Positions 1 through 64,000 of a DNA stretch of 64,000 nucleotides are shown here, piece after piece (position 1 is the stretch's first letter; the number at the start of each line of letters is the position of its first letter). The stretch is from an uncultured Candidatus Saccharibacteria bacterium (GTDB taxonomy: Bacteria; Patescibacteriota; Minisyncoccia; UBA6257; Colwellbacteraceae): the NCBI GenBank assembly GCA_964643135.1, contig CAZXPC010000001.1, positions 39,726 through 103,725 on the forward strand, written 5' to 3'. The notes under the pieces are model-generated. The model saw nothing but the letters and a program-made list of their open reading frames with translations, was not told where the DNA came from and searched no databases. Position numbers and translations under genes: made by a program.

Positions 1-31
1 CCAGCAGGCGGTACGGGGCAATGTCGGAACC

Positions 32-370
32 ATGATTATTTTCCGGGTAGGCGGAGAAGACGGCAAATTGCTGGAGTCCGAGATGGCGCCGGTCTTTGAA
101 GCGAAAGATATGATTAACCTGGGTCTCCAGGAGTTTTATATTAAACTCACTATCGACGGAGAAACATATGACCCATTCTCAGCCCAGACTCTTAAGGTTT
201 TGGAACCGACTCACCAGTCGTTTAAGAAGAGGATAATCGACGCTTCAAGGAGAAAGTATGCGCTTCAGGCCGGTACCGCCAGAGAACTCATGGCCGCCGA
301 AGAAGCTGAACTCCGCAAGGCTTCAACCCCGCCGGTTAAAGCTGAAGATGTTCCGCCGCCTTTGATATAG
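32..370 (+). CDS. TraD/TraG/VirD4-like type IV coupling-protein ATPase, C-terminal fragment (5' end lies outside window)
   Basis: The 112 aa align with the C-terminal region of the 589-aa protein at 2151-3920 (shared FRVG..D..LE.E..P.F...D..NL....YIKL.IDG....PFSA.TL block). No N-terminal Walker motifs are visible because of truncation. Confidence 0.5.
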   Translation: MIIFRVGGEDGKLLESEMAPVFEAKDMINLGLQEFYIKLTIDGETYDPFSAQTLKVLEPTHQSFKKRIIDASRRKYALQAGTARELMAAEEAELRKASTPPVKAEDVPPPLI

Positions 371-383
371 TCTAGCGCGTTTT

Positions 384-2141
384 ATGGATAAAGAGACCAA
401 AAACTGCCAAAATTGCAAAAGAGAATTTTTAATTGACCGGAAAGATTTTGATTTCTACGCCAAAATCAAAGTTCCGGCGCCGACTTGGTGCCCGGACTGC
501 CGCATGGTCCGGCGGATGATCTGGTGGAACGAACGTCATTTTTTTAAACGCCAAAACCAAGACGGCAAAACGGCTCTCTCTACTTATCCCGAGGAATCTT
601 ATTTTAAGACCATCGATAAAGAAACTTGGTGGTCCGATAAATTTGAGGCGAAAGATTATGGCAGAGATTATGATTTCTCGCGAACATTCTTTGAGCAGTT
701 AAAAGAGCTCTCAGCTGATGTTCCGTTTCCGGACAAATCCGGGACAGATATGCTCAACAGCGAATACAGCAATGTTTCGAACGGTCTGAAGAATTGTTAC
801 ATGTGTTTTAACGATACCGATTGCCAGGATTGTCTTTATACGGTTTTTTCGTCTGACGTGAAAGATAGCGTCGATGTATTTACGACCGGCAATGCCGAGT
901 CTTGCTATGAATTGTATACGACCGGCGACAATTATCGGTTATTTTTCGGAGTTAGATCCCGGGGTTCGAGGGAATCGTATTTCTTGAGCCACGCCTTTAA
1001 TTGCTCCAATTGTTTTGCCTGTATTAACCTGCGAAACAAGGAATACCATATTTTTAACGAGCCTTATTCCCAAGCCGATTATCTAAAAAAATTGGCGGAG
1101 TTCGACTTGGGATCGCATTCATCACTTCAGGAAATAAAAAGCAGATTCGATAGTTTCAAATTGAAGTTTCCGTATGAATATATGAGCGGGGCCCGCAATA
1201 GCGGAGAAATTTCCGGAGACACGATCTTCGGTTCCAAGAACATTCAAGACTCTTACGCGCTCTATGACTCAGAAAATGTTCGTTATTCTCAAAGTTTGGC
1301 TTTTGCCACCAAGGACAGCTATGATTTTACTAACTGGGGAGTGAAAAGCGAGCTGGTCTATGAAGCGGTTGAGTGCGGGGATTCGATTCGGAACATTAAG
1401 TTCTCTTATGGTTGTGCTACGAATTCACAGAATTTGGAATATTGTCTCAATTGTTTTTCTTCGGAAGATTGTTTCGGCTGCGTGGGCCTCAAGAAAGCCA
1501 AGTACTGTATTTTCAACAAGCAATATTCTAAGGAAGAGTATTTCGAACTTAAAGAAAAGATTGTTGCGCAGATGGACACCGCTCCTTATATTGATAAGCT
1601 CGGCAGAATTTACCGATATGGCGAGTTCTTTCCGATCGATATGGCGCCTTTTGCCGCGAATGAAACCGCGATCACCGATTGGATTGATCTAAGCAAGGAG
1701 AAGGCTTTGGAATATGGACTTATTTGGCGCGAGCCGAAGCCGAACGAATATAAGATTACCATCGGATCGGCGAAACTGCCGGATCACATCAAAAATACGG
1801 GTGATGAGGTCCTGAAGGAGATAATCGGTTGTGAGGCATGCGGCTTGGGTTACCGGATTGTTCCGAAAGAGCTGGATTTTTATCGGCGATTTGGTTTGCC
1901 TTTGCCGAGGTTTTGCATCGACTGCCGGTTTAAGAAAAGAGTTAGCCAGCGCAATCTGCCTAGGCTTTACGAGAGTAAGTGTCAGTGCGGCGGGTCGGCG
2001 TCTCAAAACAAGGTCTATAAGAATTTGGCCGAACATTTTCACGGGACCGAGAGTTGTCCAAACAAATTCAAGACACCTTATCGCCCCGAAGATCCGCGTA
2101 TAATTTATTGCAAGGATTGCTATAACCGAGAAATATTCTGA
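384..2141 (+). CDS. Cysteine-rich CxxC-repeat protein of unknown function (paralog A of 17540-19300)
   Basis: 585 aa with many CxxC pairs (NCQNC, WCPDCR, NCYMCF..CQDC, NCSNCFAC, YCLNCF..CFGCVGLKKAKYCIFNKQYSKEEY, GCEACG, FCIDCR, YCKDCY). Both termini carry a related DFY..K.PxPTWCP.CR / LDFYRR.GLPLPRFC.DCR motif. About 55-60% identity by eye to the 586-aa ORF at 17540. Confidence 0.6.
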   Translation: MDKETKNCQNCKREFLIDRKDFDFYAKIKVPAPTWCPDCRMVRRMIWWNERHFFKRQNQDGKTALSTYPEESYFKTIDKETWWSDKFEAKDYGRDYDFSRTFFEQLKELSADVPFPDKSGTDMLNSEYSNVSNGLKNCYMCFNDTDCQDCLYTVFSSDVKDSVDVFTTGNAESCYELYTTGDNYRLFFGVRSRGSRESYFLSHAFNCSNCFACINLRNKEYHIFNEPYSQADYLKKLAEFDLGSHSSLQEIKSRFDSFKLKFPYEYMSGARNSGEISGDTIFGSKNIQDSYALYDSENVRYSQSLAFATKDSYDFTNWGVKSELVYEAVECGDSIRNIKFSYGCATNSQNLEYCLNCFSSEDCFGCVGLKKAKYCIFNKQYSKEEYFELKEKIVAQMDTAPYIDKLGRIYRYGEFFPIDMAPFAANETAITDWIDLSKEKALEYGLIWREPKPNEYKITIGSAKLPDHIKNTGDEVLKEIIGCEACGLGYRIVPKELDFYRRFGLPLPRFCIDCRFKKRVSQRNLPRLYESKCQCGGSASQNKVYKNLAEHFHGTESCPNKFKTPYRPEDPRIIYCKDCYNREIF

Positions 2142-2150
2142 TCAAGAATA

Positions 2151-3920
2151 TTAACCGTATCTTTCGCGGTCGTCGGTGTCATCATCGTCTTCAACTTTCA
2201 GGCTGTTTTTTAAGGTTGCGGCGAGGGAATCTGCGTTCTCTTCTTCGGAATTCTTGATGTGGTGCTTCGTCTCTTCATGAGGCTTAAGGTCCGATAAGGA
2301 AATTGTTTTTTCGGTTGAAACCGGCCGGGCGCCCGGGCGCTCATGCCGGCGTTCTTCCGGTTTTTTCTTCTTAGCATCAAATTCGATGCCAAGATTGGCG
2401 AGATCGGCGATATATTCGTTGGCCGCGGCGGCTCTCGGGGCAGGCCTGTTGAAGACGCTTGTTTTTGCCGAAGGTGCGCCCTTGGCCCCTCCGCCGCTCG
2501 ATGGCTGCCGTGCCGGCGCCGGTTTTTCTTGTTCCGCGCTGACCCGGCCAGCCCATTCGTTGATCTCTCTTTCGACTGAATCGCGGGAACGGCCGTAAAG
2601 CTTGCGGGATGATTCAATGATCTTTTCCTTCATGCCTTCTGAGGCAGGGAGCTCGATAGGCGGCAGAGTGTGCGCCGAAAACGGCCGGCTCGTGATGCCG
2701 TCGATCATAAGTTTTATATAAATAGAATAATTAGGTAGATTGACGATATCTTGAATGGTGAATTCAGGAGTAAATTCATTTTCGAGGAACTCGGCGTCAG
2801 CGGCGCCAACGCGGAAAACGACCATGGTGCCGACGTTGCCGAAAACGGCATCGCGGACCTTAGTCGAACCTCCGCCTCCAGCCGAAGAAACTGATGTAAT
2901 GAGCTGGCCGGTATACTGATGGGCGAGCGTCAAGTTGAGCCGGTACTTGCGGGCCTCCGACAGAATGTTGGAGAACGAGTCGGTGGCAAAGTTCTGGAAT
3001 TCATCTACATACAAGAAAAAGTCTTTCCGGTCGGCTTCGGGAATGCGGACGCGTTCCATGGCTGAAAGCTGAATTTTAGTGATGAACATGGCGCCCAGGA
3101 GAGCTGAGTTGTCTTCGCCGATTCTGCCTTTTGAAACGTTCAGAAGGAGGATCTTTTTATTGTTCATCAGATCGAAGATGTCGATGGTGCTCTTTTGCTG
3201 GCCGACGACGTTTCGGATGATGTTGGTCGATAGGAACTGTCCGACTTTGTTCTGAATCGGGGCGATAGCCTCGCTCCGGAATTTATCCTGCCAGCCTTCG
3301 TATTCGTGAATCCAGAAAGCCCTGACTACCGGGTCTTTAACGTTGGAGATTATTTTTTGGCGGTAGCTTTTGTCCACCAAGAGCCGCGGGATGCCGAGCA
3401 GAGTTGTATCCGGAGTGTCGAGCAGAGCGAGAATAGCGTTATTCAAAATATATTCCATACGGGCCGACCAGGCGTTCGACCAGATCTTGGTAAAGATGCC
3501 CATCAGGCCCGAAGCGACCAGATGCTTGTATTTAGGGTCCGGTAACTCCAAAACATTGAAGCCGATGTGATAGTCGGTATCAGCGGGGTTAAAGTAGATT
3601 ACGTCCTGGAGGCGGTGGGCGGGAATTTGGTTTAAGAGGTCTTCGACGAACTCGCCGTGGGGATCGACCACACACAGGCCGTCGCCGTTCGTAACGTCTT
3701 GGATCGCCAGGTTTTTAAGGAGGACGCTCTTACCGGTGCCGGTTTTACCGATCACATACATGTGTTGTCGGCGGTCTTTTCTTTTAATGCCGAAGAGCTT
3801 GTCATGATTCCGGAAGTTAGTCGTGCCGAAAAAAACGACATCAGGTTTCTTACCTAGGAAATCCTGAGCTTTCTTTTCTTCGGTCTTTTTCTTATCCGGG
3901 GCGTGGCTTCCGTGGCTCAT
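2151..3920 (-). CDS. Type IV secretion/conjugation coupling-protein-like ATPase (TraD/TraG/VirD4/TrwB family), with low-complexity acidic C-terminal tail
   Basis: Walker A VIGKTGTGKS. Walker B/DExx-like FFLYVDEFQNF. RKYRLNLTLAHQ motif typical of TrwB/TraD family. C-terminal Gly/Pro/Ala-rich linker and EDDDDTDD tail. Confidence 0.7.
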   Translation of the reverse strand: MSHGSHAPDKKKTEEKKAQDFLGKKPDVVFFGTTNFRNHDKLFGIKRKDRRQHMYVIGKTGTGKSVLLKNLAIQDVTNGDGLCVVDPHGEFVEDLLNQIPAHRLQDVIYFNPADTDYHIGFNVLELPDPKYKHLVASGLMGIFTKIWSNAWSARMEYILNNAILALLDTPDTTLLGIPRLLVDKSYRQKIISNVKDPVVRAFWIHEYEGWQDKFRSEAIAPIQNKVGQFLSTNIIRNVVGQQKSTIDIFDLMNNKKILLLNVSKGRIGEDNSALLGAMFITKIQLSAMERVRIPEADRKDFFLYVDEFQNFATDSFSNILSEARKYRLNLTLAHQYTGQLITSVSSAGGGGSTKVRDAVFGNVGTMVVFRVGAADAEFLENEFTPEFTIQDIVNLPNYSIYIKLMIDGITSRPFSAHTLPPIELPASEGMKEKIIESSRKLYGRSRDSVEREINEWAGRVSAEQEKPAPARQPSSGGGAKGAPSAKTSVFNRPAPRAAAANEYIADLANLGIEFDAKKKKPEERRHERPGARPVSTEKTISLSDLKPHEETKHHIKNSEEENADSLAATLKNSLKVEDDDDTDDRERYG

Positions 3921-4012
3921 AGATATTGCTTATTGGCTAATAAGTAAGATAGCATAAAAATAGGAGATTGAAAATTTGATTTTTTCCGGGACTTCAGGCT
4001 AATATTAACGGC

Positions 4013-4582
4013 ATGTCATTGGCGTATAACGAACTAAAACCGGGAACTTTTTTGGATATCGACGGCGAACCGTGGGAAGTCTTGGAATTCGCCTTTTTAA
4101 GGATGCAGCAGAGAAAGCCGGTGGCCAAGACTAAGCTTAGAAACTTAGTGACTGGCCGCGTGATGGAGCAGACTTTTCATCAGAGCGACAAGATTGAAGA
4201 GGCTGATTTGCAGAAAGAAGACATCAAGTTTATCTACGCTAATAGAGGAGAGTTTTGGTTTACGGCGCCCAACGACCCGTCTAAGAGATTTTCCCTCCCG
4301 GAGAAGAAGATTGTCGGTAAATCGGAATTCTTAAAGCCCAATATGATCTTAATTGCGCTCAAGTTCGGCGATGATGTCGTTGAAGTTAAGATGCCGATTA
4401 AGGTTGAGTACAAAGTTATCGAAGCTCCGCCGGCGATTAAGGGCAACACAGCTCAGGGCGGCAATAAATCGGTTACGATCGAGGGCGGCGGCAAAGTTTT
4501 AACTCCGCTTTTTGTGAATGAAGGAGACATAATTCGAGTTAACACCGAAACCGGCGACTACGTTGAACGCGTCAACGCCTAA
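4013..4582 (+). CDS. efp: Elongation factor P
   Basis: 189 aa. N-terminal NELKPGTFLDIDGEPWEVLEF and KPG...KTKLRNLVTG..MEQTF pattern of EF-P. Length is typical. Confidence 0.9.
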   Translation: MSLAYNELKPGTFLDIDGEPWEVLEFAFLRMQQRKPVAKTKLRNLVTGRVMEQTFHQSDKIEEADLQKEDIKFIYANRGEFWFTAPNDPSKRFSLPEKKIVGKSEFLKPNMILIALKFGDDVVEVKMPIKVEYKVIEAPPAIKGNTAQGGNKSVTIEGGGKVLTPLFVNEGDIIRVNTETGDYVERVNA

Positions 4583-4629
4583 AAGCTGATCAGGCCACAC
4601 TCATCCACAGGCGGTCAAGTTGTATCTGT

Positions 4630-4648
4630 ATAGCATATGTGCTATATT
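4630..4648 (+). promoter_or_regulatory. 19-nt motif ATAGCATATGTGCTATATT (inverted arms ATAGCA-N4-TGCTAT fused to a TATATT -10-like box). An identical copy lies upstream of the HTH-murA gene at about 47332-47350 on the other strand.
   Basis: Exact 19/19 identity between the two sites in the same gene-relative orientation. Here it is preceded by TTGTAT at -35 spacing (17 nt) and sits about 37 nt upstream of the glmS ATG. Confidence 0.55.
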
Positions 4649-4685
4649 CGTCTTAAGAGGTTAACTAAAAATAAATTTTCTAGAA

Positions 4686-6527
4686 ATGTGCGGAATTGTC
4701 GGCTATACCGGTAAGAGAAAACCACTACAAGTCCTTGTCGACGGTTTGCGAAGCCTTGAGTATCGCGGTTATGATTCCGCCGGTGTCTCGTTCTGGGACG
4801 GAGAGAAAATAAAAACTATAAAAAAAGCCGGCCGGTTAGACAACTTGGTCGGACTTTTAACGGGCGAAGTGGATTACCCCGACCAGGCGGCGATTGGCCA
4901 CACGCGCTGGGCTACCCACGGCGAACCAAATGATGTGAATGCCCACCCGCATTTTGACTGCCATGAAGAAATTTCTTTGGCCCATAACGGCATTATCGAG
5001 AACTACAAGATTCTGAAGTCTAAGCTCGAGAAGAGGGGCCACAAATTTAAATCTCAGACCGACACCGAAGTCATTACCCACTTAATTGAAGAGGAATTTA
5101 AGAACCCGAAGAACGACACCTCCGAAAAGGCGATTCTGAGTTCGGTTAAGAAATTACGGGGAGCTTTTTCATTGGTCATCTTGATCAGGAGAGAGCCCAA
5201 TAAACTTTTTGCGATTAGGAACTTCAGTCCGCTCATTTTGGGCATCGGTACCGATGAATATATTATTGCCTCAGATCCGACGCCGATTATAAAATACACC
5301 AAGCAGATCATATATATGAATGACGGTGATATGGCAGTCGTCACTCCCGCGGGTTATGAATTTATTGACTTCCGCCACCAGTCTTTGAATAAAGATGTGA
5401 GCGAGATTGACTGGACTGTGGAAGAGGCGGAGAAGAGTGGCCATGAACATTTTTCGATGAAAGAGATTATGGAACAGCCCGAAGTGATCGAAAACGTTTT
5501 ACGAGGCCGGCTCTTAGTCGAGGAAGGGCGAGCTAAATTGGGCGGCCTGGACTCTGTCCAAGAGAAATTGAGAAATATTAAACGTATTATTATCACCGCT
5601 TGCGGTACGGCTGGTTTTGCCGGCAATGTCGGAGAATACATGATCGAAGAGTATGCCGGGATTCCGGTTGAAGTTGATTTGGCTTCGGAATTTAGATATC
5701 GAAAGCCGATTATTGACCCAGACACCGCTGTTATCTGCGTTTCCCAGTCCGGGGAGACGGCTGATACGCTGGCGGCCTTGCGCGAATCGAAAGAGAAGGG
5801 GGCGCTGACCTTGGGAGTCGTGAATGTCGTTGGCTCTTCAATTGCTCGTGACAGCCATGCCGGGGTTTATACGCACGCGGGTCCCGAAAAATCGGTGGCT
5901 TCGTACAAGGCGTTTACTTCACAGCTGACGGCTATGGCGCTCTACACATTATTTTTGGGCAGACAGCGAGGTATGTCGGTTGTGACTGGCAAGCGAATCG
6001 CCGAAGAGCTGAAACTGATCCCGGACCTAATGCGCGAAGTATTAAAACAATCTGATGAAATTAAAGATATAGCTAAGAGATATAAAGATTTCAATAACTT
6101 CCTATATGTCGGACGGAAATATAATTATCCGATTGCTTACGAAGGCGCGTTGAAGATGAAAGAGGTCTCGTATGCGCACGCCGAGGGCTACAGCTCGGCC
6201 GAAATGAAACACGGCCCGATCGCGATGATCGATAAAGATTTTCCGACCGTAGCAATTATTCCCAAAGACAGCGTTTACGAAAAGAATTTTTCAAATTTGC
6301 AGGAAATTAAAGCCCGAAGCGGCCCGATTATCGCGATTGCGACTAAGGGCGACAAAGATATCAGGCATATTACGAAAGATGTGATTTTTATACCCAAGAC
6401 TTTGGAAATGCTAACTCCGCTTTTGTCAGTGATTCCGCTCCAGCTTTTTGCTTACCACTCAGGTGTGGCGCGCGGAAGAGACGTTGATAGGCCGCGAAAC
6501 TTGGCAAAGTCGGTTACGGTGGAGTAA
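4686..6527 (+). CDS. glmS: Glutamine--fructose-6-phosphate aminotransferase (isomerizing)
   Basis: 613 aa. N-terminal MCGIVGY Ntn-amidotransferase start. Two SIS domains (VSQSGETADT). C-terminal ...VDRPRNLAKSVTVE. Confidence 0.95.
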   Translation: MCGIVGYTGKRKPLQVLVDGLRSLEYRGYDSAGVSFWDGEKIKTIKKAGRLDNLVGLLTGEVDYPDQAAIGHTRWATHGEPNDVNAHPHFDCHEEISLAHNGIIENYKILKSKLEKRGHKFKSQTDTEVITHLIEEEFKNPKNDTSEKAILSSVKKLRGAFSLVILIRREPNKLFAIRNFSPLILGIGTDEYIIASDPTPIIKYTKQIIYMNDGDMAVVTPAGYEFIDFRHQSLNKDVSEIDWTVEEAEKSGHEHFSMKEIMEQPEVIENVLRGRLLVEEGRAKLGGLDSVQEKLRNIKRIIITACGTAGFAGNVGEYMIEEYAGIPVEVDLASEFRYRKPIIDPDTAVICVSQSGETADTLAALRESKEKGALTLGVVNVVGSSIARDSHAGVYTHAGPEKSVASYKAFTSQLTAMALYTLFLGRQRGMSVVTGKRIAEELKLIPDLMREVLKQSDEIKDIAKRYKDFNNFLYVGRKYNYPIAYEGALKMKEVSYAHAEGYSSAEMKHGPIAMIDKDFPTVAIIPKDSVYEKNFSNLQEIKARSGPIIAIATKGDKDIRHITKDVIFIPKTLEMLTPLLSVIPLQLFAYHSGVARGRDVDRPRNLAKSVTVE

Positions 6528-8681
6528 CTAGTGTCCGCCGTATTTTTTCTTGAGAGCGGAGATTTCTTCCGGCGTTAAGTTGTTGTAGACGGCGAGCCAA
6601 TCGCTCGCGATTTGATGAGCGGCGATACTTAGATCGACTCGGCCGTCGCAGACCTGGCCTTGCAAATAAATTTCGACTAAGTCTTTCTCGTGAAAGCCCG
6701 GCACGGGCGCCGCGGCCTCAGGAAATAAGTTCGCGATATCATTTGATCCGCCCAAGGCCAACGGCACAATGTGGTCAACTTCATAAGCGCCCTTGGCCGG
6801 CGGGTAAGGTAAGTCATATTCCGCAAAAACTTGCTTGCGCAATTTGGGGGAGACGTTGCGAACGGACTTGGTGTAGCCTTTGACGCAGATTTCTTCGACT
6901 GTGGCGTTGGGAAAAATCGCTCCGGGCGAACAATCCGAATTGGGTAGAGGGCCTTTTATTTCGCACGAAGCAGTTTTGATCCGCGTCAAGATTGGTGGGA
7001 GGGGCGCGGCGGCTGATGAACTGGCGAGGAGCGATTGCATATTTTCTTTCGCGGCCTTATTTGACTCTGAGTGGCGGAAAGATATGAGGCCGGCCGCGGA
7101 GATTGTGAGCAGAAATGCGACCAAGGGAATTAGAAAGGGGATTTTGTTCTTCGATTGCCTAAAAAGATAATAGAAAAATAGCCCATAAATCAGGATAACC
7201 AGGACAAATGGAAATTGGGGGATGGTAAGCGATGCGAACGGCAAGCGAGAGAAAAGATTGATGATGCCAAGTTCATAGCGAAGCAAGACATAAGATATTT
7301 TGCCGGGAACGAAGGCGACGATATTCGAAATAATGCCCGCGAAGCCGGTTGCGAAACCAAAGATCATGGTGAAAGGAATGAATGGCAGCACTAATAGGTT
7401 GGCTGGGATAGTAACGAGCGACCAAGTTCCCATCTTCCAAATAATGAAGGGCAGAATAAAGATATAGACCGCAATTGTGAGAGCAGCGGATTCGCGGAGC
7501 CACGTCCATTTAATTACTTGGAGCTTTTCCTCGACTCGGGGAGTGAAAAACAATACGGCAATCGTGGCCAAAAAAGAGAGTTCGAAAGAGACATCAAAAG
7601 CCAGAATAAACGGGTTAAGGAAGATCATAATGACGCCGGCGCAAATTAGGGCCCGCCCCGCGTCATAAGTGCGGCCGGTCAGTCGGGCGATGAGGACTAG
7701 CAAGGCCATAATGCCGGCGCGAATTGAAGTCTGCGCTGCGCCGGTCATCAGAATATATGAAAGAACGCCCAGCATGGCTATGATGCCGCCGAAAACGGCC
7801 GGCAGGAAACCGAACAGCTTTAAAATCATGTTAGAGACCAGGCTGACATGATAACCGGCGATAGTTACCAAGTAGACTAAGCCGGTTGAGGTCAAAGCTA
7901 TTTTCTCATCTGCGCTAAACGAGGCGCGGTCGCCTAAAATTAATCCCCGCATGAATCCCGATTCGGGTTCTGATATTGATGAATCTAAATTGGCGACTAG
8001 CCGGCCGCGGACTAAGAAAAGCCACCGTTTCAGGAAATTTCCGCCGCCGGTCGAAATGACTGTGATTTTTGGGTTTCGGACGACGTAGAAGATGCCGTCT
8101 TTTTTCAGATAATTTATGTAGTCGAAAGTTGCGCCCTGGTCAGTCGAGAAGTTCGCAGGTTTCTCTAATTTACCGGTAAAGGAAATGTTGTCGCCGTATT
8201 TATATTCCTGATCCCCTTTAGAGATGAGAAGAATATTGGTGTTTGTTCCTTGTCGCTCGGTCCCGACAACAATTTCAGTGCCGCTGTCTTTAACGATAGG
8301 CATATCTTTAATAAGTCCGGACAGAGTAACCGAGCTGCCCGTTTGATTTTCAAAAACAACGGGAGCCGGTTTATCAATAATCTCGAACCTAATGATCCCG
8401 AGCGAAAAAGCGAAAATAAAAAAAGATATTAATTTCATCCATTTTCCAATTTTCTCAAGGTCAGACCTCGAGAAAATGAAGAATAGGCCGATTACTAGCG
8501 AGATTGTCCCAAGGAAAGCGGCGGCGTAAAAGTCGAAAGGCAGAAATGACTTCCAAAGTATGCCCAGGACGAAACCCAGACACACCGAATTAAAGACCAT
8601 GTTTCTAGTCATGCTTATCTTTTTGGCTTGTATTTTTAGCCTGGAAAAATCATAATACGGGCGCGATGAAGAAAAAATCAA
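6528..8681 (-). CDS. comEC: ComEC/Rec2-family DNA internalization channel protein with C-terminal HNH-like nuclease motif (no metallo-beta-lactamase domain)
   Basis: N-terminal DUF4131-like region. Competence domain motif LILGDRASFSADEKIALTSTGLVYLVTIAGYHVSLV and multiple TM helices. C-terminal ~150 aa contain YEVDHIVPLALGGSNDIANL (HNH signature). The usual HxHxDH beta-lactamase motif is not seen. Confidence 0.75.
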   Translation of the reverse strand: MIFSSSRPYYDFSRLKIQAKKISMTRNMVFNSVCLGFVLGILWKSFLPFDFYAAAFLGTISLVIGLFFIFSRSDLEKIGKWMKLISFFIFAFSLGIIRFEIIDKPAPVVFENQTGSSVTLSGLIKDMPIVKDSGTEIVVGTERQGTNTNILLISKGDQEYKYGDNISFTGKLEKPANFSTDQGATFDYINYLKKDGIFYVVRNPKITVISTGGGNFLKRWLFLVRGRLVANLDSSISEPESGFMRGLILGDRASFSADEKIALTSTGLVYLVTIAGYHVSLVSNMILKLFGFLPAVFGGIIAMLGVLSYILMTGAAQTSIRAGIMALLVLIARLTGRTYDAGRALICAGVIMIFLNPFILAFDVSFELSFLATIAVLFFTPRVEEKLQVIKWTWLRESAALTIAVYIFILPFIIWKMGTWSLVTIPANLLVLPFIPFTMIFGFATGFAGIISNIVAFVPGKISYVLLRYELGIINLFSRLPFASLTIPQFPFVLVILIYGLFFYYLFRQSKNKIPFLIPLVAFLLTISAAGLISFRHSESNKAAKENMQSLLASSSAAAPLPPILTRIKTASCEIKGPLPNSDCSPGAIFPNATVEEICVKGYTKSVRNVSPKLRKQVFAEYDLPYPPAKGAYEVDHIVPLALGGSNDIANLFPEAAAPVPGFHEKDLVEIYLQGQVCDGRVDLSIAAHQIASDWLAVYNNLTPEEISALKKKYGGH

Positions 8682-9712
8682 AGAAAACTATATTTGTGGG
8701 CCTCTCGGGCGGGGTAGATTCCTCGGTGGCGGCCTATCTGCTCTTGAAACAGGGCTACCGTGTCGTGGGTGTTCATATGCGTTGCTGGAATGAGGGTGAC
8801 TGTGATGTCGAAGAAGCTGAATATGCCCGCCGCGTGGCTGAGCACTTAGGCATACCGTTCTACCTTTTCGATCTAGAAAAGGAATATAAAAAGGCGGTTG
8901 TCGACTACATGATTAAGGGCTACAAAGAGGGAATCACGCCAAACCCGGACGTTATGTGTAACCGCGAAATTAAGTTCGGTGTCTTTTTGAAGAAAGCGAT
9001 CGAACTCGGTGCCGACTATATGGCAACCGGCCATTATGTGAAGCGGATTGGCAATAAACTCGCGATCGCCAAAGATCTTTCAAAAGACCAATCATATTTC
9101 TTATGGACTTTGACTGAAGCGCAGATCAAGCGTTCGCTTTTCCCAATTGGGGACTGTCAGAAGAAAGATGTGCGTAAAATTGCTAAGAGAATTGGCTTGC
9201 CGACTTGGAACAAGAAAGATTCGCAGGGTATTTGCTTTATTGGCCAGGTTTCGATTAAAGATTTTTTAAAACGCTATATTAAAGGCAAGCTAGGCAATAT
9301 TGTTGATGAAAAAGGGAATGTATTGGGCCATCACGAGGGCGCACAGTTTTATACCATCGGCCAGAGACATGGCTTAAATATCGGCGGCAGCGACTTGCCG
9401 TATTATATAAAAGCCAAGAATATCAAAAAGAATTTGCTGATTGTGGCTAAGGGTGAAGCCAATCCAGCGTTGTACCGCAAAGAAATTAAACTAGCGCAGG
9501 TAAACTTGAACCAAGTCGTTCCGAAATCTGGACTTAAAGTCATGACGCGGGTTCGCTACCGCCAGCCGTTGTTTACGGCTCGTTTCTATCAGCTATCAGC
9601 TAAAAGCTATCAGCTTATCTTTGACGTCAGTCAAAAGTTTATTGCCCCGGGCCAATCGGCCGTAATATACGACAAAAAGGGAATTATGCTCGGCGGGGGA
9701 GCCATTCTGTAA
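8666..9712 (+). CDS. mnmA: tRNA-specific 2-thiouridylase
   Basis: PP-loop SGGVDSSVAAYLL. C(101)-containing NPDVMCN motif. MnmA-typical length (348 aa). The start overlaps the divergent comEC start. Confidence 0.9.
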   Translation: MKKKSKKTIFVGLSGGVDSSVAAYLLLKQGYRVVGVHMRCWNEGDCDVEEAEYARRVAEHLGIPFYLFDLEKEYKKAVVDYMIKGYKEGITPNPDVMCNREIKFGVFLKKAIELGADYMATGHYVKRIGNKLAIAKDLSKDQSYFLWTLTEAQIKRSLFPIGDCQKKDVRKIAKRIGLPTWNKKDSQGICFIGQVSIKDFLKRYIKGKLGNIVDEKGNVLGHHEGAQFYTIGQRHGLNIGGSDLPYYIKAKNIKKNLLIVAKGEANPALYRKEIKLAQVNLNQVVPKSGLKVMTRVRYRQPLFTARFYQLSAKSYQLIFDVSQKFIAPGQSAVIYDKKGIMLGGGAIL

Positions 9713-9857
9713 GAGGTGTCACCTCGTCAGTTACCGAATAACCACCCAAGGGGAAGCCTTGGCAGCATATCTTGACGGAGTAGTGTTGCTGTGTTACGAT
9801 GGCTCCACGCTAAGAAAGGGAGTAAATCCCCTAAATTGGCGGTAGGATTGACCCACT

Positions 9858-10499
9858 ATGAAGATCAGATCAGTTGCGCTGACGGCTCTGTTGGCGCTGA
9901 CGATGACGACGCTCATCTGGCCCGCGAACTTGGCGAGCGGCGAAGGCAACTCGACGGCTGGCCAGACGCATACAGGCCACATGAGTGGCACGAACGTGAT
10001 GACTGACCTGCAGCTGCAGGCGATGAACGAAGCCAGACTCGCTACGATCCAGAAGCCCAGCTCGTCTGATTCGGCTCAGGGAGTGCCCGTGGCCGATCTG
10101 CGGAAGGCAACTCAGCAGGACACCTGCGGATCGAAGATCAACCAGCCTGACGATCGGCTACCCCAGGGAGCTGGCCTCGTGAGTAGCAGTAAGGGCTACA
10201 AGGCGGGCGAGCGGACCGCGTGGATGACGATTCCCGAAGGGATGAATCTCTATGCTACGGCTCTCGACAAGCCGTTCTGGATGTTCAGCCGCTACAGCGA
10301 GGAGAGCGTTCTTCCAAACGGCGGACGCAGCTACCAAGACGGCTTCCAGTACAGCCCATGCCATGGTTGGTCCTGGCAGTGGGTTGCGGCCGGCTGGACT
10401 CACCAGATCTACCTGCAGGCTGCCGAGAACAACACGAACTTCTATGTCGTTCTCGTCCCTGATCAACAAGGTACGTGCAGTAACGATTGCGGTGGCTGA
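9858..10499 (+). CDS. GC-rich island gene G1: secreted protein of unknown function (signal peptide, several Cys)
   Basis: N-terminal MKIRSVALTALLALTMTTLIWPANLASG signal peptide. Codons are strongly GC3-biased (cgc/gcg/ctg/acg), unlike the backbone. Own promoter-like TTGACG-17-TACGAT at about 9770-9798. Hairpin plus CTCTTTTTT terminator at about 10536-10578. Confidence 0.6.
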   Translation: MKIRSVALTALLALTMTTLIWPANLASGEGNSTAGQTHTGHMSGTNVMTDLQLQAMNEARLATIQKPSSSDSAQGVPVADLRKATQQDTCGSKINQPDDRLPQGAGLVSSSKGYKAGERTAWMTIPEGMNLYATALDKPFWMFSRYSEESVLPNGGRSYQDGFQYSPCHGWSWQWVAAGWTHQIYLQAAENNTNFYVVLVPDQQGTCSNDCGG

Positions 10500-10711
10500 A
10501 GCCAACAACAGTTCTTCGAAGGACTAAGTCCTTCACCCCTATGACGGTTTCCACCAACATGGAAATCTCAAGGGGCTCTTTTTTATTCAGGGCTTGACAG
10601 TATATAAAAGATTGTGTTAACATATCGCCGTTCTTAGAACCTTAAGAAAGACATATTCTGGCTGGCGAAAGGGAGGTAATTACAAGCTTTATCTTACTTT
10701 CGCCCGTCAGG

Positions 10712-11344
10712 ATGGGCATGTGGTATGTTATGAGGACTACGTCGATCGCGATCGCATTCGGAGCGCTCATGCTGCTCGCTGTTATGCCGATGAACACCGC
10801 CAGCGCCGGTATCTCCGCACCGTACGGGGATTGCAAGGTCAGCGACCTGCTGATCTGCGCCGCAGACAGCACGTACAATTGTCCCAGCAACCCGCCCCAG
10901 CAACCCGACAGAAGCGGCGGGATGTATGGCAGGACACAGACACCTGCCAGCGTGCTGATCGGAAGCCAGAACATCCCTACGATCAACAACTGGAACTACG
11001 ACGAATTTCCTGGCATGGTCATCCATATGTTCACGGTCATGTCGACGTGTGGGCACGCAGCTACGGTCTGCACCGTCCCGCCGGCGGGGTATGAAACTGC
11101 CCAGGGAGGCTATTGTATGGGAGTCACGAGGTCGTGGTTCCAGCAAGGCAGTCCAGATTCCTTTTGGTTCCAGGCGCCGACGTCCACTTACTGCCACGCT
11201 TATTACAATGACTGCGTGCCGAGTGAAGCGGTGACGGTTCGGCTCGATGCGAACCTTGAGACGCCTCTTCCAGCAGTCTTGGTCGTAGCTGGAAACCTGA
11301 ATCAGTACTACTACAGCTGCGGCTGCGGTAATGCGGCTCCTTGA
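10712..11344 (+). CDS. GC-rich island gene G2: secreted cysteine-rich protein of unknown function
   Basis: Signal peptide MRTTSIAIAFGALMLLAVMPMNTASA. 14 Cys in mature part. GC3-rich codons. Terminator hairpin plus GGGCTCTTTTTT at about 11383-11424. Confidence 0.6.
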   Translation: MGMWYVMRTTSIAIAFGALMLLAVMPMNTASAGISAPYGDCKVSDLLICAADSTYNCPSNPPQQPDRSGGMYGRTQTPASVLIGSQNIPTINNWNYDEFPGMVIHMFTVMSTCGHAATVCTVPPAGYETAQGGYCMGVTRSWFQQGSPDSFWFQAPTSTYCHAYYNDCVPSEAVTVRLDANLETPLPAVLVVAGNLNQYYYSCGCGNAAP

Positions 11345-11495
11345 AGCTCGCACCCAAAAGTCCTGTGAAATATCAGGCACCCCGTCCTAGCGAAACCTAT
11401 CTACATGGGAATCGCTAGGCGGGCTCTTTTTTACTCAAAAATAAATTTCTTGCCAAAAGCTCTGTACGGGTGTAACCATTATAGAGAGGATAAGG

Positions 11496-11738
11496 ATGCC
11501 GGAACCCGCTCAAGAGCTGAAGAGGCTCATCCAAGATCTTGCCAAGGAACTTGGCCCGGAATACAGGATCATTCTGGTGACGCGCAAGGGGGTCCGTCGA
11601 TTCCTCTTCCTTGCGTTCCTAGTCATCTTTGCGGCTTTTGTGCTCGGGCACGTGGCCGGGATGACGCTTGCCCAGAAGGTTTGTGACGGCGGCTGGCTCG
11701 GCGACTTCGCGTACGGTAATTGTCCGCGGAAGCCTTAG
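11496..11738 (+). CDS. GC-rich island gene G3: small single-pass membrane protein
   Basis: 80 aa. GAGAGGA Shine-Dalgarno-like sequence 6-7 nt upstream. Hydrophobic helix FLFLAFLVIFAAFVLGHVAG. Hairpin plus GGGCCTTTTTT terminator at about 11768-11800. Confidence 0.45.
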   Translation: MPEPAQELKRLIQDLAKELGPEYRIILVTRKGVRRFLFLAFLVIFAAFVLGHVAGMTLAQKVCDGGWLGDFAYGNCPRKP

Positions 11739-11857
11739 CGCGGTCGCAAGCCACTCAGGGCACTGCCCCCCCGCTCCAAGATCTGGAACGGGCCTTTTTT
11801 ATTTTTGCTGCGCGGTTTTGATACTTTTGAGTTTTTCATATAATATGGAACTTACTT

Positions 11858-13189
11858 ATGAGAATATTAACGAGGGATCTTATTACTAAGACTGGCGAGA
11901 CGGTTAAAGTTGCCGGCTGGGTCAATGCGCGGCGCGACCAAGGCAAGATTATTTTTATTGATCTTCGGGACAGAAGAGGCATTGTTCAGGTGGTGATGAC
12001 ACCGAAAAATGAGGCGGTTTATACTATTGCCAAAGAATTGCGCGGCGAGTGGGTGATCGAAATCGTGGGCGTGGTTAAAGAACGCCCGGCCGCGATGGTC
12101 AATCCGAACATTGCAACCGGTAAAATAGAAATTCAGGTGAGCGAGCTAAAAGTTTTAGCTAAGGCCGAGCCTTTGCCGTTTGATTTACACGAGCGAGAGT
12201 TAAACCTCGAGCTCACAACTCAGCTCGACCACCGCGCGCTGCTTTTGCGCCACCCGCGCTTACAGGCAATTTTTAAAGTCCAGGCGGTGATTATCGATTC
12301 ATTTAGAGAATTTTTGAAATCGCAAGAATTTGTGGAGTTCCAGGCGCCGTGCATTACGCCGGCCACAGCCGAGGGGGGAGCAGAAGTTTTCCAGATCAAC
12401 TATTTCGATAAAAAGGCATATCTGACGCAATCGCCGCAGCTATATAAACAGATCGTGATGACCACTTTTGAAAGAGTTTTTTCGGTCAATAAAGTTTTCC
12501 GGGCTGAGCCATCGGCTACAACCAGGCACTTGACCGAGATTGTCTCGCTCGACGCCGAGATGGGCTTTATCGAGTCGTGGCAAGATGTGCGTGACATGTC
12601 TGAAGCGACTGTGAGATATGTTTTAAAACAAGTTGGCGAAAAATGTGCCGAAGAACTTAAAATAGTGGGCGCGACACTGCCGGTTATGATAGATAAGACG
12701 CCGACATATTCCTTAACCGAGGCGCAGGAGAAGATCTTCGCCGCAACCGGCAAAGATGTTCGCGGTGAGAAGGATCTGAATCCGGAAGATGAGCGCGCCA
12801 TTTGCGAAATAGTTAAGAAAGAAACCGGCTCCGATTTTGTTTATGTTTATGGCTACCCGACCAAGAAAAAGCCATTTTATGTCTACCCGAATCCGGATAA
12901 GCCGGAGTTCAATGAAGGCATGGACTTACTCTGCCGCGGCGTGGAGTGGCTGTCGGGCGGGCGGCGCGTCAACGATTACGAACAGCTCATGAGGCATGTT
13001 AAAGAGTGGGGCATGGACCCCGCTAAGATCGAGATGTTTTTAGAAGCGTTTCGGTACGGCGCGCCGCCTGAAGGCGGGTTCGCCCTGGGCGCGGAGCGGA
13101 TGACGATGCAAATCTTGGAACTCGCGAACGTGCGTGAAGCCGCGATGTTCCCGCGCGACATGAACAGAATTGATAAATCTCTGAATTGA
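11858..13189 (+). CDS. aspS: Aspartate--tRNA ligase, short archaeal/eukaryotic-type class IIb (possibly non-discriminating)
   Basis: 443 aa. N-terminal OB-fold. Motif 2 VFRAEPSATTRHLTEIVSLDAEMGF resembles archaeal-type AspRS more than AsnRS. QSPQLYKQ flipping loop. Motif 3 GGFALGAERMTM. Confidence 0.75.
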   Translation: MRILTRDLITKTGETVKVAGWVNARRDQGKIIFIDLRDRRGIVQVVMTPKNEAVYTIAKELRGEWVIEIVGVVKERPAAMVNPNIATGKIEIQVSELKVLAKAEPLPFDLHERELNLELTTQLDHRALLLRHPRLQAIFKVQAVIIDSFREFLKSQEFVEFQAPCITPATAEGGAEVFQINYFDKKAYLTQSPQLYKQIVMTTFERVFSVNKVFRAEPSATTRHLTEIVSLDAEMGFIESWQDVRDMSEATVRYVLKQVGEKCAEELKIVGATLPVMIDKTPTYSLTEAQEKIFAATGKDVRGEKDLNPEDERAICEIVKKETGSDFVYVYGYPTKKKPFYVYPNPDKPEFNEGMDLLCRGVEWLSGGRRVNDYEQLMRHVKEWGMDPAKIEMFLEAFRYGAPPEGGFALGAERMTMQILELANVREAAMFPRDMNRIDKSLN

Positions 13190-13227
13190 TGATTAAATAG
13201 GCTAACTCAATTAAAAAATAAAAACAC

Positions 13228-13824
13228 ATGAAGAAAGAAAGGACATTGGTGGTGGTGAAGCCGGACGGAATACAGAGAAGTCTGATAGGAGAAATAATCA
13301 GCCGCTATGAACGCGCCGGCTTGAAGCTTGTCGGCATGAAAATGGTTACCGTTACGCCGGAATTTATTGAAAAGCACTACACGCTCGATCCGAATTGGCG
13401 CCGCGTAACCGGCGAGAAGACGATTGCCTCATACAAGTCTAAAGGCCAAACTCCGCCGTCTGAGGATCCGCTCGCGATTACGGCTGTGATTTTGGCTAAC
13501 CTCAAGAAATATATGTCGGCCGGCCCGGTTGTGGCCATGGTTTGGCAGGGCGTGCACGCAGCCGGCATAATCCGGAAACTGACCGGCGGCACCGAGCCTC
13601 TTTCATCTGACGTCGGTTCGATTCGCGGCGATTACACGATTGATTCGTATCAGCTGGCCGATGTCGACAAACGCGCGGTCCGCAACTTGGTTCACGCTTC
13701 AGGCAACGCCCAAGAAGCCGAGCAGGAGATTAAACACTGGTTCAAACCTGAAGAGTTAATTGACTACCGCTTGATTTCTGACGAAATTCTCTACGACGTA
13801 AACTTGGACGGGATCCTGGAATAG
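13228..13824 (+). CDS. ndk: Nucleoside diphosphate kinase (with internal insertion)
   Basis: ERTLVVVKPDGIQRSLIGEIISRYERAGLKLVGMKM N-terminus. Active-site region NLVHASGN. 198 aa, longer than the canonical ~140. Confidence 0.85.
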   Translation: MKKERTLVVVKPDGIQRSLIGEIISRYERAGLKLVGMKMVTVTPEFIEKHYTLDPNWRRVTGEKTIASYKSKGQTPPSEDPLAITAVILANLKKYMSAGPVVAMVWQGVHAAGIIRKLTGGTEPLSSDVGSIRGDYTIDSYQLADVDKRAVRNLVHASGNAQEAEQEIKHWFKPEELIDYRLISDEILYDVNLDGILE

Positions 13825-13974
13825 AGATTTGGTATAATATATTTAGTCCCACCAATAATAGATTCCGGCTCGCAAATTATAAGGGAGGGCGAACTTGATT
13901 CGAGTCCTTGGACTCTGAACTTAGCCCACCATCATGGCGTTAGCGCCGAGGAATCAGGTGGGATTTGAGGTTAT

Positions 13975-15144
13975 ATGAGAGTTAGTTATAGAATATTAGG
14001 GATGTTCAAGAAATTTCTGCCTCAAATTGCGATTGCCTTGGTCGGCGCGGGAGCGCTCGGCGGGTTTTTTGTGTGGAAGAATATTTCTTTGCCGGATTCA
14101 GCTTCGGGCGTCGCCTTGCCCGTGCTTGACTACAGTCATATGCCGATTCTTTCGATCGTCAAGAACGAAGATGTTCTGAGGCCGGCTATAAAACAGCTGG
14201 GCACCAAAGCTCTGATGGCAAAATTAGTAGCGGAATCGAACGGCGGCTCGGCTTTCGATTGTCACCAGGAAGCTCACGCGATCGGGCGGCTGGCTTACGA
14301 GATTTATAAACAATTGGCTTTCGGCGACTGCGATGCTTCGTGCCACTCGGGGTGTTACCACGGCGCGATGGAGCGATTCTTGAACGAAAAAGGGACGGCC
14401 GACCTTGCCGCCAATATCGACTCCGTCTGCAGCTCCTTTAAGACCAGTTTCAGCAATTTTGAGTGTCTGCATGGCGTCGGCCACGGACTCTTAGCCTACG
14501 AAGATTATGATATGCCGTTTGCGATCCAAGAGTGCCAGAAGTTGAAAGATGCTTTCAGCACCGACTCATGTTACGGCGGCATGTTTATGGAAAATATTTT
14601 AACTGCTCAAGGCCTGGGCGCCAGTCAGAAGGTTTTTCATGCCACGAAGTGGGCCAATAAAACCGATCCGCTCTACCCGTGCGATAAGTTGGATCAGACT
14701 AATTACGATTTGCAGTATCAGTGCTATGAGATGCAGACAAGTTGGATGCTCACGATCTACGGTTATGATTTTAAGCCGGTGAAGGCTGAGTGCTTAAAGG
14801 CGCCGCAGAATATGATTCCGGTTTGTTTCAAGAGTTTCGGCCGGGACGCCGCGGGTAATTCCTTGCGCAATCCGGTGACCATGAAATCAACGTGCGGCAT
14901 GGTGCCGGCGGGAGATTATTATGACCAATGCGTAATCGGCGCGGTCAATGTCGTAGTGGATTTTTGGGGGCCGGCTCTGAAGGGTCAGGCGGCTGATTTT
15001 TGTAAAATATTAACCGGTGAAGGGAAAGACACATGTTATTCTACTCTGGCGGGGAGGTTGCCCGGCTTGTTCTCTTCTCATGACGACCAGGCGGCTGCTT
15101 GCGCTACATTTGAGGATAAATATCAAAAATATTGTAAAATTTAA
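13975..15144 (+). CDS. Membrane-anchored cysteine/histidine-rich protein of unknown function
   Basis: N-terminal TM helix. About 24 Cys. Duplicated C.HxxxHxxxxLAYE motif (DCHQEAHAIGRLAYE / ECLHGVGHGLLAYE) suggests metal binding. A 2-nt gap to the next ORF suggests an operon. Confidence 0.6.
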   Translation: MRVSYRILGMFKKFLPQIAIALVGAGALGGFFVWKNISLPDSASGVALPVLDYSHMPILSIVKNEDVLRPAIKQLGTKALMAKLVAESNGGSAFDCHQEAHAIGRLAYEIYKQLAFGDCDASCHSGCYHGAMERFLNEKGTADLAANIDSVCSSFKTSFSNFECLHGVGHGLLAYEDYDMPFAIQECQKLKDAFSTDSCYGGMFMENILTAQGLGASQKVFHATKWANKTDPLYPCDKLDQTNYDLQYQCYEMQTSWMLTIYGYDFKPVKAECLKAPQNMIPVCFKSFGRDAAGNSLRNPVTMKSTCGMVPAGDYYDQCVIGAVNVVVDFWGPALKGQAADFCKILTGEGKDTCYSTLAGRLPGLFSSHDDQAAACATFEDKYQKYCKI

Positions 15145-15146
15145 GA

Positions 15147-15557
15147 ATGAAAGCAAATTTCAAAATCAGCGCGCCGGTTATCTTAGGCCTAATAGTTCTG
15201 TCGGGGATCGGCGTTTATGTTTTTTTCGGCCAGCAATTATTTTCCAATGACTTGGCGTCGGCCAATAGCCAAAGCGCCGCAGTGGTGGTTACTATGAATA
15301 ACGATGCATATAGCTCGACTGATATCACTGTTAAGCAGGGCCAAGCGGTTAAGTTCGTAAATGAGTCAAACGAAGATTATTGGCCGGCTTCAAACATTCA
15401 CCCCGACCACACGATTTACCCGGAGTTCGACCCGAGGAGGCCGGTCCATCCCGGTGAGAGCTGGTCATTTAAATTCGACAAAATTGGCTCATGGCGCTTC
15501 CACGATCACTTACACTATCCAGATATCACGGGCGTCATCAACGTTGAGCCGAATTAG
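15147..15557 (+). CDS. Membrane-anchored cupredoxin-like (plastocyanin/amicyanin-fold) protein
   Basis: N-terminal TM helix. C-terminal H..H...H/H..P pattern (HPDHTIYPEFD ... WRFHDHLHYPDITGVINV) reminiscent of type-1 copper sites. Size is 136 aa. Confidence 0.5.
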   Translation: MKANFKISAPVILGLIVLSGIGVYVFFGQQLFSNDLASANSQSAAVVVTMNNDAYSSTDITVKQGQAVKFVNESNEDYWPASNIHPDHTIYPEFDPRRPVHPGESWSFKFDKIGSWRFHDHLHYPDITGVINVEPN

Positions 15558-16144
15558 GCTAATTTCTTCGAGACAACGCTCCAGTCGACGGCCTTCATAA
15601 AAGATTCGATGTAGTCGGCGCGTTTTAGGCCGTAGTCAGTTATGTAGGCGTGTTCAAAAACATCGATTGGCAGAAGTATCTGGCATCCGCCCAAGTGGCC
15701 TAAGTCGTGTTCGTTAATCCAAACATTGAACAATCGGTTAGCATCGGGGTCGTGGTAGAGAATCGCCCAGCCGATGCCGCGCATAGCAGCGGTTGTTTTG
15801 TAGTCGGTTTCCCAAGCTTCATATGAGCCAAAATCTTCAATGATTTTTTTATAGAGCGGAGATGAACTATCGATTGCCATGCCGCCGTTTTTCATCGCGC
15901 CAAAATAGTGCTCGTGGATGCGCATGCCGTTAAATTCCCAGCCGAAGCGGCGCTTTAGTTCGTTATATTCCGGTGACGACGGCGTACCCGCTTTAAGATC
16001 TTTGGATATAGCAGCCAGTTTCTCGAGCAGTGTGTTCACGTTTTTAACGTAGCCCTGATAAAGCGTGAAATGGTTTTTTAGTGCGGCGTCGCTAAAACCG
16101 GGAGTTCCTATTAATGAGTCGTAATTTTTTGGTGAGTATTGCAT
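15554..16144 (-). CDS. Superoxide dismutase, Fe/Mn family
   Basis: HHTKHH-equivalent N-terminal region (KNHFTLYQGYV). C-terminal DVFEHAYITDY matches the Fe/Mn-SOD D-x-WEHAYY signature. 196 aa. Confidence 0.9.
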   Translation of the reverse strand: MQYSPKNYDSLIGTPGFSDAALKNHFTLYQGYVKNVNTLLEKLAAISKDLKAGTPSSPEYNELKRRFGWEFNGMRIHEHYFGAMKNGGMAIDSSSPLYKKIIEDFGSYEAWETDYKTTAAMRGIGWAILYHDPDANRLFNVWINEHDLGHLGGCQILLPIDVFEHAYITDYGLKRADYIESFMKAVDWSVVSKKLA

Positions 16145-16249
16145 AGGGTTTATAAATTTGCTTTTTATTATACCATTTCTCTTGAAGACGTTCGCCTCAA
16201 AGAAGATTTACAAAAGAGCGGCGCTAAGGCTATAATAATTCAATAATTC

Positions 16250-16912
16250 ATGGCTGAAAAAGAGGAGGCAAAATCTAAGAATCAAGAACCTGCCGCCGCG
16301 GCAAAGAAGAGCAAACCGAAAGTTCCAAAATATCCTTTTACCCGCTGGGGTGCGGCTGTTTTGCATGAACCGACTAAGCCGGTTGAAATGAGTTACCTCA
16401 AAACTGGCGAGTTTCGAGACGTAACTAACCGGATGATTGCCAAACTCAAAGATACGGGCTGGGGATTGGCCGCTAACCAGATCGGTTTGCCGCTCAAAAT
16501 GGCTCTCGTTTGGATCGAACCGATTCCGAAACATCCTGAATTTCAGCCGCTTCCGCCGACATTCTTAATCAATCCAACTATTTTAGAGCGCTCGGAGGAA
16601 TTGCAGTATGGCTGGGAGGGCTGTCTCAGCTGCCCGGGTGTGCGTTTTTATATCCCGCGGCCGGAGTGGATAAAAGTTAAATATACCAATCAGAACGGCG
16701 AAGAAATTCAGGAACAGGTGGAGGGCCTTTGGTCAGTTTTGTATAGCCACGAGATCGACCATCTTTACGGCCGAGTTTGTGGGGAGCGAGTTATGACGGT
16801 TAACGGCGAGGTGGTTCAGGGCGCGATCGTTTCCGACTATGAATATTTCAAAAATCCTAGGAAAGTTCCGATGGGAGCTCTCGGCCTCGTAAAATCAGAA
16901 GAAATTAACTAA
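16250..16912 (+). CDS. def: Peptide deformylase (copy 1, Lys-rich N-terminal extension)
   Basis: Motif I GLAANQIGLPLKMALV. Motif II EGCLSCPG. Motif III HEIDHLYG. TATAAT box 11 nt upstream of ATG. Confidence 0.85.
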   Translation: MAEKEEAKSKNQEPAAAAKKSKPKVPKYPFTRWGAAVLHEPTKPVEMSYLKTGEFRDVTNRMIAKLKDTGWGLAANQIGLPLKMALVWIEPIPKHPEFQPLPPTFLINPTILERSEELQYGWEGCLSCPGVRFYIPRPEWIKVKYTNQNGEEIQEQVEGLWSVLYSHEIDHLYGRVCGERVMTVNGEVVQGAIVSDYEYFKNPRKVPMGALGLVKSEEIN

Positions 16913-16919
16913 ACAAAAA

Positions 16920-17534
16920 ATGGCCGCCAAGAAAAACAAAAGAGGTGACACGATCGGGCGTTTGCCGCAGTGGAATGATGACGTTTTAAGGAATTCCGCC
17001 AACGAAGTCCCTTTGGCCTATCTGAAGACGAGTGAATTTAAGAGTGTGGTCAAAAGAATGTTTTCGATGATTAAGTGGGCGGTCGGTTTAGCCGCCAACC
17101 AGATCGGCGTGCCGCTTCGGATAGCCGTTATTGAGATTAAGAGAACTGCAACTAGGCCGGACATTACGCCTGTTCCTCCGTCGGTGATTGTTAACCCGGT
17201 GATACTTAAATATTCTAAAGAGCTCCAGTACGGCTGGGAGGGTTGCATCAGCATGCCGCGGCCGGGTCTGTTTTTCTTTGTGCCGAGAGCGAAGCGCATC
17301 AAAGTCAGGTATTTTAATGAGAAGGGGGAAAAGGTAACTAAAGAGTTGAATGGGTTTCCGGCTATAGTTTTCCAGCACGAGATCGATCACTTGAATGGCA
17401 AGTTCTGCGGCGAGCAGGTTATGGTTTTAAACGGCCATGTTCCCAAAGGAGCCATTCTTACCAGAAAGGAATATAAGAAGAATCCTCGGCAGATTCCCGA
17501 GGGAGTTAGGCATCTGGTAAAAAAGTTAAATTAA
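16920..17534 (+). CDS. def: Peptide deformylase (copy 2, tandem paralog)
   Basis: GLAANQIGVPLRIAVI, EGCISMPR and HEIDHLNG motifs. Confidence 0.85.
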   Translation: MAAKKNKRGDTIGRLPQWNDDVLRNSANEVPLAYLKTSEFKSVVKRMFSMIKWAVGLAANQIGVPLRIAVIEIKRTATRPDITPVPPSVIVNPVILKYSKELQYGWEGCISMPRPGLFFFVPRAKRIKVRYFNEKGEKVTKELNGFPAIVFQHEIDHLNGKFCGEQVMVLNGHVPKGAILTRKEYKKNPRQIPEGVRHLVKKLN

Positions 17535-17539
17535 TTTGA

Positions 17540-19300
17540 ATGTTCACGACCGAGCATAAGACCTGTCAGAACTGCCGCCGGTCGTTTGACATAGATGGGG
17601 AAGACTTTGCGTTCTACGAAAAAATGAAAGTTCCGCCGCCAACCTGGTGCCCGGAGTGCCGCATGATCCGGCGCATGGCTTGGTGGAACGAGCGCAATCT
17701 TTTTAAGAAAAAAGATATTGACGGGAAAGTTATTTTCTCGGCTTACCCAGAAGAATCATATTTTAAGATCATCGATCGCGACGAGTGGTGGAAAGACAGC
17801 TTTGATGCTATGCAGTACGGCCGGGATTATGATTTTTCAAAGCCGTTTTTCCCGCAGCTGAAAAAACTGGCGGGCGAGGTGCCGTTTCCTTCGCGAGCTG
17901 GAACCAACTTGGTCAATTGCGACTACTGTAACAATTCCAACAATTCCAAGGATTGTTACATGTGTTTTAATGTCGATGAATGTGAAGATTGCATGTATAT
18001 GGTTTTTGCGAAGAAAAACAAGGACGCGATCGATGGTATTAGCGTTTACCAATGCGAATCTTGCTATGAAACCACGCTCTCGGGCATTAGCTATAAAAAT
18101 AATTTTGCATATCAATCGCCATATTGCCGCGATTCTTATTTTTTAAACTATTCGGATAATTGCAACAATTGTTTCGGTTCAGTAAATTTGCGGCACAAAG
18201 AATATTACATTTGGAACAAGCAGTATTCCAAAGAAGAATACTTTAAAAAGATAGAAGAATTTAATTTGGGTTCCCATGCTGCTCTGGAGAGCCTGAAGAA
18301 TAAATCAAAAGATTTTTTCTTGCGCTTTCCGTATCCATATATAAAAGTGTGGCACAACAGCGGAGTGATTACCGGGGATAATATATTCGAGTCAAAAAAT
18401 ATTAGAGATTCGTTTGCAATCGAAGAGGCTGAGAACCTGCGTTACTGCCAAAGCGCCGTCTTCGGCATCAGGGATTGTTACGACTATACGAATTTCGGCA
18501 ATAACGCCGAACTGATCTACGAATCGGTTGAATGCGGCGAATCGATCAGCAATTTGAAATTTTGTTTCGGCTGCTGGTCCAATTCGCGAAACTTGGAATA
18601 TTGTTTGAATTGCCATTCTTCGGAAGACTGCTTCGGCTGTGTCGGCCTGAAGAAAGCCAAGTACTGCATCTTTAACAAGCAGTATTCAAAGGAAGATTAC
18701 GAGAAACTTCGGGCGCGGATAATTGAGCAAATGAACAAAAACCCCTATCGGGACGCGAAGGGCCGGGTTTATAAATATGGGGAATTTATGCCGCCCGAAA
18801 TGGCGCCTTATGCGGCTAACGAGAGTGTTGTTGTCGACCGAAATCAGTTTGACCAGGATAAGGCGCTGTCTTATGGGCTTCGTTGGCGAGAAGTTGATCC
18901 GGTTGAATATAAGACAACCATTAATGCGGCCGATATGGCGGACCACATTAAAGATGTGTCTGATGGCGTAACTCAAGAACTAATTAGCTGTTTGAATTGC
19001 AAGCGGGCCTATCGAATTCTCCCGAAGGAATTGGATTTCTATCGGAGGTTGAACTTGCCCTTGCCGCGGCGTTGCCCGAATTGTCGTTACGAAGAGCGAA
19101 ACAAACAAAGAAATTACCTAAAACTCTATCCCGGCACGTGCCAGTGCGCCGGCGCGGCGTCAGGGAATAAAGTTTATAAGAATGCCGCCAGACACTTTCA
19201 TGGCGAAGAACCATGCCCGAATAAATTCGAGACAGCTCACGACCCAAAGGCGCAGAGGATTGTTTATTGCTTGGAATGCTACCATAAAGAATTGTTATAG
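17540..19300 (+). CDS. Cysteine-rich CxxC-repeat protein of unknown function (paralog B of 384-2141)
   Basis: 586 aa. Same architecture and motif order as 384-2141 (TCQNCRRSF, WCPECRMIRRMAWWNER, NCNNCFGSVNLRHKEYYIWNKQYSKEEY, YCLNCHSSEDCFGCVGLKKAKYCIFNKQYSKEDY, LDFYRRLNLPLPRRCPNCR, VYCLECYHKELL). Confidence 0.6.
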   Translation: MFTTEHKTCQNCRRSFDIDGEDFAFYEKMKVPPPTWCPECRMIRRMAWWNERNLFKKKDIDGKVIFSAYPEESYFKIIDRDEWWKDSFDAMQYGRDYDFSKPFFPQLKKLAGEVPFPSRAGTNLVNCDYCNNSNNSKDCYMCFNVDECEDCMYMVFAKKNKDAIDGISVYQCESCYETTLSGISYKNNFAYQSPYCRDSYFLNYSDNCNNCFGSVNLRHKEYYIWNKQYSKEEYFKKIEEFNLGSHAALESLKNKSKDFFLRFPYPYIKVWHNSGVITGDNIFESKNIRDSFAIEEAENLRYCQSAVFGIRDCYDYTNFGNNAELIYESVECGESISNLKFCFGCWSNSRNLEYCLNCHSSEDCFGCVGLKKAKYCIFNKQYSKEDYEKLRARIIEQMNKNPYRDAKGRVYKYGEFMPPEMAPYAANESVVVDRNQFDQDKALSYGLRWREVDPVEYKTTINAADMADHIKDVSDGVTQELISCLNCKRAYRILPKELDFYRRLNLPLPRRCPNCRYEERNKQRNYLKLYPGTCQCAGAASGNKVYKNAARHFHGEEPCPNKFETAHDPKAQRIVYCLECYHKELL

Positions 19301-19334
19301 AAATTAGGGTATATTTATATTATTATTCGAACCA

Positions 19335-20420
19335 ATGAAACTCCGTGAATACGAGGGTAAGGAACTTTTTAGGAAATATGGCATTGAGCCTCCCAAAGGA
19401 GAGCTTATTAATTCAACTTCCTCAGCGGTTTTAAAAGGGCCGGTGGTTTTGAAAGCCCAGGTTCTGTCGGGCGACCGCAAAAAGCACGGTGGAATTATAA
19501 TAACTAAGGAGAGTGATATTGGAAATAATATTGCGAAGCTTTTGGGTCGCGAGATTAACGGCGAAGTGGTGGAAAAGATATTAGTTGAGGAACTTATTGA
19601 TATTGCCGCCGAATATTATGCTTCGATTAGTTACGACACGGTTACGCGCGGGCCGGTTTTGGCGCTTAATGTTACTGGCGGGTCCGGCATCGAAAAGGCA
19701 GAAACATTTCCTTTGGATATCCTTGAAGCGACTATTCCAGAAAAATACCTAGAAACTATTCTTATTAAAACTGGTTTTCCAGCCAGTGATATCGCTGAAC
19801 TTTCCAAAATTATTCAAAACCTGTGGCAATTATTTATTAAAGAATATGCATTGCTCGCCGAGATTAACCCGATTTTTAAAACGAAAAGCGGCCACTTTGT
19901 CGCCGGGGATGCCAAAGTTATCCTAGATGATGAAAAAATCAATCCAAACGAACGAAGGTTTGTCTCAATGGGCGGGGATATTGCGATCTTGGCTTCCGGC
20001 GGCGGAGCGTCGATGCTTAATATGGACGCGCTTTTACACTATGGCGGCAAGCCTGCTAACTACACTGAATATTCTGGGAACCCGAAAGGTGAAGTAGTAA
20101 AAGAGCTCACAAAAAGGGTTCTGAGTCAGCCCGGCATAAATGGCTTGTGGGTTATCGGCGGTACGGCTAATTTTACAGATGTCTTTGAGACGCTTTCAGG
20201 GTTTGTGGAAGGTCTGGAGTCGCTTCCAGAGAAGCCTAAATACCCGATCGTAATTCGCCGTGATGGCCCGCGACAGAAAGAAGCGGCAGAGATGCTCAAG
20301 ATTTTCGCAGCCGAGAAGGGCTATGACATGCATATCTATGACCGAGAAATGCCGATGGAACAAAGCGCCAAGCTGATGGTTCAACTCGCAAATGAGTTCG
20401 CTCGTAAATCCAAAATCTAA
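19335..20420 (+). CDS. sucC: Succinyl-CoA synthetase beta-subunit-like ATP-grasp protein (SucC/AclB/CcsA family)
   Basis: MKLREYEGKELFRKYGI N-terminus typical of SucC. ATP-grasp region. 361 aa, slightly short. Confidence 0.75.
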   Translation: MKLREYEGKELFRKYGIEPPKGELINSTSSAVLKGPVVLKAQVLSGDRKKHGGIIITKESDIGNNIAKLLGREINGEVVEKILVEELIDIAAEYYASISYDTVTRGPVLALNVTGGSGIEKAETFPLDILEATIPEKYLETILIKTGFPASDIAELSKIIQNLWQLFIKEYALLAEINPIFKTKSGHFVAGDAKVILDDEKINPNERRFVSMGGDIAILASGGGASMLNMDALLHYGGKPANYTEYSGNPKGEVVKELTKRVLSQPGINGLWVIGGTANFTDVFETLSGFVEGLESLPEKPKYPIVIRRDGPRQKEAAEMLKIFAAEKGYDMHIYDREMPMEQSAKLMVQLANEFARKSKI

Positions 20421-20519
20421 AACCCAAATGACAAATCAAGCTCTAAACCCAAAATCCAAATATTTGTCATTAAATCATTTGAATTTGATTAGTCATTTAG
20501 ATTTTGTCATTTAATCACC

Positions 20520-21452
20520 ATGGCTATCCTCATAAACAAAGACACAAGGGTACTCATACAGGGAATAACTGGTTCCGAAGGCTCGCGCGCGTGTAAAGAG
20601 ATGCTCTCATACGGCACCAAAGTCGTGGCCGGCGTTACGCCCGGTAAAGGCGGGCAGGAGGTTGCGGCTCAATTCAATGGCGAGGAGAAAAGAGTCCCAG
20701 TGTACAACTCGGTCAAGGAAGCGCTTGAAAAGCACCCAGATATTAATGCCAGCCTAATCGCTGTGCCGGCCAAATTTATTCGTGGAGCTGCGCAAGAGGT
20801 GATTGTTTCTAGAATCCCGCTAATAAATATATTAGCAGACCACGTTACAGTCGAAGATTGCGCGCTGATTTACGCACTTGCTAAAAAAGCCGGTGTGCAA
20901 GTTATCGGTCCATCTTCGATTGGGATTATCTCTCCGGCTGAAGGCGTCAAGCTTGGCGCGATCGGAAGCGGTGAAACTAAAGACGTTTTTACTCCCGGCC
21001 CGGTTGGCATAATTTCAAAAAGTGGGGGAATGACGGCCGAAATTTCTTCTGTTCTCTCGCGCGCCGGAATGGGGCAGAGTACAGTTATTGGAATCGGCGG
21101 CGACCAGATAATCGGATCAGACTTCGCTGACATATTAAAACTTTTTAAGGACGATGTAGAAACAAAAGTAGTCGTGATCTTCGGCGAAGTCGGCGGCAGC
21201 TACGAAGAACAAATGGCCGACTATATTATTACGGAAAAATTCAATAAACCAGTTATCGCAGTTATCGCCGGCGCATTTTCGGAAAAACTGCCGAAAGAAA
21301 CTGTCTTGGGCCACGCCGGCGCGATTGTTTCTGGCGGAAAAGGGAGCTACAAGTCAAAAATCGAATCGCTCACCAAAGCGGGAGTCTATTTGCCCAAGAC
21401 ACTGGAAGAGATCCCGACCATCTCTAGACAGCTAAAGGTTGTTAAAGTATAA
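20520..21452 (+). CDS. sucD: Succinyl-CoA synthetase alpha-subunit-like CoA-binding protein (SucD/AclA-N/CcsB family)
   Basis: [12 protein letters not shown] ... [14 protein letters not shown] CoA-binding motif. Catalytic His motif [13 protein letters not shown]. Confidence 0.8.
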
Positions 21453-21459
21453 TTTACAC

Positions 21460-22113
21460 ATGGAGAAAAATGGATTTATAAATATATTTGTTTTGCTAGT
21501 TGCCCTTGTTATTATCGTGGCGGTTGGTGTTGGCGGATATTCCCTGATGAAAAATTCAGTGCCATCGGCTGATAAACAGAACCAACAGAATGGTCCCGTA
21601 CCGGGCACAGATACAGGGCTGTCGGCGAGCAATACTTTATTTTTTGACGCAGATTCACCGCCATTTATATATGCTAACTATGATTCTATTACCGTAAAAG
21701 AAAATCAGAAAATGGGAGGAACAGTATCTATCGAAAAAAGACTTGACGGAGAACTTTATATAGACGGCAAGAAAGTTATTTTATATTCTCCAGATCTAGA
21801 AACAGCTAAGAGTCGCAATGATGTTCGTGAGGAAGTTATAGGCAAAGTATCTCTTAATGCGAATGTTTATGATTTTCTTGGAATCCACCCCGAACTTATA
21901 CCGGAGAGTTGGAAAGCCAAAGATAGGCATGGCCTGGATCTCTTCGTCTACTTTTTCGGTACCATTTTCCAGGATTCTAGTGGCAGATTACTAGCTATTG
22001 AAGTTCACATTGATCCTGAGAATGGCCGGCTAGATCTTCTTTACATGCCACTCTTAGATACTTCGCCTTCAAGTCTCTGGTGTTCTAACTGTTACGCCGC
22101 CGTACTTGATTGA
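21460..22113 (+). CDS. AT-rich membrane-anchored hypothetical protein
   Basis: Likely start at ATG 21460 (MEKNGFINIFVLLVALVIIVAVGVGGYS TM helix). GC visibly lower than backbone. Confidence 0.45.
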   Translation: MEKNGFINIFVLLVALVIIVAVGVGGYSLMKNSVPSADKQNQQNGPVPGTDTGLSASNTLFFDADSPPFIYANYDSITVKENQKMGGTVSIEKRLDGELYIDGKKVILYSPDLETAKSRNDVREEVIGKVSLNANVYDFLGIHPELIPESWKAKDRHGLDLFVYFFGTIFQDSSGRLLAIEVHIDPENGRLDLLYMPLLDTSPSSLWCSNCYAAVLD

Positions 22114-22774
22114 AATAGAGAATCCTATAAATATGAATAAATATTATGTCTATGTCGGATTATCAATTATGGCGCTGGCTATCGCTGGCGGGGTTTTGAG
22201 TGCCAGAGCTTATACGCATCTTGGAGGATCTCTTGCTGTAAGAAATATCCAAGTGCAAAAGGGATGGTATTTGCTTGGGGATGGTAGCGATATTCCGGTG
22301 TCATTGGTTGATAAGGCTGAGTATGCTTATCAATATATGCCGTTATTAAATCGTTATATTACGATAAAACCCTTAAATGTTTATCAACAGGATGTTCAGA
22401 AAGCTGCAGCAGATTATAAGCCTATGGGTATAAATCTTACCGAGGATTCATTTGATAAAGAACTGTTTGGTTCAGTTTGGCTGTATTTTGATGAGCCATC
22501 CACGATTTCTTTTACTGTTTATAAAGGTTTAGAAGAACAAAATGACGGGGTGCAATATCTATTATCCGGCTGGAATTTAAAATACATTAATTATTCCATG
22601 ATCGGGAAAAAATTTAGTGAAACTTCCGGGAACTGTAAAATTGAGAAAGCCTATACTTATAATCCTAAGGATGGCTGGGTGAAACTGTTAGACGGGTTGC
22701 AGCCAATCGATCAGGAGTCGCTTGGGTCCGGTTTCGCGGTTAAAGTTCAAGATGCCTGCGAAATGAAGATATAG
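22106..22774 (+). CDS. AT-rich membrane-anchored hypothetical protein
   Basis: N-terminal TM helix YVYVGLSIMALAIAGGVL. Overlaps the previous ORF by 8 nt. Confidence 0.45.
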   Translation: MIEIENPINMNKYYVYVGLSIMALAIAGGVLSARAYTHLGGSLAVRNIQVQKGWYLLGDGSDIPVSLVDKAEYAYQYMPLLNRYITIKPLNVYQQDVQKAAADYKPMGINLTEDSFDKELFGSVWLYFDEPSTISFTVYKGLEEQNDGVQYLLSGWNLKYINYSMIGKKFSETSGNCKIEKAYTYNPKDGWVKLLDGLQPIDQESLGSGFAVKVQDACEMKI

Positions 22775-23060
22775 GATGCTCAGAGAATAACGCCCATCCC
22801 AGCGATTTTTACCGAATAAAAATAATAATTAAATTTATGAAGAGGATTATATTAATAATTGTTCTGGTGGTAGTAGTCGGTGCGATTGGTTGGTATCTCT
22901 GGACCGTGATGAATCCCAATCATCTTCCGCCAGCATTCCCGAATTAACTTTCGAAGCATTCCTTAAAGAAGGCGAGTGTATATCTGCCCAAGACGTTGGA
23001 GGATATGCGAGCCATCTTAAGAAGTCTGATTTAGGCCCATAAATATTGGGTTTTTGGCTC

Positions 23061-23090
23061 TTGACAGAGTTGGGTTATTAATGGTATAAT
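23061..23090 (+). promoter_or_regulatory. Sigma-70-type promoter TTGACA-N18-TATAAT driving island gene G4
   Basis: Consensus -35 and perfect -10. GGAG sequence follows 8 nt before ATG 23111. Confidence 0.55.
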
Positions 23091-23110
23091 TGACCTTGGA
23101 GAATCCAAAC

Positions 23111-23401
23111 ATGACAGCCGTACCTTCCACCGCAGATGCGAACGTCGTCGGCCGAAAGTTCCTCGAGAAAGTCCTCACCGCCAGAGCGAGGGAAATGCTC
23201 GGCGGCACCTATGATGTGCCAGAAACTGCACCGGGGCATCCTGTTGGCCAGATCGCGGGAGCGGTCGATAAGCTCTGCTCATCGCTCGGCGAAGAGGACA
23301 AGCGCGTCGTCTCAGGCCTTCTGGAGGATATGGTCCTTGCCGAGGTCAAAGCACGCTTCGCCACGTACAATGCTGGACTTGGCAAGACCGGCAAGAAGTA
23401 G
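23111..23401 (+). CDS. GC-rich island gene G4: small soluble protein of unknown function
   Basis: 96 aa from ATG 23111 (the ORF-track start at 23090 is TTG). GC3-rich codons. Hairpin plus GGGCCTTTTTTA terminator at about 23440-23470. Confidence 0.5.
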   Translation: MTAVPSTADANVVGRKFLEKVLTARAREMLGGTYDVPETAPGHPVGQIAGAVDKLCSSLGEEDKRVVSGLLEDMVLAEVKARFATYNAGLGKTGKK

Positions 23402-23484
23402 CATGGTTCGCACTCCCGCCTAGGCACATTTTGTGCCACCCGAACGTTTCGACGTCTCGGGCCTTTTTTATTTCAAAGAAATAT

Positions 23485-23514
23485 CCCCTTTATTGACGAT
23501 CGTAAATAAAGGGG
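23485..23514. promoter_or_regulatory. 30-bp perfect interrupted palindrome CCCCTTTATT-gacgatcgta-AATAAAGGGG immediately upstream of a TATAAT box (about 23521)
   Basis: 10-bp perfect inverted arms around a CGATCG-centred spacer, seen directly in sequence. Confidence 0.4.
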
Positions 23515-23577
23515 ATCGGGTATAATGATGTCAGACACACTATTTACCAATTATTATTTAACGACTACTATTAAGTT

Positions 23578-24321
23578 ATGCAAAAGTGGAAAACGGGGAT
23601 AAGTACTCATAAGAACGGCGAACTGCACGTAAGGGGGGAAAAGCTGATCGACATGATTGGCAAGGCGAGTTTTGCGGACACGGCGTTTTTTGTAATGTCC
23701 GGGCGAATGCCGAACAAGAAAGAATCGGTCATGTGGAATGCTATTTTAACTGCCGCAGTCGAGCATGGCGTTGAAGCGCCGTCGGCTTTTGTCGCAAGAA
23801 CTGTCGCTTCAACTGGTAATCAATTTAACGCGGCGCTCGCGGCCGGAGTTTTGGCGATGGGCAATTGGCACGCCGGAGCAATAGAGAAATGCGCGGAGAT
23901 TTTGCAAACTGCGATTGCGGACAAGAAATCGGCCAAGTCGATTGCCTATGAAACGATTTCCAAGGGCGAGCGACTCTCGGGTTATGGCCATAAGGTCTAC
24001 AAAGACGCCGACCCAAGAACAGCCAAAATATTAGAAGTTGCGAAGAAAAATAAATTTGAAGGTGCGCATATAAAATTGGCGCTAGAAATCGAAAAGCATT
24101 TAGAAAAAGAAAGCGGGAAGCATTTGCCACTAAACATTGATGGCATTATTGCGGCGGTGATTTCTGACCTCGGCCTCGACTGGAGAATCGGCAAAGGAAT
24201 TTTTGCGTATGCGCGTATGCCGGGGCTTATTGCGCACATCCATGAAGAGATGGTCAACGAAAAACCTTACCGCCGCCTCGAAGAAGATGATGTTGAATAT
24301 ACGGGTCCGGAAGTTGTATAA
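23578..24321 (+). CDS. Short citrate-synthase-like protein (catalytic C-terminal domain only; citryl-CoA lyase/Ccl-like)
   Basis: 247 aa. GYGHKVYKDADPRTAKILEVA matches the citrate synthase G(F/Y)GH.VY..DPR motif. WHAGAIEK corresponds to the HGGA.E catalytic His region. The N-terminal large domain of canonical citrate synthase is absent. Confidence 0.7.
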   Translation: MQKWKTGISTHKNGELHVRGEKLIDMIGKASFADTAFFVMSGRMPNKKESVMWNAILTAAVEHGVEAPSAFVARTVASTGNQFNAALAAGVLAMGNWHAGAIEKCAEILQTAIADKKSAKSIAYETISKGERLSGYGHKVYKDADPRTAKILEVAKKNKFEGAHIKLALEIEKHLEKESGKHLPLNIDGIIAAVISDLGLDWRIGKGIFAYARMPGLIAHIHEEMVNEKPYRRLEEDDVEYTGPEVV

Positions 24322-24333
24322 ATAGGAGTCTTG

Positions 24334-24404
24334 CGGGCTGTCGTATAGTGGTAGTATACATGGCTGGGGGTCATGCGGCCTGGGTTCAATTCCCAGCAGC
24401 CCGA
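24334..24404 (+). tRNA. tRNA, probably tRNA-Pro (anticodon GGG); no encoded CCA
   Basis: 7-bp acceptor stem CGGGCUG/CAGCCCG. T-arm CUGGG-UUCAAUU-CCCAG. D-loop with GG. Anticodon stem CAUGG/UCAUG with loop CUGGGGG. Followed by hairpin AAATCGCCC-tttcg-GGGCGATTT at about 24412-24436. Confidence 0.7.
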
Positions 24405-24447
24405 CAGAAAATTAAAATCGCCCTTTCGGGGCGATTTTGCCTTTCTA

Positions 24448-24684
24448 TTATTTGGCTGGAGTTGGGGCGGCTGGAGCCTTGGTTGGGGTAGCGGCAACTC
24501 TCAGGTTCTTGCTAAAAGTCTTGATGCACTGAACACAGGCGACGAGTTTCTCGCCTTTTTCGTTCTTAGTTTTCTGTAAGTTTGGGTACTTGCGAGACCA
24601 GTTGGTTGGGTTGTAGTTACCACGAAGCTTAATTCGGTGGCCAACCATGATCGAACCTTTGCCGCAATTTTCACACTGTTTCAT
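24448..24684 (-). CDS. rpmB: 50S ribosomal protein L28
   Basis: Start at internal Met: MKQCENCGKGSIMVGHRIKLRGNYNPTNWSRKYPNLQ matches L28 (C..CGK...GN.VSH...T.R...PNLQ). The ORF-track N-terminal extension is likely spurious. Confidence 0.8.
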   Translation of the reverse strand: MKQCENCGKGSIMVGHRIKLRGNYNPTNWSRKYPNLQKTKNEKGEKLVACVQCIKTFSKNLRVAATPTKAPAAPTPAK

Positions 24685-24737
24685 GCGGAATATGATATGA
24701 TAGTCAGAGATAAATGTAAAGAGGGGCAACACACTAT

Positions 24738-25364
24738 ATGAATCCATCAGTTTTAACCATATTCCAATTCATTATTCTGATCTTTTCGGCGATTATCCAC
24801 GAGGTCGCGCATGGCCTGATGGCGCTGAGCTTGGGCGATGAAACGGCTAAACGGGAGGGGAGGCTGACGCTTAACCCTATAAGCCACATTGACCCGGTTG
24901 GCACGATCTTGCTCCCGCTTTTAATGATTATGAGTGGTTCGCCGATTGTGTTCGGCTGGGCCAAGCCGGTGCCCTATAACCCGATGGCGCTTTATAAGGA
25001 TTTTCGGTTTGGGCCGCTGAAGGTCGCTTTGGCTGGGCCGTTTTCTAATTTGGCTTTGGCGGTTGTTTTTGGACTAATCATTAGACTTGGCGGAGGATTT
25101 TTCTCGGGTATCACTTTGCAGCTTTTGACTCTGATTGTGGTGATCAATGTTCTTCTTTGCATTTTTAACCTGGTTCCGATTCCGCCGCTCGACGGTTCCA
25201 AGATCCTCACTACTTTCTTGCCTCGTGAAGCCGCTTTTAAAATGGAAAGACTCGGATTTATGGGAATTCTTTTGGTCTTTCTTTTTCTTTATCTTTTTTC
25301 GGATACTTTGGGGAAGGCGGTTTTATTTGTATCGTCATTGATCACCGGCACCTCAATCCAGTAA
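24738..25364 (+). CDS. Site-2 protease family (M50) membrane metalloprotease
   Basis: HEVAHG zinc motif within first TM helix. LDGSKIL second motif. Polytopic hydrophobic protein. Confidence 0.8.
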   Translation: MNPSVLTIFQFIILIFSAIIHEVAHGLMALSLGDETAKREGRLTLNPISHIDPVGTILLPLLMIMSGSPIVFGWAKPVPYNPMALYKDFRFGPLKVALAGPFSNLALAVVFGLIIRLGGGFFSGITLQLLTLIVVINVLLCIFNLVPIPPLDGSKILTTFLPREAAFKMERLGFMGILLVFLFLYLFSDTLGKAVLFVSSLITGTSIQ

Positions 25365-25365
25365 G

Positions 25366-25393
25366 TTGACAGGAAATCACTTTCTGTTATTAT
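25366..25393 (+). promoter_or_regulatory. Promoter TTGACA-N16-TATTAT for rpsL-rpsG-fusA
   Basis: Consensus hexamers about 115 nt upstream of rpsL. Confidence 0.45.
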
Positions 25394-25507
25394 TTGGAAC
25401 TGTATCGACCTGTGTTCGATGCTTTTGTTTTATGGCTAAAACATTTGTGTCGGAGTTGCCACGGGAAGAACTAAGTTTTAAAAGAAGAATTAATAAAATA
25501 TTTTTGT

Positions 25508-25927
25508 ATGCCAACAATTTCACAACTCGTAAAACGAAAAAGGACTAATCCTTCCAAAAAGGACAAGAGTCCGGCTTTGGGTTACTACTTTAACGTTATT
25601 CAAAACAAACCAGTTTATTCAGTTTCGCCGTTTAAGCGCGGCGTTTGCTTAAAGGTTTTTACCACCACACCAAAGAAACCGAACTCAGCGCTTCGTAAAG
25701 TTGCTCGTGTTCGCTTAACCAATGGCCAAGAAGTCACAGCTTATATTCCGGGCGAAGGCCACTCTTTGCAGGAGCACTCAGTCGTTATGATCCGCGGCGG
25801 TAGGGTTAAGGACTTGCCAGGCGTTCGATACCACATTGTTCGCGGCCGGCTCGACACGACCGGAGTAACGGACCGAAAACAGCAAAGGTCAAAATATGGC
25901 GCCAAGACGCCTAAGGCTAAAGCCTAA
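25508..25927 (+). CDS. rpsL: 30S ribosomal protein S12
   Basis: [11 protein letters not shown] ... [17 protein letters not shown] ... [29 protein letters not shown]. Confidence 0.95.
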
Positions 25928-26016
25928 CCAATAACAAATAACCAATAACTCATAACAAATAACAGGAATGCATTTGTATCCCGTTATAAGTCATCAGTTA
26001 TAAGTAATAAGTTAAA
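25928..26016 (+). repeat. AATAAC/GTTAT imperfect-palindrome element copy 1 (subtype A, AATGCATT core) between rpsL and rpsG
   Basis: Left arm ccaataacaaataaccaataactcataacaaataacag. Centre gaatgcatttgtatccc. Right arm gttataagtcatcagttataagtaataagttaa, ending 4 nt before ATG. Confidence 0.7.
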
Positions 26017-26019
26017 AAT

Positions 26020-26505
26020 ATGAGAAAGAAACGTAATTATGCGAGAGTAAGGCGGCCGGATGTTAAGTATCAAGATGTAGCTTTGGCCCGCTTCATTAAC
26101 AAAATGATGTACGACGGCAAGAAATCAACCGCTGAACAAGTTGTCTACGGCGCTTTGGACATTGTCGCCAAAGAAACCAAGAAGGACGCCCTGGTTGTTT
26201 TCACAACTGCCATGGAGAATGCCTCGCCGCTAGTAGAAACCGTTTCGCGAAGAGTTGGCGGCGCTAACTATCAGATTCCTGAAGAAGTCCGCCCAGCCCG
26301 CAAATTTATCTTATCTTCAAGGTGGATTATCGAAGCTACCCGCGGCAAGAAGGGTAAGCCAACGGCTGAGAAGCTTGCTGAGGAATTGATGGCCGCTTTC
26401 AAGAACGAAGGCGCCGCAATCAAGAAGAAGCTTGATGTTCACAGGATGGCCGAAGCCAACCGCGCTTTTGCCCACTTTGCCCGCAAGAGAACTCCAACGA
26501 GCTAA
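26020..26505 (+). CDS. rpsG: 30S ribosomal protein S7
   Basis: RRPDVKYQDVALARFINKMMYDGKKSTAEQVVYGA ... typical S7. 161 aa. Confidence 0.9.
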   Translation: MRKKRNYARVRRPDVKYQDVALARFINKMMYDGKKSTAEQVVYGALDIVAKETKKDALVVFTTAMENASPLVETVSRRVGGANYQIPEEVRPARKFILSSRWIIEATRGKKGKPTAEKLAEELMAAFKNEGAAIKKKLDVHRMAEANRAFAHFARKRTPTS

Positions 26506-26592
26506 CTAATAACAAATAACAAATAACTCATAACAAATAACAGAAATGCATTTGCATCCCGTTATAAGTTATCAGTAATAAGTAATAAGTTA
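26506..26592 (+). repeat. AATAAC/GTTAT imperfect-palindrome element copy 2 (subtype A) between rpsG and fusA
   Basis: taactaataacaaataacaaataactcataacaaataacag - aaatgcatttgcatccc - gttataagttatcagtaataagtaataagttaat, then ATG. The centre contains the perfect palindrome AAATGCATTT. Confidence 0.7.
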
Positions 26593-26594
26593 AT

Positions 26595-28694
26595 ATGCGT
26601 AAATACCCAATTGAAAAAGTTCGGGACATTGGAATCATCGCGCACATCGATGCCGGTAAGACCACCGTTTCGGAGCGTATTCTTTTCTACACCGGAGTTT
26701 CTCACAAAATCGGCGAGGTGCACGAGGGCGAAACCGTCATGGACTGGATGGACCAAGAGCGTGAGCGAGGCATTACGATCACTTCCGCTGCGACCACCTG
26801 TTTTTGGACCCCGACTTATGTAAACGGCGACAAAAAGTTTGAACACCGAATTAACCTAATCGATACCCCGGGCCACATCGACTTTACGGTTGAAGTTAAG
26901 CGATCGCTCCGGGTGCTTGACGGCGCGGTCGTAGTTTTCGACGGCGTTTCCGGCGTGGAACCGCAGTCCGAAACCAACTGGCACTATGCCGACGACTACA
27001 AAGTTCCTCGCATCTGTTTTATCAACAAGCTCGACCGCATGGGCGCGAGTTATGAATTTTGTTTGAAATCTATCCGAGAAAGGCTCACTCCGAACGGCGT
27101 ACCAATTCAACTTAACATCGGCACCGAAGGCGAATTTAAAGGCGTGATCGACCTCATTAAGATGAAGGCCTATGGCTTTGAAGGCGACAAGGGCGAGACA
27201 ATCGTTGAAATTGAAATTCCGGAAAATATGAAGGAAGAAGCTCAAACTTGGAGAAACCAGATGATCGAAAAGATTGCCGAGACCGACGACGCGATGTCGA
27301 CCAAATATTTGGAAGGCGCCGAATTCACAGTTGACGAATTGAAGGCGGCCTTAAGGAAGGCGACCTTGAAAGTGCAGCTGGTGCCAATCGTTTGCGGATC
27401 GGCTTTGAAGAACAAAGGAGTGCAGCTCGTGCTCGACGCTGTTATCGACTACTTGCCGTCTCCGCTCGATGTGCCTCCGGTTAAAGCGATTGACCAGAAA
27501 ACCGGTTTGGAAGTTTTGCGCCACCCGGATGATACCGAACCTTTCACAGCACTTGCGTTCAAAATCGCGGCTGACCCGTATGTGGGCAGTCTTACTTTTT
27601 TCCGCGTATATTCAGGAACATTGAAGAAGGGTAGCTATATTGTGAACGTGACTAAGGGCAGGCAGGAACGCGTTGGCCGAATATTGCGTATGCATGCCAA
27701 CGAACGAGAAGAAATTGATGAAATCTATGCCGGTGAAATCGGCGCACTGGTAGCTCTTAAAGACACTACAACCGGAGACTCATTGACCGACCCGGAACAC
27801 CCGGTAGTTTTGGAAAAAATCGACTTCCCGGAACCGGTTATCAGCCAGAGAATTACCCCGAAGACTAAGGCTGATCAGGAAAAACTTGGCGTGGCTTTGA
27901 GGCGATTGGCCGAAGAAGATCCGACTTTCCGCGTAGCTGGCGACCCAGAAACCGGTGAAACTATCATTTCCGGCATGGGCGAATTGCACTTGGAAGTTTT
28001 GGTTGAACGTATGCGCCGGGAATTTAGCGTCGACACGACTGTCGGCCGGCCGCAGGTTGCTTACAAAGAAACTATTTTGGGCGAATCTGAAGCTGAAGGT
28101 AAGTTCATCAAGCAGTCCGGCGGCAAGGGTCAGTACGGTCACGTCTGGCTCCGTATCAAGCCTTTGGAACGCGGGAAGGGCTTTGAATTCATCGATGCTA
28201 CTAAGGGTGGATCAATTCCTAAAGAATTTATTAAGCCGGTTGAGAAGGGTGTCGAAGAGGCCCTTAGCCGCGGTGTAGTCGCAGGTTTTAAGATAATTGA
28301 TACCGAGGTCACCGTTTTTGACGGATCTTACCACGATGTCGACTCGTCTGAAGCAGCCTTCAAGATCGCCGGTTCGATGGCTTTGCAGGAATGCGTTAAG
28401 AAAGCTAAACCGGTTATTCTGGAACCAATTATGCGCGTGCAGACGCTGGCGCCGGTAGAATTCTTCGGCGACATCACGGGCGACATCTCTTCAAAGCGAG
28501 GACGCATTAACGAAATCACTGACAGAGGAATGATTAAAGTGACCGACTCCGAAGTTCCGCTTTCTGAAATGTTCGGCTATGCGACCAAGCTGAGGTCCAT
28601 GACCCAGGGCCGAGGATCCTTTACGATGGAATTTTTGAAGTACGAACCGGTGCCGAAGGCGGTAGAGGCTGACATCGTCGCCGGCAAAAAGTAG
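26595..28694 (+). CDS. fusA: Elongation factor G
   Basis: G1 [22 protein letters not shown]. 699 aa with EF-G domains IV-V ([11 protein letters not shown]...). Confidence 0.95.
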
Positions 28695-28833
28695 AAATTT
28701 CTTTAAAACCAGCGATCTTCTGCGTTGCGGGTCCCGACAAACTTCGTCGAAGTAGTATTCAAAGACTACATCTCCTCGTTTGTCCTCCCGCGCCTTGGAT
28801 CTCATCTGATTTTATAGAAATTTAAGTATAGTA

Positions 28834-28866
28834 AAAAAGCGTCCCGTTCTACGGGGCGCTTTTTGA
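28834..28866 (+). terminator. Intrinsic terminator after fusA
   Basis: Stem AGCGTCCCG / CGGGGCGCT with 5-nt loop followed by TTTT. Confidence 0.55.
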
Positions 28867-28870
28867 CCTC

Positions 28871-28898
28871 TTGACGAATTATTTTAGATCAGTATACT
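28871..28898 (+). promoter_or_regulatory. Promoter-like TTGACG-N16-TATACT upstream of island gene G5, followed by a 150-nt leader with an 8-bp inverted repeat AATTTGAG/CTCAAATT (about 28918-28942)
   Basis: Hexamers and inverted repeat seen in sequence. Confidence 0.4.
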
Positions 28899-29056
28899 AG
28901 CAAGTCTGTTCTTTATAAATTTGAGTTACTAAACCTCAAATTCTGCGGTGGACAGAAGGAGATTTCTTCTAAGAAGCCTCTTCCTGCCCCCGCGGAATTT
29001 GTGTGTTTCGAGCCTCACGGCTTGAGATACGCGGATGATGCGGTTCCCAGTCAGCA

Positions 29057-29842
29057 ATGAAAGGGGACGATGGACATATGGGGATGTCCACCGAAAAACG
29101 ATGGAGTCGATACAACATGTCGCCTGCGACCCAGACCACCACGACGCCGATCCGCAAGACCGTTGACGTCAGCGCCGAAGCGATCCGCGAGGACGCGATC
29201 AGCCAGTTCCGCGCGACCCAGAAGCAGCCGCAGTTCAAGGCCATCATCGGCCAAGTCCTGCCGGCCGGGACGCTCGAGAACATGAGCCGCTCGATCCAGC
29301 AGTCGCGCGCCAGCACGCTCACGGGCATCGTCGGCGTTCAGGAGGGCAACCTCCCGATCGTACTGCACCTGCCCAGCCACGTGCTCTCGCTCTGCGACCG
29401 CCTCGCGATCGCGAACGGCGGCAAGCTCGAGAACGTGCCGACCTGGATCAACCAGGTCCAGCGCCGCACCCCCTGGGCCATGATGCCCGAGGGGCAGCTC
29501 CAGGGAACGACCGACTTCGACCTCCAGGGCGTGCCGACCGTCAACATCACGACGGAGATCCGCACCTGCCAGGCCGAGAAGCGCAGCTTCCCGACGACCG
29601 AGCAGCTCGTCGACGCGATCAACGCCGCGCGGGCCAAGGCGCAGCACGACGACGAGGAGTTCGTCCTCGTCGGCAAGACGTTCCTCGCGTTCGGCGACAT
29701 CGCCGGCCAGGGCTACACGCCGACCATCACGGTCGGCGAGGACACCCAGACGCTCGGCCGCGTGCCGTTCGTCGAAGGCGAGGAGCTCGAAGACGAGGCC
29801 GTGCTCGCGAACTACGACACGGTCTACGGCTTCTCCAGCTGA
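29057..29842 (+). CDS. GC-rich island gene G5: soluble protein of unknown function
   Basis: 261 aa. Roughly 65% GC with about 90% GC3 (cgc/gcg/atc/ctc/gag/ggc codons). AAGGGG SD-like sequence upstream. Perfect 11-bp stem GGACCTAGATT/AATCTAGGTCC plus T6 terminator at about 29868-29930. Antisense ORFs 28969-29328 and 29051-29899 are shadow ORFs. Confidence 0.6.
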   Translation: MKGDDGHMGMSTEKRWSRYNMSPATQTTTTPIRKTVDVSAEAIREDAISQFRATQKQPQFKAIIGQVLPAGTLENMSRSIQQSRASTLTGIVGVQEGNLPIVLHLPSHVLSLCDRLAIANGGKLENVPTWINQVQRRTPWAMMPEGQLQGTTDFDLQGVPTVNITTEIRTCQAEKRSFPTTEQLVDAINAARAKAQHDDEEFVLVGKTFLAFGDIAGQGYTPTITVGEDTQTLGRVPFVEGEELEDEAVLANYDTVYGFSS

Positions 29843-30006
29843 ACCCGCCCCCGTGTGCGTCCCAATCGGACCTAGATTAAAGCAATAAGAGTCTTGCACT
29901 CTGAGCTAACAATCTAGGTCCACTTTTTTACTCAAAAATATTGACTTAGATTTTCGCTGGTATAATATTATGTCGCGGGAGACATTCCGCTGTGAGGTAC
30001 GCAAAA

Positions 30007-30225
30007 ATGAAGACAGGAATTGTATTGGCACTGGGAGCAATGCTCGCGCTCACGTTCGTGACCATGGCCATTGCCCAGCCCGCTCAGGCTGAAGCAGGGA
30101 GAGTGTGCTATGTTGGTCCCACATGGATAGCTGACCAGCAGTACACGCAGGGCTGGGTCGCATGCTGTCCGGACGAGAGCGACCCTACCACCTGTGGTTA
30201 CGGCGGCTACTGGGTCAAGACCTAG
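30007..30225 (+). CDS. GC-rich island gene G6: small secreted cysteine-rich peptide (72-aa precursor, about 44-aa mature)
   Basis: Start at ATG 30007 (the ORF-track start at 29992 is GTG). Signal peptide MKTGIVLALGAMLALTFVTMAIAQPAQA/EAG. Mature part has 4 Cys (VCYVGP...ACCPDESDPTTCGYGGYWVKT). GAGGT SD 9 nt upstream. Hairpin plus T6 after stop. Confidence 0.5.
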   Translation: MKTGIVLALGAMLALTFVTMAIAQPAQAEAGRVCYVGPTWIADQQYTQGWVACCPDESDPTTCGYGGYWVKT

Positions 30226-30568
30226 TAGATCCAAAGGTCCACAATATCGACACGGTGTCTTTTTTCCTCTCACAACGCCCGAATGAAAGCTCTTAGAGCA
30301 ATTAAGTCGGGTTTATTTTTATCCGGCAATTTCTAAACGGCAAACGGCAACTCATTTTATAGGCGAGCGAGTTACTTTAGATCGGACTTCGAGCGCTGAT
30401 CTTTGTATTTCGGGGTGCCCCGTTGCGAAGCAATGGGGAGCGCAGCGACGGATGGCGAAGCGAAAACCGCAACGCGAGTTTGAGCGAGAGACTATCCGGT
30501 AAGCGAGCAGTTATCCACACCCATAACAATTTAAAGATGTTTTGGACAAGTTTTTTATCTTTCCACAG

Positions 30569-30596
30569 TTGACAGAGAGACGCACTCTAATATAGA
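30569..30596 (+). promoter_or_regulatory. Promoter-like TTGACA-N16-TATAGA about 210 nt upstream of tuf
   Basis: Consensus -35. Sits at the end of a 570-bp non-coding gap. Confidence 0.35.
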
Positions 30597-30808
30597 ATTA
30601 GAAACCTTAAGTCGCAAAGACTTAATCTTTGATAACTGTTGGAAATTTCGTTCATCTTTTGAGCGAGACGAAGTGAAAATTTTGATGCATACAAGAAGCT
30701 TGTACGCTGAAAAATTTTTGCAAAGTCGCAGCCAAAATATGGACGGAAGTGACAAAGTTGTTATCGAAGAATAAGTCTAAATATTAATTAACCAAATTTA
30801 GCAAAACT

Positions 30809-32008
30809 ATGGCAGAGAAAGCAAAATTTGAACGTACCAAACCGCACGTTAACGTCGGTACTATTGGTCACGTCGACCACGGCAAGACATCTCTTACCGC
30901 GGCTATTACTCACGTCCTTTTCTTGAAGGGCTGGGCGAAGAAAGAAGAAAAGGTTGACGACATCGACAACGCTCCGGAGGAAAAAGCTCGTGGTATTACT
31001 ATCGCGCTTCACCACTCTGAATACGAGTCTCAAAAGAGACACTACGCTCACATAGATGCACCAGGGCACGCTGACTACATCAAGAACATGATCACCGGTG
31101 CGGCTCAGATGGACGGCGCAATTTTAGTTGTGTCGGCTGCTGACGGCCCGATGCCTCAGACTCGAGAACACATTCTTCTTGCTAAACAGGTTGGAGTACC
31201 TGCCATAGTGGTATTCCTTAACAAATGCGACATGGTTGATGACCCAGAACTTATTGGTCTCGTTGAAGCCGAAGTCCGCGAACTTTTGACTAAATACGGT
31301 TTCCCAGGCGACACCACTCCAGTTATCCGCGGTTCAGCTGTTAAAGCTCTTGAAGCTAAGTCAGCTGACGACGCCGGTGCTAAGCCAATTCTTGAATTGG
31401 TTGAAGCTTTGGACAACTACATCCCAGATCCTAAGAGAGAAACTGACAAGCCGTTCTTGATGCCGATTGAAGACATCTTCTCGATTGAAGGCCGAGGTAC
31501 CGTTGTAACCGGCCGTGCCGAAAGAGGTATCTTAAAAGTTAACGACGAAGTTGAAATCATTGGTCTAAGGCCAACTCAGAAGACTATCGTTACCGGTATC
31601 GAAATGTTCAACAAGCTTTTGGATGAAGTCCAGGCTGGAGACAACGTTGGAATTTTGCTCCGAGGTTTGAAGAAAGAAGACGTTGAACGCGGCCAGGTTA
31701 TTTGTAAGCCAGGCGCTGTTACTCCGCACACTGAATTTGAATGTGAAATCTACGTTCTGACCAAAGAGGAAGGCGGCCGACACACTCCGATTTTCCCAGG
31801 CTACAAGCCACAGTTCTACATTAGAACTACGGACGTAACCGGTGAAGTTACTTTGGCTACTGGCACTGAAATGGTTATGCCAGGCGACACCGTTAAAGTT
31901 TCTGTTAAGCTTATCGCTCCAGTTGCGCTTGAAGAGAAACAGCGTTTCGCTATCCGAGAAGGCGGCAAGACCGTGGGTGCCGGCGTGGTCACTAAGATCA
32001 CTAAATAG
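30809..32008 (+). CDS. tuf: Elongation factor Tu
   Basis: [29 protein letters not shown]. 399 aa. Confidence 0.97.
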
Positions 32009-32052
32009 CGCTTGACAGTTCGCTCCTAGTACATTAAATTCTACACACCAAT

Positions 32053-32379
32053 ATGGCAAAGACAGATACACAAATCGATAAGATCCGCTTGAGGATTAAG
32101 TCATACGACCACCGGTTGATTGACAACTCCTGCAAGCAGATCATCGAAACCCTGGAGAGGCACGATGCCAAAATCGTGGGCCCAATCCCATTGCCAACAG
32201 AATTTAAGAAATATACGGTGAACCGTTCGACTTTCGTTCACAAGGAATCCCGCGAACAGTTTGAGATGCGCATCCACAAGCGCGTGATCGACATCTTGAA
32301 CCCGGTCACAAAGATCATCGAATCCCTAAAAGATTTAAATCTTCCCGCCGGAGTCGACGTCGAAATCAAAATGGTATAG
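32053..32379 (+). CDS. rpsJ: 30S ribosomal protein S10
   Basis: [39 protein letters not shown] ... HKRVIDI. Followed by perfect hairpin AGCTCCCC-GAAA-GGGGAGCT at about 32385-32404. Confidence 0.93.
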
Positions 32380-32532
32380 AACAAAGCTCCCCGAAAGGGG
32401 AGCTTCTGGTTATAATACAATCATGCACAAACCCGAATTAATTCTTTTGCTGATAGCGCTCGTGATCCTTGGAGCCTATATTTACTTCTACCAAGGGCCG
32501 ATTACGATGCAGACAATCCACCGCTTCGGCTT

Positions 32533-33171
32533 CTAGGACTTGGCCTGCTCGCCAACTTTGGATTTCCATTCTTTTATAAGGTCTTGAATGGCTGAGAGGC
32601 CCGCCGAATAAGTCGACATGATCTTTTCAACCCTTTCTCTTTCGCTTAGATTTAATGTATTGCCGATATCGATCATGCTTTTTTGCCGGTCGGTCAATAG
32701 TTTATTGGTTTTCTCTACTTCTTCAAGATAAATGGCCGCTATCCTCTCGGCTCTCTTCCGGTCGGCAATATCTCTGATATTGCACTGGATCATTTTAGTG
32801 CCGTCGATAGGGTATAAGTTGCTCACAAATTCTACTTCAACCACGTGTCCATCTTTGGCCTTGAGCGGCATATCTTCGTACCGGACATAGCCCTTGTCTT
32901 GGAGTTCTTGGAAGACTGTCTTGCTCTCAGCAATGTCTCTAAAAGCGCCAAGCTCATAAAGTTTTTTTCCGACTACTTCCTCGAGAGAGTAGCCTATTAA
33001 TTTGAGCAAAAAAGGATTGGCGTCGATGATCTTCTCTGTCAGCGGGTCGATAAGGAAAATGCCGTCTTGGGCCATCTCAAAAAGCTTCCTGAATTTTATT
33101 TCGGAGATCTCGAGCTGATGGCGCATTTCTTCCGCCGTAATATTAGGATTGCTGGTGATCTTATTCTCCAT
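32533..33171 (-). CDS. Stand-alone PAS-domain protein with C-terminal coiled-coil, inserted antisense between rpsJ and rplC
   Basis: PAS fold signature MAQDGIFLIDPLTEKIIDANPFLLKLIGYSLEEVVGKKLYEL. No recognizable output (kinase, GGDEF, HTH) domain. Confidence 0.65.
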   Translation of the reverse strand: MENKITSNPNITAEEMRHQLEISEIKFRKLFEMAQDGIFLIDPLTEKIIDANPFLLKLIGYSLEEVVGKKLYELGAFRDIAESKTVFQELQDKGYVRYEDMPLKAKDGHVVEVEFVSNLYPIDGTKMIQCNIRDIADRKRAERIAAIYLEEVEKTNKLLTDRQKSMIDIGNTLNLSERERVEKIMSTYSAGLSAIQDLIKEWKSKVGEQAKS

Positions 33172-33226
33172 CGTGACTTGGGAATGATTATACCAAGAAT
33201 CAAGGGGGGGGCATAGAGGCAGGGTG

Positions 33227-33255
33227 TTGACAAGAAAATAAGTATCGTCTATTAT
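33227..33255 (+). promoter_or_regulatory. Promoter TTGACA-N17-TATTAT for the rplC (S10-type) operon
   Basis: Consensus -35, 17-nt spacer, TATTAT -10. A G7-8 homopolymer lies just upstream at about 33204-33211. Confidence 0.5.
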
Positions 33256-33291
33256 GTATCCACTTGAGAAAACCTAACGAAAGCGGGCGCG

Positions 33292-33312
33292 ACCCCTTAC
33301 GGGGTTTTTCTT
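33292..33312 (+). terminator. Leader hairpin ACCCC-TTAC-GGGGT followed by TTTTTCTTT: attenuator-like element between promoter and rplC
   Basis: Located about 35 nt downstream of the predicted TSS and upstream of the AATAAC element and rplC. Confidence 0.4.
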
Positions 33313-33321
33313 TATCAAGAA

Positions 33322-33406
33322 CAGATAACGCATAACTGATAACAAATAACAGAAAAGAAGCGAAAGCCAATTGTTATGAGTTATAAGTGATTAGTTATAA
33401 GTTAAA
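33322..33406 (+). repeat. AATAAC/GTTAT imperfect-palindrome element copy 3 upstream of rplC
   Basis: acagataacgcataactgataacaaataacag - aaaagaagcgaaagccaa - ttgttatgagttataagtgattagttataagttaaat, then ATG. Confidence 0.65.
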
Positions 33407-33409
33407 TTT

Positions 33410-33847
33410 ATGAAAGGACCATACGTCAAAGCCAAAAAGTTAACGATGAGCCAAATCTGGCAAAACAACCGCGTTGTTCCGGTAACTTATATTGAAATTT
33501 TGGATAAGCCCGAAGGATGGGATTTGAAGGTCGGTGATCTATTAAAAGTAACCGGTACAACTAAAGGTAAGGGTTTCCAAGGCGTAGTTAAGCGCCATGG
33601 CTTCGGCGGCGGTCCGTCGACTCATGGTCAAAAGAACCGGCAGAGAATGCCTGGTTCAATCGGTAATACGACTCCTCAGAGAGTGCTTCCAGGCCGCCGT
33701 ATGGCCGGACACATGGGCGTTGAAACTCACACTATCAAAAATGTAGTTTTGGTTGAATTGGCCGAAGACGGCAAGAAAGGGGCAGTTAAAGGCGCTATCC
33801 CGGGCTGGAGGAACAAGACTATTAAAATTCGCAAATCCCAGAGTTAA
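33410..33847 (+). CDS. rplC: 50S ribosomal protein L3 (short form, 145 aa)
   Basis: KGKGFQGVVKRHGFGGGPSTHGQ ... R.PGSIGNTTPQRVLPGRRMAGHMG. The internal region present in E. coli L3 is missing. Confidence 0.88.
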   Translation: MKGPYVKAKKLTMSQIWQNNRVVPVTYIEILDKPEGWDLKVGDLLKVTGTTKGKGFQGVVKRHGFGGGPSTHGQKNRQRMPGSIGNTTPQRVLPGRRMAGHMGVETHTIKNVVLVELAEDGKKGAVKGAIPGWRNKTIKIRKSQS

Positions 33848-33858
33848 ATATATTAGAT

Positions 33859-34542
33859 ATGAAAGCTGATTTATACAATGTAAAGGGAGCCAAGACCGGC
33901 ACGGTAGAATTACCGGAACGAGTTTTTGGCCGCAAGTGGTCAGCTCAGTTGGTTCACCAGGTTTTGGTTGGCCAGATTAAGAATTCCCGCCAGGTTTTGG
34001 CGCACGCTAAGGGGCGAGATGAAGTTCGCGGCGGCGGCAAAAAGCCTTGGGCGCAGAAGCACACCGGTCGCGCCAGGCACTCATCTATTAGATCTCCGCT
34101 TTGGAAGGGTGGTGGCGTGGCTCATGGTCCATCAAAAGATGTTAATTTCTCGGTTAAGGTTAATAAGCGCATGAAACAGGCTGCGATTTTTGCCGTGCTC
34201 TCACGCAAATTGAAAGATGGCGAAATCAAGATTGTTGAATCTTTGGGTATTGAGGCTCCTAAGACGAAGAATGTGGCAGAGCTATTAAAGGCATTAGGCG
34301 GAGCGACCAAAGTAGTCGTTGGCAGCCATCTTCTGATTCCGGACTTGACCAATAAGAATATTTTTAAGGCATCAAGAAATATTCCGAAAACTAAAAGTTT
34401 GAGCCCAAAGGCTTTGAACGTTTACGACTTAATGAGATACAAGAGTATTTTGTTAGATCGATCAGCTGTCGCCGCAATCGATTCTACCTACACCGATGGA
34501 GTTGAGAAAAAAACCGTCAAGGAAACCGCTAAGTCTAAATAA
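33859..34542 (+). CDS. rplD: 50S ribosomal protein L4
   Basis: GGGKKPWAQKHTGRARHSSIRSPLWKGGGVAHGP. Confidence 0.9.
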   Translation: MKADLYNVKGAKTGTVELPERVFGRKWSAQLVHQVLVGQIKNSRQVLAHAKGRDEVRGGGKKPWAQKHTGRARHSSIRSPLWKGGGVAHGPSKDVNFSVKVNKRMKQAAIFAVLSRKLKDGEIKIVESLGIEAPKTKNVAELLKALGGATKVVVGSHLLIPDLTNKNIFKASRNIPKTKSLSPKALNVYDLMRYKSILLDRSAVAAIDSTYTDGVEKKTVKETAKSK

Positions 34543-34544
34543 AA

Positions 34545-34802
34545 ATGAAATCCGATTTTGCATTCATAATCAAAAAGCCGTGGATCAGCGAGAAATCGAC
34601 TGCTTTGTCGCAGGCCGGCAAGTATGTCTTTTTGGTTGACCCGACCGCTAAAGCCGCGCAGATTAAGCAAGCGATTGAGAAGATTTACAAGGTCCACGTG
34701 GTGAAGATGAATGTTATTAATACTAAAAAGAGCGGAGTTATAACCAAGAAAGCGATTGTGATGCTGAAACACGGCGAGAAATTAGATGTAATGCCTCACT
34801 AA
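34545..34802 (+). CDS. rplW: 50S ribosomal protein L23
   Basis: 85 aa. IIKKPWISEKSTALSQAGKYVFLVDPTAKAAQIKQAIEKIYKVHV. Confidence 0.85.
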   Translation: MKSDFAFIIKKPWISEKSTALSQAGKYVFLVDPTAKAAQIKQAIEKIYKVHVVKMNVINTKKSGVITKKAIVMLKHGEKLDVMPH

Positions 34803-34803
34803 T

Positions 34804-35646
34804 ATGAAACACTATAAGCCATATACAAAGCAGAGAAGGCACATGACAACCGTTGATTACTCGGTCTTGTCAGATGTGAAGCCGATGAAGCGAGCGACTT
34901 ATGATTTAAAGAAGAACATGGCGCGCAACAACCAAGGCCGAATTACCGTGCGTCATCAGGGTGGTGGCGTGAAGAGGCTCTACCGAGAAGTCGACTTTGG
35001 CCAGACCAAGCTTAATGTTCCGGGCCGAGTTGAACACTTGGAATATGATCCATACAGGACATCTTTTATCATGAGGGTGGTCTTTAAAGACGGCGACAGG
35101 AGATATATGATCGCTCCAAATGGCGTTAAAGTCGGTGACCCAATCTTGATTGCGGAAAACGCCGCACTGACTCTGGGCAATCGTTTGCAATTAAAGAATT
35201 TCCCGATTGGCTATTTGGTGCACAATGTTGAGATCAACCCCGGTAAAGGAGGCCAAATTATCCGTAGCGCCGGTGGAGAAGCTCAAGTTTTGGCTCATGA
35301 ACACGGCTACACCCACTTGAAGATGCCGTCAGGAGAAATCAGGAAGTTTTTGTGGACTAACTATGGCTCCATGGGCAAGGTTTCTAATCCAGACTGGAAT
35401 TTAACCGTTATCGGCAAGGCCGGACGATCAAGAATGATGGGCATTAGGCCGACCGTCCGAGGCTCGGCGATGAACCCGGTTGACCACCCATACGGAGGAG
35501 GTGAAGGTGCACAGCCGCGAGGAACCCGCAAGCCGAAAACGATGTGGGGTAAGGTCGTGGGCGGAGTTAAGACCCGAAACCGCAAGAAGTGGTCGAATGA
35601 TTTAATCGTTCAGAGGAGAGTCAGCGTGAGAGCGAAGAAAGATTAA
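34804..35646 (+). CDS. rplB: 50S ribosomal protein L2
   Basis: RHQGGGVKRLYREVDF ... PNG.K.GD ... MNPVDHPYGGGEG. 280 aa. Confidence 0.93.
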   Translation: MKHYKPYTKQRRHMTTVDYSVLSDVKPMKRATYDLKKNMARNNQGRITVRHQGGGVKRLYREVDFGQTKLNVPGRVEHLEYDPYRTSFIMRVVFKDGDRRYMIAPNGVKVGDPILIAENAALTLGNRLQLKNFPIGYLVHNVEINPGKGGQIIRSAGGEAQVLAHEHGYTHLKMPSGEIRKFLWTNYGSMGKVSNPDWNLTVIGKAGRSRMMGIRPTVRGSAMNPVDHPYGGGEGAQPRGTRKPKTMWGKVVGGVKTRNRKKWSNDLIVQRRVSVRAKKD

Positions 35647-35682
35647 GACCAACGAGCAACCTACGAATAAAAATATAAATCC

Positions 35683-36024
35683 ATGAGCAGAAGTTCAAAA
35701 AAAGGACCATACGTAGACCCAAGACTGATCAAGAAACTTAGCGCGGCCAGTAAAGATGGCAAAGGCGCGAAGACAGTTATTAAGACTTGGTCAAGGGATT
35801 CGGAAATTTCTCCGGAAATGATCGGCTATACTTTCGGCGTCCACAACGGCAAGGATTTTATCGAGGTTTTCGTAACCGAAGAGATGATCGGCCACAAGCT
35901 CGGCGAATTTTCTCTGACACGCAAGTTTATCAGACACGGCGGCAAGATCCAGAAAGATTTGGAAATAAAGGCGAAAGAAGCTGAAAAGGCAACCGCCGTA
36001 GCGGCTAAAACTGGCGGCAAGTAA
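35683..36024 (+). CDS. rpsS: 30S ribosomal protein S19 (C-terminal Lys/Ala-rich extension)
   Basis: [18 protein letters not shown] ... [48 protein letters not shown]. Confidence 0.9.
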
Positions 36025-36035
36025 TATTTAAATAT

Positions 36036-36533
36036 ATGCAACAAGCAACGGCAAAATTAAGTAACCTGAGTATCACCCCGCGTAAAGTGAGGTTATTGGT
36101 TGATGTGATCCGCGGCAAGCATGTTAACGCCGCCTTGGCTCAGATTCAGATGGCTAATATCCGCCCGGCCGATGCTATTAAAAAGCTGCTGCTTTCAGCT
36201 ATTTCTAACGCCAAAAATCAGAAAATGGACGTGAATAAACTTTACGTTAAGACGATTATGGTCAACACCGGACCGATGCTGAAGCGCTTTTTGCCCCGCG
36301 CGCGCGGATCGGCGACCGAACTTCAAAAGAAATACAGCCACGTGATTGTAGTTTTAGCTGAATCTGATACAGTAAAAGCTCCAAATTATTTGATCTTGGC
36401 AAAACCGAAAAAGAACAAAAAACCGGTTAAGGAAACGACCAAGAAAGAGAAACCGAAAAAAGAAGCTGAAGAAAAGATCGGCGGCGAAAAGAAAGGCTTC
36501 GTCAAGCAAATATTCAATAGAAAATCAGTATAA
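36036..36533 (+). CDS. rplV: 50S ribosomal protein L22 (C-terminal Lys-rich extension)
   Basis: ATAKLSNLSITPRKVRLLVDVIRGK ... PRARGSATELQKKYSHVIVVL. Confidence 0.88.
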   Translation: MQQATAKLSNLSITPRKVRLLVDVIRGKHVNAALAQIQMANIRPADAIKKLLLSAISNAKNQKMDVNKLYVKTIMVNTGPMLKRFLPRARGSATELQKKYSHVIVVLAESDTVKAPNYLILAKPKKNKKPVKETTKKEKPKKEAEEKIGGEKKGFVKQIFNRKSV

Positions 36534-36547
36534 GCTAATTAATCACT

Positions 36548-37243
36548 ATGGCACGAAAAGTTAACCCAAATGTATTCAGGCTAGGCATTAATCGGACATG
36601 GGACTCCCGGTGGATTAACTTACGAAACATGAAAACGTGGCTCGCCGAAGATGAGGCTATTCGCGAGATCATTATGAAAAAGATCGGTTTGGCCGGCATC
36701 TCTAGAATCGAGATAGAGCGAACGGGGGACCGATATAAGATATTCATTAAGGCCGCCAAACCAGGTATTATTATCGGCCGCGGCGGCAAGGGTATCGAAG
36801 ACCTGACCAAGCTCCTCGAGAAATCGATCAAGGGACGCGTGGCTTTGAGCCTGAACGTTGAAGAATTGAAAAGGACCGAGGTGTCGTCATACGTTATTGC
36901 GCAGAACATTGCATGGGATTTGGAGAAGAGAATGAGGTACCGCCGGACGATCAAGAAGTATCTTGATATGGTTATGCAAAATCGAGACGCCAAGGGCTGC
37001 AAGATCGCTGTTTCAGGCAGGCTTGACGGCAATGAAATCGCGCGCGGCGAGCACTTGTCTAAGGGTAAATTGCCTTTGTCGACCTTACGAGCCAACATCG
37101 ATTACGGAACCGCTACGGCTATAACTGCCATGGGAACGATCGGTATTAAGGTTTGGATTTACAAGGGAGAAATCTTTGCTAAACAAATAACTGATAACAA
37201 ATCACGAATAACAAATACAAAAACAGAGAATCAGTCGTTATAA
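36548..37243 (+). CDS. rpsC: 30S ribosomal protein S3
   Basis: ARKVNPNVFRLGINRTWDSRW ... KH domain GIIIGRGGKGIEDL ... GRLDGNEIARGEHLSKGKLPLSTLRANIDYG. The 3' end runs into repeat element copy 4. Confidence 0.92.
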   Translation: MARKVNPNVFRLGINRTWDSRWINLRNMKTWLAEDEAIREIIMKKIGLAGISRIEIERTGDRYKIFIKAAKPGIIIGRGGKGIEDLTKLLEKSIKGRVALSLNVEELKRTEVSSYVIAQNIAWDLEKRMRYRRTIKKYLDMVMQNRDAKGCKIAVSGRLDGNEIARGEHLSKGKLPLSTLRANIDYGTATAITAMGTIGIKVWIYKGEIFAKQITDNKSRITNTKTENQSL

Positions 37244-37270
37244 GTTATCTGTTATAAGTAATAAGTTAAA
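37183..37270 (+). repeat. AATAAC/GTTAT imperfect-palindrome element copy 4 (overlaps rpsC 3' end, ends 5 nt before rplP ATG)
   Basis: aaacaaataactgataacaaatcacgaataacaaatacaaaaacagagaatcagtcgttataagttatctgttataagtaataagttaaa. Confidence 0.65.
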
Positions 37271-37275
37271 AAAAC

Positions 37276-37695
37276 ATGTTAGTCCCAAAGAAAGTAAAAC
37301 ACAGGAAGTGGCACAAAGGCCGATCGAAGTCGAGGCTTGTTGAAACACGCGGCACGAGCTTGGCTTACGGCAGCTACGGTTTGCAGGCCACTCAGCCTTT
37401 TTGGCTTAATTCCAGGCAGATCGAGGCGGGACGCCGAACGATCACCAACTTCGTTAAGCGCGGCGGCAAGATCTGGATTCGCGTTTTCCCGGATAAGCCG
37501 GTAACAAAAAAGCCGCCTGAAGTTACTTTGGGAGGAGGTAAGGGTGCGGTTGACCGATACGTTTTCCCGGTCCGACCAGGTAGAATAATTTTCGAAATGG
37601 ATGGAATTCCAGAAGAAACCGCCCGCGAGGCTTTGCGATTGGCCGGCCACAAGCTGCCTTTTACCACCAGGTTTGTTAAAAAGGGACAGTTGTAA
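37276..37695 (+). CDS. rplP: 50S ribosomal protein L16
   Basis: LVPKKVKHRKWHKGRSKS ... GSYGLQATQPFWLNSRQIEAGRRTIT ... KIWIRVFPDKPVTKKP. Confidence 0.93.
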   Translation: MLVPKKVKHRKWHKGRSKSRLVETRGTSLAYGSYGLQATQPFWLNSRQIEAGRRTITNFVKRGGKIWIRVFPDKPVTKKPPEVTLGGGKGAVDRYVFPVRPGRIIFEMDGIPEETAREALRLAGHKLPFTTRFVKKGQL

Positions 37696-37708
37696 AAAAC
37701 AATTGACT

Positions 37709-37909
37709 ATGAAAAAGAACGAAATTAAAAAACTTAAGGAACGAAACACGGCTGATCTGAGCAAAGATCTTCATGAATCGCGCGAGCACTTGAGGGTACT
37801 GAAATTCGAACTGGCCCAGGGCAAGATCAAGAACGTGCGTTCAATCAACGAAACCAAGAAAAAGATCGCGAGGATCTTAACATTCATCAAGTTGCAACAT
37901 GGCAAATAA
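37709..37909 (+). CDS. rpmC: 50S ribosomal protein L29
   Basis: Start at internal ATG 37709: MKKNEIKKLKERNTADLSKDLHESREHLRVLKFELAQGKIKNVRSINETKKKIARILT. The ORF-track start at 37601 overlaps rplP and is likely spurious. Confidence 0.85.
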   Translation: MKKNEIKKLKERNTADLSKDLHESREHLRVLKFELAQGKIKNVRSINETKKKIARILTFIKLQHGK

Positions 37910-38174
37910 AGAAATACAACACAGACAGCTAGAAGGAATCGTCACGTCTGACAAGATGATGAAGACGGTTGTGGTCGCAGTTTCCAGAACGACCGTGCAC
38001 CCGAAGTATCACAAAAGATACACTGTGACGACCAAATTCAAAGCTCACAGCGAGGATAACGAATACAAGGTGGGCGACCGCGTCGTAATCGAGGAGACCA
38101 GGCCGATGTCGAGAGACAAGAGATGGAAAGTCGTAAAGCTCATCGCCAAGGCCGCTCTGGCTCAGGCTGAGTAA
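37899..38174 (+). CDS. rpsQ: 30S ribosomal protein S17
   Basis: LEGIVTSDKMMKTVVVAVSRTTVHPKYHKRYTVTTKFKAHSEDNEYKVGDRVVIEETRPMSRDKRWKVVKLI. Confidence 0.9.
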   Translation: MANKEIQHRQLEGIVTSDKMMKTVVVAVSRTTVHPKYHKRYTVTTKFKAHSEDNEYKVGDRVVIEETRPMSRDKRWKVVKLIAKAALAQAE

Positions 38175-38198
38175 AAGAAATCAGAATAAATACTAACC

Positions 38199-38567
38199 AT
38201 GATACAAGAAAGGTCCATACTAAAAGTAGCAGACAACTCCGGCGCTAAAACCGTTCGCTGTTTCAGGGTGCTGGGCGGCAGCCGCAAGAGGTATGCTCAC
38301 TTGGGCGAGATCCTGATCGCTTCCGTTCAGGTGGCTGAGCCGAGAAAAGCGGTTAAAAAGAAGGACGTAGTAAAGTGCGTCGTGGTCCGAACCAGGAACC
38401 CGATTCGCCGGCCCGACGGCAGCTACTTGAGGTTTGATGAGAATGCTGTAGTATTGATCGACGAGAAAAAGGAACCGAAGGCGACTCGCGTGTTCGGCCC
38501 GATCCCGAGGGAGATCAAGCAGTTCGGCTATGACAAAATAATTTCGCTCGCCGAAGAAATTGTGTAG
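38199..38567 (+). CDS. rplN: 50S ribosomal protein L14
   Basis: MIQERSILKVADNSGAKTVRCFRVLGGSRKRYAHLGEILIASV ... 122 aa. Confidence 0.95.
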   Translation: MIQERSILKVADNSGAKTVRCFRVLGGSRKRYAHLGEILIASVQVAEPRKAVKKKDVVKCVVVRTRNPIRRPDGSYLRFDENAVVLIDEKKEPKATRVFGPIPREIKQFGYDKIISLAEEIV

Positions 38568-38570
38568 GCG

Positions 38571-38662
38571 AAACAAATAACTAATAACCAATGACTAATA
38601 ACAGAAACACAATAAATCAGCCCAACCCCTTATTCGTTATGGGTTATAAGTTATAAGTTAAT
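38571..38662 (+). repeat. AATAAC/GTTAT imperfect-palindrome element copy 5 (subtype B) between rplN and rplX
   Basis: gaaacaaataactaataaccaatgactaataacagaaacacaataaatcagcccaaccccttattcgttatgggttataagttataagttaatt. Confidence 0.65.
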
Positions 38663-38666
38663 TCAC

Positions 38667-38972
38667 ATGAACATCCTAAAAGGCGACAAAGTAATGATCA
38701 TGAAAGGCAAGGATCGCGGCAAGTCCGGGAAGGTTCTTAGCGTTACGCCCGGCAATAATACCCTCGTCATCGAGAACCTGAACCTATACAAGAAATCGGT
38801 GAGGCCGAAAAAGCAGGGCGAGAAAGGCAGTATTATTGATTCGCCCCGGCCAGTCAGATTGGATAATGTCATGCTCGTTTGCTCTTCCTGCGGCAAGCCT
38901 GCTAGGACTGGCAGAAAGGTCAACAAGGATAAAAAAGAAAGATATTGTAAAAAATGCAACGCTATCGTTTAG
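38667..38972 (+). CDS. rplX: 50S ribosomal protein L24 (with C-terminal CxxC...CxxC zinc-ribbon-like tail)
   Basis: KGDKVMIMKGKDRGKSGKVLSV ... KOW motif. C-terminal CSSCGKPARTG...YCKKCN. Confidence 0.88.
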   Translation: MNILKGDKVMIMKGKDRGKSGKVLSVTPGNNTLVIENLNLYKKSVRPKKQGEKGSIIDSPRPVRLDNVMLVCSSCGKPARTGRKVNKDKKERYCKKCNAIV

Positions 38973-39442
38973 AAAAAGTTGTGGTCGCGACCGGAGTAGG
39001 TAAATTGAGGAACAGCCCTAAATTTACTGAAAATATTTTACCCGATGTGATCAGGGATTTTGAAGCCATCGTCGGACAGCACCCGGCCACCCGCGGCGCC
39101 AAGAAGTCTATTTCGACTTTCAAGACCAGAACCGGAGACATCGTCGGCATTGTGGCTACGCTCCGCGGCAAAAAGATGAGGCACTTCTTAGAGAGGCTTA
39201 TTAATGTGGCTTTGCCCCGCGTTCGGGACTTCCGAGGCATCAACAATAAGAGTTTTGATGACCGAGGGCATATTTCGATCGGCATTAAAGAACACGTGAT
39301 CTTTCCCGAGATCAACCAGGAAAAGACCAACACAACTTTCGGCTTCCAGGTTACGATTGTCGGCAACACCAAGAATAAGGAAGAGGGCGCCGCATTCGCT
39401 AAAGAATTGGGCATTCCGATGATGAAAACCGCTCAGAAATAA
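38954..39442 (+). CDS. rplE: 50S ribosomal protein L5
   Basis: RYRLEKVVVATGVGKLRNSPKFTENILPDVIRDFEAIVGQHPATRGAKKSISTFKTRTGDIVG ... RDFRGI ... 162 aa. Confidence 0.92.
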   Translation: MQRYRLEKVVVATGVGKLRNSPKFTENILPDVIRDFEAIVGQHPATRGAKKSISTFKTRTGDIVGIVATLRGKKMRHFLERLINVALPRVRDFRGINNKSFDDRGHISIGIKEHVIFPEINQEKTNTTFGFQVTIVGNTKNKEEGAAFAKELGIPMMKTAQK

Positions 39443-39486
39443 TGGAATAAATTGCAATTTTAACCGATTTACCTTAAATTATCACA

Positions 39487-39672
39487 ATGGCAAAAACATC
39501 AGTCATAGCAAGATCGCAAAAGAAGCCCAAATTCTCAACGAGGATTGTTAGGCGATGTTTTCGCTGCGGCCGCAAAAGAGCTTATATGAGGGACTTCGGA
39601 ATTTGCAGAATTTGCTTTAGAGAGATGGCGACCTTGGGCCGAATCCCGGGAGTTAGAAAATCAAGCTGGTAG
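39487..39672 (+). CDS. rpsZ: 30S ribosomal protein S14 type Z (zinc-binding, 61 aa)
   Basis: [23 protein letters not shown] Cys4 motif. Length is 61 aa. Confidence 0.9.
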
Positions 39673-39682
39673 GAACACGCAT

Positions 39683-40066
39683 ATGTATCATAATACAATC
39701 ATAAAAATTAAAAACGGATTGGCGAGAAAGTTCGAAAGAGTAAAGGTTCCTTACTCGAACTTAGATATGGCTATTTTGGAGAGCCTCGCTAAGCACGGCT
39801 ATCTTGAATCCGTTTCCAAAAAGGGCCGCGGTGTTAAAAGGATTATCGAGGCCAAGCTTAAGTATGATAAAACCGGCCAGCCGTCTATTTCCGGAGTTAA
39901 ATTCATCAGCCGGTCTTCGCGCAGGCTTTATGTCGGCTACAAAGATATGAAAAAATCGCACGACGGATATGGATATTTTATCTTCTCAACTCCGAAGGGC
40001 ATTTTGACCAACATTGAAGCTCGGAAGAATAAAGTCGGCGGGGAAATATTATTCGAAATCTGGTAG
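39683..40066 (+). CDS. rpsH: 30S ribosomal protein S8
   Basis: 127 aa. ... GYGYFIFSTPKGILTNIEARKNKVGGEILFEIW C-terminus typical of S8. Confidence 0.9.
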   Translation: MYHNTIIKIKNGLARKFERVKVPYSNLDMAILESLAKHGYLESVSKKGRGVKRIIEAKLKYDKTGQPSISGVKFISRSSRRLYVGYKDMKKSHDGYGYFIFSTPKGILTNIEARKNKVGGEILFEIW

Positions 40067-40093
40067 TTCGACAGTTTCACTCTATATAAACAC

Positions 40094-40651
40094 ATGTCAA
40101 AAATTGCTAAAAAACCAATAATTATCCCCGATGGCGTGACCGCTGTTTTGAAAGACCACATGGTGGAAATCAAGGGCAAGAACGCGACTTTGAACGTTCC
40201 TGTGCTGGAAGGCGTTAAGGTTGAGATTAAGGATAAGGCCATCACTCTTACCTCGGACAGGGCGACTAAGCAGGCCAGTTCAAACTGGGGCACAACCAGC
40301 GCGCACTTAAAGAACGCCATCGCAGGATCAAATGCGGATTTTGTTAAAGAGCTCTCGGTTGTCGGAATCGGTTTCAAGGCAGCGCTTGAGGCCAAGGACC
40401 TAGTTTTGAGCCTTGGGTTCAGCCACCCGGTGAGATTTGCTATTCCGGAAGGCGTTAAGATTACCGTTGAAAAGAACATTGTGAAGGTTGCCGGTCCGAA
40501 CCGATGGCTGGTCGGAGAGACGGCCGCCAGGATTCGTGATTTTAAGAGACCAGAGCCGTATCAGGGCAAGGGCATCCGCTACAAAGATGAGATCGTTAGG
40601 AAGAAAGCGGGTAAGAAAGCAGCGGCCGCAGCCGGTCCTGCCGCAAAATAA
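40094..40651 (+). CDS. rplF: 50S ribosomal protein L6
   Basis: SKIAKKPIIIPDGVTAVL ... two-domain L6 pattern ... PEPYQGKGIRYKDE. Ala-rich C-terminal tail. Confidence 0.9.
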   Translation: MSKIAKKPIIIPDGVTAVLKDHMVEIKGKNATLNVPVLEGVKVEIKDKAITLTSDRATKQASSNWGTTSAHLKNAIAGSNADFVKELSVVGIGFKAALEAKDLVLSLGFSHPVRFAIPEGVKITVEKNIVKVAGPNRWLVGETAARIRDFKRPEPYQGKGIRYKDEIVRKKAGKKAAAAAGPAAK

Positions 40652-40654
40652 CAT

Positions 40655-40746
40655 ATAACTCATAACCAATGACTAATAACAGAAAAACAAAAAATCAGTT
40701 TGAATCCCTATCCGTTATGGGTTATAAGTTATCAGTCATAAGTTAA
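40655..40746 (+). repeat. AATAAC/GTTAT imperfect-palindrome element copy 6 (subtype B) between rplF and rplR
   Basis: catataactcataaccaatgactaataacagaaaaacaaaaaatcagtttgaatccctatccgttatgggttataagttatcagtcataagttaatat. Confidence 0.65.
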
Positions 40747-40750
40747 TATC

Positions 40751-41092
40751 ATGCACGCAAAAACATTAAGGAAAATTAGGAAGGCGACCAGAAACAGAGC
40801 CAAAATTCACGGCACTGCGGCTTTGCCGAGGCTTTCGGTTTTCCGCAGCAACCGCTATTTGCGCGCTCAGCTAATTGACGACAACGGAGGCGTCACCATT
40901 ATCTCGGGCAGTACCGACAGCAAAGTTAAAGCCAACAAGACTAAGCAGGCTGAAAATTTAGGAGCGGTGATTGCTAAGGCCGCCAAGGAGAAGGGCATAG
41001 CTCAAGTTGTCTTTGACCGAGGATCATATAAATATCATGGTCGAGTAAAAGCTCTGGCGGAATCCCTCCGAGCCAACGGTATCAAAATCTAA
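40751..41092 (+). CDS. rplR: 50S ribosomal protein L18
   Basis: [29 protein letters not shown] ... [19 protein letters not shown]. Confidence 0.9.
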
Positions 41093-41188
41093 CTCATAAC
41101 TCATAACCAATGACTAATAACAAAAGCAAAAAACTGAATACATTAAGAATAACCGTTATGGGTTATAAGTTATCAGTTATAAGTTAAA
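41091..41188 (+). repeat. AATAAC/GTTAT imperfect-palindrome element copy 7 (subtype B) between rplR and rpsE
   Basis: taactcataactcataaccaatgactaataacaaaagcaaaaaactgaatacattaagaataaccgttatgggttataagttatcagttataagttaaatc. Confidence 0.65.
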
Positions 41189-41194
41189 TCTACT

Positions 41195-41710
41195 ATGGAA
41201 CCAAGAACAGCACATAGGTCTCGCATGCCGAATATCCAAAAGATCGACGAATTCAAGGATCGGGTCATTGACTTGCGCCGCGTTACCCGTGTGACCAAGG
41301 GCGGCAAGCGAATGCGTTTCAGAGCGACTGTCGTGATCGGCAACGGCAAGGGCAAAGTAGCCGTCGGAATCGCAAAGGGCGCTGACGTTATGGAAGCTAT
41401 CAGCAAAGCCAAATTCCAGGCCAAGAAAGACATTATTGAAGTTAAGATGGTGAAGAAGACTATTCCTCACGAGGTTGAGGCTAAGTTTAGCTCAGCTGTG
41501 ATTATGATTAAGCCGGCTTCGTCCGGACACGGTCTTATGGCCGGCGGAGCGCCCCGTGTGGTTTTGAGCATGGCTGGGATTCAGGACGTCACCGCGAAGT
41601 GTATCAGCCGGACTTCCAACAAACTGACTAATGCGATTGCCACTATCGAGGCCCTCAAGAAATTAAAGGACCCGAAACGGGCCAGGAAAGAGGAAGAGGC
41701 TAAAAAATAA
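41195..41710 (+). CDS. rpsE: 30S ribosomal protein S5
   Basis: IDLRRVTRVTKGGKRMRFRATVVIGNGKGKVAVGIAKGADVMEAISKA ... 171 aa. Confidence 0.93.
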   Translation: MEPRTAHRSRMPNIQKIDEFKDRVIDLRRVTRVTKGGKRMRFRATVVIGNGKGKVAVGIAKGADVMEAISKAKFQAKKDIIEVKMVKKTIPHEVEAKFSSAVIMIKPASSGHGLMAGGAPRVVLSMAGIQDVTAKCISRTSNKLTNAIATIEALKKLKDPKRARKEEEAKK

Positions 41711-41759
41711 CTCTGGAAATAACTTTTAACTTTGAGCTTTTTACTTTAAACTTACTACT

Positions 41760-42008
41760 ATGCAACTTCACGAATTACAACCGCTTTATCCGAACAAATC
41801 CAGGCGCCGACTCGGCCGAGGTTATACTCGCGGTCACAAATCAGGCAAGGGCCAGAAGGGTCAGCGATCCCGCGCCGGCCGCAGCATCCGCCCGGCTGAG
41901 AGAGACTTGATTCAGCGCATGCCGAAATTAAGAGGCTGGAAGAATAAGACAAGCGTTTATAAGAAGGATACGAAACGAGTTAAGGCAAGGCCGGCAATCA
42001 AGAAGTAA
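41760..42008 (+). CDS. rplO: 50S ribosomal protein L15, truncated form (N-terminal extension only, 82 aa). No L30 gene precedes it.
   Basis: RRLGRGYTRGHKSGKGQKGQRSRAGRS ... QRMPKLRGW aligns to the Gly/Arg-rich N-terminal half of uL15. The ORF stops 24 nt before secY, leaving no room for the globular C-terminal domain. Confidence 0.7.
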   Translation: MQLHELQPLYPNKSRRRLGRGYTRGHKSGKGQKGQRSRAGRSIRPAERDLIQRMPKLRGWKNKTSVYKKDTKRVKARPAIKK

Positions 42009-42031
42009 GCCCCAACCCGCACTACGAACAG

Positions 42032-43309
42032 ATGATTAATAAATTTCTACAAGTTTTCAAAATTAAGGAGCTGAGGAATAGATTGCTCACAATCCTGGGA
42101 ATCCTTGTAGTTTTTAGGCTGCTCGCGGCCATTCCCATTCCGGGTTTGAGCGTCGAGAAAATTCAGCAAGCTTTTTCCGGAGGCCTATTGGGTTTCTTAG
42201 ATATATTTTCCGGCGGAGCCTTGTCTTCGCGGTCAATTGTAATGTTGGGACTTGGCCCGTACATTACTTCGACTATCATTATGCAGCTCTTGACTATGAT
42301 TTTTCCGAAGCTCAAGGCGATGTACTATGAGGAAGGGACTGCCGGCCGGGTGAAATTCAACCGGTTTTCCAGATATATCACCGTGCCTTTGGCCGGCCTC
42401 CAGGCTTTTGGTTTTTTGAAATTACTGGCGAGCCAAGGAGTGGTTACAATTACCGATCCCTTTAGCGTTTTTATTAACGTTGTGACAATTACGGCCGGAT
42501 CAATGATTCTGGTCTGGCTGGGCGAATTGATTACCGAGCAGAAGTTCGGCAACGGCGTTTCGATCCTTATTTTTGCCGGAATTGTGAGCCGCTTGCCGAC
42601 TTATATCGTGCAAGCCTATAATGCCTATACTCCCGATCTCTTGGCGGCTTATATCGGCTACACTGCCGTGGCTTTGATAGTGATTGGCCTCATCGTTATG
42701 GTTAACGAAGCCGAAAGAAGGGTGCCGGTTTCTTACGCCAAGCGCATCCGCGGCAACCGAGTTTACGGCGGCGCATCGAGCTACTTGCCTCTCAAAATTA
42801 ACCAGGCCGGCGTTATTCCGATTATCTTTGCCATTTCGATTCTAACTTTCCCTCAATTCCTCGGCACGATTGTGAGCGCTTTCTCCAAGGATATTGGAGG
42901 CAAGATCACCACTTTTGTTAACTTTATATTTAATTACGGACATCAGATTTTCTACGGCCTCTTCTACTTCTTCTTAGTTTTTGTCTTTACCTATTTCTAT
43001 ATCTCAGTTACATCCGACCCGGGAGAAATATCGAAGAGTCTTCAGAGGAACGGGGGCTTTATTCCCGGCATCAGGCCCGGCGAACCGACGACCAACTTCC
43101 TGAAGAAACTTGTTTTTAGAATCACCGTGTTCGGCGCCGCATTCTTAGGCCTGGTTGCCGTGTTGCCGATTATTTTGCAGAGCGTAACCAATACGCCGAC
43201 TCTCACAATCGGTGGCACCGCCATCCTGATCGTTGTTTCCGTCGCGCTCGAAACCGCCAAGCAAATCGATTCTCAGCTGACGGTCCGAGAGTACGAATCG
43301 ATCCAATAA
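42032..43309 (+). CDS. secY: Preprotein translocase subunit SecY
   Basis: 425 aa. 10 TM helices. GLGPYITSTIIMQLL and GGFIPGIRPG motifs. Confidence 0.95.
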   Translation: MINKFLQVFKIKELRNRLLTILGILVVFRLLAAIPIPGLSVEKIQQAFSGGLLGFLDIFSGGALSSRSIVMLGLGPYITSTIIMQLLTMIFPKLKAMYYEEGTAGRVKFNRFSRYITVPLAGLQAFGFLKLLASQGVVTITDPFSVFINVVTITAGSMILVWLGELITEQKFGNGVSILIFAGIVSRLPTYIVQAYNAYTPDLLAAYIGYTAVALIVIGLIVMVNEAERRVPVSYAKRIRGNRVYGGASSYLPLKINQAGVIPIIFAISILTFPQFLGTIVSAFSKDIGGKITTFVNFIFNYGHQIFYGLFYFFLVFVFTYFYISVTSDPGEISKSLQRNGGFIPGIRPGEPTTNFLKKLVFRITVFGAAFLGLVAVLPIILQSVTNTPTLTIGGTAILIVVSVALETAKQIDSQLTVREYESIQ

Positions 43310-43311
43310 TA

Positions 43312-43995
43312 ATGAAGAAAGCCATCATACTTTACGGCCCTCCGGGAGGCGGCAAAGGTACTCAGTCTCAACTTTTAGTTAGAAAATTTGATCTAATTAG
43401 CTTCGATACGGGGAGTCATATCGAATTTATCGTTCACGATCCAGCAAACAAGAAGTCTAAAGAGATCCAACGTGAACGCACCCTGTTTGATAACGGAACT
43501 CTCAATACTCCTTCGTGGGTGCTGAAGATGGTGAAGGACAACGTGGCAAGAATTGCTGATTCTGGTTTTGGCGTGATTTTGTCTGGCTCGCCGAGGACTA
43601 TGTACGAGGCCTTTGGAGACGAAAAGATCGAGGGCCTGGTATCGTTTCTAGTTGAAAAATATGGCCGGGAAAATGTAATTTTCTTTGAGCTGGTTTTACC
43701 CGAGACAAGCTCAGTTTCGAGAAACAGCTCAAGACTGATTTGTTCTCTTTGCGGCAATTCGGTTTTGGGAACATTTTATAAAAATGCCAAGATTTGTCCT
43801 TTTTGCGGCAGCAGGCTGGTTAAGCGCACGCTGGACAAACCCGAAGTTATTAAACGCAGGCTGGAGCAATACCGCGAGCGAACTCAGCCTATTTTTGCCG
43901 AGCTTAGGAGACAGGGTTTCAAGATCATCAAGATCGACGCGACGCCGATGCCCGCTAAAGTATTCGAGAGGATTAGCTCTTATATTCGGAAGTAG
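43312..43995 (+). CDS. adk: Adenylate kinase (long form with Cys4 zinc LID)
   Basis: P-loop LYGPPGGGKGTQ. LID CSLCG ... CPFCGS. Confidence 0.85.
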   Translation: MKKAIILYGPPGGGKGTQSQLLVRKFDLISFDTGSHIEFIVHDPANKKSKEIQRERTLFDNGTLNTPSWVLKMVKDNVARIADSGFGVILSGSPRTMYEAFGDEKIEGLVSFLVEKYGRENVIFFELVLPETSSVSRNSSRLICSLCGNSVLGTFYKNAKICPFCGSRLVKRTLDKPEVIKRRLEQYRERTQPIFAELRRQGFKIIKIDATPMPAKVFERISSYIRK

Positions 43996-44424
43996 TCATC
44001 TCCTCACCGCCAAGCCCTTCTGCAATGTGGGGCCCTAGCTATATAATCTCTCTTACCACTCGCCACCTTAGTCGTCGACTAAACACAAGATTTTCCGGAG
44101 ATTGTCCCCGCGAAGCGGGGAGCACTCCGGCATACGACCGGCAAAATCTTGGTTGTCTCCTCCTGGTTACCGGCTCGGGATGCTTTCGATGATACAGCTG
44201 CGGGCTACTGCTCTAATCTATAGCGACCCAGGCCTTTTCCCGCAAGGAACATCGCGGAAGCCAGTGGAGCTAGGTGCGCCGTTTTATATTACGGCGTCCA
44301 CTGGCTGAGCGCTGAGGGAAAATCTCTCGCTGGAAGAGATTTATCCCGTTTCCTGAGGGAGAGGGACTGGGGGAGCGGGTTTATGGGTTTCTGAACAACA
44401 ATTGATAGTATATAATAAAAATCT

Positions 44425-45183
44425 ATGGCTTTGATAAAAACCGAAAAACAAATTGCTAATATCCGTGAGTCGGGGAAGATTTTGGGCTTGGTTTTGAGGA
44501 AACTCAGAAATGTAACCAAAGTCGGCGTGAGCCTGCTCGATCTCGATAAGTTTGCCCGCGAACTGATCGTGGAGCAGGGCGGGGAACCGGCTTTCTTGGG
44601 CTACCGACCCTACGGTGCCAAAACGGCTTATCCAGCGACTCTTTGCACTTCGGTTAATGATGTGATCGTTCACGGCCGGCCAACTAGCTACGTCCTGAAG
44701 TCCGGCGACGTGGTTAAGCTCGACCTGGGCGTGGTCTATAAAGGCGGCATAACCGATGCGGCTATAACTGTTGCGGTTGGGAAAGTTGATAAAGAAGCGC
44801 AAGACTTAATAAAAGTTACTGAAAACTCGTTAAGGGAAGCGATCAAATTTTGTTCGCCTAAGCATACTTTGGGAGACATCGGTTACGCGATTGAGAAAAC
44901 TGTTTCTGCTAAGAACTTTTTGATTGTTGAAGGGCTGACCGGCCATGGCGTTGGCGAAGAAATACATGAAGATCCATCCGTTTATAACTATGGCCACAAA
45001 GGGAGCGGTATGAAGCTTCAGCCAGGGATGGTTTTGGCAATTGAGCCGATGACCGCGATTGGCACATCTAAAATAATTCAGTTAAGAGATGACAGCTTCG
45101 CGACGGCTGACCAGAGCATGTCGGCGCACTTTGAACACACCGTGCTTATCACAGAGAAAGGCTGCGAAGTCTTAACTGCCTAG
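44425..45183 (+). CDS. map: Methionine aminopeptidase type I
   Basis: Metal ligands in VNDVIVHG, D..KLDLGVVYKGG, HGVGEEIHE and AIEPM...FEHTVLIT. A TATATAAT box lies 6 nt upstream of the ATG (leaderless-like). Confidence 0.92.
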   Translation: MALIKTEKQIANIRESGKILGLVLRKLRNVTKVGVSLLDLDKFARELIVEQGGEPAFLGYRPYGAKTAYPATLCTSVNDVIVHGRPTSYVLKSGDVVKLDLGVVYKGGITDAAITVAVGKVDKEAQDLIKVTENSLREAIKFCSPKHTLGDIGYAIEKTVSAKNFLIVEGLTGHGVGEEIHEDPSVYNYGHKGSGMKLQPGMVLAIEPMTAIGTSKIIQLRDDSFATADQSMSAHFEHTVLITEKGCEVLTA

Positions 45184-45788
45184 CGCTGATCCTTTCGGCG
45201 CGTTTCTAGGTGGGTTTCTTCGGGCTTTTCGATTTCCTCGATGATGGCCGCGGCCTCTTCTTTGGTTAGTCCGCCGGGTAGATTCATGTTGATAGCATCG
45301 GCAGGGTGCTGATAGTCTGGTTTGCTCTGCGGAATACTCTTAGGTATTTCACCTGTCTCGTCAGGGCGGATATCAAACTTCTCTTCGGCTTCTTTCTGAT
45401 TTTGCTTCAAGGCTGAAGCTTCAGCGTTGGTAAGGCCGCCAAAAGCGCCGGCCCCCTTCCCGAATCGGTCCCTAAGAGTCTTTGTCGCAAGCTCAATTCT
45501 GGTTTTTGTTTCTTCCTTGTCCTCGTTTTTGAGGTAGCCCATCGCTTCTTTTTCGGTGAAACCTTTGGGCAAGCCGGTGAATCTGGCTGTTTCCGCATCC
45601 ATTTTGGAGGATCCTATAATTGCCACTTTTTCCTCGCTCTTTCCTTTGTTGGCCGTAAATGAAGCAGCCTCCTTGGCTGTTAGACTTTCCGGCAAGCCGG
45701 TTTTTTTAGCAACCACCTTGCGTATTGGCTCCGGAGTTTCTCTATTCTGATTGTCGGCCGGATAAGAATTTGGGTTTTCTATTGACAT
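45180..45788 (-). CDS. Hypothetical protein with four TGLP/GGLT-x3-T.KEA repeats, charged and low-complexity
   Basis: Repeats TGLPESLTAKEAASF, TGLPKGFTEKEAMGY, GGLTNAEASALKQ and PGGLTKEEAAAIIEE. Convergent 4-nt overlap with map. Confidence 0.45.
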   Translation of the reverse strand: MSIENPNSYPADNQNRETPEPIRKVVAKKTGLPESLTAKEAASFTANKGKSEEKVAIIGSSKMDAETARFTGLPKGFTEKEAMGYLKNEDKEETKTRIELATKTLRDRFGKGAGAFGGLTNAEASALKQNQKEAEEKFDIRPDETGEIPKSIPQSKPDYQHPADAINMNLPGGLTKEEAAAIIEEIEKPEETHLETRRKDQR

Positions 45789-45824
45789 AAGTCTATTATC
45801 TCACAAATATCGCTAAATTTGAAG

Positions 45825-47333
45825 CTAGAAAGTTTTTATTTTGGCGCCGATGGAGTTCAACTTAGTGTGGATTTCTTCGTAGCCGCGGTTGATACTGTAG
45901 ACGTTGCGGAGAATCGAAGTGCCTTTGGCGGCCAGCATGCCCAAGAGAATTATGGCGGCCGGCCTTAGGGCGGGCGGGCAGACCACTTCGGCGGCTTTAA
46001 ACTCGATTGGTCCCACGATTTGCACCCGGTGCGGATCAATCAAATTGATATTGGCGCCGAGCTTTGTCATCTCAGTATAATAAATAGCGCGATTTTCGTA
46101 CACCCAGTCGTGGATCAGGGTCTGGCCTTCAGCTTTAGCCGCGATCGGCACAAAAAAAGGAAGGTTGTCGATATTAAGGCCCGGGTAGGGCGACGGGTGA
46201 ATCTTTTCTTCCAGGGCTTTCAGTTTGGAAGGATAGGTTTCGATATCAACGAGGTCGATCATGCCGTTCTCGCCTTTGTAGCGTTTGAGAATTTTATATT
46301 TAAAACCCATTTTTTCCATCTTTAAGAGCTCGAGAGCTAGGAAGTCGATCGGGCAGCGGAGAATCTTAATTGATGAGTTGGTGACGGCTGCGGCGGCGAG
46401 GTAGAGCATGCTGTCGATCGGGTCTTCGCTCACGGCGTACTCAACATCGCCGGCGATTTCCGGTTTGCCGTGAATCACCAGTTTGTGCGTACCGATGCCT
46501 TCGATTTTAACACCCAGTTTGACCAAGAAATAGCAAAGCTCCTGAACCATGTAGTTCGACGAGGCGAACTGGATGGTGGTTTTGCCCTTAAGTTTCGAAG
46601 CGGCCATGATGGCATTTTCCGTGGCGGTATCGCCGGATTCGTAGAGAACAATGTCGGCCGGTTTGAGTTTGCCGACCGAGACCCGGTAAACGTTATCTAG
46701 GGTTTCGATATTAACGCCAAGGTTTTCTAAAGCATACAGGTGCGGCCGAACAGTTCGCGAACCGAGCTTGCAGCCGCCGGCGTAAGGCAGGTCAAATTTC
46801 TTTAAGAGATGGATCAACGGACCCATGAGCATAATCACGGTCCGGGTTTTTAAAGCGGCTTGAATATTGATATCCTCGATCCTGATCTTAAGCGGGGGAG
46901 TGATTTGGAGAGTGTGGCGGTCCAGCCATTTGGTTTCAACGCCGATGCTGTTTAGTACTTCGACGATTCGGTTCACCTCTTCGATACGCGGCATATTTTT
47001 TAGAGTCGTCTTGTCCTTGTTTAAAAGCGCCGCGCAGAGAAGAACCATCGCGCCGTTCTTGGAAGAGTTGGTGGTAATCGTGCCGGATAAGGGGTGGCCG
47101 CCCTCAATTTGGAAATTCAAAGATTCAGGCAGGTTGATTAGCTGACGGTTAAGAACCTTGCTGATTTTGGAAAGCATTTCAGTCGTAAGATTCTGCTTGC
47201 CGGACTCGATCCGGGCGACGGCGCTTTGGGTGGTGTCTAAAAGCTTGGCTAAATCTTCCTGGGTCAGGCCCTTCTGGTCTCTAAGATCGGCGATAAATTT
47301 ACCTATTTTTTTAGGTGTGGACATGAGAGACAA
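45825..47333 (-). CDS. murA: UDP-N-acetylglucosamine 1-carboxyvinyltransferase fused to an N-terminal XRE-family helix-turn-helix domain
   Basis: N-terminal 60 aa KIGKFIADLRDQKGLTQEDLAKLLDTTQSAVARIESGKQNLTTEMLSKISKVL is a Cro/C1-type HTH. The remainder is MurA (KNGAMVLLCAALL; active-site Cys in LPYAGGCKLGSRTVRPHLYALENLG; C-terminal RGYEEIHTKLNSIGAKI). The true start is probably ATG at about 47324 (the track start is TTG). Confidence 0.85.
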   Translation of the reverse strand: MSLMSTPKKIGKFIADLRDQKGLTQEDLAKLLDTTQSAVARIESGKQNLTTEMLSKISKVLNRQLINLPESLNFQIEGGHPLSGTITTNSSKNGAMVLLCAALLNKDKTTLKNMPRIEEVNRIVEVLNSIGVETKWLDRHTLQITPPLKIRIEDINIQAALKTRTVIMLMGPLIHLLKKFDLPYAGGCKLGSRTVRPHLYALENLGVNIETLDNVYRVSVGKLKPADIVLYESGDTATENAIMAASKLKGKTTIQFASSNYMVQELCYFLVKLGVKIEGIGTHKLVIHGKPEIAGDVEYAVSEDPIDSMLYLAAAAVTNSSIKILRCPIDFLALELLKMEKMGFKYKILKRYKGENGMIDLVDIETYPSKLKALEEKIHPSPYPGLNIDNLPFFVPIAAKAEGQTLIHDWVYENRAIYYTEMTKLGANINLIDPHRVQIVGPIEFKAAEVVCPPALRPAAIILLGMLAAKGTSILRNVYSINRGYEEIHTKLNSIGAKIKTF

Positions 47334-47350
47334 TATAGCACATATGCTAT
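47332..47350 (-). promoter_or_regulatory. Second copy of the 19-nt ATAGCATATGTGCTATATT motif (read on minus strand), abutting the HTH-murA start
   Basis: The plus strand reads aatatagcacatatgctat, the exact reverse complement of the glmS-upstream motif at 4630-4648. Confidence 0.55.
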
Positions 47351-47375
47351 TAGTTGGGAAGAGGGCGCGGCCCGC

Positions 47376-49949
47376 CTAGCTCCGTTTTGTGATGCCGCTA
47401 ATTGTCAGGAACCGGCCGTTGGGGTTGGCTTTGCCGTTCTTGTCAGTCGGCGCGGGTTCATTTTCGTAGCCCATTTTATTGAGTCTTTCTACAAATGCGT
47501 TAGCCAGTTCTTTCTCTTTAATGGTTCGGTAGTTCATTTTATGTTCGCCATTTCTTAAAGCTGATTGGAGTTGGCCCATTTCTTCCGCGTCTAGTTTAGC
47601 CAAGCCAGCTTCTCTATATTCTTCGGGGCTGACTTTTAGCCCAGCCATCAATAACTGTTCGGCGGTAGGCGCCGGTTCTGGCTGTGGCTCAGGTTCAGGT
47701 GCAGGAGGAGCGGGTGCTGGAGCTGGTTCGGGAGCGGCCGGAGTGGGTTCGGGGATCGGGGCGGGCTCCTTACTAATATTGGTTATGAATTTCTTGTCGT
47801 CCCGTTCTTTAACTTCGAAACTATTATAGCCCATCTTCTGGAGCATGCCTTTGGCGTCGGCGTTAGAGGTTGCTGCGCGAACCTTTTCTCCGGTCAGCCA
47901 GTCTACTTCGTCCGGATCTTCGGCAAGGTTTTCATTAAATGATTTTGCCGCGATAGCCTTAAATAATATATTCAATGACTTGCCCGGCAGTTGCGGCAAC
48001 TTTTCTGCTACCGTTTTCTCTAGCGTTATTCCTAACTTATCCGCTATTTTTGAGCTGATTCTGTTCCAGGCGATGTTTGAGTCCAGTCTTTCGAGGTCGG
48101 AAATTTCTTCAGCCGTTAAGCCTATCTCGGCGGCTCGGCGGCGCATAATTTCCTTGAAAGACATATCTGATTTTTCGTATTCAAAATCTCGGATCATCTG
48201 CCTTCGGATATCCTCCATGGTGTAATCTTTTAATTCCACATCATCAGGGAATAGTTTATGGATGTCTTCCGTGCCTTTCATCTCCAGGGCGTCCAGGAGC
48301 CTGATATAATTTTCTCGGTAATTAATTTTGCCCGTTTCGCGCCAGTTTTTTGACCGGCCGAGCAGCATGACTCCTCTAACGGGGATAACCTTGATAAGAT
48401 CCGGCGGCAGTTTTAACTCTTCAACCCGCCTCGCGATATCGGTCAGGTCTCGGTTGGTTTGAATGAAGAAGCTATTTTGAGAAGGGTAATATCTGATCAA
48501 AGTATCGTACCCGTAAGCCTTGAGGGCCTCGTTATGAATGTCGGGCAGGTCCAGTCTCCGGCCGCCCCGCACTTTCCGGTAACTGACCCAGTCGATTAAA
48601 GTTTTGCCCCACTTCGGGTGGTCGATCGGCCGGCCTAGGTCGCCTTCTTTTGCCATAGCCTCGACGGCATGCTGAATATTATTTTTAGACCGCTCGGTAT
48701 TTTCTTTCACCAGTTCCGTGGCCTCATAGATATTATTCAACCTATGTTTTTGTGGAACTTCAAACATCTTTTTCTCTCCGCTGCTCGTGGTGAATTCTTT
48801 CATGACCCATTTCCGGGCGGTAAAAGACAGGGCCGCGTTTTTAGTGTAGGTTTCGTCGAGCGGTTGTCTCGGGTCAAAATCGGGTCCGCCTTCTTGGAAG
48901 ATCTTCATAATTTCTTGGTAGGGGATAATCCGGTAAAGACCATAGAGAGTTTTTGACCAGTCTCCGGCATAGAATTCCGGGGTTATTTCATAATCCAAGT
49001 TGTCGATTTGGGTTACAAATTTAACCAGGTTTCTTTCCCATGGTTCGAGTTCGGTTTGCGAGAGCAGGTCGGTTGCTTCTAAGCTTTCCAATATTACCTG
49101 GGAGGCCGAGGTTGAGGGGCCCTTTTCCTTCTGGTGGTGGTCGGCGAAAAGGCTCCCGTCTTTTTCGAGAGTTAAGCCGGCTGGCCGCCCGCCGGTATCG
49201 ATATTAAATTCGCCCTTCAACCAATTGCCCTTTTTAACCAAGACGATTTCCAAAATTGTGTCCGGAGAATATTTTCTGATTGCTTTTTCCAGCAAATAGG
49301 CCGCGAAATTAGCGTCAAGATCGGGCGTTTGGTGCAGCACGATCTTCTTTAATTTGCCTCCTTTAATAAGATCAATAAGTTTTTGCTTAGCAGCTTCGGA
49401 AGACTCAGATTCTGATCTGGGTTCGTCTCCGGCGAGGCCGTCGGTATGAGTTATTCTATATTTTGCTTCGTCATTGAAACGAGCCTCGGTGCGTTCTTGG
49501 TTTTCCTTTTTCTCTTCTTCAGGATCGATAATGTCTTCCACTTCCGGTTCGTCTTCTGCGGGGACTTCAGCCCGCCCGGGGCCGAGGTTTCTCCTTGCGT
49601 CTATTTCAGCCCACTTAGTTTTATAGTCATTAGGGAAAAGTATCAGAGCCCGGATCTTGTCTCCGATCCAAGCGTTTTCTTGGTATAGCCTTTGCCTTTT
49701 TTCCCGGGTGGACCAGTTGGCTTCGAGCCAGGCCTCGAGTTCACTTTGCGTATGCCCTGACCGATTGGTTTTCACGCCTGCTTCTAAATCTTTTTGAGCC
49801 ATGGCCGACTTAAAATAAGCCGCGCCCATTTGTTCCCAGCTTATATCAGCTTTGAGGTTAAGCGCATAGATAGCAGCCCACCTTTCTTTTTCTTTTTCGC
49901 GGTCGGGCCTTTGCTCAGCGCGCGTTGTGGGGCTAGGGTGTCTTTCCAT
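47376..49949 (-). CDS. Large hypothetical protein with DHH-type phosphoesterase motifs and a Pro-rich (PAPEPEP) linker
   Basis: 857 aa. VLHQTPDLDANFAAYLL (DHH motif I-like DxD) and GSLFADHHQ (DHH motif III). PEPTPAAPEPAPAPAPPAPEPEPQPEPAP linker near C-terminus. Confidence 0.6.
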   Translation of the reverse strand: MERHPSPTTRAEQRPDREKEKERWAAIYALNLKADISWEQMGAAYFKSAMAQKDLEAGVKTNRSGHTQSELEAWLEANWSTREKRQRLYQENAWIGDKIRALILFPNDYKTKWAEIDARRNLGPGRAEVPAEDEPEVEDIIDPEEEKKENQERTEARFNDEAKYRITHTDGLAGDEPRSESESSEAAKQKLIDLIKGGKLKKIVLHQTPDLDANFAAYLLEKAIRKYSPDTILEIVLVKKGNWLKGEFNIDTGGRPAGLTLEKDGSLFADHHQKEKGPSTSASQVILESLEATDLLSQTELEPWERNLVKFVTQIDNLDYEITPEFYAGDWSKTLYGLYRIIPYQEIMKIFQEGGPDFDPRQPLDETYTKNAALSFTARKWVMKEFTTSSGEKKMFEVPQKHRLNNIYEATELVKENTERSKNNIQHAVEAMAKEGDLGRPIDHPKWGKTLIDWVSYRKVRGGRRLDLPDIHNEALKAYGYDTLIRYYPSQNSFFIQTNRDLTDIARRVEELKLPPDLIKVIPVRGVMLLGRSKNWRETGKINYRENYIRLLDALEMKGTEDIHKLFPDDVELKDYTMEDIRRQMIRDFEYEKSDMSFKEIMRRRAAEIGLTAEEISDLERLDSNIAWNRISSKIADKLGITLEKTVAEKLPQLPGKSLNILFKAIAAKSFNENLAEDPDEVDWLTGEKVRAATSNADAKGMLQKMGYNSFEVKERDDKKFITNISKEPAPIPEPTPAAPEPAPAPAPPAPEPEPQPEPAPTAEQLLMAGLKVSPEEYREAGLAKLDAEEMGQLQSALRNGEHKMNYRTIKEKELANAFVERLNKMGYENEPAPTDKNGKANPNGRFLTISGITKRS

Positions 49950-51499
49950 TATTTCTTGCTTACTAAGTCTACGGCTTCGGCTAGCGTTGTGAGGTCGGCT
50001 GATCGGTCAAAGCCCAAGTCTTCCGCAACGTTTTTAGTCAGTTCTTCGAGTTGAATGTTTTTGTCCACTTCGCTGAAGTCTTTTTCCAAAACCTCCTTTT
50101 TATCTGCCAGCCTTTCTTCGGTCTCCGCGGCCTGGTGAACTTTCTGCGATTCCGAGACAACATCTTTAGGCTTGGCGTCAGGATAGCCCTCGCCGGTTGC
50201 AACCTTTTTGACGCTCTCTTTGACCTTAGTCCAGAAAGTTTTTTCGCCGCTGTCTTTGTACGAAGCGCCCTTAATCAGTCTGTGAAGCCTAAGGACTTTC
50301 ACAATGTGTTCATCTTTCATGCCCTTCTTAATAACGCCGGTGTCGATCAGCTTCTTATAGAGTTTGTAATATTTCTTTCTGTAAGCGTCGATCACGTCGG
50401 CCGGTTTCTTGTCTCTCGCTAAGCCGAATTTTTCCAGCTCTTTAGCCAGAATATCCTGAAAAATAGTTTTGTCGTCAGTAGTGGAGTATTCGAAACGGTC
50501 GGCGTCTTCTAAGTGTCCTTCTGTTGCGTGTCCTTCTGTGTGTCCGGTTCCGGCGCCATGGGCTTCAGTAGAGGCGCCGCCGCGGGCGTTGTTTTCGGCG
50601 GTTGCGTTTTGGCTAGGTTGATTTTGCGTTCTGGCGGTCGACAGATCCATTTCGGACGTGGCTCTAACTCCGCCTTCCTCCAATCTTTCCCTATTAGCTT
50701 CGGCACCGGCATTGACTTCCGGAGCGCCGGCTGCGTGGCTTTCAGCCTTAATGTCGCCGATTTTGCCCTTTGCTTTCAACTCGAATATCTGCTTCAGAGT
50801 TGTTTCAGGCGGGAGATTGTACTGGGCAATAATTTGTCGTTTAAGAAGCTCGATTCGGTCTTTCTGGTCGCGGATATCAAGATTCCGATCTTTAACGATG
50901 CCTTCCACCTTGGCCGCTTCAGCGGTTTTATTAAACATCGCCATAGCATCGGCGACGTCCGGATTTTCCATGCTGATTTCACGGGCGAATTGAAGCGCTT
51001 TTTCTTTTCTATCGCGGCCCATCTGTTCCTGGTCTTTGTAGAAGCCGGGCTCGTTCATAGCCTCAAAAGCCGGGCCTTGCAGCCTCTCAAGTTCCATTTC
51101 CTCACGTTCTTTGGCCGGGTCGGTTACCGGTATATCGACATTTCTAAAAGCGGTTCCAACTTTGTTATCCAGCTCTCTTTGTTTCTTTTCTGCCGCCATT
51201 TCTTCGCGCTCTTTAACCGCTCTGGCTTCGTCGTTGATTTCTTCCTGTCTTTGGTTCGCCTTTTTATATGCGCCCACAGAAAAGGCCTCGGTGTTAGCAT
51301 CACCCGGGTTAAACTCCAGTTCCTTCTCTCCTTTCTCCTTGTTTTTCTTATTGGCTTCACGAGCCTCCTTGATCAATGTCTCTTTCGCCAATTCCTCAAC
51401 AGTAATTCTGGCCGCTTCTTTGGCAGCCTCTCTAACCTGAGCGTTCTCATCCGTGTCATTAAGGTCCGGGACTCTTATGTTTTCAAATGATTTTGACAT
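49949..51499 (-). CDS. Highly charged (E/K/A-rich) coiled-coil hypothetical protein; N-terminus paralogous to 51516-52007
   Basis: 516 aa. N-terminal MSKSFENIRVPDLNDTDENAQVREAAKEAARITVEEL matches MSKSIENFKMPNLEDDDAEVQVEDAAKEAAKITTEEL of the next gene. The antisense ORF 50513-51490 is an F/L-rich shadow. Confidence 0.55.
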   Translation of the reverse strand: MSKSFENIRVPDLNDTDENAQVREAAKEAARITVEELAKETLIKEAREANKKNKEKGEKELEFNPGDANTEAFSVGAYKKANQRQEEINDEARAVKEREEMAAEKKQRELDNKVGTAFRNVDIPVTDPAKEREEMELERLQGPAFEAMNEPGFYKDQEQMGRDRKEKALQFAREISMENPDVADAMAMFNKTAEAAKVEGIVKDRNLDIRDQKDRIELLKRQIIAQYNLPPETTLKQIFELKAKGKIGDIKAESHAAGAPEVNAGAEANRERLEEGGVRATSEMDLSTARTQNQPSQNATAENNARGGASTEAHGAGTGHTEGHATEGHLEDADRFEYSTTDDKTIFQDILAKELEKFGLARDKKPADVIDAYRKKYYKLYKKLIDTGVIKKGMKDEHIVKVLRLHRLIKGASYKDSGEKTFWTKVKESVKKVATGEGYPDAKPKDVVSESQKVHQAAETEERLADKKEVLEKDFSEVDKNIQLEELTKNVAEDLGFDRSADLTTLAEAVDLVSKK

Positions 51500-51515
51500 G
51501 GGTTTGGGTTATTGG

Positions 51516-52007
51516 TTATTCTCCAAATGCTATTTTTTTCAGACTTCTTAATGTTTCCAAATCATTGACGTCATTCGCATGATTTATTTCCTTCATCAAA
51601 TCATCGCGTTTGGCCTTTTGGGCTGGGTTGTATGTTCGGAGATCCGGATGAAAAGTTTTGGCCAGTAGCCTATAAATCATCGTTTGTTCTTTCGGCTTGG
51701 GCTGTCTCTTTAAGCTCGAATCAGGTGCGGGGTCTTCTTGCCTGGCGCCCTTGGCCTCGGCGAGTAGTTTCTCGATCATTTCGTCTTCTTCCCTTTCCTT
51801 TTTTTCAGACTCGGCTTTTGTTCTGGCCGCTTCCGCTCGCGCTGATTCAGTTTCTATATATTTCGCATATAATTCGTCGGTTAGGATCTTTTTTGATAGT
51901 TCTTCAGTGGTAATCTTCGCGGCTTCTTTGGCCGCATCTTCAACCTGAACTTCGGCATCATCATCTTCAAGATTCGGCATCTTGAAATTCTCAATTGATT
52001 TGGACAT
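51516..52007 (-). CDS. Small charged protein with C-terminal J-domain-like region (HPD motif)
   Basis: 163 aa. MIYRLLAKTFHPDLRTYNPAQKAKRDDLMKEINHA resembles DnaJ J-domain helix II-III with the HPD tripeptide. Confidence 0.5.
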   Translation of the reverse strand: MSKSIENFKMPNLEDDDAEVQVEDAAKEAAKITTEELSKKILTDELYAKYIETESARAEAARTKAESEKKEREEDEMIEKLLAEAKGARQEDPAPDSSLKRQPKPKEQTMIYRLLAKTFHPDLRTYNPAQKAKRDDLMKEINHANDVNDLETLRSLKKIAFGE

Positions 52008-52155
52008 GTTCTGGTCTTTTAGTTGGTTTTTATTATACCACGTTGACCTTTATTTAATTGAGGGAATAATACCACGTGAGCCAATATCTTGTCAAGGGCT
52101 GGTTATAGAGATAAAAAAAAGAGCGCCTAGGGGTTTGGTTGACCCACAGAGACGC

Positions 52156-52722
52156 TTAGTTGGCTGCCGCATCCTGGCTGCCGAGGATGCCGATCTTATC
52201 GGGATCGCGCACTCGCCGGCCGGGCGTAACGACCGCCACGACTCCGCTTTCCCGGTTCATGCAGATCGCTCCGTTCTGGACCACGTCAACCATGACTCCG
52301 TCGGGGCATTTCTCATGGGTGAAATCCGAGAGAATGATGCCTTCAGGAGTGTTGATGTGGTCGAGCCTGCCTACGGTCCATTCCTGAGCGTTGGTTTGCT
52401 TCTTCAGATCAGGCTCAGCGCCTCTCGCGAGACACATGTAGGTGACGATGGTCATCTTGCGCTTGCCGTCATCGGTAGTTACGACGTACCTTTGACCGAA
52501 CTCGTAGAGGGGGAAGACGATGAGTCCGGTTTGGCAGAGAACTCCGTTCACAACTGCGTCGCGCAGGCTGCCTTCGTCGCCGGATTCTGAGCGGCCTCCC
52601 GGCAAGAATCCCTTGCCTTCCTTGTCGAGCGTCAAGATAAGCCCGATGTTGGCATCATCATCCTTGCGAGCGGGAATGTAGGCAAGGCAGGCGAAGTAAG
52701 ATTCGGTTTGGTTAATCTTCAT
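52156..52722 (-). CDS. GC-rich island gene G7: hypothetical protein (possible degenerate Nudix-like G..E...R..E motif)
   Basis: 188 aa. GC3-rich codons in a visibly GC-rich block. Strong GGAGGT SD 7 nt upstream of ATG. Downstream (minus strand) hairpin plus GGCGCTCTTTTTTTT terminator at about 52100-52150. The plus-strand ORF 51982-52590 is a shadow. Confidence 0.5.
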   Translation of the reverse strand: MKINQTESYFACLAYIPARKDDDANIGLILTLDKEGKGFLPGGRSESGDEGSLRDAVVNGVLCQTGLIVFPLYEFGQRYVVTTDDGKRKMTIVTYMCLARGAEPDLKKQTNAQEWTVGRLDHINTPEGIILSDFTHEKCPDGVMVDVVQNGAICMNRESGVVAVVTPGRRVRDPDKIGILGSQDAAAN

Positions 52723-52784
52723 GCAATACCTCCGGATCTGTTTTTAGCCTCGCCCATAACATGGATAATGTCAACGATTTTATT

Positions 52785-52813
52785 TTGACACTCACTTTTT
52801 AATCGACTACTAT
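52785..52813 (+). promoter_or_regulatory. Promoter TTGACA-N17-TACTAT for mreB
   Basis: Hexamers 17 nt apart, 16 nt upstream of mreB ATG. Confidence 0.45.
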
Positions 52814-52829
52814 TACTGATACTAATCAC

Positions 52830-53837
52830 ATGCTTACTCGAAGAATCGGAATCGACCTAGGAACGACCAACACGGTTGTTTTTGTTCCGAAAAGGGGATT
52901 CATTATTAATGAACCGACCATCGTGGCCTTGAATTTGCCGGATAATTCCGTGCTAGCCGTCGGCAAAAATGCCAAAGAAATGATCGGCCGCACGCCCGGC
53001 GATATCGGCGCTTATCGGCCGCTTAAAGACGGCGTCGTAGCTGACTATTACATTACCCGCGCGATGCTCAAGTATTTTATTGGCAATGCCGTGGGCCGTT
53101 TTAGCTTCTTCAAGCCGGACGTTGTTATTTCCGTGCCCGCCGGGATTACCGCGACTGAAAGGCGAGCTGTTGTCAACGCCGCGCGTGAAGCCGGAGCTAA
53201 AAATGCCTACGTTGTCCGCGAACCGCTTTTGGCCGCGCTCGGCGCCGGTATCGCGATCAACTCCAGTTCCGGTAACATGATCATCAATATCGGCGGCGGA
53301 ACGTCGGAAGTCGCCGTGATATCTTTGGGTGGCGTGGTGCGCTGGTCTTCTTTGCGCGTAGCCGGCAACAAATTTGATGAAGCGATTATAAGTTTTGTGA
53401 AACGCAAATATTCAATCTCGATTGGCGAACAAACTGCCGAAGCTATTAAAATTGCGGTGGGTTCGGCCTTGCCGTTAAAAAATAAATTAGAATTTCAGTT
53501 TAGAGGTCGTGATTTAATTTCTGGATTACCCAAAGACATGACGATCAACTCGAACGAAGTAGCTGAGGCGCTGAATCCGTTGCTGATGGATATCGTTGCT
53601 TCAGTGCAGGGAGTTTTTAACGAAACCCCGCCCGAGCTCGTGGCTGACGTTATGGAAAAGGGGATTATCATTTCCGGCGGCTCAGGACAATTGAGAAACT
53701 TGGACGAATTCTTTAAACGCCTACTCGGAGTGCAAACCTACATCGCCGAAGACCCGATCCTCTGCGTGGCGAAGGGATCAGGGGTGATATTGGAACATTT
53801 AGACACCTATAAGAGGGCTTTGCTTAATAAGAACTAA
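52830..53837 (+). CDS. mreB: Rod-shape-determining actin homolog MreB
   Basis: IGIDLGTTNT phosphate-1. DIGGGT phosphate-2. GGSGQLRNLDEF adenosine motif. 335 aa. Confidence 0.93.
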   Translation: MLTRRIGIDLGTTNTVVFVPKRGFIINEPTIVALNLPDNSVLAVGKNAKEMIGRTPGDIGAYRPLKDGVVADYYITRAMLKYFIGNAVGRFSFFKPDVVISVPAGITATERRAVVNAAREAGAKNAYVVREPLLAALGAGIAINSSSGNMIINIGGGTSEVAVISLGGVVRWSSLRVAGNKFDEAIISFVKRKYSISIGEQTAEAIKIAVGSALPLKNKLEFQFRGRDLISGLPKDMTINSNEVAEALNPLLMDIVASVQGVFNETPPELVADVMEKGIIISGGSGQLRNLDEFFKRLLGVQTYIAEDPILCVAKGSGVILEHLDTYKRALLNKN

Positions 53838-53897
53838 ATTTGACGTTTTTATTCGAATACCCTAAACTTATCGTCTACAAACTAATCACATAAATCC

Positions 53898-54089
53898 ATG
53901 GGAGGAGTACCGATAAAACACCACACCAAAGGCAAAGTTGGGCGCCGACGCAGCCAGCTCGCTAGAAAGCCGATCAATGTTTCGCGCTGCATGAATTGTA
54001 ATTCGCCGAAAGTTGGCCACACTGCTTGCCCTAACTGCGGATATTACATGTCTGCCACGGCCCGCAAGAAGGCTGCCAAGAAATCTTAG
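53898..54089 (+). CDS. rpmF: 50S ribosomal protein L32
   Basis: 63 aa. C.NC ... CPNCGYY zinc-ribbon spacing and basic N-terminus (HHTKGKVGRRRSQ) as in bacterial L32. Confidence 0.7.
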   Translation: MGGVPIKHHTKGKVGRRRSQLARKPINVSRCMNCNSPKVGHTACPNCGYYMSATARKKAAKKS

Positions 54090-54123
54090 TATTCTTAAGT
54101 TCGCGTGCTAAACTAAATAAGTT

Positions 54124-54561
54124 ATGGCAACACGTCAATTGGGAAGAGCCCTTGTCCTGCAATCTCTCTATGAGTGGGATTTTTACGGTCGCAAGAAAAA
54201 TCTGCACGAAATAGTGTTGCGCGACATTAAAGAGTTTGCTCCGGGCTTTACCGGCATGGAATTCGTTGAGAAGCTTTCCAAAGGCGTCCAGGAGAAAATT
54301 GCGGAGATCGACCAGATCATCGAACGCTCTGCTCCAGATTGGCCAATTGTCAAACTCCCGCTTGTGGATAGAAATGTTTTACGCATTGGTTTATACGAAT
54401 TGCTCTTCGCCGACCGCGCCGAAGTGCCGCCTCGGGTCGCGATCAACGAGGCGATCGAACTGGCTAAAATTTATGGCGGAGAAAATTCCGGCAAGTTCAT
54501 TAACGGGGTGATGGGCACAGTTTATAAAGAAATAGGAGAGCCGGATAAAGCCACCGAATAA
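54124..54561 (+). CDS. nusB: Transcription antitermination factor NusB
   Basis: [17 protein letters not shown] ... [35 protein letters not shown] (NusB C-terminal signature). Confidence 0.85.
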
Positions 54562-55247
54562 TGGATCTGAAAAATATTGAGAAGAAAATAGGATATAAGT
54601 TCAAGAATCAAGACTTATTGAAAGAAGCGATTACTCACCGATCTTACCTGAACGAAAAGCCCAATTGGGGAGTTAATCACAACGAGCGGCTGGAATTTTT
54701 GGGCGATGCAGTTTTGGAGCTTATCATTACCGATAATTTATTTAAGAAATTCCCCAAGGAGGAAGAGGGCCAGCTTACTTTATATCGTTCGGCACTTGTA
54801 AATTCTAAGATGCTTGGCGCAGTGGCGAGTCAAGTTGGTTTAACCGAGGAAGTTTTGATGTCGCGCGGCGAAGCGCAGGAATCAGCCAAGAATAGATCTA
54901 AGGACAAGCTGGCGGCCAACGCGATCGAAGCCTTGATCGGCGCTATTTATTTAGACAAGGACTACGAAGCGGCGAAGCATTTTATCGATATTTTTGTCAT
55001 GCCGCACTTGTCTGAAGTCGAGAAGTTGGGCGGCAAAGACGCTAAAAGCACGGTTCAAGAACTGGCTCAAAGTGAGAACAAGACAACCCCAACTTATAAA
55101 GTTTTGGAAGAAAGCGGCCCGGCCCATGACCGGATATTTACGGTCGGGCTTTATTTTGGCAGCGACATGAAGGCCAAAGGCTCGGGCAAATCGAAACAGG
55201 AAGCGGAGCTGGTGGCCGCGGAAACTTGGCTCGCAAACAAAAAATAA
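54561..55247 (+). CDS. rnc: Ribonuclease III
   Basis: RNase III signature NERLEFLGDAVLELII. dsRBD at C-terminus (TPTYKVLEESGPAHDRIFTV ... GSGKSKQEAE). Followed by hairpin AAATCTC-tgctg-GAGATTT plus T-run at about 55309-55340. Confidence 0.92.
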   Translation: MDLKNIEKKIGYKFKNQDLLKEAITHRSYLNEKPNWGVNHNERLEFLGDAVLELIITDNLFKKFPKEEEGQLTLYRSALVNSKMLGAVASQVGLTEEVLMSRGEAQESAKNRSKDKLAANAIEALIGAIYLDKDYEAAKHFIDIFVMPHLSEVEKLGGKDAKSTVQELAQSENKTTPTYKVLEESGPAHDRIFTVGLYFGSDMKAKGSGKSKQEAELVAAETWLANKK

Positions 55248-55595
55248 CCCCACCTCCGAACTCGCTTCCACTCCTCGCCCGCCCTCATCCCATTCCGGGA
55301 AACACAATAAATCTCTGCTGAGATTTTTGTTTTTGCTCACCCGTCTACACGGGCTTGCGCAGATTCCCTTCATGGAACAAGGTCGGGCTTAGCATAGCCT
55401 AGCTTGAGTCTGTTCCGTTGAGGAGCCTCTCGCAGCCGTTCAATGCGGCGAGAAGAAGAAATTTCAGCAGAAATTATCTGTGGTGACGAAATGGAATAGC
55501 GAAAGCGAGGCTGTGCTTCTGAGGGGTAGATCGGATTTCGGAGGCGGGACAATTTGTTTTTCAAATTTAGCGATATTTGTGATATAGTGGAGTAA

Positions 55596-56339
55596 ATGAA
55601 GAAAATAGTTATTTTTTCTTTCCTTTTGCCGATCATCGCTTTCGTTTTTCTTTTTGTATTTAAAAATTATTTGCCGATTACCGGCGCAGCAGTTGAGCCG
55701 AATGTTTTGCATGGCTGGCTTTGGTCATCTAATATCGGTTGGATTAGCTTGAATTGCGATCACACTAACGACGGCACTAATCCCGCATATACTGAGTGCG
55801 GGTCAAGCGGCAACCCGCCGCAATATCAAGTCACACTCAATCCGTTCAGCGGAGCCTTTAGCGGTTATGCCTGGAATGGCAACGGCCCGGGTGCGAGAGC
55901 AGGGATTGGTTGGATACGCTTTGATCCACCGGGACCGTATCCGGAAAATCCTCAAATACCGGCGACTCTTAAGCAACTCGCGTCTGGGCGTTTCCAGGTA
56001 CAAGGCTGGGCTCGCGCCTGCGCTCCGGCGCAAGACCCGGTGGCCTGCTCAGGTTATGCCAATCCGGTTTCGCAAAACACCGGCGGGTGGGATGGCTGGA
56101 TAAAACTCTCCGGCTCGACGACCGATTGTCCGGCGCTCAAAGACTATAGCCCTAATCCGCCCGGCAAACCCTATGAAACGTGTCTTACTGCTGACGGCAA
56201 AAAACTTGAGGGCTGGGCGTGGGGAGGGGATACTATCGGCTGGATCGAATTCGACCCGAGTTTGAATTCGGTAGCCGTGCCGGTCGGATCAAGCCATATT
56301 TGCGAGGTCCGGCCAGGCTCAACCAAGTGTGCGAAATAA
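55596..56339 (+). CDS. Membrane-anchored/secreted Trp-Gly repeat protein (GW.W...IGWI.F repeats)
   Basis: N-terminal TM helix. Repeats HGWLWSSNIGWISL, GYAWNGNG..GIGWIRFDP, GGWDGWIKL and EGWAWGGDTIGWIEFDP. Several Cys. Confidence 0.55.
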   Translation: MKKIVIFSFLLPIIAFVFLFVFKNYLPITGAAVEPNVLHGWLWSSNIGWISLNCDHTNDGTNPAYTECGSSGNPPQYQVTLNPFSGAFSGYAWNGNGPGARAGIGWIRFDPPGPYPENPQIPATLKQLASGRFQVQGWARACAPAQDPVACSGYANPVSQNTGGWDGWIKLSGSTTDCPALKDYSPNPPGKPYETCLTADGKKLEGWAWGGDTIGWIEFDPSLNSVAVPVGSSHICEVRPGSTKCAK

Positions 56340-56342
56340 ACC

Positions 56343-56645
56343 ATGACCACTAAGCAAACATTAATTTACTTGGGTCTAGGATTTGCTATAATTTTAGCGA
56401 TCATCTTCGGTATTTATTTCTATATTCATAACAATCCTGCTAACAACGGCGGGTCGACCCAGAATGGCCAGACCCTAACTAAGGAAGAACAAGAAGAATT
56501 ACTAAAAAGCATTACGGGTACCGCGCCCGGTACCGCCCCGCCAGGTACAGGCTCAACGGGCATTCAGACATCGCCGCCGACAGCCCCGAGCCCAACCCCA
56601 GAAGATTACACCAGGTACAATAGCAAAACCGGAAGGACAAAATAA
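56343..56645 (+). CDS. Small membrane-anchored Pro/Thr/Gly-rich protein
   Basis: TM helix LIYLGLGFAIILAIIFGIYFYI followed by low-complexity TAPGTAPPGTGSTG tail. Confidence 0.45.
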   Translation: MTTKQTLIYLGLGFAIILAIIFGIYFYIHNNPANNGGSTQNGQTLTKEEQEELLKSITGTAPGTAPPGTGSTGIQTSPPTAPSPTPEDYTRYNSKTGRTK

Positions 56646-56655
56646 AAAAAAGAAA

Positions 56656-58056
56656 ATGAAAAATAAAATTATCCTCTATCTCAACATTCTGTTCGCCGGT
56701 TTGGTTTTGACGACCGGGTTCGCCTTTGCGACCGGGAGTTGGTCAGCTCCGACCGCCAATCCGCCTGGCAATAATGCCGAACTGCCTCTTAATGGCAGCG
56801 ATTATGGGCAGACAAAGAAAGCTGGCCTAACTTTAAATACGAGCGGTTTTCCGACCGGCCTCGTTATTGATAAAGGGACTCTCCAAATTTCAGCTTTGGC
56901 TAGCGCCAGTTGCATAGTCAACAATAAAGTTATCTCAACCGACGCTTCTGGGGTCGTGACTTGTGTGACCGCTCCCTTTGCCACTGAGTCCAATCATTCC
57001 AAGACTTCTGATAGTGCTACAACCGCCGGAAGTGCTGGCAGCGCCACTAACGCTACCTATGCGACTAACCTAGCCGGAGGTACCGCAGGGCAAATCCCGT
57101 ATCAAAGCGCGCCAAGCGTTACAACTTTTGATAATGCTCTGAAATGGGTCAAGACCGGGAGTCCAAGTGTCTTTCCGTATACCAACGACACCCTGACTTT
57201 GATCGGGGGTCACGAATACGTTTCAACAGTGAATGATACCGCCATTTTAGGGGAGAGCGGGAATAGTTACGGCGTGTGGGGCTACAGCCACAACAGCATT
57301 GGAGTTTTTGCCACCGGTCTAATATATGGAATAGATGGCTCGAGCAGCGCTGCAGTTCAGCCGGGCATACCCAACCCTTCCGGAGCAAGGTTCAAGGGAT
57401 CGGGATCACTTACGACTTACATATCAAACAATAATGGTGGCTACAGCGTTGACGGCAATGGCCCCATCAGCGGAACGCAATATTGTATTAGCAGAGCTAA
57501 TTGCATATCCGGCTGGAAGAGCACTTGGACGTCTGGCGATGCGGTCAATCTTGTAATGAGAGATGCTTCGGGTAACTTCGCGGCTAATAACATAACTGCC
57601 GCTAATACCATAACTGCCAACAAATTGACCGTTAATACAGTTGACCCTGTTTATACCATTGGCGGGGTGAATTATGCGACCTACATGCCCGGCATGACAG
57701 GCGTTAAAGAAGAAACGACCGGCACGCTCACTTTAAGCGGTAATAAATATGTAGTTGATCTGAATAATTTATCTGAAGGCTCGGATCTCTGGCTCTTCAG
57801 TAAAGCCACGAATCTTAAGAATAATTTGAGTAAACTGACGATTATCTTAACCCCTTCGTTCGATGGGCGAGTGTGGTACGCAAAAGACTTAGTCAATAAC
57901 AAGCTAACTATTTACGGATCTCCAGCTAACAGCTCTCAGCTAACAGCTATAAGCTATGAAGTGAGCTACCGCTTAACCGCGCCTAGGTTCGACTCAGCGA
58001 GCTGGACTAATTATAACCACGATATCGGAGTGAGCGGACTAACCATCAATAATTAA
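56656..58056 (+). CDS. Large secreted Ser/Thr/Asn/Gly-rich surface protein (adhesin/fibre-like)
   Basis: Signal peptide/TM at N-terminus. 466 aa dominated by S/T/G/N/A with repetitive TITANKLTVNTV-type beta-strand-like segments. Confidence 0.5.
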   Translation: MKNKIILYLNILFAGLVLTTGFAFATGSWSAPTANPPGNNAELPLNGSDYGQTKKAGLTLNTSGFPTGLVIDKGTLQISALASASCIVNNKVISTDASGVVTCVTAPFATESNHSKTSDSATTAGSAGSATNATYATNLAGGTAGQIPYQSAPSVTTFDNALKWVKTGSPSVFPYTNDTLTLIGGHEYVSTVNDTAILGESGNSYGVWGYSHNSIGVFATGLIYGIDGSSSAAVQPGIPNPSGARFKGSGSLTTYISNNNGGYSVDGNGPISGTQYCISRANCISGWKSTWTSGDAVNLVMRDASGNFAANNITAANTITANKLTVNTVDPVYTIGGVNYATYMPGMTGVKEETTGTLTLSGNKYVVDLNNLSEGSDLWLFSKATNLKNNLSKLTIILTPSFDGRVWYAKDLVNNKLTIYGSPANSSQLTAISYEVSYRLTAPRFDSASWTNYNHDIGVSGLTINN

Positions 58057-58075
58057 TCGATTCAGAATTTCACCA

Positions 58076-59995
58076 ATGAAAGTTTTAAGTAAGTTATTAA
58101 TATTATTCTTCGGATTATTGTTGGCGGCGGCCGTTTTTTATCCAAATTCCGCTAAGGCCAGTGACTGCGCGGCTCCTTTGCCGGGGATGGTTAATTATAC
58201 CGTAAGCCCTTCGGGGTGCTCTTTTAATACCTCTGAAAGCGGAGGCGTAAATGGGGTGGACGGCGGTAATCTTACAATTCCTTCTAATACCACACTAACA
58301 CTTCAGCCCGGCCAGACAATTGTCTTCAATCCCGGGAATCAAGTTATTGTTTCTCCGACAGGGAAGATCGACGGGCCGCCTAATCAGATCAAAAAAACAA
58401 AACTATGGATGATCGATGCCAATAAAAATGGTTATCCGGCGAGCATGGCTCAATTTGCTTCAGATTCGCTGGGTCTGCCATATGTTAGAAGGAAAGATAT
58501 ATCAGTCTCTAACGGGGTGAATAATGGATTTTATCGACCGGCGTATTCATCCCTCAAAACTGTTGTTGATTGCAACGAAGCCACAGACCCAAGTGTAAGG
58601 GTGTATTGCCCGTCTGCCACTACCGGATCCTATACCAATAATGCTACCTCTTCTTATAGCGATACCGGTAATGCTAATAATGTTACTTTGAACGGGTCTG
58701 GCTATACAGGTGGTAAACCTAACGAAGTTTGGTTCCAATACTGGAAGTCCGGCGAGGCGCCCAGCGCATGCAGCGACAAAGGAGGCTCGGCCACGGCGCA
58801 TCATTATTTTGTTGATCCGTTTGGAGTCCCCATTACTTCCGGTTTGCAAACCAGGTCCGAAACTTTGTCCGGTTTGGATTTCGGGACGGTTTACAAATAC
58901 TGCTACATCTCATTAAACACTTACGGCATCGCTTTTGGCGATATTAATACTTTTACAACTCCACCATATATGTATACCAATGTTGGGCAGAGTGTTATAA
59001 ACCCGACGAGTGCTACATTGGTCGGCAATGTTACTGCCGGCAATATTTCGACAGATGCTTGGTTCGAGTGGGGTTTGGCGGGTGCGGAATCGGGAGTTTG
59101 CCGTTGGCCGAGTGGCGCTATGTATTATCCGAATAGCACCTCGCCTCACACATCGGTTTCTCCCGGTAGTGCTGTGTCATTTTCTGCTAATATATCTGGT
59201 CTTACCTCAGGAACAAATTACGCCTATTGCGCCTTAGGCTCGAACGGATCTCTTAAGAGCTCCGGTGGATCTGCGCTGAATGCCTACGGCTCAGGCATGC
59301 ACTTTACAACACCTTACAATATGAGTGTTTCTGTTTCTGGACCGGGCTCAGTTACCTCGGACCCAGCCGGCATAAACTGCGCGCCTACTTGCTCAGCTAA
59401 TTATAGCCCCAATACCAGAATTACTTTAACTGCCCACCCATCGCCCGACAAGATTCTTCAAAGCTGGGGAGGAGGAACTTGTAGTGGATCTTCTAATACC
59501 TGTGCTTTCTATATTAACGAGGACAAAAATGGATCAAAAACTATAACTGCCACATTCGTTTGCGCGCCTCACAACTTAACAGTTCAAAACGGAACAGGAA
59601 ACGCCAGCGGCTGTACCGGTACAGCGCACGCAATTTCAGCTAACTCGGCAACCTACCCAACAGTTTTCACCGGCTGGAGCCAGAATCCTAGCAACGGAAG
59701 CTTTGCCAACTCCGGAGCATTAAACACAAATTATACTCTGGGCACTGTTGATGAAACAGTGACGGCTAATTATTACACGTATAGCTGGCATTATTGTGTT
59801 CCCGAACAGTGGCCGATACCGAATCCCGAACCGCCACCAAATGGTAATTATTGCAATTTTAACGGCTGGATGGACATAGAAAGCAGCAATGGCAAGTGGG
59901 GAACCATGCATAATTATAACGGCGCATGGTGTAATATTAATGTTTTCGGAGATCCTGATCCGGGAGTTTCGAAGGCTTGCTATAAATGGTACTAA
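58076..59995 (+). CDS. Large secreted protein with Cys-containing bacterial repeat domains (divergent InlB-B-repeat-like: G.GSV.S.P.GI.C...C...Y......TL.A.P....F.GW.G.C)
   Basis: Signal peptide MKVLSKLLILFFGLLLAAAVFYPNSAKA. Segment SVSGPGSVTSDPAGINCAPTCSANYSPNTRITLTAHPSPDKILQSWGGGTCSG fits the Listeria-Bacteroides repeat pattern. Two W.(F/E)WG..G...C modules are also present. Confidence 0.55.
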   Translation: MKVLSKLLILFFGLLLAAAVFYPNSAKASDCAAPLPGMVNYTVSPSGCSFNTSESGGVNGVDGGNLTIPSNTTLTLQPGQTIVFNPGNQVIVSPTGKIDGPPNQIKKTKLWMIDANKNGYPASMAQFASDSLGLPYVRRKDISVSNGVNNGFYRPAYSSLKTVVDCNEATDPSVRVYCPSATTGSYTNNATSSYSDTGNANNVTLNGSGYTGGKPNEVWFQYWKSGEAPSACSDKGGSATAHHYFVDPFGVPITSGLQTRSETLSGLDFGTVYKYCYISLNTYGIAFGDINTFTTPPYMYTNVGQSVINPTSATLVGNVTAGNISTDAWFEWGLAGAESGVCRWPSGAMYYPNSTSPHTSVSPGSAVSFSANISGLTSGTNYAYCALGSNGSLKSSGGSALNAYGSGMHFTTPYNMSVSVSGPGSVTSDPAGINCAPTCSANYSPNTRITLTAHPSPDKILQSWGGGTCSGSSNTCAFYINEDKNGSKTITATFVCAPHNLTVQNGTGNASGCTGTAHAISANSATYPTVFTGWSQNPSNGSFANSGALNTNYTLGTVDETVTANYYTYSWHYCVPEQWPIPNPEPPPNGNYCNFNGWMDIESSNGKWGTMHNYNGAWCNINVFGDPDPGVSKACYKWY

Positions 59996-60001
59996 TAAGC
60001 A

Positions 60002-60205
60002 ATGAAATTAAAACCGCAATTTAATAATTTGGTGAAGTTTTCTGGGAAAGTTCGCTTGGTCGTTCTGCTCGGCCTAGCATTTGGTCTTGTAATCTTGCTA
60101 TTAGTCGGCCTTTTCATCTATAGCCGCCATTCTTGGCCGATGATCGGCGAGGGCGGCCCCATTCCTCCACTTGCGCCGGGCCAAGTTTCGCCAGCTCAAC
60201 AATAA
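60002..60205 (+). CDS. Small single-pass membrane protein
   Basis: 67 aa. TM helix VRLVVLLGLAFGLVILLLVGLFIY. Confidence 0.35.
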   Translation: MKLKPQFNNLVKFSGKVRLVVLLGLAFGLVILLLVGLFIYSRHSWPMIGEGGPIPPLAPGQVSPAQQ

Positions 60206-60211
60206 ATATTT

Positions 60212-60748
60212 ATGATCGTATATGTACACGCTAAGAAAATATTAATAACTCTTTCGGTGGCGGTTTTAGTTTGCGCTGTGCTGGTTATAATTTTTGCAGG
60301 TTCCAGCATCAAGCAGGTTTTTAACCCCGGCCCGCCCGGCCCGCCGCCGACATTTGCACCGGCTCCGGCTAATATCAAAGTTCCGTCCGCGGGAGAAAGC
60401 ATCAGCAATCACGATATCAGCTCGCCTGTAGCCGTGGCGCCTTCGACGACCAATCCCGGCGAAGTTGTCAGGACTTTCAACGTCCGCGCTTTTAACAACA
60501 ATTATGACCACAATACGATTATCGTAAACGATGGCGATTTAGTGAAGATTAATTTTACCGCGGTGGATGATGCTTATGATCTGACTATTCCCGTTTTAAA
60601 GCTGCAGGTTAGCGCCAAGAAGGGCGAAACCAAACTGCTCGAATTCAAGGCGACGCCGGCAGGCAAGTATCTCTTCTATTGCGATCTTTGCGGCGGCATC
60701 AATTCTTCGATGCATGGATATCTGATCATCGCAGCAAAAGCTTCATAG
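60212..60748 (+). CDS. Membrane-anchored cupredoxin-like protein
   Basis: TM helix then Pro-rich linker. C-terminal ... GKYLFYCDLCGGINSSMHGYLII resembles the Cys-x-x-His-x-x-Met end of type-1 copper/cupredoxin folds. Confidence 0.5.
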   Translation: MIVYVHAKKILITLSVAVLVCAVLVIIFAGSSIKQVFNPGPPGPPPTFAPAPANIKVPSAGESISNHDISSPVAVAPSTTNPGEVVRTFNVRAFNNNYDHNTIIVNDGDLVKINFTAVDDAYDLTIPVLKLQVSAKKGETKLLEFKATPAGKYLFYCDLCGGINSSMHGYLIIAAKAS

Positions 60749-60750
60749 AG

Positions 60751-61722
60751 ATGAGCATCCTCATTAAGAACGTCCAGATCGTTGACGGTACCGGGAGCGA
60801 GCCATACAACGCGGATGTTTTCGTCGACAAGAATTTAATTTCCGCGATCGGGAACTTGAAAAGCAAGGAGGCGACCGAGGTTATCGAAGGAGCGGAGAAT
60901 TACTTAACGCCTGGTTTCGTTGATCTAGCATCATCTGCCGACCACGACCTGTCGATATTTCTAAATTCCCCGAAAACCAAAGAAATTAAGAACGGCGTTA
61001 CAACTATCTTAGGCGGCCATGGGGGAGTATCGCTTGCGCCGCTTATCTACGGCAGTTTAGATCTTTTGCGTCCATGGGGCGACGTTTCCAGAATCAATGT
61101 TGATTGGCATAGTGTCGGCGAATTTATGCAAACTCTGACTAAGCTCCAGCTGGGAGTTAATTTTGGTACGCTGGTTGGCTACCAAACCGTGAGAGAGGCG
61201 CTCATCCACAATGAGAAAAGGCCGTTAGCTAAAGATGAACTGAAAGTATTCAAAAAAATATTGATTGATTCATTGGATCAAGGCGCTTTGGGACTATCAA
61301 TAGACGGCGAAGATAATTCCTCTCGCAGTGAGATTAAAGAACTATTAGAAATTGTAAAAAACTATGGCGCCATATATTCGGTATATCTGAGAAAAGGAGA
61401 TAGGGCGAAAGCCGAAGAAGCTTTAAGCATCGCGCGCGAAATAGGTGTAAAAACTTTAATTTGCCTCCCTCGGGGAGAAGAGAATGCCGAGTCTGTAGAA
61501 AAAGTAGGAGGGGATGCGCTTTACGCTCCTTACCCGTTTTTGGACAACATCAGAAGCGAGAATTTGAGCGCTGCAGTTAAAAATATTACCTCAATTCCCG
61601 CGGAATTCTTGGGACTTAAAGACCGGGGAATTATCAAAGAAGGGAAGGTTGCCGATCTGACGATCCTCGACAAAAATGATTATAAGAAAAAAGAGGTAAT
61701 TCTAAAGGGCATAAGAATATGA
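60751..61722 (+). CDS. Amidohydrolase-superfamily protein (possibly catalytically degenerate)
   Basis: Start at ATG 60751 (MSILIKNVQIVDGTGSEPYNADVFVDKNLISAIG ... PGFVDLASSADHD). The usual first HxH metal motif is replaced by SSADHD. Confidence 0.6.
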   Translation: MSILIKNVQIVDGTGSEPYNADVFVDKNLISAIGNLKSKEATEVIEGAENYLTPGFVDLASSADHDLSIFLNSPKTKEIKNGVTTILGGHGGVSLAPLIYGSLDLLRPWGDVSRINVDWHSVGEFMQTLTKLQLGVNFGTLVGYQTVREALIHNEKRPLAKDELKVFKKILIDSLDQGALGLSIDGEDNSSRSEIKELLEIVKNYGAIYSVYLRKGDRAKAEEALSIAREIGVKTLICLPRGEENAESVEKVGGDALYAPYPFLDNIRSENLSAAVKNITSIPAEFLGLKDRGIIKEGKVADLTILDKNDYKKKEVILKGIRI

Positions 61723-62840
61723 GATTAGTGGGCATAAAACTGGGCGGAAGGCCGGCCCGGCCCGGCGATCAATTAATATTTTTCATAGTTCTCGCGCTGG
61801 TCCTTTTCGGTTTTGTGGCGCTTTCCTCCGCTTCTTCTGATTTGGCGAAACTGAAATTTAACGACCCTTATTATTATCTAACTCATCAGCTTGTCTACGG
61901 ACTGACTTTGGGCGTCGCCGGATTTCTCTTCGGATATTTCTTTCCTTATGAAAAATACAAGCGCCTGGCGCCGATAATATTTTTTGCGGCGATATTCTTC
62001 CTGGCGCTCACTTTTGTTCCCTCGCTGGGCTTTAACTCAGGCGGCGCCACCCGCTGGTTGAATCTGGGTCCGATCACTTTTCAGCCGGCCGAGTTTTTGA
62101 AGATCGCTTCTATCATTTATTTATCAGCCTGGCTCTCCGGCGGCAGAAAAAATAGACAGAAAGATTTTGTCCACGGCTTTATGCCCTTCCTCATTATTTG
62201 CGGATTTATCGGCACTCTTTTAATTCTGCAGAAATCGACCAGTTCGCTCGTTATCATTCTGGTTTCTTCGATTGCGGTTTATTTCGCGAGCGGCGCTAGA
62301 TTCAGATATTTGTTTTACTTCGGCGGACTGGGAGTTCTGGGGTTGATAGCGCTCATTATTCTCACTCCTTACCGGTTTCAAAGAGTCGCGACTTTCTTAA
62401 ACCCGAGCATAGACACTTCCGGCAGCGGCTATCAGATCAATCAAGCGCTCATCACCATCGGCTCCGGCGGAATTTTCGGCCGCGGTTATGGCAACTCAGT
62501 TTCCAAAAATTTCCTGCCCGAACGGATTGGGGACTCGATTTTCGCCATTATCGCCGAAGAATTTGGTTTTATCGGCGCAACGCTAGTCATCCTCGGCTTC
62601 CTTTTCCTTGTGATTAGAAGTTATATTCTGGCCTCAAAAGTGCGGGATCAATTCGGCAAATTGCTGCTTATTGGTTTTGCTACACTATTCGGCATGCAGG
62701 CTTTTATGAATATCGGGGCCATTTCGGGCCTGATCCCATTAACCGGCGTGCCCCTGCCGTTTATCAGCTACGGCGGAACTGCTTTGGCCGCTTTCATGAC
62801 TGCCACCGGGATTATGCTTAACATTACAAAAAGGGCGTAG
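61719..62840 (+). CDS. ftsW: SEDS-family peptidoglycan glycosyltransferase (FtsW/RodA); immediately precedes murG
   Basis: 10 TM helices. PAEFLKIASIIYLSAWL and IPLTGVPLPFISYGGTALAAFM motifs of FtsW/RodA. Confidence 0.85.
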   Translation: MRLVGIKLGGRPARPGDQLIFFIVLALVLFGFVALSSASSDLAKLKFNDPYYYLTHQLVYGLTLGVAGFLFGYFFPYEKYKRLAPIIFFAAIFFLALTFVPSLGFNSGGATRWLNLGPITFQPAEFLKIASIIYLSAWLSGGRKNRQKDFVHGFMPFLIICGFIGTLLILQKSTSSLVIILVSSIAVYFASGARFRYLFYFGGLGVLGLIALIILTPYRFQRVATFLNPSIDTSGSGYQINQALITIGSGGIFGRGYGNSVSKNFLPERIGDSIFAIIAEEFGFIGATLVILGFLFLVIRSYILASKVRDQFGKLLLIGFATLFGMQAFMNIGAISGLIPLTGVPLPFISYGGTALAAFMTATGIMLNITKRA

Positions 62841-62873
62841 AAAGTTAGCCGTTTTTAGTTTATAGTTCTTAGC

Positions 62874-64000
62874 ATGAATAAATTTCGAGTCATGGTTACG
62901 GGCGGGGGATCGGGCGGGCACATCTATCCGATCATTGCCGTCGTGACTGAGCTGCAACTCGAAGCGGCCAAACAGAATATCGACCTCGAAGTACGCTATC
63001 TGGGCTCCGCCGGCATGTATAAAAAACTCCTGGAAGACAATAATTTGAAAGTCAGCGGCATTCTTCTTTCTAAGATACGCCGCTATAAATTCTGGTCCAA
63101 TTTCTTGGAGATTCCTAAGTTTATTTTCAGCCTTTTCCAAGCTCTGTGGGGAGTCTATTGGTTCATGCCCGACGTGCTTTTTTCTAAAGGCGGTCCAGGG
63201 TCGGTGCCGGTCGTTTTGGCGGCAAGTTTTTACCGCATACCGATTGTGATTCACGAGTCCGATTCCGTGCCGGGCTTGTCGAACAAGCTGGCCGGCAAGC
63301 ATGCCAAGGTAATTGCTATCTCATATGCCGGCGTAGCTAAGTATTTCCCGGCCAATCAGAAAAACCAGCAGATAGTGCTGACAGGGAATCTGATCCGGCG
63401 CAGTCTTTTCACTAACATTCAGTTTACCCGCGAACAATATAAGCGGAGGCTTGGCTTTGATCCTGCAAAACCGCTGATTTTCATTTATGGAGGCTCTCAG
63501 GGTTCTCAGCGGATCAATAATTTTATCATTAAGAATCTGCCTCTTATTTTGGAAGTCGGCCAGGTCTATCACCAAACCGGCAAAGAGAATTATAACGAGG
63601 TTTTAAACGCGGCTATCGGAGCGTTAGCTGCCGTTCCGGAGGGTCTTAAAAGTTCTTATAAAGCTGTTCCGTATCTGAATTCCGACGCCGAAGTTCAAGC
63701 GGCTTACATCGCTTCCGATTTGGTTATCAGCCGCGCCGGCGGGCAAATATTCGAAATCGGCGGTTTTGGCCGGCCTTCGATACTGATTCCGCTGCCGGAG
63801 TCCGCCCAAGATCACCAAAGAACCAATGCTTATGAATATGAAGCCGCCGGCGCCGGAGTGGTAATCGAGGAAGATAATTTGGCTACCAATCTGTTTCTCA
63901 ATAAGGTGATTGAGATATTGAGCAACAAGGAAAAAACAGACAAAATGATCGAAGCGGCCAAGGCGTTCTATAAGCCGGATGCGGCTTTAAATCTAGCTAA
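62874..64000 (+). CDS. murG: UDP-GlcNAc:lipid I N-acetylglucosaminyltransferase MurG (3' end beyond window)
   Basis: Not in the ORF track because no stop lies within the window. VMVTGGGSGGHIYP N-terminal G-loop. IFIYGGSQGSQ. ESAQDHQRTNAYEYEAAGAG C-terminal donor-binding motif. Confidence 0.85.
   Translation, partial: MNKFRVMVTGGGSGGHIYPIIAVVTELQLEAAKQNIDLEVRYLGSAGMYKKLLEDNNLKVSGILLSKIRRYKFWSNFLEIPKFIFSLFQALWGVYWFMPDVLFSKGGPGSVPVVLAASFYRIPIVIHESDSVPGLSNKLAGKHAKVIAISYAGVAKYFPANQKNQQIVLTGNLIRRSLFTNIQFTREQYKRRLGFDPAKPLIFIYGGSQGSQRINNFIIKNLPLILEVGQVYHQTGKENYNEVLNAAIGALAAVPEGLKSSYKAVPYLNSDAEVQAAYIASDLVISRAGGQIFEIGGFGRPSILIPLPESAQDHQRTNAYEYEAAGAGVVIEEDNLATNLFLNKVIEILSNKEKTDKMIEAAKAFYKPDAALNLA

What the first reader, a model, noticed from the sequence alone, without database searches (positions are those of the whole stretch)
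384..2141. Two ~585-aa paralogous CxxC-repeat proteins of unknown function (384-2141 and 17540-19300) in different genomic contexts
Both proteins share the same order of about 12 CxxC pairs. Both have a duplicated terminal motif (N-terminal DFY.K.KVP.PTWCP.CRM.RRM.WWNER, C-terminal LDFYRR..LPLPR.C..CR) and internal repeats of the form C.NCF...C.GCVGLKKAKYCIFNKQYSKE(E/D)Y. Copy A is sandwiched convergently between two TraD/VirD4-like ATPase paralogs. Copy B is the third gene of a def-def-X unit. With roughly 28 Cys per protein these could bind many Zn or Fe-S centres, and they resemble no family I can name. Retention of two diverged copies in a reduced genome implies function.
Basis: seen in the sequence. 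Interest (0 to 1): 0.55.

Follow-up and report, generated by a model that had tools for sequence, protein, structure and literature searches.

The report
Zinc-finger solenoid partner of orphan ATPases
The two cysteine-rich 585-residue proteins are real paralogs of a large, unnamed family found only in ultra-small Patescibacteria; the family is multiplied into tandem arrays and sits next to "orphan" conjugation-type motor ATPases of unknown function, so it gives a handle on that open question.

Summary
ORF A (384-2141, 585 aa, 28 Cys) and ORF B (17540-19300, 586 aa, 34 Cys) are 57% identical over their full length with no gaps.

- **Family.** They belong to a Patescibacteria-restricted family with at least 3,500 clusters at 50% identity. 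It has no Pfam or NCBIfam model, no solved structure and no paper that I could find.
- **Architecture.** N-terminal treble-clef zinc finger, linker, two homologous ~110-residue solenoid-like repeats with a 12-13-residue period, an alpha/beta region, a second copy of the N-terminal finger, and a C-terminal Cys/His module.
- **Metal sites.** Cys co-occurrence supports four terminal metal sites in A and B. Most central cysteines behave as a Cys/Ser/Val ladder, not as obligatory ligands.
- **Paralogs.** They are ancient (34-54% identical) and form arrays of up to about 11 copies.
- **Neighbours.** The only recurrent neighbour is a T4CP-like (TraD/VirD4-class) ATPase. In loci anchored on that ATPase, 32 of 43 carry the family within three genes downstream. 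Copy A sits in this conserved cassette. Copy B's link to def genes is specific to its lineage.

Best reading (confidence 0.4): a soluble multi-zinc accessory or adaptor protein of the orphan Patescibacterial T4CP-like motor module. Its biochemical function is not known.

The parts
2..370 (+). C-terminal 122 codons of the 'T480-type' T4CP-like ATPase (472 aa in full; cut by the window start). It lies immediately upstream of copy A with a 13-nt gap.
   Evidence: Identical to L001:634-2052, which hits TrwB_AAD_bind, T4SS-DNA_transf, DUF87 and TraG-D_C. This subfamily is 64-72% identical across Patescibacterial classes.
384..2141 (+). Copy A of the cysteine-rich family (CRP_A), 585 aa, 28 Cys. This is the copy in the T4CP cassette.
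   Evidence: The same gene order (secDF, sigma70_r4/HARE-HTH, ~460-aa DUF8128-like protein, T480, this gene, convergent T6xx, efp, glmS) occurs in L172, L174 and L175.
384..548 (+). A aa 1-55: N-terminal treble-clef zinc finger (C8, C11, C36, C39) with an Arg-rich helix (CRMVRRM).
   Evidence: Pfam zf_Tbcl gives 19.8 bits (cut-off 24). 17 of 66 homologs hit, best E = 1.1e-6. The four Cys are 94-97% conserved and co-occur. BFVD 'zinc-ribbon domain' hits have rmsd 0.7 A.
549..755 (+). A aa 56-124: conserved linker domain (W82, D85, YGRDYDFS, FFEQ). In about 29% of the family it carries an extra C58/C60/C78/C81 site, which A and B lack.
   Evidence: phi 0.99 among C60/C78/C81; 0.63 with C58.
756..1088 (+). 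A aa 125-235: repeat R1, solenoid-like with a 12-residue sub-repeat and a Cys/Ser ladder. It ends in C207-x2-C210-x2-C213...YHIFN.PYS..DY.
   Evidence: hhalign R1 against R2, E = 4e-27. Periodicity at 12, 24 and 36. Residue spectra at the Cys positions. DSSP of the models.
1089..1193 (+). A aa 236-270: helical hairpin between the two repeats. This is the most variable segment of the family.
   Evidence: helices; entropy 2.7 bits.
1194..1553 (+). A aa 271-390: repeat R2, homologous to R1 with a ~13-residue sub-repeat. It ends in C357...C366VGLKKAKYC375IFNKQYSKEEY.
1554..1817 (+). A aa 391-478: conserved alpha/beta region (PY.D..GR.Y.YGEFFP...SPFAYNET).
1818..1973 (+). A aa 479-530: second copy of the N-terminal finger (C483, C486, C511, C514).
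   Evidence: hhalign E = 1e-16. The Cys co-occur with phi 0.84-0.90. zf_Tbcl exceeds its cut-off at this module in homolog P0033.
1974..2138 (+). A aa 531-585: C-terminal Cys/His module. Site C533/C558/C576/C579 is 96-98% conserved. A facultative site C535/H551/H553 occurs in 71-76% of the family. The last 26 residues resemble a CxxC-x17-CxxC finger.
   Evidence: zf_Tbcl_2 / TIGR04272, sub-threshold; hhalign against the finger of T6xx ATPases, E = 5e-5.
2151..3920 (-). 'T6xx-type' T4CP-like ATPase, 589 aa, soluble, convergent with copy A. In this lineage it has lost the zinc finger that most orthologs carry after the ATPase core.
   Evidence: Pfam TrwB_AAD_bind, DUF87 and T4SS-DNA_transf. NCBIfam TraD, VirD4-like and CedD, all far below their cut-offs. 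No TM segment. 30 of 42 long orthologs carry the finger.
4013..4582 (+). efp, a synteny marker at the end of the conserved cassette.
6528..8681 (-). comEC (DNA-uptake channel). It recurs near the cassette in 6 loci.
16207..16236 (+). Promoter-like site (TTTACA, 18 nt, TATAAT; 11 of 12 matches) ahead of the def-def-B unit.
   Evidence: This is a consensus match only. The total number of such sites does not exceed the shuffled expectation.
16250..17534 (+). Two tandem peptide deformylase genes immediately upstream of copy B.
   Evidence: B's orthologue follows four def genes in L170.
17540..19300 (+). Copy B of the family (CRP_B), 586 aa, 34 Cys, with the same architecture as A.
   Evidence: AlphaFold2 model with pLDDT 93.4 and pTM 0.92. 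78.6% identical to its orthologue P0010.

Best explanation
A and B belong to an undescribed family restricted to Patescibacteria (Parcubacteria-type lineages). The proteins are cytoplasmic, about 585 residues long and bind several zinc ions. What is shown: the architecture is a treble-clef zinc finger, a linker, two homologous solenoid-like repeats, an alpha/beta region, a second copy of the same finger, and a C-terminal Cys/His zinc module. The family forms arrays of ancient paralogs. Its one conserved genomic partner is the 'orphan' T4CP-like (TraD/VirD4/CedB-class) ATPase module. That module comprises a single-pass membrane protein (DUF8128), a very conserved soluble ATPase of about 480 aa, often CutA1, then one to many copies of this family, then a second ATPase that usually carries a similar zinc finger. 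What is inferred: the protein is a soluble accessory or adaptor subunit of this motor. The rigid zinc fingers with Arg-rich helices at both ends hold a partner, either nucleic acid or the ATPase tails. The variable faces of the two solenoids give each paralog its own specificity. The motor, anchored by DUF8128, acts on whatever the adaptor presents. DNA is the most likely substrate, given the TraD/CedB-type ATPases, the sigma-r4/HARE-HTH neighbour and the nearby comEC. Copy A is the copy in the cassette. Copy B is a dispersed paralog co-transcribed with the def genes.
For: Size and restriction of the family: 5,598 hits among 8,000 scored candidates, with the top 120 all full length; 3,556 representatives of 50%-identity clusters; at least 570 loci in GTDB species genomes, with titles that are all Patescibacterial apart from two short, probably mis-binned contigs. 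Architecture. Zinc sites; the CxxC-x17-CxxC class binds Zn by ICP-MS (PMC12704099). Cytoplasmic location: no TM segment or signal peptide, and the protein begins with a zinc finger. Genomic linkage: the T4CP-like ATPase is the only recurrent neighbour, in 38 of 88 loci against 11 for the next family. 32 of 78 internal arrays have it within 2 genes. I estimate that chance would give about 1%, taking about 2 T4CP genes per genome (PMC12102498) and assuming about 1,000 genes. Reciprocal test: of 43 loci anchored on T480 with at least 2.5 kb downstream, 32 have the family within 3 genes and 14 have it immediately adjacent, with gaps of 13-73 nt in 9 of those. In L003 the stop codon of the DUF8128 gene overlaps the start codon of the family member. 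Shared module: 30 of 42 T6xx ATPases carry a CxxC-x17-CxxC finger that resembles the family's C-terminus. Core rather than accessory status: T480 is 64-72% identical across classes, and the cluster keeps its synteny with secDF and efp. Paralogs are ancient: 97% have a closer relative in another genome than in their own array. Differences between subfamilies concentrate in the solenoid bodies and the helical hairpin. PMC12102498 reports 5,713 Patescibacterial T4CP homologues, only 148 of them near virB4, and raises exaptation to another function.
Against: There is no direct evidence of physical interaction and no test of nucleic-acid binding. 59% of internal arrays, including copy B, are not within two genes of an ATPase, so many paralogs may act independently. 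The copies next to the ATPase do not form one clade. Syntenic cassette copies are no closer than paralogs: A against P0011 is 56%, while T480 is 78% between the same two genomes. That is odd for a tightly co-evolving subunit. The protein carries almost no net charge (82 K+R against 86 D+E), so it is not an obvious DNA binder. The window's T589 lacks the shared finger. The set of family-anchored loci was chosen by similarity to A, which biases the counts.
Confidence: 0.4

Rival explanations
1. Cargo rather than adaptor. The paralog arrays encode substrates (effectors) that the T4CP-like ATPases recognise and export to the host cell of these epibiotic bacteria.
For: T4CPs are substrate receptors, and substrates are often encoded beside them (general knowledge; PMC12102498). 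Arrays of up to about 11 diverged paralogs lie next to the ATPases. The cassette slot is filled by different paralog lineages in different genomes.
Against: The proteins have a constant length of about 585 aa, and orthologous subfamilies are conserved across classes (B and P0010 are 79% identical). Effectors usually evolve faster than this. Four or more structural zinc sites make a rigid fold that is hard to unfold for secretion. Only 148 of 5,713 Patescibacterial T4CP genes lie near virB4, so a channel is usually absent from the locus. No secretion signal was seen.
Confidence: 0.12
2. A stand-alone factor that binds nucleic acid or the ribosome, acting in transcription, translation or RNA handling. 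On this view the position next to the ATPases reflects only shared expression with housekeeping genes.
For: Treble-clef or zinc-ribbon fingers with Arg-rich helices sit at both ends. B is co-transcribed with peptide deformylases in two genomes. A lies near efp, and a sigma70_r4/HARE-HTH gene is part of the cluster. Most arrays are dispersed.
Against: The def linkage is lineage-specific (4 of 88 loci). efp is separated from the family by the second ATPase. The reciprocal linkage to T480 (74%) is too strong for incidental co-location. A need for up to a dozen paralogs is hard to explain for a core translation factor.
Confidence: 0.15
3. A metal-handling protein that buffers zinc or iron, acts as a metallochaperone, or carries Fe-S clusters or redox-active cysteines.
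For: The proteins contain 22-49 Cys. CutA1, a 'divalent ion tolerance' protein, lies between T480 and the arrays in 31 of 80 loci. B sits in a neighbourhood of metalloproteins: cupredoxin-like protein, Fe/Mn SOD and deformylases. C204/C207/C210/C213 and C357/C366/C375 are conserved, but what they bind is unresolved.
Against: Most central Cys positions exchange with Ser, Val or Leu and do not co-occur as sets of ligands. There is no Fer4, radical-SAM or metallothionein signature. The well-conserved sites look like structural zinc fingers. The high conservation of non-Cys aromatic and acidic residues suggests a binding scaffold and not a metal sink.
Confidence: 0.1
4. Part of an anti-phage or anti-plasmid defence system built around HerA/FtsK-type ATPases.
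For: The neighbouring ATPases hit the PADLOC models mad8 (E = 2e-12 to 4e-15) and HerA. They also hit phrog_5156 strongly (E = 4e-61). 19 of 66 family members hit phrog_15341, of unknown function. Multi-paralog arrays are common in conflict systems.
Against: The family itself hits no PADLOC model. No homolog was found on IMG/VR contigs or in INPHARED phages. T480 is conserved at a housekeeping level. Synteny with secDF and efp is stable across classes, and the paralogs are ancient. These features argue for vertical inheritance and against defence islands.
Confidence: 0.08

Closest known systems
zf_Tbcl (Pfam PF13451) and zf_Tbcl_2 / CxxC-x17-CxxC (PF23477, TIGR04272) zinc fingers
   Same: The N-terminal module (aa 5-44), its C-terminal duplicate (aa 480-520) and the last 26 residues match these models. 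17 of 66 homologs hit zf_Tbcl, and P0033 exceeds the cut-off. The CxxC-x17-CxxC class binds Zn experimentally (PMC12704099).
   Different: These modules cover only about 25% of the protein. A and B score below the curated cut-offs. In the C-terminal module the first CxxC of the finger is replaced by C533 and C558. The function of these finger families is itself unknown.
Left-handed beta-helix (hexapeptide-repeat) enzymes: LpxD, GlmU, LpxA, gamma-carbonic anhydrase
   Same: All 50 top Foldseek hits of the high-confidence model of B are of this class, as were 5 of the 10 hits listed for the model of A. The model shows short strands at regular intervals, and the sequence has short periodic repeats.
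   Different: No hit has E <= 1e-3 (best 6e-3). TM-scores are about 0.1 and identity is 4-11%. The period is 12-13 residues, not 18. No member of A1 hits the Hexapep Pfam model. The ladder is Cys/Ser, not aliphatic. The resemblance is in geometry only and does not indicate homology.
Accessory and adaptor proteins of type IV coupling proteins, for example the zinc-binding DotN/IcmJ of the Legionella DotL complex or TraM with TraD (recalled from memory as a lead, not tested)
   Same: A soluble, zinc-binding, non-enzymatic protein encoded beside a T4CP-class ATPase. The ATPases carry the TraG-D_C 'TraM recognition' region.
   Different: There is no sequence or fold similarity to any solved structure. 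The Patescibacterial ATPases are mostly unlinked to a T4SS channel (PMC12102498). The protein is much larger and occurs in multi-paralog arrays.
PHROG 15341 (phage protein family of unknown function)
   Same: 19 of 66 family members, including B (aa 120-216, E = 1.2e-5), match it over the R1 repeat. The best E is 1.6e-8.
   Different: The match covers only about 100 residues. A itself does not hit. No phage or viral-contig homolog was found by tblastn or pattern scan. The PHROG has no annotation.
Cys-ladder 12-residue beta-helices (Tenebrio antifreeze protein type) and the DnaJ CxxCxGxG cysteine-rich domain (recalled from memory)
   Same: A 12-residue period with Cys recurring at fixed positions. 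The CFGCVGL motif resembles CxxCxGxG.
   Different: The context is cytoplasmic, so disulfides are unlikely. Cys is replaced by Ser or Val in many members. No member of A1 hits a DnaJ cysteine-rich-domain Pfam model.

Membership tests
zf_Tbcl (PF13451), terminal modules only | A score at or above Pfam's gathering cut-off (24 bits) over the ~48-residue CxxC...CxxC profile | tested here: inconclusive
   A scores 19.8 bits (E = 7.8e-4) for aa 5-44, and B has no hit. 17 of 66 homologs hit at E <= 0.01, and P0033 scores 29 bits at its C-terminal copy. The criterion is met at the family level but not by A or B themselves.
zf_Tbcl (PF13451), terminal modules only | Four conserved Cys arranged as two CxxC pairs about 25 residues apart | tested here: met
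   C8/C11/C36/C39 and C483/C486/C511/C514 are 88-99% conserved and co-occur.
CxxC-x17-CxxC domain (TIGR04272 / PF23477) | Two CxxC pairs separated by 17 residues, with a score above the cut-off (36 or 27 bits) | tested here: not met
   Only the second half matches (aa 557-582; 16.1 and 17.3 bits). The first CxxC is absent: C558 stands alone, and C533 is the likely fourth ligand.
4Fe-4S ferredoxin-type or other Fe-S proteins | A CxxCxxCxxxCP or comparable cluster motif with a Fer4-type Pfam hit and invariant ligand sets | tested here: not met
   No Fer4 or radical-SAM hit in 66 members. The only CxxCxxC run (C207/C210/C213) lacks the fourth CP element. Central Cys positions swap with Ser, Val or Leu.
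Hexapeptide-repeat left-handed beta-helix superfamily | Hexapeptide [LIV]-G-x4 repeats (Pfam Hexapep), 18-residue coils and a significant fold match | tested here: not met
   No Hexapep hit. The period is 12-13. The best Foldseek E is 6e-3 with TM about 0.1.
Known anti-phage defence proteins (PADLOC-DB) | A match to a PADLOC model | tested here: not met
   No hit for A or B. Only the neighbouring ATPases hit mad8 and HerA.
T4CP accessory or adaptor proteins (functional class, not a homologous family) | Encoded next to, and co-oriented with, a T4CP-class ATPase in many genomes | tested here: met
   32 of 78 internal arrays have a T4CP-like gene within 2 genes. 32 of 43 ATPase-anchored loci have the family within 3 genes downstream. 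Intergenic gaps are short.
T4CP accessory or adaptor proteins (functional class, not a homologous family) | Physical binding to the coupling ATPase or its substrate | not testable with these tools
   No complex prediction or experiment was available here. A chimeric or multimer input is not accepted by structure prediction.
Relaxase / HUH endonuclease (the usual neighbour of T4CP genes) | An HUH metal-binding motif with a catalytic Tyr, conserved throughout the family | tested here: not met
   H551-x-H553 exists, but it co-occurs with C535 (phi 0.89-0.97) as a facultative metal site and is deleted in about 24% of members. There is no relaxase Pfam or NCBIfam hit.

The most novel reading that the evidence does not exclude
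The family is the missing specific component of a machine unique to Patescibacteria that works without a T4SS channel. In this reading the machine is a split coupling protein: the DUF8128 membrane anchor, the T480 and T6xx ATPases, and CutA1. The arrays of ancient paralogs are interchangeable zinc-finger/solenoid adaptors, or cargo, that decide what the motor moves. The substrate could be DNA taken up for nucleotide scavenging, or macromolecules exchanged with the host. This would explain why about 5,700 'orphan' T4CP genes persist in these reduced genomes, and it would define a new fold, a zinc-capped twin 12-residue solenoid.
Probability: 0.3. Interest if true: 0.8.

Novelty: new variant of a known kind. 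Interest (0 to 1): 0.6.

Why it matters
Patescibacteria (CPR) make up a large share of bacterial diversity. Their genomes are about 1 Mb, and most of their lineage-specific genes have no known function. A 2025 survey (PMC12102498) found about two VirD4-like coupling-protein genes per genome, almost never next to a secretion channel, and could only suggest that they had been exapted to another role. This analysis shows that those ATPases sit in a conserved cluster. Their most specific neighbour is an unnamed family of 585-residue multi-zinc proteins with thousands of members, and some genomes devote at least 10 genes (about 20 kb) to it. That turns a list of orphan genes into a defined, testable module. 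It also nominates a probable new protein architecture for structural work and gives annotators a family to name. If the adaptor model holds, it bears on how ultra-small episymbionts import or exchange DNA or proteins.

Tried and rejected
- **Sequence searches for a named family.** Pfam, NCBIfam, PADLOC and PHROGs on A, B and 66 homologs gave only sub-threshold zinc-finger hits and an unannotated PHROG.
- **PDB by sequence.** Single-sequence and profile searches found nothing; the best hit was an RPB9-type ribbon at E = 0.86.
- **Fe-S or multi-zinc 'necklace' idea.** Rejected for the central region, because those Cys positions exchange with Ser, Val or Leu and do not co-occur.
- **HUH-relaxase idea from the H-x-H motif.** Rejected. 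The motif is a facultative Cys-His-His site that is absent from a quarter of the family.
- **Viral or mobile origin.** No homologs on IMG/VR contigs or in INPHARED phages.
- **A single 'T4CP-associated' subfamily.** Rejected. The copies next to the ATPase are scattered over subfamilies, and syntenic copies are as divergent as paralogs.
- **def linkage as a family property.** Rejected. It occurs in 4 of 88 loci and is conserved only for B's orthologue.
- **Literature.** Searches for DUF8128, PF13451/PF23477 and cysteine-rich or zinc-ribbon Parcubacteria families found no description of this family.
Full report
**1. Observation**

The two ORFs are present as described: 384..2141 (585 aa) and 17540..19300 (586 aa), both on the plus strand. 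They align end to end without a gap at 57% identity, E = 0.

A has 28 Cys, with 11 CxxC and one CxC. B has 34 Cys, with 13 CxxC and one CxC. 27 Cys positions are shared.

The terminal motif is a true internal duplication. Residues 1-55 match 476-530 with hhalign probability 98.8%, E = 1e-16. The "C.NCF...CFGCV.L..K.Y.IFN..YSKEEY" motif is the end of a larger duplicated domain. Residues 130-235 (R1) match 279-388 (R2) with probability 99.7%, E = 4e-27. R1 and R2 contain a 12-13-residue sub-repeat.

A T4CP-like ATPase ends 13 nt before A (the window cuts it; the full 472-aa gene is in L001). A second T4CP-like ATPase (2151..3920, minus strand) converges on A. Two peptide deformylase genes precede B, with a 5-nt gap before it.

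**2. What the proteins are**

No Pfam or NCBIfam model reaches its cut-off. The only hits are sub-threshold matches of the terminal modules to zf_Tbcl (PF13451) and to the CxxC-x17-CxxC finger (PF23477/TIGR04272). There is no PDB sequence relative, even with a 66-sequence profile.

The family is nevertheless very large:
- 5,598 significant hits among the 8,000 candidates scored, with the best 120 all about 580-600 aa and annotated as hypothetical.
- 3,556 representatives of 50%-identity clusters, of which 1,305 have E <= 1e-30.
- At least 570 confirmed loci in GTDB species genomes.

The record titles are Patescibacterial: Sungii-, Jorgensen-, Staskawicz-, Nomura-, Giovannoni-, Lipton-, Morani-, Magasanik- and Uhrbacteria, Paceibacterota and Minisyncoccia. 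Two short contigs carry other labels and are probably mis-binned. No homolog was found on IMG/VR viral contigs or in INPHARED phages. 19 of 66 members do match the unannotated PHROG 15341 over R1.

**3. Structure and metal sites**

AlphaFold2 with 66 sequences gave pLDDT 84 for A, with weak repeat regions. With 143 sequences the model of B reached pLDDT 93.4 and pTM 0.92. Both models show the same order of elements:
- a beta-hairpin plus helix finger
- a small alpha/beta linker
- a long stretch of very short, regularly spaced strands (R1)
- a helical hairpin
- a second such stretch (R2)
- a long helix and an alpha/beta region
- the second finger
- a final beta-rich Cys/His module

No model coordinates were available, so I inferred metal sites from 426 aligned homologs. 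These proteins have a median of 34 Cys (range 22-49).

| Ligand set | Conservation | Present in A and B |
|---|---|---|
| C8/C11/C36/C39 | 94-97% | yes |
| C483/C486/C511/C514 | 88-99%; phi 0.84-0.90 among C486/C511/C514 | yes |
| C533/C558/C576/C579 | 96-98% | yes |
| C535/H551/H553 | phi 0.89-0.97; 71-76% of the family | yes |
| C58/C60/C78/C81 | phi 0.99 among C60/C78/C81 (about 29% of the family); C58 more frequent (51%), phi 0.63 | no |

The central Cys positions behave differently. They exchange mainly with Ser, Val, Ile and Leu and co-occur only weakly (phi <= 0.4). That pattern fits a buried solenoid ladder and not metal ligands. C204/C207/C210/C213 and C357/C366/C375 are conserved, but their role is unresolved. 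The CxxC-x17-CxxC class binds zinc experimentally (PMC12704099).

There is no TM segment or signal peptide, and the net charge is about zero. The picture is a cytoplasmic protein with about four structural zinc sites at its ends and two Cys/Ser-ladder solenoids in the middle. It is not a chain of a dozen metal centres.

**4. Genomic behaviour**

In 83 non-redundant loci anchored on the family, ORF clustering gave 223 family ORFs with a median length of 585 aa. Tandem arrays reach 7 copies in 17 kb.

Paralogs in the same locus are 34-54% identical. 97% of them have a closer relative in another genome. The arrays are therefore old and each copy has been retained individually. They are not recent amplifications.

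The only recurrent neighbour is a T4CP-like ATPase: 69 ORFs in 38 of 88 loci, against 11 loci for the next family. 32 of 78 internal arrays have one within two genes. I estimate chance at about 1%, given about two such genes per genome (PMC12102498) and assuming about 1,000 genes.

I then ran the reverse test. An alignment of the ~480-aa ATPase paralog (A2; 64-72% identical across classes) was used to fetch 80 metagenome loci.
- Of 43 loci with at least 2.5 kb downstream, 32 carry the family within three genes downstream.
- 14 carry it immediately adjacent, and 9 of those have gaps of 13-73 nt.
- L157 and L161 hold at least 10-11 copies in 21 kb.

The conserved order is secD, secF, a sigma70_r4/HARE-HTH protein, a single-pass membrane protein annotated DUF8128, a ~174-aa protein of unknown function, the T480 ATPase, CutA1 (in 31 of 80 loci), one to many family members, and the T6xx ATPase, often followed by efp.

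30 of 42 long T6xx copies carry a CSNCGK..VPF.P..GRPVYCK.C finger after the ATPase core. It resembles the family's C-terminus (hhalign E = 5e-5). The ATPases score far below the cut-offs of all TraD, VirD4, CedB and CedD models. They belong to that class of DNA-translocating ATPases but are not equivalent to any of the named proteins.

**5. The two window copies**

Copy A sits in the conserved cassette. L172, L174 and L175 show the same arrangement: T480, then the family member, then a convergent T6xx, then efp, followed where the locus reaches that far (L172, L174) by a glmS-like gene, with two extra genes between efp and glmS in L174.

Copy B is a dispersed paralog. Its orthologue P0010 (78.6% identical) follows four tandem def genes in GCA_040384205.1, so the def linkage is conserved in this lineage. 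It is rare in the family as a whole.

One result remains unexplained. Between the window genome and GCA_040384205.1, efp is 87% identical, T480 78%, T6xx 68% and B 79%. The syntenic cassette copies, A and P0011, are only 56% identical, which is no closer than the paralogs are to each other. Either different paralog lineages occupy the cassette slot in different genomes, or the cassette copy evolves much faster than its neighbours. In line with this, the copies next to the ATPase are scattered across subfamilies.

**6. Mechanism**

Shown:
- the architecture
- the terminal zinc sites (by conservation and co-occurrence)
- the cytoplasmic location
- the ancient paralogy
- a strong, reciprocal, operon-like linkage to the orphan T4CP-like ATPase cluster

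Inferred:
- The protein works with that motor as an accessory or adaptor subunit.
- The fingers at both ends hold a partner, either nucleic acid or the ATPase tails that carry a similar finger.
- The variable solenoid faces provide paralog-specific recognition.
- DNA is the most plausible substrate, given the TraD/CedB-class ATPases, the sigma-r4/HARE-HTH neighbour and the occasional nearby comEC.

Confidence is 0.4. There is no interaction evidence, most arrays are not adjacent to the ATPases, and the cassette copies are not a conserved orthologous line.

Rival explanations, each scored in its own section: exported cargo, a stand-alone nucleic-acid or translation factor, metal handling, and defence.

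**7. Comparison with what is known, and novelty**

The terminal modules belong to the zf_Tbcl / CxxC-x17-CxxC class of fingers at the family level. The central 60% of the protein has no family and no significant fold match.

The closest functional analogy is a zinc-binding accessory subunit of a coupling-protein complex, such as Legionella DotN. I recall this from memory and did not test it.

PMC12102498 documents the orphan Patescibacterial T4CP genes but mentions no partner. [quoted passage not shown] I found no paper describing this family.

I rate it as a new variant of a known kind. It is built from known zinc-finger modules and probably serves a T4CP-type motor, but its architecture and gene cluster are undescribed. 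Interest is 0.6. The finding is real, large in scale and relevant to an open question in CPR biology, but the function is still inferred from context alone.

Noticed in passing
window 16250-17534; L170 3629-6000: Peptide deformylase is duplicated in tandem in the window (220 and 204 aa). A related genome (GCA_040384205.1) has four tandem copies, always directly upstream of the B-type cysteine-rich gene. The def paralogs are only 37-45% identical between the two genomes, while the downstream gene is 79% identical. Multiple def genes are unexpected in a reduced genome.
   Followed up: partly
window 13975-16144: A neighbourhood of metalloproteins lies just upstream of def-def-B. It contains a 389-aa Cys/His-rich protein with an N-terminal hydrophobic segment and no Pfam hit, a 136-aa cupredoxin-like protein, and an Fe/Mn superoxide dismutase on the minus strand.
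   Followed up: partly
window 19335-21452: A gene pair encodes ATP-grasp_2 + Citrate_bind (361 aa) and CoA_binding + Ligase_CoA (310 aa). This is a citryl-CoA or succinyl-CoA synthetase-like enzyme, which is notable in an organism with minimal metabolism.
   Followed up: no
window 10694-11380 and 29051-29899: Two GC-rich islands (0.54-0.55, against about 0.47 elsewhere) carry long ORFs on both strands. They have no Pfam or Rfam match and no similarity to each other. The plus-strand ORF at 10712 looks like a secreted Cys-rich protein.
   Followed up: partly
L089-L167 (for example L123 11526-11831, L157 9678-9983): A CutA1 'divalent ion tolerance' gene (PF03091, E = 4.5e-30) lies between or beside the T480 ATPase and the cysteine-rich arrays in 31 of 80 loci. 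It is absent from the window.
   Followed up: partly
window 2151-3920 (-); L003 9990-11942 and 29 other loci: The second ATPase paralog usually carries a CxxC-x17-CxxC zinc finger (CSNCGK..VPF.P..GRPVYCK.C) after the ATPase core, followed by a long low-complexity tail. The window's copy keeps the tail but has lost the finger.
   Followed up: yes
L001 634-2052 and alignment A2: The ~480-aa T4CP-like ATPase is 64-72% identical across Patescibacterial classes, with an invariant N-terminal KYAPPPPELP motif. This is conservation at a housekeeping level for a supposedly 'orphan' conjugation gene.
   Followed up: partly
L003 8176-8433, L004/L005 4711-5082, L018, L021, L029: Small GIY-YIG nuclease ORFs (75-123 aa in my ORF calls) recur next to the cysteine-rich genes and the ATPases. 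They may be homing-endonuclease-like insertions.
   Followed up: no
window 47376-51499 (-): Two large adjacent ORFs (857 and 516 aa) have no family hit, lie in a region of strongly negative AT skew, and the first has an acidic repetitive tail.
   Followed up: no
P0252 (731 aa): A divergent family member is fused to, or was mis-called together with, an N-terminal GNAT acetyltransferase. It has lost most Cys of the first finger (keeping only the one aligned with C36) while keeping the F.I...D...Y.K.GVP.P..CP..R..RR motif.
   Followed up: partly

What the first reader, a model, noticed from the sequence alone, without database searches (positions are those of the whole stretch)
4627..4650. Identical 19-nt palindromic motif ATAGCATATGTGCTATATT upstream of glmS and upstream of the HTH-murA fusion gene (47332-47350, opposite strand)
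The two sites are 19/19 identical in the same orientation relative to their genes. Each contains 6-7-bp inverted arms (T)ATAGCA-N4-TGCTAT(A), typical of a dimeric HTH operator, fused to a TATATT -10-like hexamer. At glmS a TTGTAT -35 lies 17 nt upstream, so the palindrome occupies the spacer and -10, a repressor-style arrangement. At murA the motif abuts the start codon, giving a leaderless-type arrangement. The only XRE-type HTH in the window is the N-terminal domain of the MurA fusion itself. GlmS makes the first committed precursor of UDP-GlcNAc and MurA consumes UDP-GlcNAc. A MurA enzyme that carries its own DNA-binding domain, and whose predicted operator sits on both its own promoter and glmS, would be a direct enzyme-regulator coupling of amino-sugar supply to peptidoglycan commitment. 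I have not seen this described.
Basis: partly seen in the sequence, partly recalled or inferred. Interest (0 to 1): 0.7.

Follow-up and report, generated by a model that had tools for sequence, protein, structure and literature searches.

The report
MurA enzyme with its own operator
A cell-wall enzyme (MurA) in this ultra-small bacterium carries a DNA-binding domain, and its predicted binding site sits on the promoter of its own gene and of glmS, which makes the sugar precursor; comparison with relatives supports a previously undescribed enzyme-repressor that controls cell-wall precursor supply.

Summary
ATAGCATATGTGCTATATT occurs exactly twice (4630-4648 +, 47332-47350 -), with none expected by chance. 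Both copies read toward glmS or the HTH-murA fusion gene.

- **Presence with the fusion.** A palindrome ATA(G/T)CA-N4-TG(C/A)TAT lies in the 100 nt before the start codon in 42 of 56 HTH-fused murA genes (Patescibacteria and the actinobacterium Pseudactinotalea). It is absent from all 22 unfused murA genes.
- **Rarity elsewhere.** Of 39 perfect sites in 2.0 Mb of fetched DNA, 33 lie at HTH-murA promoters, 5 at glmS or efp-glmS promoters, and 1 elsewhere.
- **Covariation.** Operator position 4 tracks residue 32 of the fused HTH: Thr with G (27 cases), Ser with T (19 cases), none discordant. There are 4 coincident switches on the MurA-domain tree.
- **Position.** The right arm forms the extended -10 (TGnTATAnT), often about 7 nt before the ATG. 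This fits repression of a leaderless transcript.

The glmS link is limited to a Colwellbacteria-like clade. It is seen in four relatives at 63-88% GlmS identity and is absent in at least one genome that keeps the fusion. DNA binding, ligand control and the direction of regulation are inferred. No paper describing the fusion was found.

The parts
4630..4648 (+). Operator copy 1. The 16-bp palindrome core is ATAGCA-TATG-TGCTAT (4630-4645). It overlaps the extended -10, TG at 4640-4641 and TATATT at 4643-4648, of the glmS promoter.
   Evidence: It is the only conserved block of the efp-glmS spacer in four genomes.
4620..4625 (+). Weak -35-like hexamer TTGTAT, 17 nt upstream of TATATT. Relatives have TTGCTA or TTGCTG at the same place.
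   Evidence: It is not called by the consensus scan because it matches only 3 of 6 positions.
4686..6527 (+). glmS, encoding glutamine--fructose-6-phosphate aminotransferase (613 aa). This is the proposed second target.
   Evidence: GATase_6/7 plus two SIS domains.
4013..4582 (+). efp, the gene upstream of glmS. In relative L164 the operator sits upstream of efp and efp-glmS abut, so the two genes form one regulated unit there.
47332..47350 (-). Operator copy 2. The palindrome core is at 47335-47350 and overlaps the extended -10 (TATATT at 47332-47337) of the HTH-murA promoter. It ends 7 nt before the ATG, a leaderless-type arrangement.
   Evidence: The same arrangement is found in 25 of 43 related sites.
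47355..47360 (-). Weak -35-like hexamer TTCCCA, 17 nt upstream of the -10.
45825..47324 (-). HTH-murA fusion gene (499 aa plus stop). The start is the ATG at 47324. The TTG at 47333 listed by the ORF finder lies inside the -10 and is unlikely to be the start.
47139..47324 (-). N-terminal XRE-type HTH domain (residues 1-62; helices 3-17, 22-29, 33-40 and 48-58). A low-confidence linker (residues 59-67) follows.
47229..47231 (-). Codon of Thr32, the residue just before the invariant Gln33 that opens the recognition helix. It covaries with operator position 4: Thr with G, Ser with T.
45828..47117 (-). MurA catalytic domain (residues 70-499), retaining the active-site Cys185 and other conserved residues.

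Best explanation
The 19-mer is the operator of the HTH-MurA fusion protein itself, fused to an extended -10 promoter element.

The N-terminal XRE-type HTH, probably as a dimer, binds ATA(G/T)CA-N4-TG(C/A)TAT. The half-site centres are 10 bp apart. The right arm TGCTAT is part of the TGnTATAnT extended -10, so bound protein should block RNA polymerase. This would give negative autoregulation of a largely leaderless murA transcript.

In this genome and its Colwellbacteria-like relatives, the same operator also sits on the glmS (or efp-glmS) promoter. One protein would then set both the supply of UDP-GlcNAc precursor and the first committed step of peptidoglycan synthesis.

Shown here:
- the motif pair;
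- the fusion architecture;
- the link between palindrome and fusion;
- the residue-base covariation;
- the overlap with the promoter;
- conservation of the site at glmS in close relatives.

Inferred:
- actual DNA binding and dimerisation;
- repression rather than activation;
- most speculatively, that the open/closed state of the MurA domain (UDP-GlcNAc, PEP, or the feedback inhibitor UDP-MurNAc) modulates DNA binding, as in BirA, NadR, PutA and RbkR.
For: - **Non-chance pair.** The exact 19-nt pair has none expected by chance.
- **Fusion.** HTH_3 plus full-length MurA with catalytic residues kept. The AF2 model shows a four-helix HTH joined by a flexible linker to a confident MurA fold.
- **Presence with the fusion.** Among relatives from 80 genomes, 42/56 fused murA genes have an 11-12/12 match to the palindrome in the 100 nt before the start, against 0/22 unfused. 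Fisher p=2.7e-10. The background is 7 of 4777 random 100-nt windows at >=11/12 and 0 perfect.
- **Rarity elsewhere.** Of 39 perfect sites in 2.0 Mb, 33 are at HTH-murA promoters, 5 at glmS/efp-glmS and 1 elsewhere.
- **Covariation.** Residue 32 Thr goes with ATAGCA (27) and Ser with ATATCA (19), with none discordant (p=2.4e-13). Parsimony on a MurA-domain tree gives 4 changes in each character and 4 in the joint state, so every switch coincides. An example is L003 against its sister L005.
- **Position.** The -10 hexamer TATAnT overlaps the right arm in 37/43 sites, and 25/43 sites start 25-29 nt before the ATG.
- **glmS.** Perfect sites lie upstream of glmS in L161/L162, L163 and L172, and upstream of efp-glmS in L164. 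The site is the only invariant block of the efp-glmS spacer. In genome GCA_016176525.1, going by the matching contig length, the efp-glmS and murA sites share the same 16-nt core in opposite orientation.
- **No alternatives found.** There is no glmS ribozyme and no other HTH of this type in the window.
Against: - No experiment supports binding.
- MurA enzymes are usually monomers, so how the HTH dimerises is unknown.
- The glmS link is not general. Genome GCA_964647045.1 keeps the fusion and a perfect murA operator (L173), but has no ATAGCA site at efp or glmS (L171).
- Two relatives have only degenerate sites upstream of efp.
- 76 more distant glmS loci have none.
- Only 64 kb of this genome was visible, so other targets cannot be excluded.
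- 14 of 56 fused genes score below 11/12. These are mostly Saccharimonadia with degenerate sites, and the actinobacterial variant ATCTCA-N4-TGAGAT.
Confidence: 0.75

Rival explanations
1. Only autoregulation is real. The glmS copy in this genome is a recently copied or captured promoter. It drives glmS but has no special regulatory meaning beyond being a good extended -10 promoter.
For: The two copies are identical even in the non-symmetric centre (TATG) and in the -10, as expected after a recent copy. The glmS link is missing in GCA_964647045.1 and in more distant genomes.
Against: The site is kept at glmS or efp-glmS in four further genomes at 63-88% GlmS identity. It lies at different distances from the gene, and the surrounding spacer has diverged completely. 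A copied promoter that carries the full operator would be bound by the same protein anyway.
Confidence: 0.12
2. A separate, unlinked transcription factor binds the palindrome. The fused HTH serves another purpose, for example protein-protein contact as in the RodZ HTH that binds MreB.
For: mreB is adjacent to murA in some relatives (L165, L174). XRE-like HTH domains are known to have been recruited for protein binding in RodZ (my own knowledge).
Against: The palindrome is present only where the HTH is fused (0/22 unfused). Its specificity base switches together with HTH residue 32 four independent times. Pfam assigns HTH_3, HTH_31 and HTH_19, and HTH_25 was not among the families matched at E<=0.01. 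No separate HTH gene of this type was found within 10 kb in unfused loci.
Confidence: 0.05
3. The fusion protein binds the site but acts as an activator, or as a dual regulator, rather than a repressor.
For: The -35 elements are poor at both promoters, as is often the case for activator-dependent promoters.
Against: The site covers the spacer, the TG and half of the -10 hexamer, which is where RNA polymerase sigma must bind. Extended -10 promoters do not need a -35 (established knowledge).
Confidence: 0.08

Closest known systems
Trigger enzymes with a fused DNA-binding domain: BirA (biotin ligase/repressor), NadR, PutA and archaeal RbkR (riboflavin kinase/regulator)
   Same: An active metabolic enzyme is fused to an HTH-type DNA-binding domain. 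Palindromic operators sit on its own gene and on genes of the same pathway. As for RbkR (PMC5397151), the regulon was inferred by comparative genomics, and the DNA-binding domain has been lost in some lineages.
   Different: There is no sequence relationship. The enzyme here is MurA, the first committed step of peptidoglycan synthesis, and the DNA-binding domain is an XRE/Cro-type HTH_3. Ligand control is unproven. [quoted passage not shown]
XRE/Cro-C1 family repressors (434 Cro/repressor, SinR and similar)
   Same: HTH_3 domain. The recognition helix opens with Gln. The operator is a 16-bp palindrome with half-sites one helical turn apart that overlaps the promoter. The protein regulates its own gene.
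   Different: The C-terminal partner is a 430-residue enzyme rather than a small dimerisation or sensor domain.
Known controls of glmS: the glmS ribozyme (Gram-positives) and GlmY/GlmZ sRNAs (enterobacteria)
   Same: Feedback control of the first step of amino-sugar synthesis.
   Different: Those act on the mRNA. No glmS ribozyme is present here, and the proposed control acts at transcription initiation through a downstream pathway enzyme.
Known controls of MurA: UDP-MurNAc feedback/dormant complex, CwlM activation in mycobacteria, and IreB/ReoM-type control in Firmicutes (PMC12077105)
   Same: Regulation is centred on the first committed step of peptidoglycan synthesis.
   Different: All of these are post-translational. 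Transcriptional self-control by a DNA-binding domain within MurA was not found in the literature searched.
RodZ (XRE-like HTH used to bind MreB)
   Same: A cell-envelope protein with an N-terminal XRE-like HTH.
   Different: RodZ has a transmembrane segment and its HTH binds protein. Here a conserved, covarying DNA palindrome accompanies the HTH.

Membership tests
MurA (UDP-N-acetylglucosamine 1-carboxyvinyltransferase) | Full-length EPSP-synthase fold scoring above a curated MurA model cutoff | tested here: met
   Pfam EPSP_synthase 2-417/417, E=6.6e-50. NCBIfam PRK09369 scores 333.3 bits against a cutoff of 297. The best PDB hits are all MurA.
MurA (UDP-N-acetylglucosamine 1-carboxyvinyltransferase) | Equivalog-level match (TIGR01072) | tested here: not met
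   319.7 bits against a cutoff of 392.7. This is a divergent subfamily, as expected for Patescibacteria.
MurA (UDP-N-acetylglucosamine 1-carboxyvinyltransferase) | Catalytic loop Cys and the conserved Lys-Asn, Arg and Asp residues | tested here: met
   GGC185KLGSR190 aligns to the GGCAIGQR loop of solved MurA structures. K89, N90, C185, R190, D386 and R454 are invariant in 44 fusion proteins. Their equivalence to E. coli K22, N23, C115, R120, D305 and R397 rests on my own knowledge of the numbering.
XRE-family (HTH_3) transcription factor | HTH_3 domain above the gathering score | tested here: met
   PF01381, 59 bits against a cutoff of 23, residues 11-61. Four helices are modelled.
XRE-family (HTH_3) transcription factor | Cognate palindromic operator linked to the protein | tested here: met
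   Association 42/56 against 0/22, plus residue-base covariation.
XRE-family (HTH_3) transcription factor | Sequence-specific DNA binding as a dimer | not testable with these tools
   Needs EMSA, DAP-seq or a structure of the complex.
Trigger enzymes (enzyme-repressor fusions such as BirA, NadR, PutA, RbkR) | Enzyme domain and DNA-binding domain in one polypeptide, with operators at its own or pathway genes | tested here: met
Trigger enzymes (enzyme-repressor fusions such as BirA, NadR, PutA, RbkR) | DNA binding controlled by the enzyme's substrate, product or catalytic state | not testable with these tools
   Inference only. It needs binding assays with and without UDP-GlcNAc, UDP-MurNAc, PEP and fosfomycin.
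glmS ribozyme | Match to Rfam RF00234 upstream of glmS | tested here: not met
   No Rfam match at E<=1 in 3900-4900. The only gathering-level hit in the whole window is one tRNA.
Generic sigma-70 promoter element | The same motif upstream of many unrelated genes | tested here: not met
   Only 2 matches in the window with up to 3 mismatches. Other promoters use TGGTATAAT without the left arm. 38 of 39 perfect sites in 2.0 Mb lie at murA or glmS.

The most novel reading that the evidence does not exclude
HTH-MurA is an ancient, metabolite-sensing trigger enzyme. It would be the main transcriptional governor of peptidoglycan precursor flux across much of the Patescibacteria (CPR) and in some Actinobacteria. 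The open/closed or 'dormant' state of the MurA domain (UDP-GlcNAc, PEP, UDP-MurNAc) would switch operator binding. It would thereby set both its own level and, in some clades, glmS expression. A simple recognition code (residue 32 Ser/Thr reading T/G at operator position 4) would allow the operator to be predicted from the protein sequence.
Probability: 0.35. Interest if true: 0.85.

Novelty: new variant of a known kind. Interest (0 to 1): 0.72.

Why it matters
MurA catalyses the first committed step of cell-wall synthesis and is the target of fosfomycin. Its known regulation is post-translational. A MurA that binds DNA and represses its own promoter and glmS would be a new control logic for peptidoglycan precursor flux.

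The fusion is conserved across a very large, mostly uncultured part of bacterial diversity, where few regulators are understood.

The question is also directly testable:
- The operator can be read from the sequence.
- A single residue appears to set specificity.
- The same fusion and a matching palindrome exist in cultured Pseudactinotalea strains.

Tried and rejected
1. **Generic promoter element.** Rejected. Other promoters lack the left arm. Relaxed searches give only chance-level matches inside genes.
2. **glmS ribozyme or another RNA element.** No Rfam match. At murA the palindrome lies upstream of the predicted transcription start.
3. **CPR-wide glmS link.** 76 metagenomic glmS loci at 53-61% identity have no palindrome within about 4 kb. 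This test is weak, because many of these loci may come from lineages with unfused MurA, such as Moranbacteria.
4. **glmS near murA.** No glmS was found within 10 kb of murA in 80 genomes.
5. **The perfect ATATCA-type site in L171.** It lies inside a HAD-hydrolase gene upstream of mnmA. It was judged to be chance, because that genome's fusion is the Thr32/ATAGCA type.
6. **A recurrent 11/12 hit 500-1000 nt upstream of murA.** It appears to lie in the coding sequence of the neighbouring gene (probably map, by position) and is not an operator.
7. **Separate HTH genes next to unfused murA.** None found.
8. **Genome accession of the window.** The look-up of the window's own protein did not return it.
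9. **Literature.** Searches for an HTH-MurA fusion found nothing relevant.
10. **Breadth of the fusion.** A junction-spanning search of the 50%-identity library gave on the order of a hundred representatives matched across the junction, many of them fragments. I did not pursue this further.

Full report
**Observation.**
The 19-mer ATAGCATATGTGCTATATT occurs at 4630-4648 on the + strand and at 47332-47350 on the - strand. No further match appears even with three mismatches, and none in 100 dinucleotide-preserving shuffles. It is also the only perfect long inverted pair of its kind in the window (I15).

Both copies read toward a gene:
- Copy 1 lies in the 103-nt spacer between efp (4013-4582) and glmS (4686-6527). 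It ends 37 nt before the glmS ATG.
- Copy 2 lies in the 51-nt spacer upstream of a 499-aa ORF (45825-47324, minus strand). It ends 7 nt before that ATG.

The motif has arms ATAGCA and TGCTAT around a 4-nt centre. The right arm plus ATT forms TGCTATATT, an extended -10. The -35 elements are weak: TTGTAT at glmS, which the scan did not call, and TTCCCA at murA, which it did.

**The protein.**
The ORF is an XRE-type HTH_3 domain (residues 11-61, E=4.8e-16) fused to a full-length MurA (EPSP_synthase 74-489). It scores 333 bits on NCBIfam PRK09369 against a cutoff of 297, but falls below the TIGR01072 equivalog cutoff.

The active-site loop GGC185KLGSR190 aligns with solved MurA structures. All PDB relatives lack the HTH. 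K89, N90, C185, R190, D386 and R454 are invariant among 44 fusion proteins.

An AlphaFold2 model (mean pLDDT 87.9) shows a four-helix HTH with helices at 3-17, 22-29, 33-40 and 48-58. A low-confidence linker (59-67) joins it to a confident MurA fold.

The organism is a Patescibacteria (CPR) bacterium. This rests on two results:
- The nearest named GlmS relative (76% identity) is from Candidatus Colwellbacteria, as is a named MurA relative at 67% identity.
- All 120 best MurA hits (62-85% identity) carry the same fusion.

**Not a generic promoter.**
Promoter-like sites elsewhere in the window read TTGACA-N17-TGGTATAAT. They share only the TGnTATAAT part. The pattern ATAGCA-N4-TGCTAT with up to 2 mismatches finds nothing else beyond chance-level hits.

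**Autoregulatory operator: comparative test.**
I fetched 80 genome loci encoding MurA relatives and examined the DNA before each start codon.

| Set | Windows with >=11 of 12 specified positions of ATAKCA-N4-TGMTAT | Perfect |
|---|---|---|
| HTH-fused murA, 100 nt before the start (56 genes) | 42 | 32 |
| Unfused murA (22 genes) | 0 | 0 |
| Random 100-nt windows from the same loci (4777) | 7 | 0 |

Fisher p for fused against unfused is 2.7e-10.

Across all 2.0 Mb fetched there are 39 perfect sites. Of these, 33 are at HTH-murA promoters, 5 at glmS or efp-glmS promoters, and one elsewhere.

The consensus is TATA(G/T)CA(T/C)AT(A/G)TG(C/A)TATAnT. A -10 hexamer TATAnT overlaps the right arm in 37 of 43 sites. 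In 25 of 43 sites the core starts 25-29 nt before the ATG, which puts the predicted transcription start at or next to the start codon.

Saccharimonadia carry more degenerate versions. Five actinobacterial Pseudactinotalea genomes carry ATCTCA-GATC-TGAGAT with the same 6-4-6 geometry, 30 nt before the ATG. This AT-rich island sits in 70% GC DNA, and the gene has native GC content.

**The fused HTH reads the palindrome: covariation.**
Residue 32 precedes the invariant Gln33 that opens the recognition helix. It is Thr or Ser.
- Thr goes with ATAGCA/TGCTAT in 27 genomes.
- Ser goes with ATATCA/TGATAT in 19 genomes.
- There is no discordant case (Fisher p=2.4e-13).
- Four remaining sites are asymmetric; two of these (L033, L060) combine one G-type and one T-type arm.

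I built a neighbour-joining tree from the MurA domain alone. On it, parsimony needs 4 changes for the residue, 4 for the base and 4 for the joint state. Every switch in the protein therefore coincides with a switch in both half-sites. One example is L003 (Thr, ATAGCATATACGCTAT) and its sister L005 (Ser, ATATCATATACGATAT).

This pattern is hard to explain if another protein bound the site. No other ORF in the window matches this HTH profile. No separate HTH gene of this type lies within 10 kb of unfused murA genes.

**The glmS link.**
The closest GlmS relatives carry the operator:

| Locus (GlmS protein, % identity) | Site and position |
|---|---|
| L161/L162 (P0122, 88%) | TATAGCATATATGCTATATT, 57 nt before the glmS ATG |
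| L163 (P0123, 85%) | The same, 25 nt before the ATG (leaderless type) |
| L172 (P0129, 63%) | The same, 107 nt before the ATG |
| L164 (P0124, 76%, Colwellbacteria) | ATAGCATATGTGCTAT, 31 nt before efp, with efp and glmS abutting |

I aligned the efp-glmS spacers of the window, L161, L163 and L172. The operator plus -10 is the only invariant block, 20 consecutive columns (21 with the preceding T, interrupted by one G/A column). Apart from two isolated T columns and the ATG, nothing else is invariant.

P0124 and the MurA protein P0016 both list a 644,793-bp longest contig, so I take L164 and L165 to be the same genome, GCA_016176525.1. There the murA site (L165, ATAGCACATATGCTAT) is the reverse complement of the efp-glmS core.

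The link is not universal:
- GCA_964647045.1 keeps the fusion with a perfect murA operator (L173), but has no ATAGCA site at efp or glmS (L171).
- P0125 and P0127 have only degenerate palindromes before efp.
- 76 metagenomic glmS loci at 53-61% identity have none. Their MurA type is unknown, and several of the matching lineages, such as Moranbacteria, have unfused MurA.

No glmS ribozyme is present in the window.

**Mechanism.**
- Shown: the site overlaps the spacer, the TG and half of the -10 at both promoters. It occurs where, and only where, the HTH is fused. It co-evolves with the HTH.
- Inferred: two HTH domains bind half-sites 10 bp apart and exclude RNA polymerase. This would give negative autoregulation of murA and, in this clade, co-repression of glmS.
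- Speculative: the ligand state of the MurA domain controls binding. Co-repression of both targets would make regulatory sense if a downstream signal strengthened binding. One candidate is UDP-MurNAc, which forms a reversible dormant complex with MurA (PMC12077105, introduction).

**Comparison with known systems.**
The nearest concept is the trigger enzyme, a metabolic enzyme fused to a DNA-binding domain. Examples are BirA, NadR, PutA and archaeal RbkR (PMC5397151). HTH-MurA shares the logic but no homology, and it concerns cell-wall synthesis.

Known MurA control is post-translational: UDP-MurNAc feedback, CwlM, and IreB/ReoM. Known glmS control acts on the RNA.

Seven full-text searches found no description of an HTH-MurA fusion or its operator. 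Sources annotate these proteins simply as MurA.

**Verdict.**
The caveat is that glmS control is restricted to one clade.

This is a new variant of a known kind (enzyme-repressor fusion). It is of fairly high interest, and it can be tested directly in cultured Pseudactinotalea and in vitro.

Noticed in passing
L051, L053, L056, L058, L059 (for example L058 9938-9953, murA start 9968): The same HTH-MurA fusion (52-53% identity, full length) occurs in Actinobacteria of the genus Pseudactinotalea. This includes the cultured strains P. terrae KACC 16542 and P. suaedae KACC 17839. An AT-rich palindrome ATATCTCAGATCTGAGATAT lies 30 nt before the ATG in about 70% GC DNA. The gene's GC content (0.69) matches the genome, so this is not a recent transfer.
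   Followed up: partly
window 25922-26015, 26502-26593, 33309-33421, 37178-37285, 38568-38677, 40646-40762, 41087-41203: A family of roughly 90-nt intergenic elements in the ribosomal-protein gene region. Each has runs of 7-nt units (NATAACN) followed by the complementary GTTATNA runs, and ends just before a start codon. The copy at 25920-26018 folds into a long imperfect hairpin (-14.7 kcal/mol, z=-3.65). Function unknown.
   Followed up: partly
window 45792-45823 (-) and 55560-55591 (+): A second shared upstream element. A 32-nt stretch, 91% identical (TTCAAATTTAGCGATATTTGTGA.ATA...), precedes two unrelated genes: the 202-aa ORF just downstream of murA (45180-45788, no Pfam hit) and a 247-aa ORF (55596-56339). 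The proteins are not similar. It resembles a TTCAAA-N17-TATAGT promoter with TG.
   Followed up: partly
window 2151-3920 (-); L161, L164, L167, L170, L172: A TraG/VirD4-like type IV coupling ATPase (TrwB_AAD_bind, DUF87) is a conserved neighbour of efp-glmS in this clade. In several relatives a DUF8128 protein lies alongside it.
   Followed up: no
L033 9933-9948 and L060 9911-9926: Hybrid operators with one ATATCA-type arm and one ATAGCA-type arm. L033 has Ser32 and L060 has Thr32. They may be intermediates in the specificity switch.
   Followed up: no
L027 about 9960-9985: An unfused murA gene still carries a half-degenerate palindrome (ATACGGTATATGCTATAGT) just before its start. This may be a remnant left after loss of the HTH.
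   Followed up: no

Follow-up and report, generated by a model that had tools for sequence, protein, structure and literature searches.

Why do three small genes of atypical composition stand one behind the other between mnmA and aspS in the small genome of a member of the Patescibacteria (CPR)? This stretch, referred to as island A, lies within a 64,000-nt piece of genomic DNA (the window), and an initial annotation read it as one member of a dispersed family of mobile cassettes. The most likely reading of island A, we conclude, is a small and ordinary piece of DNA gained by horizontal transfer rather than a mobile cassette of a new type. More specifically, and with confidence only a little above doubt, we propose that it is an islet whose three genes came in together, in a single block, from an unsampled donor of higher GC, and that it encodes exported, probably disulfide-bonded envelope proteins. 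The features of island A, its flanks, and the other islets are collected in Table 1.

TABLE 1. Features of island A, of its flanking genes, and of the other islets, in positions of the window.
Feature	Position	Strand	Description
mnmA (tRNA 2-thiouridylase)	8666..9712	+	Left backbone flank; Pfam tRNA_Me_trans, E = 3.5e-72; GC3 0.52
G1 promoter, sigma-70-like	9772..9800	+	TTGACG-17-TACGAT, TG before the -10; 9/12 matches, pattern match only
G1	9858..10499	+	213-aa orphan, predicted Sec-type signal peptide, 4 Cys in mature part; GC3 0.74
G1 intrinsic terminator (putative)	10536..10584	+	Nested hairpin, then T6 run and A; hairpin/T-run scan agrees
G2 promoter, sigma-70-like	10594..10623	+	TTGACA-18-TAACAT, TG before the -10; 10/12 matches (consensus scan)
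G2	10712..11344	+	210-aa orphan, predicted signal peptide ending TASA/G, 10 Cys; GC3 0.71
G2 intrinsic terminator (putative)	11381..11432	+	Hairpin and T6; 3' half like that of the G1 terminator
G3 candidate promoter	11451..11479	+	TTGCCA-17-TAACCA; read by eye, under the consensus-scan threshold
G3	11496..11738	+	80-aa single-pass membrane protein, 2 Cys in short C-terminal tail; GC3 0.70
G3 intrinsic terminator (putative)	11770..11800	+	Hairpin CCCGCTCCA...TGGAACGGG, then CC and T6 run
aspS	11858..13189	+	Right backbone flank; Pfam tRNA-synt_2, E = 8.8e-79; own promoter 11818-11846
Islet I2	23061..23469	+	Promoter TTGACA-18-TATAAT (12/12), 96-aa cytosolic orphan (23111-23401), terminator
Islet I3	28871..30320	+	Between fusA and tuf; I3a and I3b, each with promoter and terminator
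I3a	29057-29842	+	261-aa cytosolic orphan; GC3 0.93
I3b	29992-30225	+	Predicted signal peptide and 44-aa mature peptide with 4 Cys
Islet I4	52113..52722	-	188-aa cytosolic orphan (52156-52722) and terminator; between mreB and an unknown gene

Composition of Island A

Island A had been described as a jump to roughly 60% GC over a backbone with AT-rich codon preferences. GC in 300-nt windows, GC3 per gene, and a tetranucleotide comparison confirmed that it is atypical, the GC3 of its genes (0.70-0.74) lying about three standard deviations (z ~3) above that of the 59 backbone genes (0.535 ± 0.061, maximum 0.67). The figure of 60% holds for the ORFs alone (0.57-0.62), with the spacers at 0.42-0.51 and the entire island at 0.56, and the third codon positions of the backbone show no AT bias (GC3 0.53). 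The spacers themselves are ~0.10 richer in GC than 21 backbone spacers (0.362 ± 0.081). Seven 300-nt windows exceed the mean GC by over 2 SD; four of them are the islands of the initial annotation, and only these four center on compositionally atypical small genes.

At fourfold sites, island A is unlike the backbone (chi-square p = 3e-5), with G at 0.38 vs. 0.25 and a moderate shift in GC (0.69 vs. 0.58). The profiles of G1, G2, and G3 are not distinguishable from each other (G1 vs. G2, p = 0.74), which fits a single origin. Relatives with fourfold sites like those of island A exist in Patescibacteria, e.g., one locus (L057) with A/C/G/T at 0.12/0.37/0.34/0.17. By tetranucleotide L1 distance, island A (0.439 vs. 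0.222 ± 0.031, z = 7.1) is the top 2,086-nt stretch of the window, its dinucleotide delta* is also raised (148 vs. 58 ± 25, z = 3.6), and none of 200 backbone windows matched it in either measure. The codon log-likelihood z of the island genes is merely -1.2 to -2.1. The high GC2 and low Lys+Glu content of G1 and G2 recur in native exported proteins encoded at 55596-59995, whose GC3 is normal, so that GC3 is the sole anomalous trait of G1 and G2 once these native proteins are compared.

Genes, Promoters, and Terminators

The signal-like N-terminal segments and multiple Cys noted earlier for G1 and G2 were borne out by direct reading. G1 begins with MKIR, followed by the hydrophobic core SVALTALLALTMTTLIW and then ...LASG/E (the slash marks the predicted cleavage site), and G2 begins with MR, followed by the core TTSIAIAFGALMLLAVM and then ...TASA/G. 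Signal peptides were assigned by eye and with a hydropathy heuristic, based on an N-terminal basic region, a hydrophobic core of 12-20 residues, and a small-x-small cleavage motif; both proteins display all three and are thus predicted to carry Sec signal peptides. The Cys counts read from the sequence are even in all three proteins (4 in G1, 10 in G2, and 2 in G3). G2 has alternative in-frame starts at 10718 and 10730; the antisense ORF 10694-11380 that covers it, though longer, has GC1 0.70 and GC3 0.50 and was rejected as a shadow frame. G3 stands as it was annotated, with a basic cluster (RKGVRR) ahead of its transmembrane segment; its ATG has a good Shine-Dalgarno sequence (GAGAGGA) at a distance of 5 nt, and the gene calls of one Logan assembly include it. 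Paralogy of G1 and G2 was considered and rejected (BLASTP E = 0.21; Smith-Waterman with shuffles, p = 0.12).

The claim that the units are individually equipped with promoter and terminator stands in so far as promoter-like sites precede G1 and G2, and a GC-rich hairpin followed by a U-tract (T6 in the DNA) lies downstream of the stop codon of G1, G2, and G3; the grammar is generic, however, and backbone genes carry the same sigma-70 promoter and intrinsic-terminator pattern. The 3' regions of G1 and G2 have fold energies of -29.6 kcal/mol (z = -4.7) and -31.6 kcal/mol (z = -4.2) respectively, and the G3 terminator hairpin alone has -10.4 kcal/mol. Local alignment of the G1 and G2 terminators gives 29 identities in 35 columns (shuffle p ~0.02 without the T-run). 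A loop sequence shared between two terminators had been reported, and the motifs ACATGGRAATC and GGGCTCTTTTTTA do occur exactly in both, and in these two terminators of a single island alone. A shared 5' leader was also considered, as GAAAGGGAG(G)TAAT stands 44-45 nt ahead of both the G1 and G2 starts, and was dismissed, there being no broader conservation and only chance-level repeats.

Homologs and Locus

Profile searches and structure prediction assigned no family to G1 or G2. Both gave zero matches in Pfam, PHROGs, NCBIfam, PADLOC, and PDB sequences, and a defense-system reading was rejected. Their single-sequence AlphaFold2 models had pLDDT of only 36 and 33 and were unusable, hence no fold search was made. 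G1, G2, and I3a retrieved themselves alone in word-indexed searches of 5.8e9 protein clusters, and a full phmmer run with G1 against 1.84e9 representatives likewise brought back the query only. No match was found in phages and plasmids (tblastn), in plasmids with the island as query (blastn), or in scans of viral contigs. Family searches with G3 gave chance-level sub-threshold matches alone (E ~0.03), and those with I3b and I4 sub-threshold noise only. The lineage is so sparsely sampled that this orphan status says little: clustering at 90% identity leaves the AspRS and MnmA of the organism as singletons, and when S12 and S10 were looked up by exact match, in order to reach near relatives informative on the fusA-tuf site, only the same two samples came back.

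The initial annotation had placed the insertion within conserved housekeeping synteny. We compared 80 genome and 80 metagenome loci around aspS and found otherwise: a trpS-sized gene lies immediately upstream of aspS in most of 69 related loci examined (it encodes TrpRS in L003), and mnmA or ndk occurs within 10 kb of aspS in 0 of the 160. The nearest relative, with 74% AspRS identity, has unlike synteny on both sides, and G1-G3 are present in none of the 160 loci. As most of the loci examined have the trpS-sized gene before aspS, island A appears to sit at a rearrangement junction. A search for a trpS relic within island A yielded noise only.

Other Islets in the Window

Three further islets had been grouped with island A as small secreted Cys-rich proteins. 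This description does not extend to I2, I3a, and I4, which lack a signal peptide. The mechanical start of the I2 ORF is a TTG at 23090; I2 has GC3 0.67, and C occupies 0.52 of its fourfold sites; I4 has GC3 0.70, its codons likewise C-ending. Three significantly different synonymous-site signatures are thus present: G-ending in island A, C-ending in I2 and I4, and C plus G with almost no T in I3a. Island A and the three islets are all compositionally foreign-looking, stand-alone units, and in this respect repeated acquisition, as proposed earlier, is consistent with what we found.

In a nearby low-GC islet, insertion has left a footprint in the form of a duplicated, relic 3' end of the flanking gene, which indicates that DNA insertion does occur in this genome. 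The sole tRNA gene of the window (Pro) is at 24334, and integration at a tRNA was discarded as a reading of island A.

Competing Explanations

The composition jump might itself reflect an assembly chimera or contamination, in which a high-GC contig fragment was joined into a CPR contig, a possibility that the initial annotation had raised and doubted. Its doubt was justified: at all junctions covered (mnmA-G1, G3-aspS, fusA-I3a, and the two ends of I4), contigs of two independent Logan assemblies from different runs (SRR8931233 and SRR8931234) show 100% identity to the window, which makes chimerism very unlikely. No repeats able to mislead an assembler were found at the junctions, and island A is just 2.1 kb, set between host-type promoters and terminators, so that we give such an artifact practically no credence. 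Scarcely more credible is the model in which a shared mobile mechanism (integron-like, MITE-like, or of a related kind) disseminated all four islands as one cassette family; it can be considered largely refuted. Every islet is a short promoter-terminator unit with raised GC3, and the G1 and G2 terminators have a motif in common; however, this motif is confined to one island, the promoter/terminator grammar is that of backbone genes as well, the codon signatures are of three types, and we found no similarity among the island proteins and, by alignment, no homology among the 5' regions of the islands. Further, no integrase, transposase, or recombinase was found by Pfam on the larger ORFs of the window or in the Pfam lists of the Logan contigs, direct repeats flanking island A are at chance level only, no tRNA is adjacent, and the 3' hairpins of island A are T-run terminators, with no attC-like repeats found. 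Integron cassettes are normally promoterless, and an array of them was rejected given the promoters before G1 and G2 and the lack of attC and integrase. A DGR target was rejected likewise, as no repeat pair of at least 60 nt touches 9500-12100 and no RT domain was found by Pfam in neighboring genes.

A weightier competitor, which we nonetheless judge unlikely, is that G1-G3 are native, vertically inherited, fast-evolving envelope genes specific to the lineage, with a GC3 offset set by a local mutational or selective regime (e.g., expression level or mRNA structure). Without close relatives in any collection, orphans are expected among fast-evolving exported proteins, and the amino-acid bias resembling that of native exported proteins, the host-type promoters, terminators, and Shine-Dalgarno sequences, the missing mobility hallmarks, and the only modest codon log-likelihood offset all agree with native genes. 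On the other hand, GC3 is backbone-like (0.44-0.58) in each of the eight genes checked that encode native exported or membrane proteins (13975-15144 and 55596-59995), so export does not account for the GC3 shift, and the highly expressed tuf, fusA, and ribosomal-protein genes reach just 0.47-0.61. The GC shift of the spacers, the extreme tetranucleotide distance, and the position at a synteny break also speak against native genes. Compatible with horizontal acquisition, though improbable, is a secreted toxin or bacteriocin-like module, in which G1 and/or G2 would be antagonistic or host-directed and G3, in the membrane, would confer immunity or act as a helper. The gene order would suit it, with a small single-pass membrane protein after two exported proteins that contain Cys, as would the Cys-containing peptide of I3b, and genes of such modules are typically accessory, orphan, and islet-borne; but no toxin, bacteriocin, immunity, or defense family was matched, no dedicated transporter or processing gene is nearby, and each gene has a separate promoter and terminator, whereas toxin-immunity pairs are usually co-transcribed. 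A further reading, which we hold to be equally doubtful, is that G1-G3 and the other GC3-rich islets represent effectors or interface proteins captured not long ago, either taken from GC-rich partners of the episymbiont or directed at them; if so, the differing codon signatures would record successive hosts or neighbors, and the newest capture would be I3a, which lies essentially unameliorated between fusA and tuf.

Proposed Origin and Function

Since no donor, homolog, or empty site was found, the case for horizontal acquisition is drawn from composition. We suggest that three lineage-specific accessory genes (~2.1 kb) most likely arrived together in a single block from an unsampled donor of higher GC, for which another Patescibacterium is a plausible candidate. 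They would now occupy a rearrangement junction, peculiar to this lineage, on the upstream side of aspS. Transfers into Patescibacteria are reported to come mostly from other Patescibacteria, in whose genomes hundreds of genomic islands, reaching up to 13% of genome length, have been described (PMC12455944), and the remark in the initial annotation that such an island is unexpected in a reduced genome was therefore overstated.

Each gene would be a separate transcription unit, running from a sigma-70-type promoter through the ORF to an intrinsic terminator, and the island terminators may additionally shield aspS from read-through. G1 and G2 would leave through Sec with cleavage of their signal peptides, and the mature proteins (~19 kDa) are probably disulfide-bonded and extracytoplasmic. 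G3 would be a small N-in/C-out membrane protein with its Cys pair outside. For proteins of this kind in a CPR episymbiont, a role at the envelope or the partner-cell interface seems likeliest.

If the islet genes are acquired envelope proteins, they would be candidate determinants of the interaction between Paceibacteria and their partner cells, of which almost nothing is known. Acquisition would also mean, given distinct codon signatures within 64 kb, that a streamlined genome still takes up and insulates single foreign genes, and that such uptake reaches even the fusA-tuf stretch.

Comparison with Known Systems

Like integron cassettes, the units of island A are short, single-gene, and arranged head to tail, with an imperfect inverted repeat after the ORF. 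Unlike them, their repeats are GC-stem/T-run terminators without the R''/L''-L'/R' organization of attC, the units have their own promoters and are non-homologous save for the G1 and G2 terminator halves, and neither intI nor attI is present. Sec-dependent bacteriocin and toxin modules similarly combine exported Cys proteins with a small single-pass membrane protein in an accessory islet, but island A lacks a family match, co-transcription, and transporter or maturation genes, and mature G1 and G2 (~185 aa) exceed typical class II peptides. The native CPR surface proteins of the window are like G1-G3 in having a signal peptide or anchor and Cys residues, in their low Lys+Glu and high GC2, and in matching no family of Pfam; their genes, however, stand in multi-gene runs at ordinary GC3, whereas G1-G3 are GC3-rich and individually insulated.

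Set beside the horizontally acquired genomic islands and islets of Patescibacteria (e.g., those in 125 aquifer genomes; PMC12455944), island A stands apart in having no integrase, tRNA, direct repeats, or detected donor, and in that its genes are all complete orphans, each with its own promoter and terminator; at 2.1 kb and three genes it is also far smaller than a classical island. It resembles them in being an atypical segment in a small CPR genome, with accessory genes that have no assigned function and that were not found in the 160 related aspS loci, and a donor that is probably another Patescibacterium or an unsampled neighbor. Horizontal transfer and genomic islands are already described in this group, and island A adds an example to a known phenomenon.

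Organization and composition of island A

The window has a GC content of 47.7% and originates from an uncultured member of the Paceibacteria/Parcubacteria (CPR), with the top matches of its AspRS, at no more than 74% identity, in Paceibacterota, Kaiserbacteria, Adlerbacteria, and similar MAGs. Between mnmA and aspS lies island A, a GC3-rich stretch of ~2.1 kb with three ORFs (G1, G2, and G3). Promoter-like sites precede G1 (TTGACG-17-TACGAT) and G2 (TTGACA-18-TAACAT), a weaker candidate read by eye precedes G3 (TTGCCA-17-TAACCA), and a hairpin with a subsequent T6 run lies 3' of every ORF, with 3' region folding energies of -29.6 kcal/mol (z -4.7) for G1 and -31.6 kcal/mol (z -4.2) for G2. G1 and G2, with 4 and 10 cysteines respectively, begin with classical putative Sec signal peptides, and G3 consists of a basic cluster, a single TM segment, and a short tail carrying two cysteines.

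Coordinates (window positions) and GC3 of features
Feature	Position	Strand	GC3	Description
Cys-rich paralogues	384-2141; 17540-19300			585 and 586 aa; 28 and 34 Cys
VirD4/TrwB-like coupling-protein genes	window start; 2151-3920
mnmA	8666-9712			left flank of island A
G1	9858-10499	+	0.74	213 aa ORF between mnmA and aspS
G2	10712-11344	+	0.71	210 aa ORF between mnmA and aspS
G3	11496-11738	+	0.70	80 aa ORF between mnmA and aspS
aspS	11858-13189			right flank of island A
I2	23090-23401		0.67
fusA	26595-28694
I3a	29057-29842		0.93	261 aa
I3b	29992-30225		0.67
tuf	30809-32008
I4	52156-52722	minus	0.70
ftsW	61719-62840
Intergenic repeats	25922-26015; 26502-26593; 33309-33404; 37178-37285; 38568-38661; 40646-40746; 41087-41203

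The compositional jump described in the initial annotation is real and well delimited, although its figure of 60% GC for the whole island applies to the ORFs only (0.57-0.62; island 0.56). GC3 in the backbone is 0.535±0.061 with a maximum of 0.67 (59 genes), below all three ORFs, and spacer GC is 0.42-0.51 in island A vs. 0.362±0.081 in the backbone (21 spacers). The tetranucleotide L1 distance of island A is 0.439 (z=7.1) vs. 0.222±0.031, and its dinucleotide delta* is 148 vs. 58±25; none of the 200 backbone windows matches either value. Fourfold sites are enriched in G (0.38 vs. 0.25 in the backbone, p=3e-5), with no distinction detectable among G1, G2, and G3.

Also in this region, the two Cys-rich paralogues, which contain internal 153-aa repeats (with a weak treble-clef zinc-finger match for the first), are oriented alike, exactly 17,159 nt apart, and flank island A and its housekeeping neighbours. 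VirD4/TrwB-like coupling-protein genes occur at the window start and at 2151-3920. Downstream of ndk is a run of redox-flavoured envelope genes (13975-16144) encoding an exported protein of 389 aa (18 Cys, repeated C-H-G-x-G-H-G-like motifs, no Pfam match), a cupredoxin-like protein, and, on the opposite strand, an Fe/Mn superoxide dismutase, followed by two tandem peptide deformylase genes.

The aspS neighbourhood in relatives

The mnmA-aspS arrangement had been taken as conserved synteny, yet neither mnmA nor ndk occurs within 10 kb of aspS in any of 160 related loci. Among 69 related loci with AspRS identity of at least 64%, the gene directly 5' of aspS mostly encodes ~315-335 aa, and in one (L003) it is a TrpRS with HIGH-like and KMSKS motifs; 13 of the 16 closest loci have ftsW and/or murG within ~9 kb downstream of aspS. 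The window studied here lacks trpS, and its ftsW is 50 kb from aspS. As the relatives' arrangement is broken on both sides, island A lies at a lineage-specific rearrangement junction. Within island A, no remnant of trpS could be detected.

Other compositional islets

The initial annotation also flagged three further islets (genes I2, I3a, I3b, and I4), proposing a dispersed family of similarly built cassettes of secreted Cys-rich proteins. These are genuine GC3 outliers, each with its own promoter and/or terminator, but cassettes spread by a common mechanism are highly improbable. All-against-all comparison revealed no similarity among the island proteins, the 5' regions do not align, no tRNA was found adjoining any islet, and no recombinase or transposase domain occurs among the window proteins scanned. 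Nor is there a common codon signature: fourfold sites are G-rich in island A, C-rich in I2 and I4 (0.52), and C+G with almost no T in I3a, with p values of 1e-3 to 3e-9 for the differences from island A. The promoter/terminator grammar is no family mark, as backbone genes share TTGACA/TATAAT promoters (e.g., before rpsL, tuf, and 51516-52007) and GC-stem/T-run terminators (e.g., after fusA), and I2, I3a, and I4 lack a signal peptide. The sole common element lies in the terminators of G1 and G2, which share their 3' half (ACATGGRAATC...GGGCTCTTTTTTA); the shared loop sequence is thus present as described, but it is confined to island A and points to a local duplication there.

Besides the GC3-rich islets, the window holds a low-GC3 one (21439-22774, GC3 0.34-0.36), so its composition is patchy in both directions. 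The two ORFs of this low-GC islet (21439-23060) have N-terminal TM segments and interrupt a citryl-CoA synthetase/lyase-like cluster (19335-21452, 23578-24321). Just 5' of the I2 promoter, a relic copy of the upstream gene's C-terminus (~22960-23030, 72% nucleotide identity to 21375-21428) resembles the footprint left by an insertion or recombination event.

I3a, between fusA and tuf, is the most intriguing loose end outside the island A coordinates: T occupies just 3 of its 140 fourfold sites, all 111 related loci compared are less extreme in composition, and no collection searched yielded a homologue. The product of the adjoining I3b has a predicted signal peptide, and its 44-aa mature part contains 4 Cys. 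Upstream of tuf is an unusually long non-coding stretch of ~490 nt (30320-30808), with a strong promoter-like site (30569-30598, 11/12 matches) and no Rfam family or tRNA. An intergenic repeat family occurs between translation-apparatus genes (e.g., after rpsL and rpsG), each copy consisting of ATAAC-type pentamer runs, a spacer, and inverted runs of GTTAT; the latter end in AAGTTAA immediately ahead of the following start codon, and the copies would form long AT-rich hairpins.

Origin of island A

The best-supported reading, which we modestly favour, is that island A, whose three genes encode exported or membrane proteins, is an islet gained by horizontal transfer. Uptake probably occurred as a single block, given the common codon signature of G1-G3, the shift in spacer GC, and the duplicated terminator. 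The abrupt composition might instead reflect an assembly chimera, an explanation with next to no probability, since contigs of two independent Logan assemblies, made from different sequencing runs, match the window at 100% identity across mnmA-G1-G2-G3-aspS, and likewise at fusA-I3a and both I4 sides, with no repeats found at the junctions. The doubt already voiced about chimerism is borne out, and for the island A region it is very unlikely.

The main rival, itself rather unlikely, holds that G1-G3 are fast-evolving native envelope genes, vertically inherited with a local codon peculiarity. Native exported proteins (13975-15144, 55596-59995) resemble G1/G2 in their high GC2 and low Lys+Glu but have a GC3 of 0.44-0.58, so this bias is an exported-protein trait in this genome; in G1/G2 the anomaly is confined to a synonymous-site shift. 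Among 5.8 billion protein clusters, G1, G2, and I3a each had no match but themselves, and exhaustive phmmer of G1 against 1.84 billion representatives likewise returned only G1 itself. This orphan status weighs little, because the AspRS and MnmA of the organism are also singletons (at 90% identity) and no samples beyond the same two were found to contain its S12 protein. A toxin/immunity-like function has no support and, though possible, is considered improbable. Phage, plasmid, and viral collections gave no matches for the island genes, Pfam, PHROGs, NCBIfam, PADLOC, and PDB sequences gave no significant match for the island or islet proteins, and single-sequence AlphaFold2 models of G1 and G2 were unusable.

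For the acquired islet, the donor would be GC-richer and unsampled. The fourfold-site composition of some related Patescibacteria is close to that of island A, and most transfers into Patescibacteria have been attributed to other Patescibacteria (PMC12455944). The meaning of island A is ordinary, that of one more case of orphan genes forming a compositional islet in the genome of a CPR bacterium; hundreds of islands have been reported in such Patescibacteria genomes (PMC12455944).
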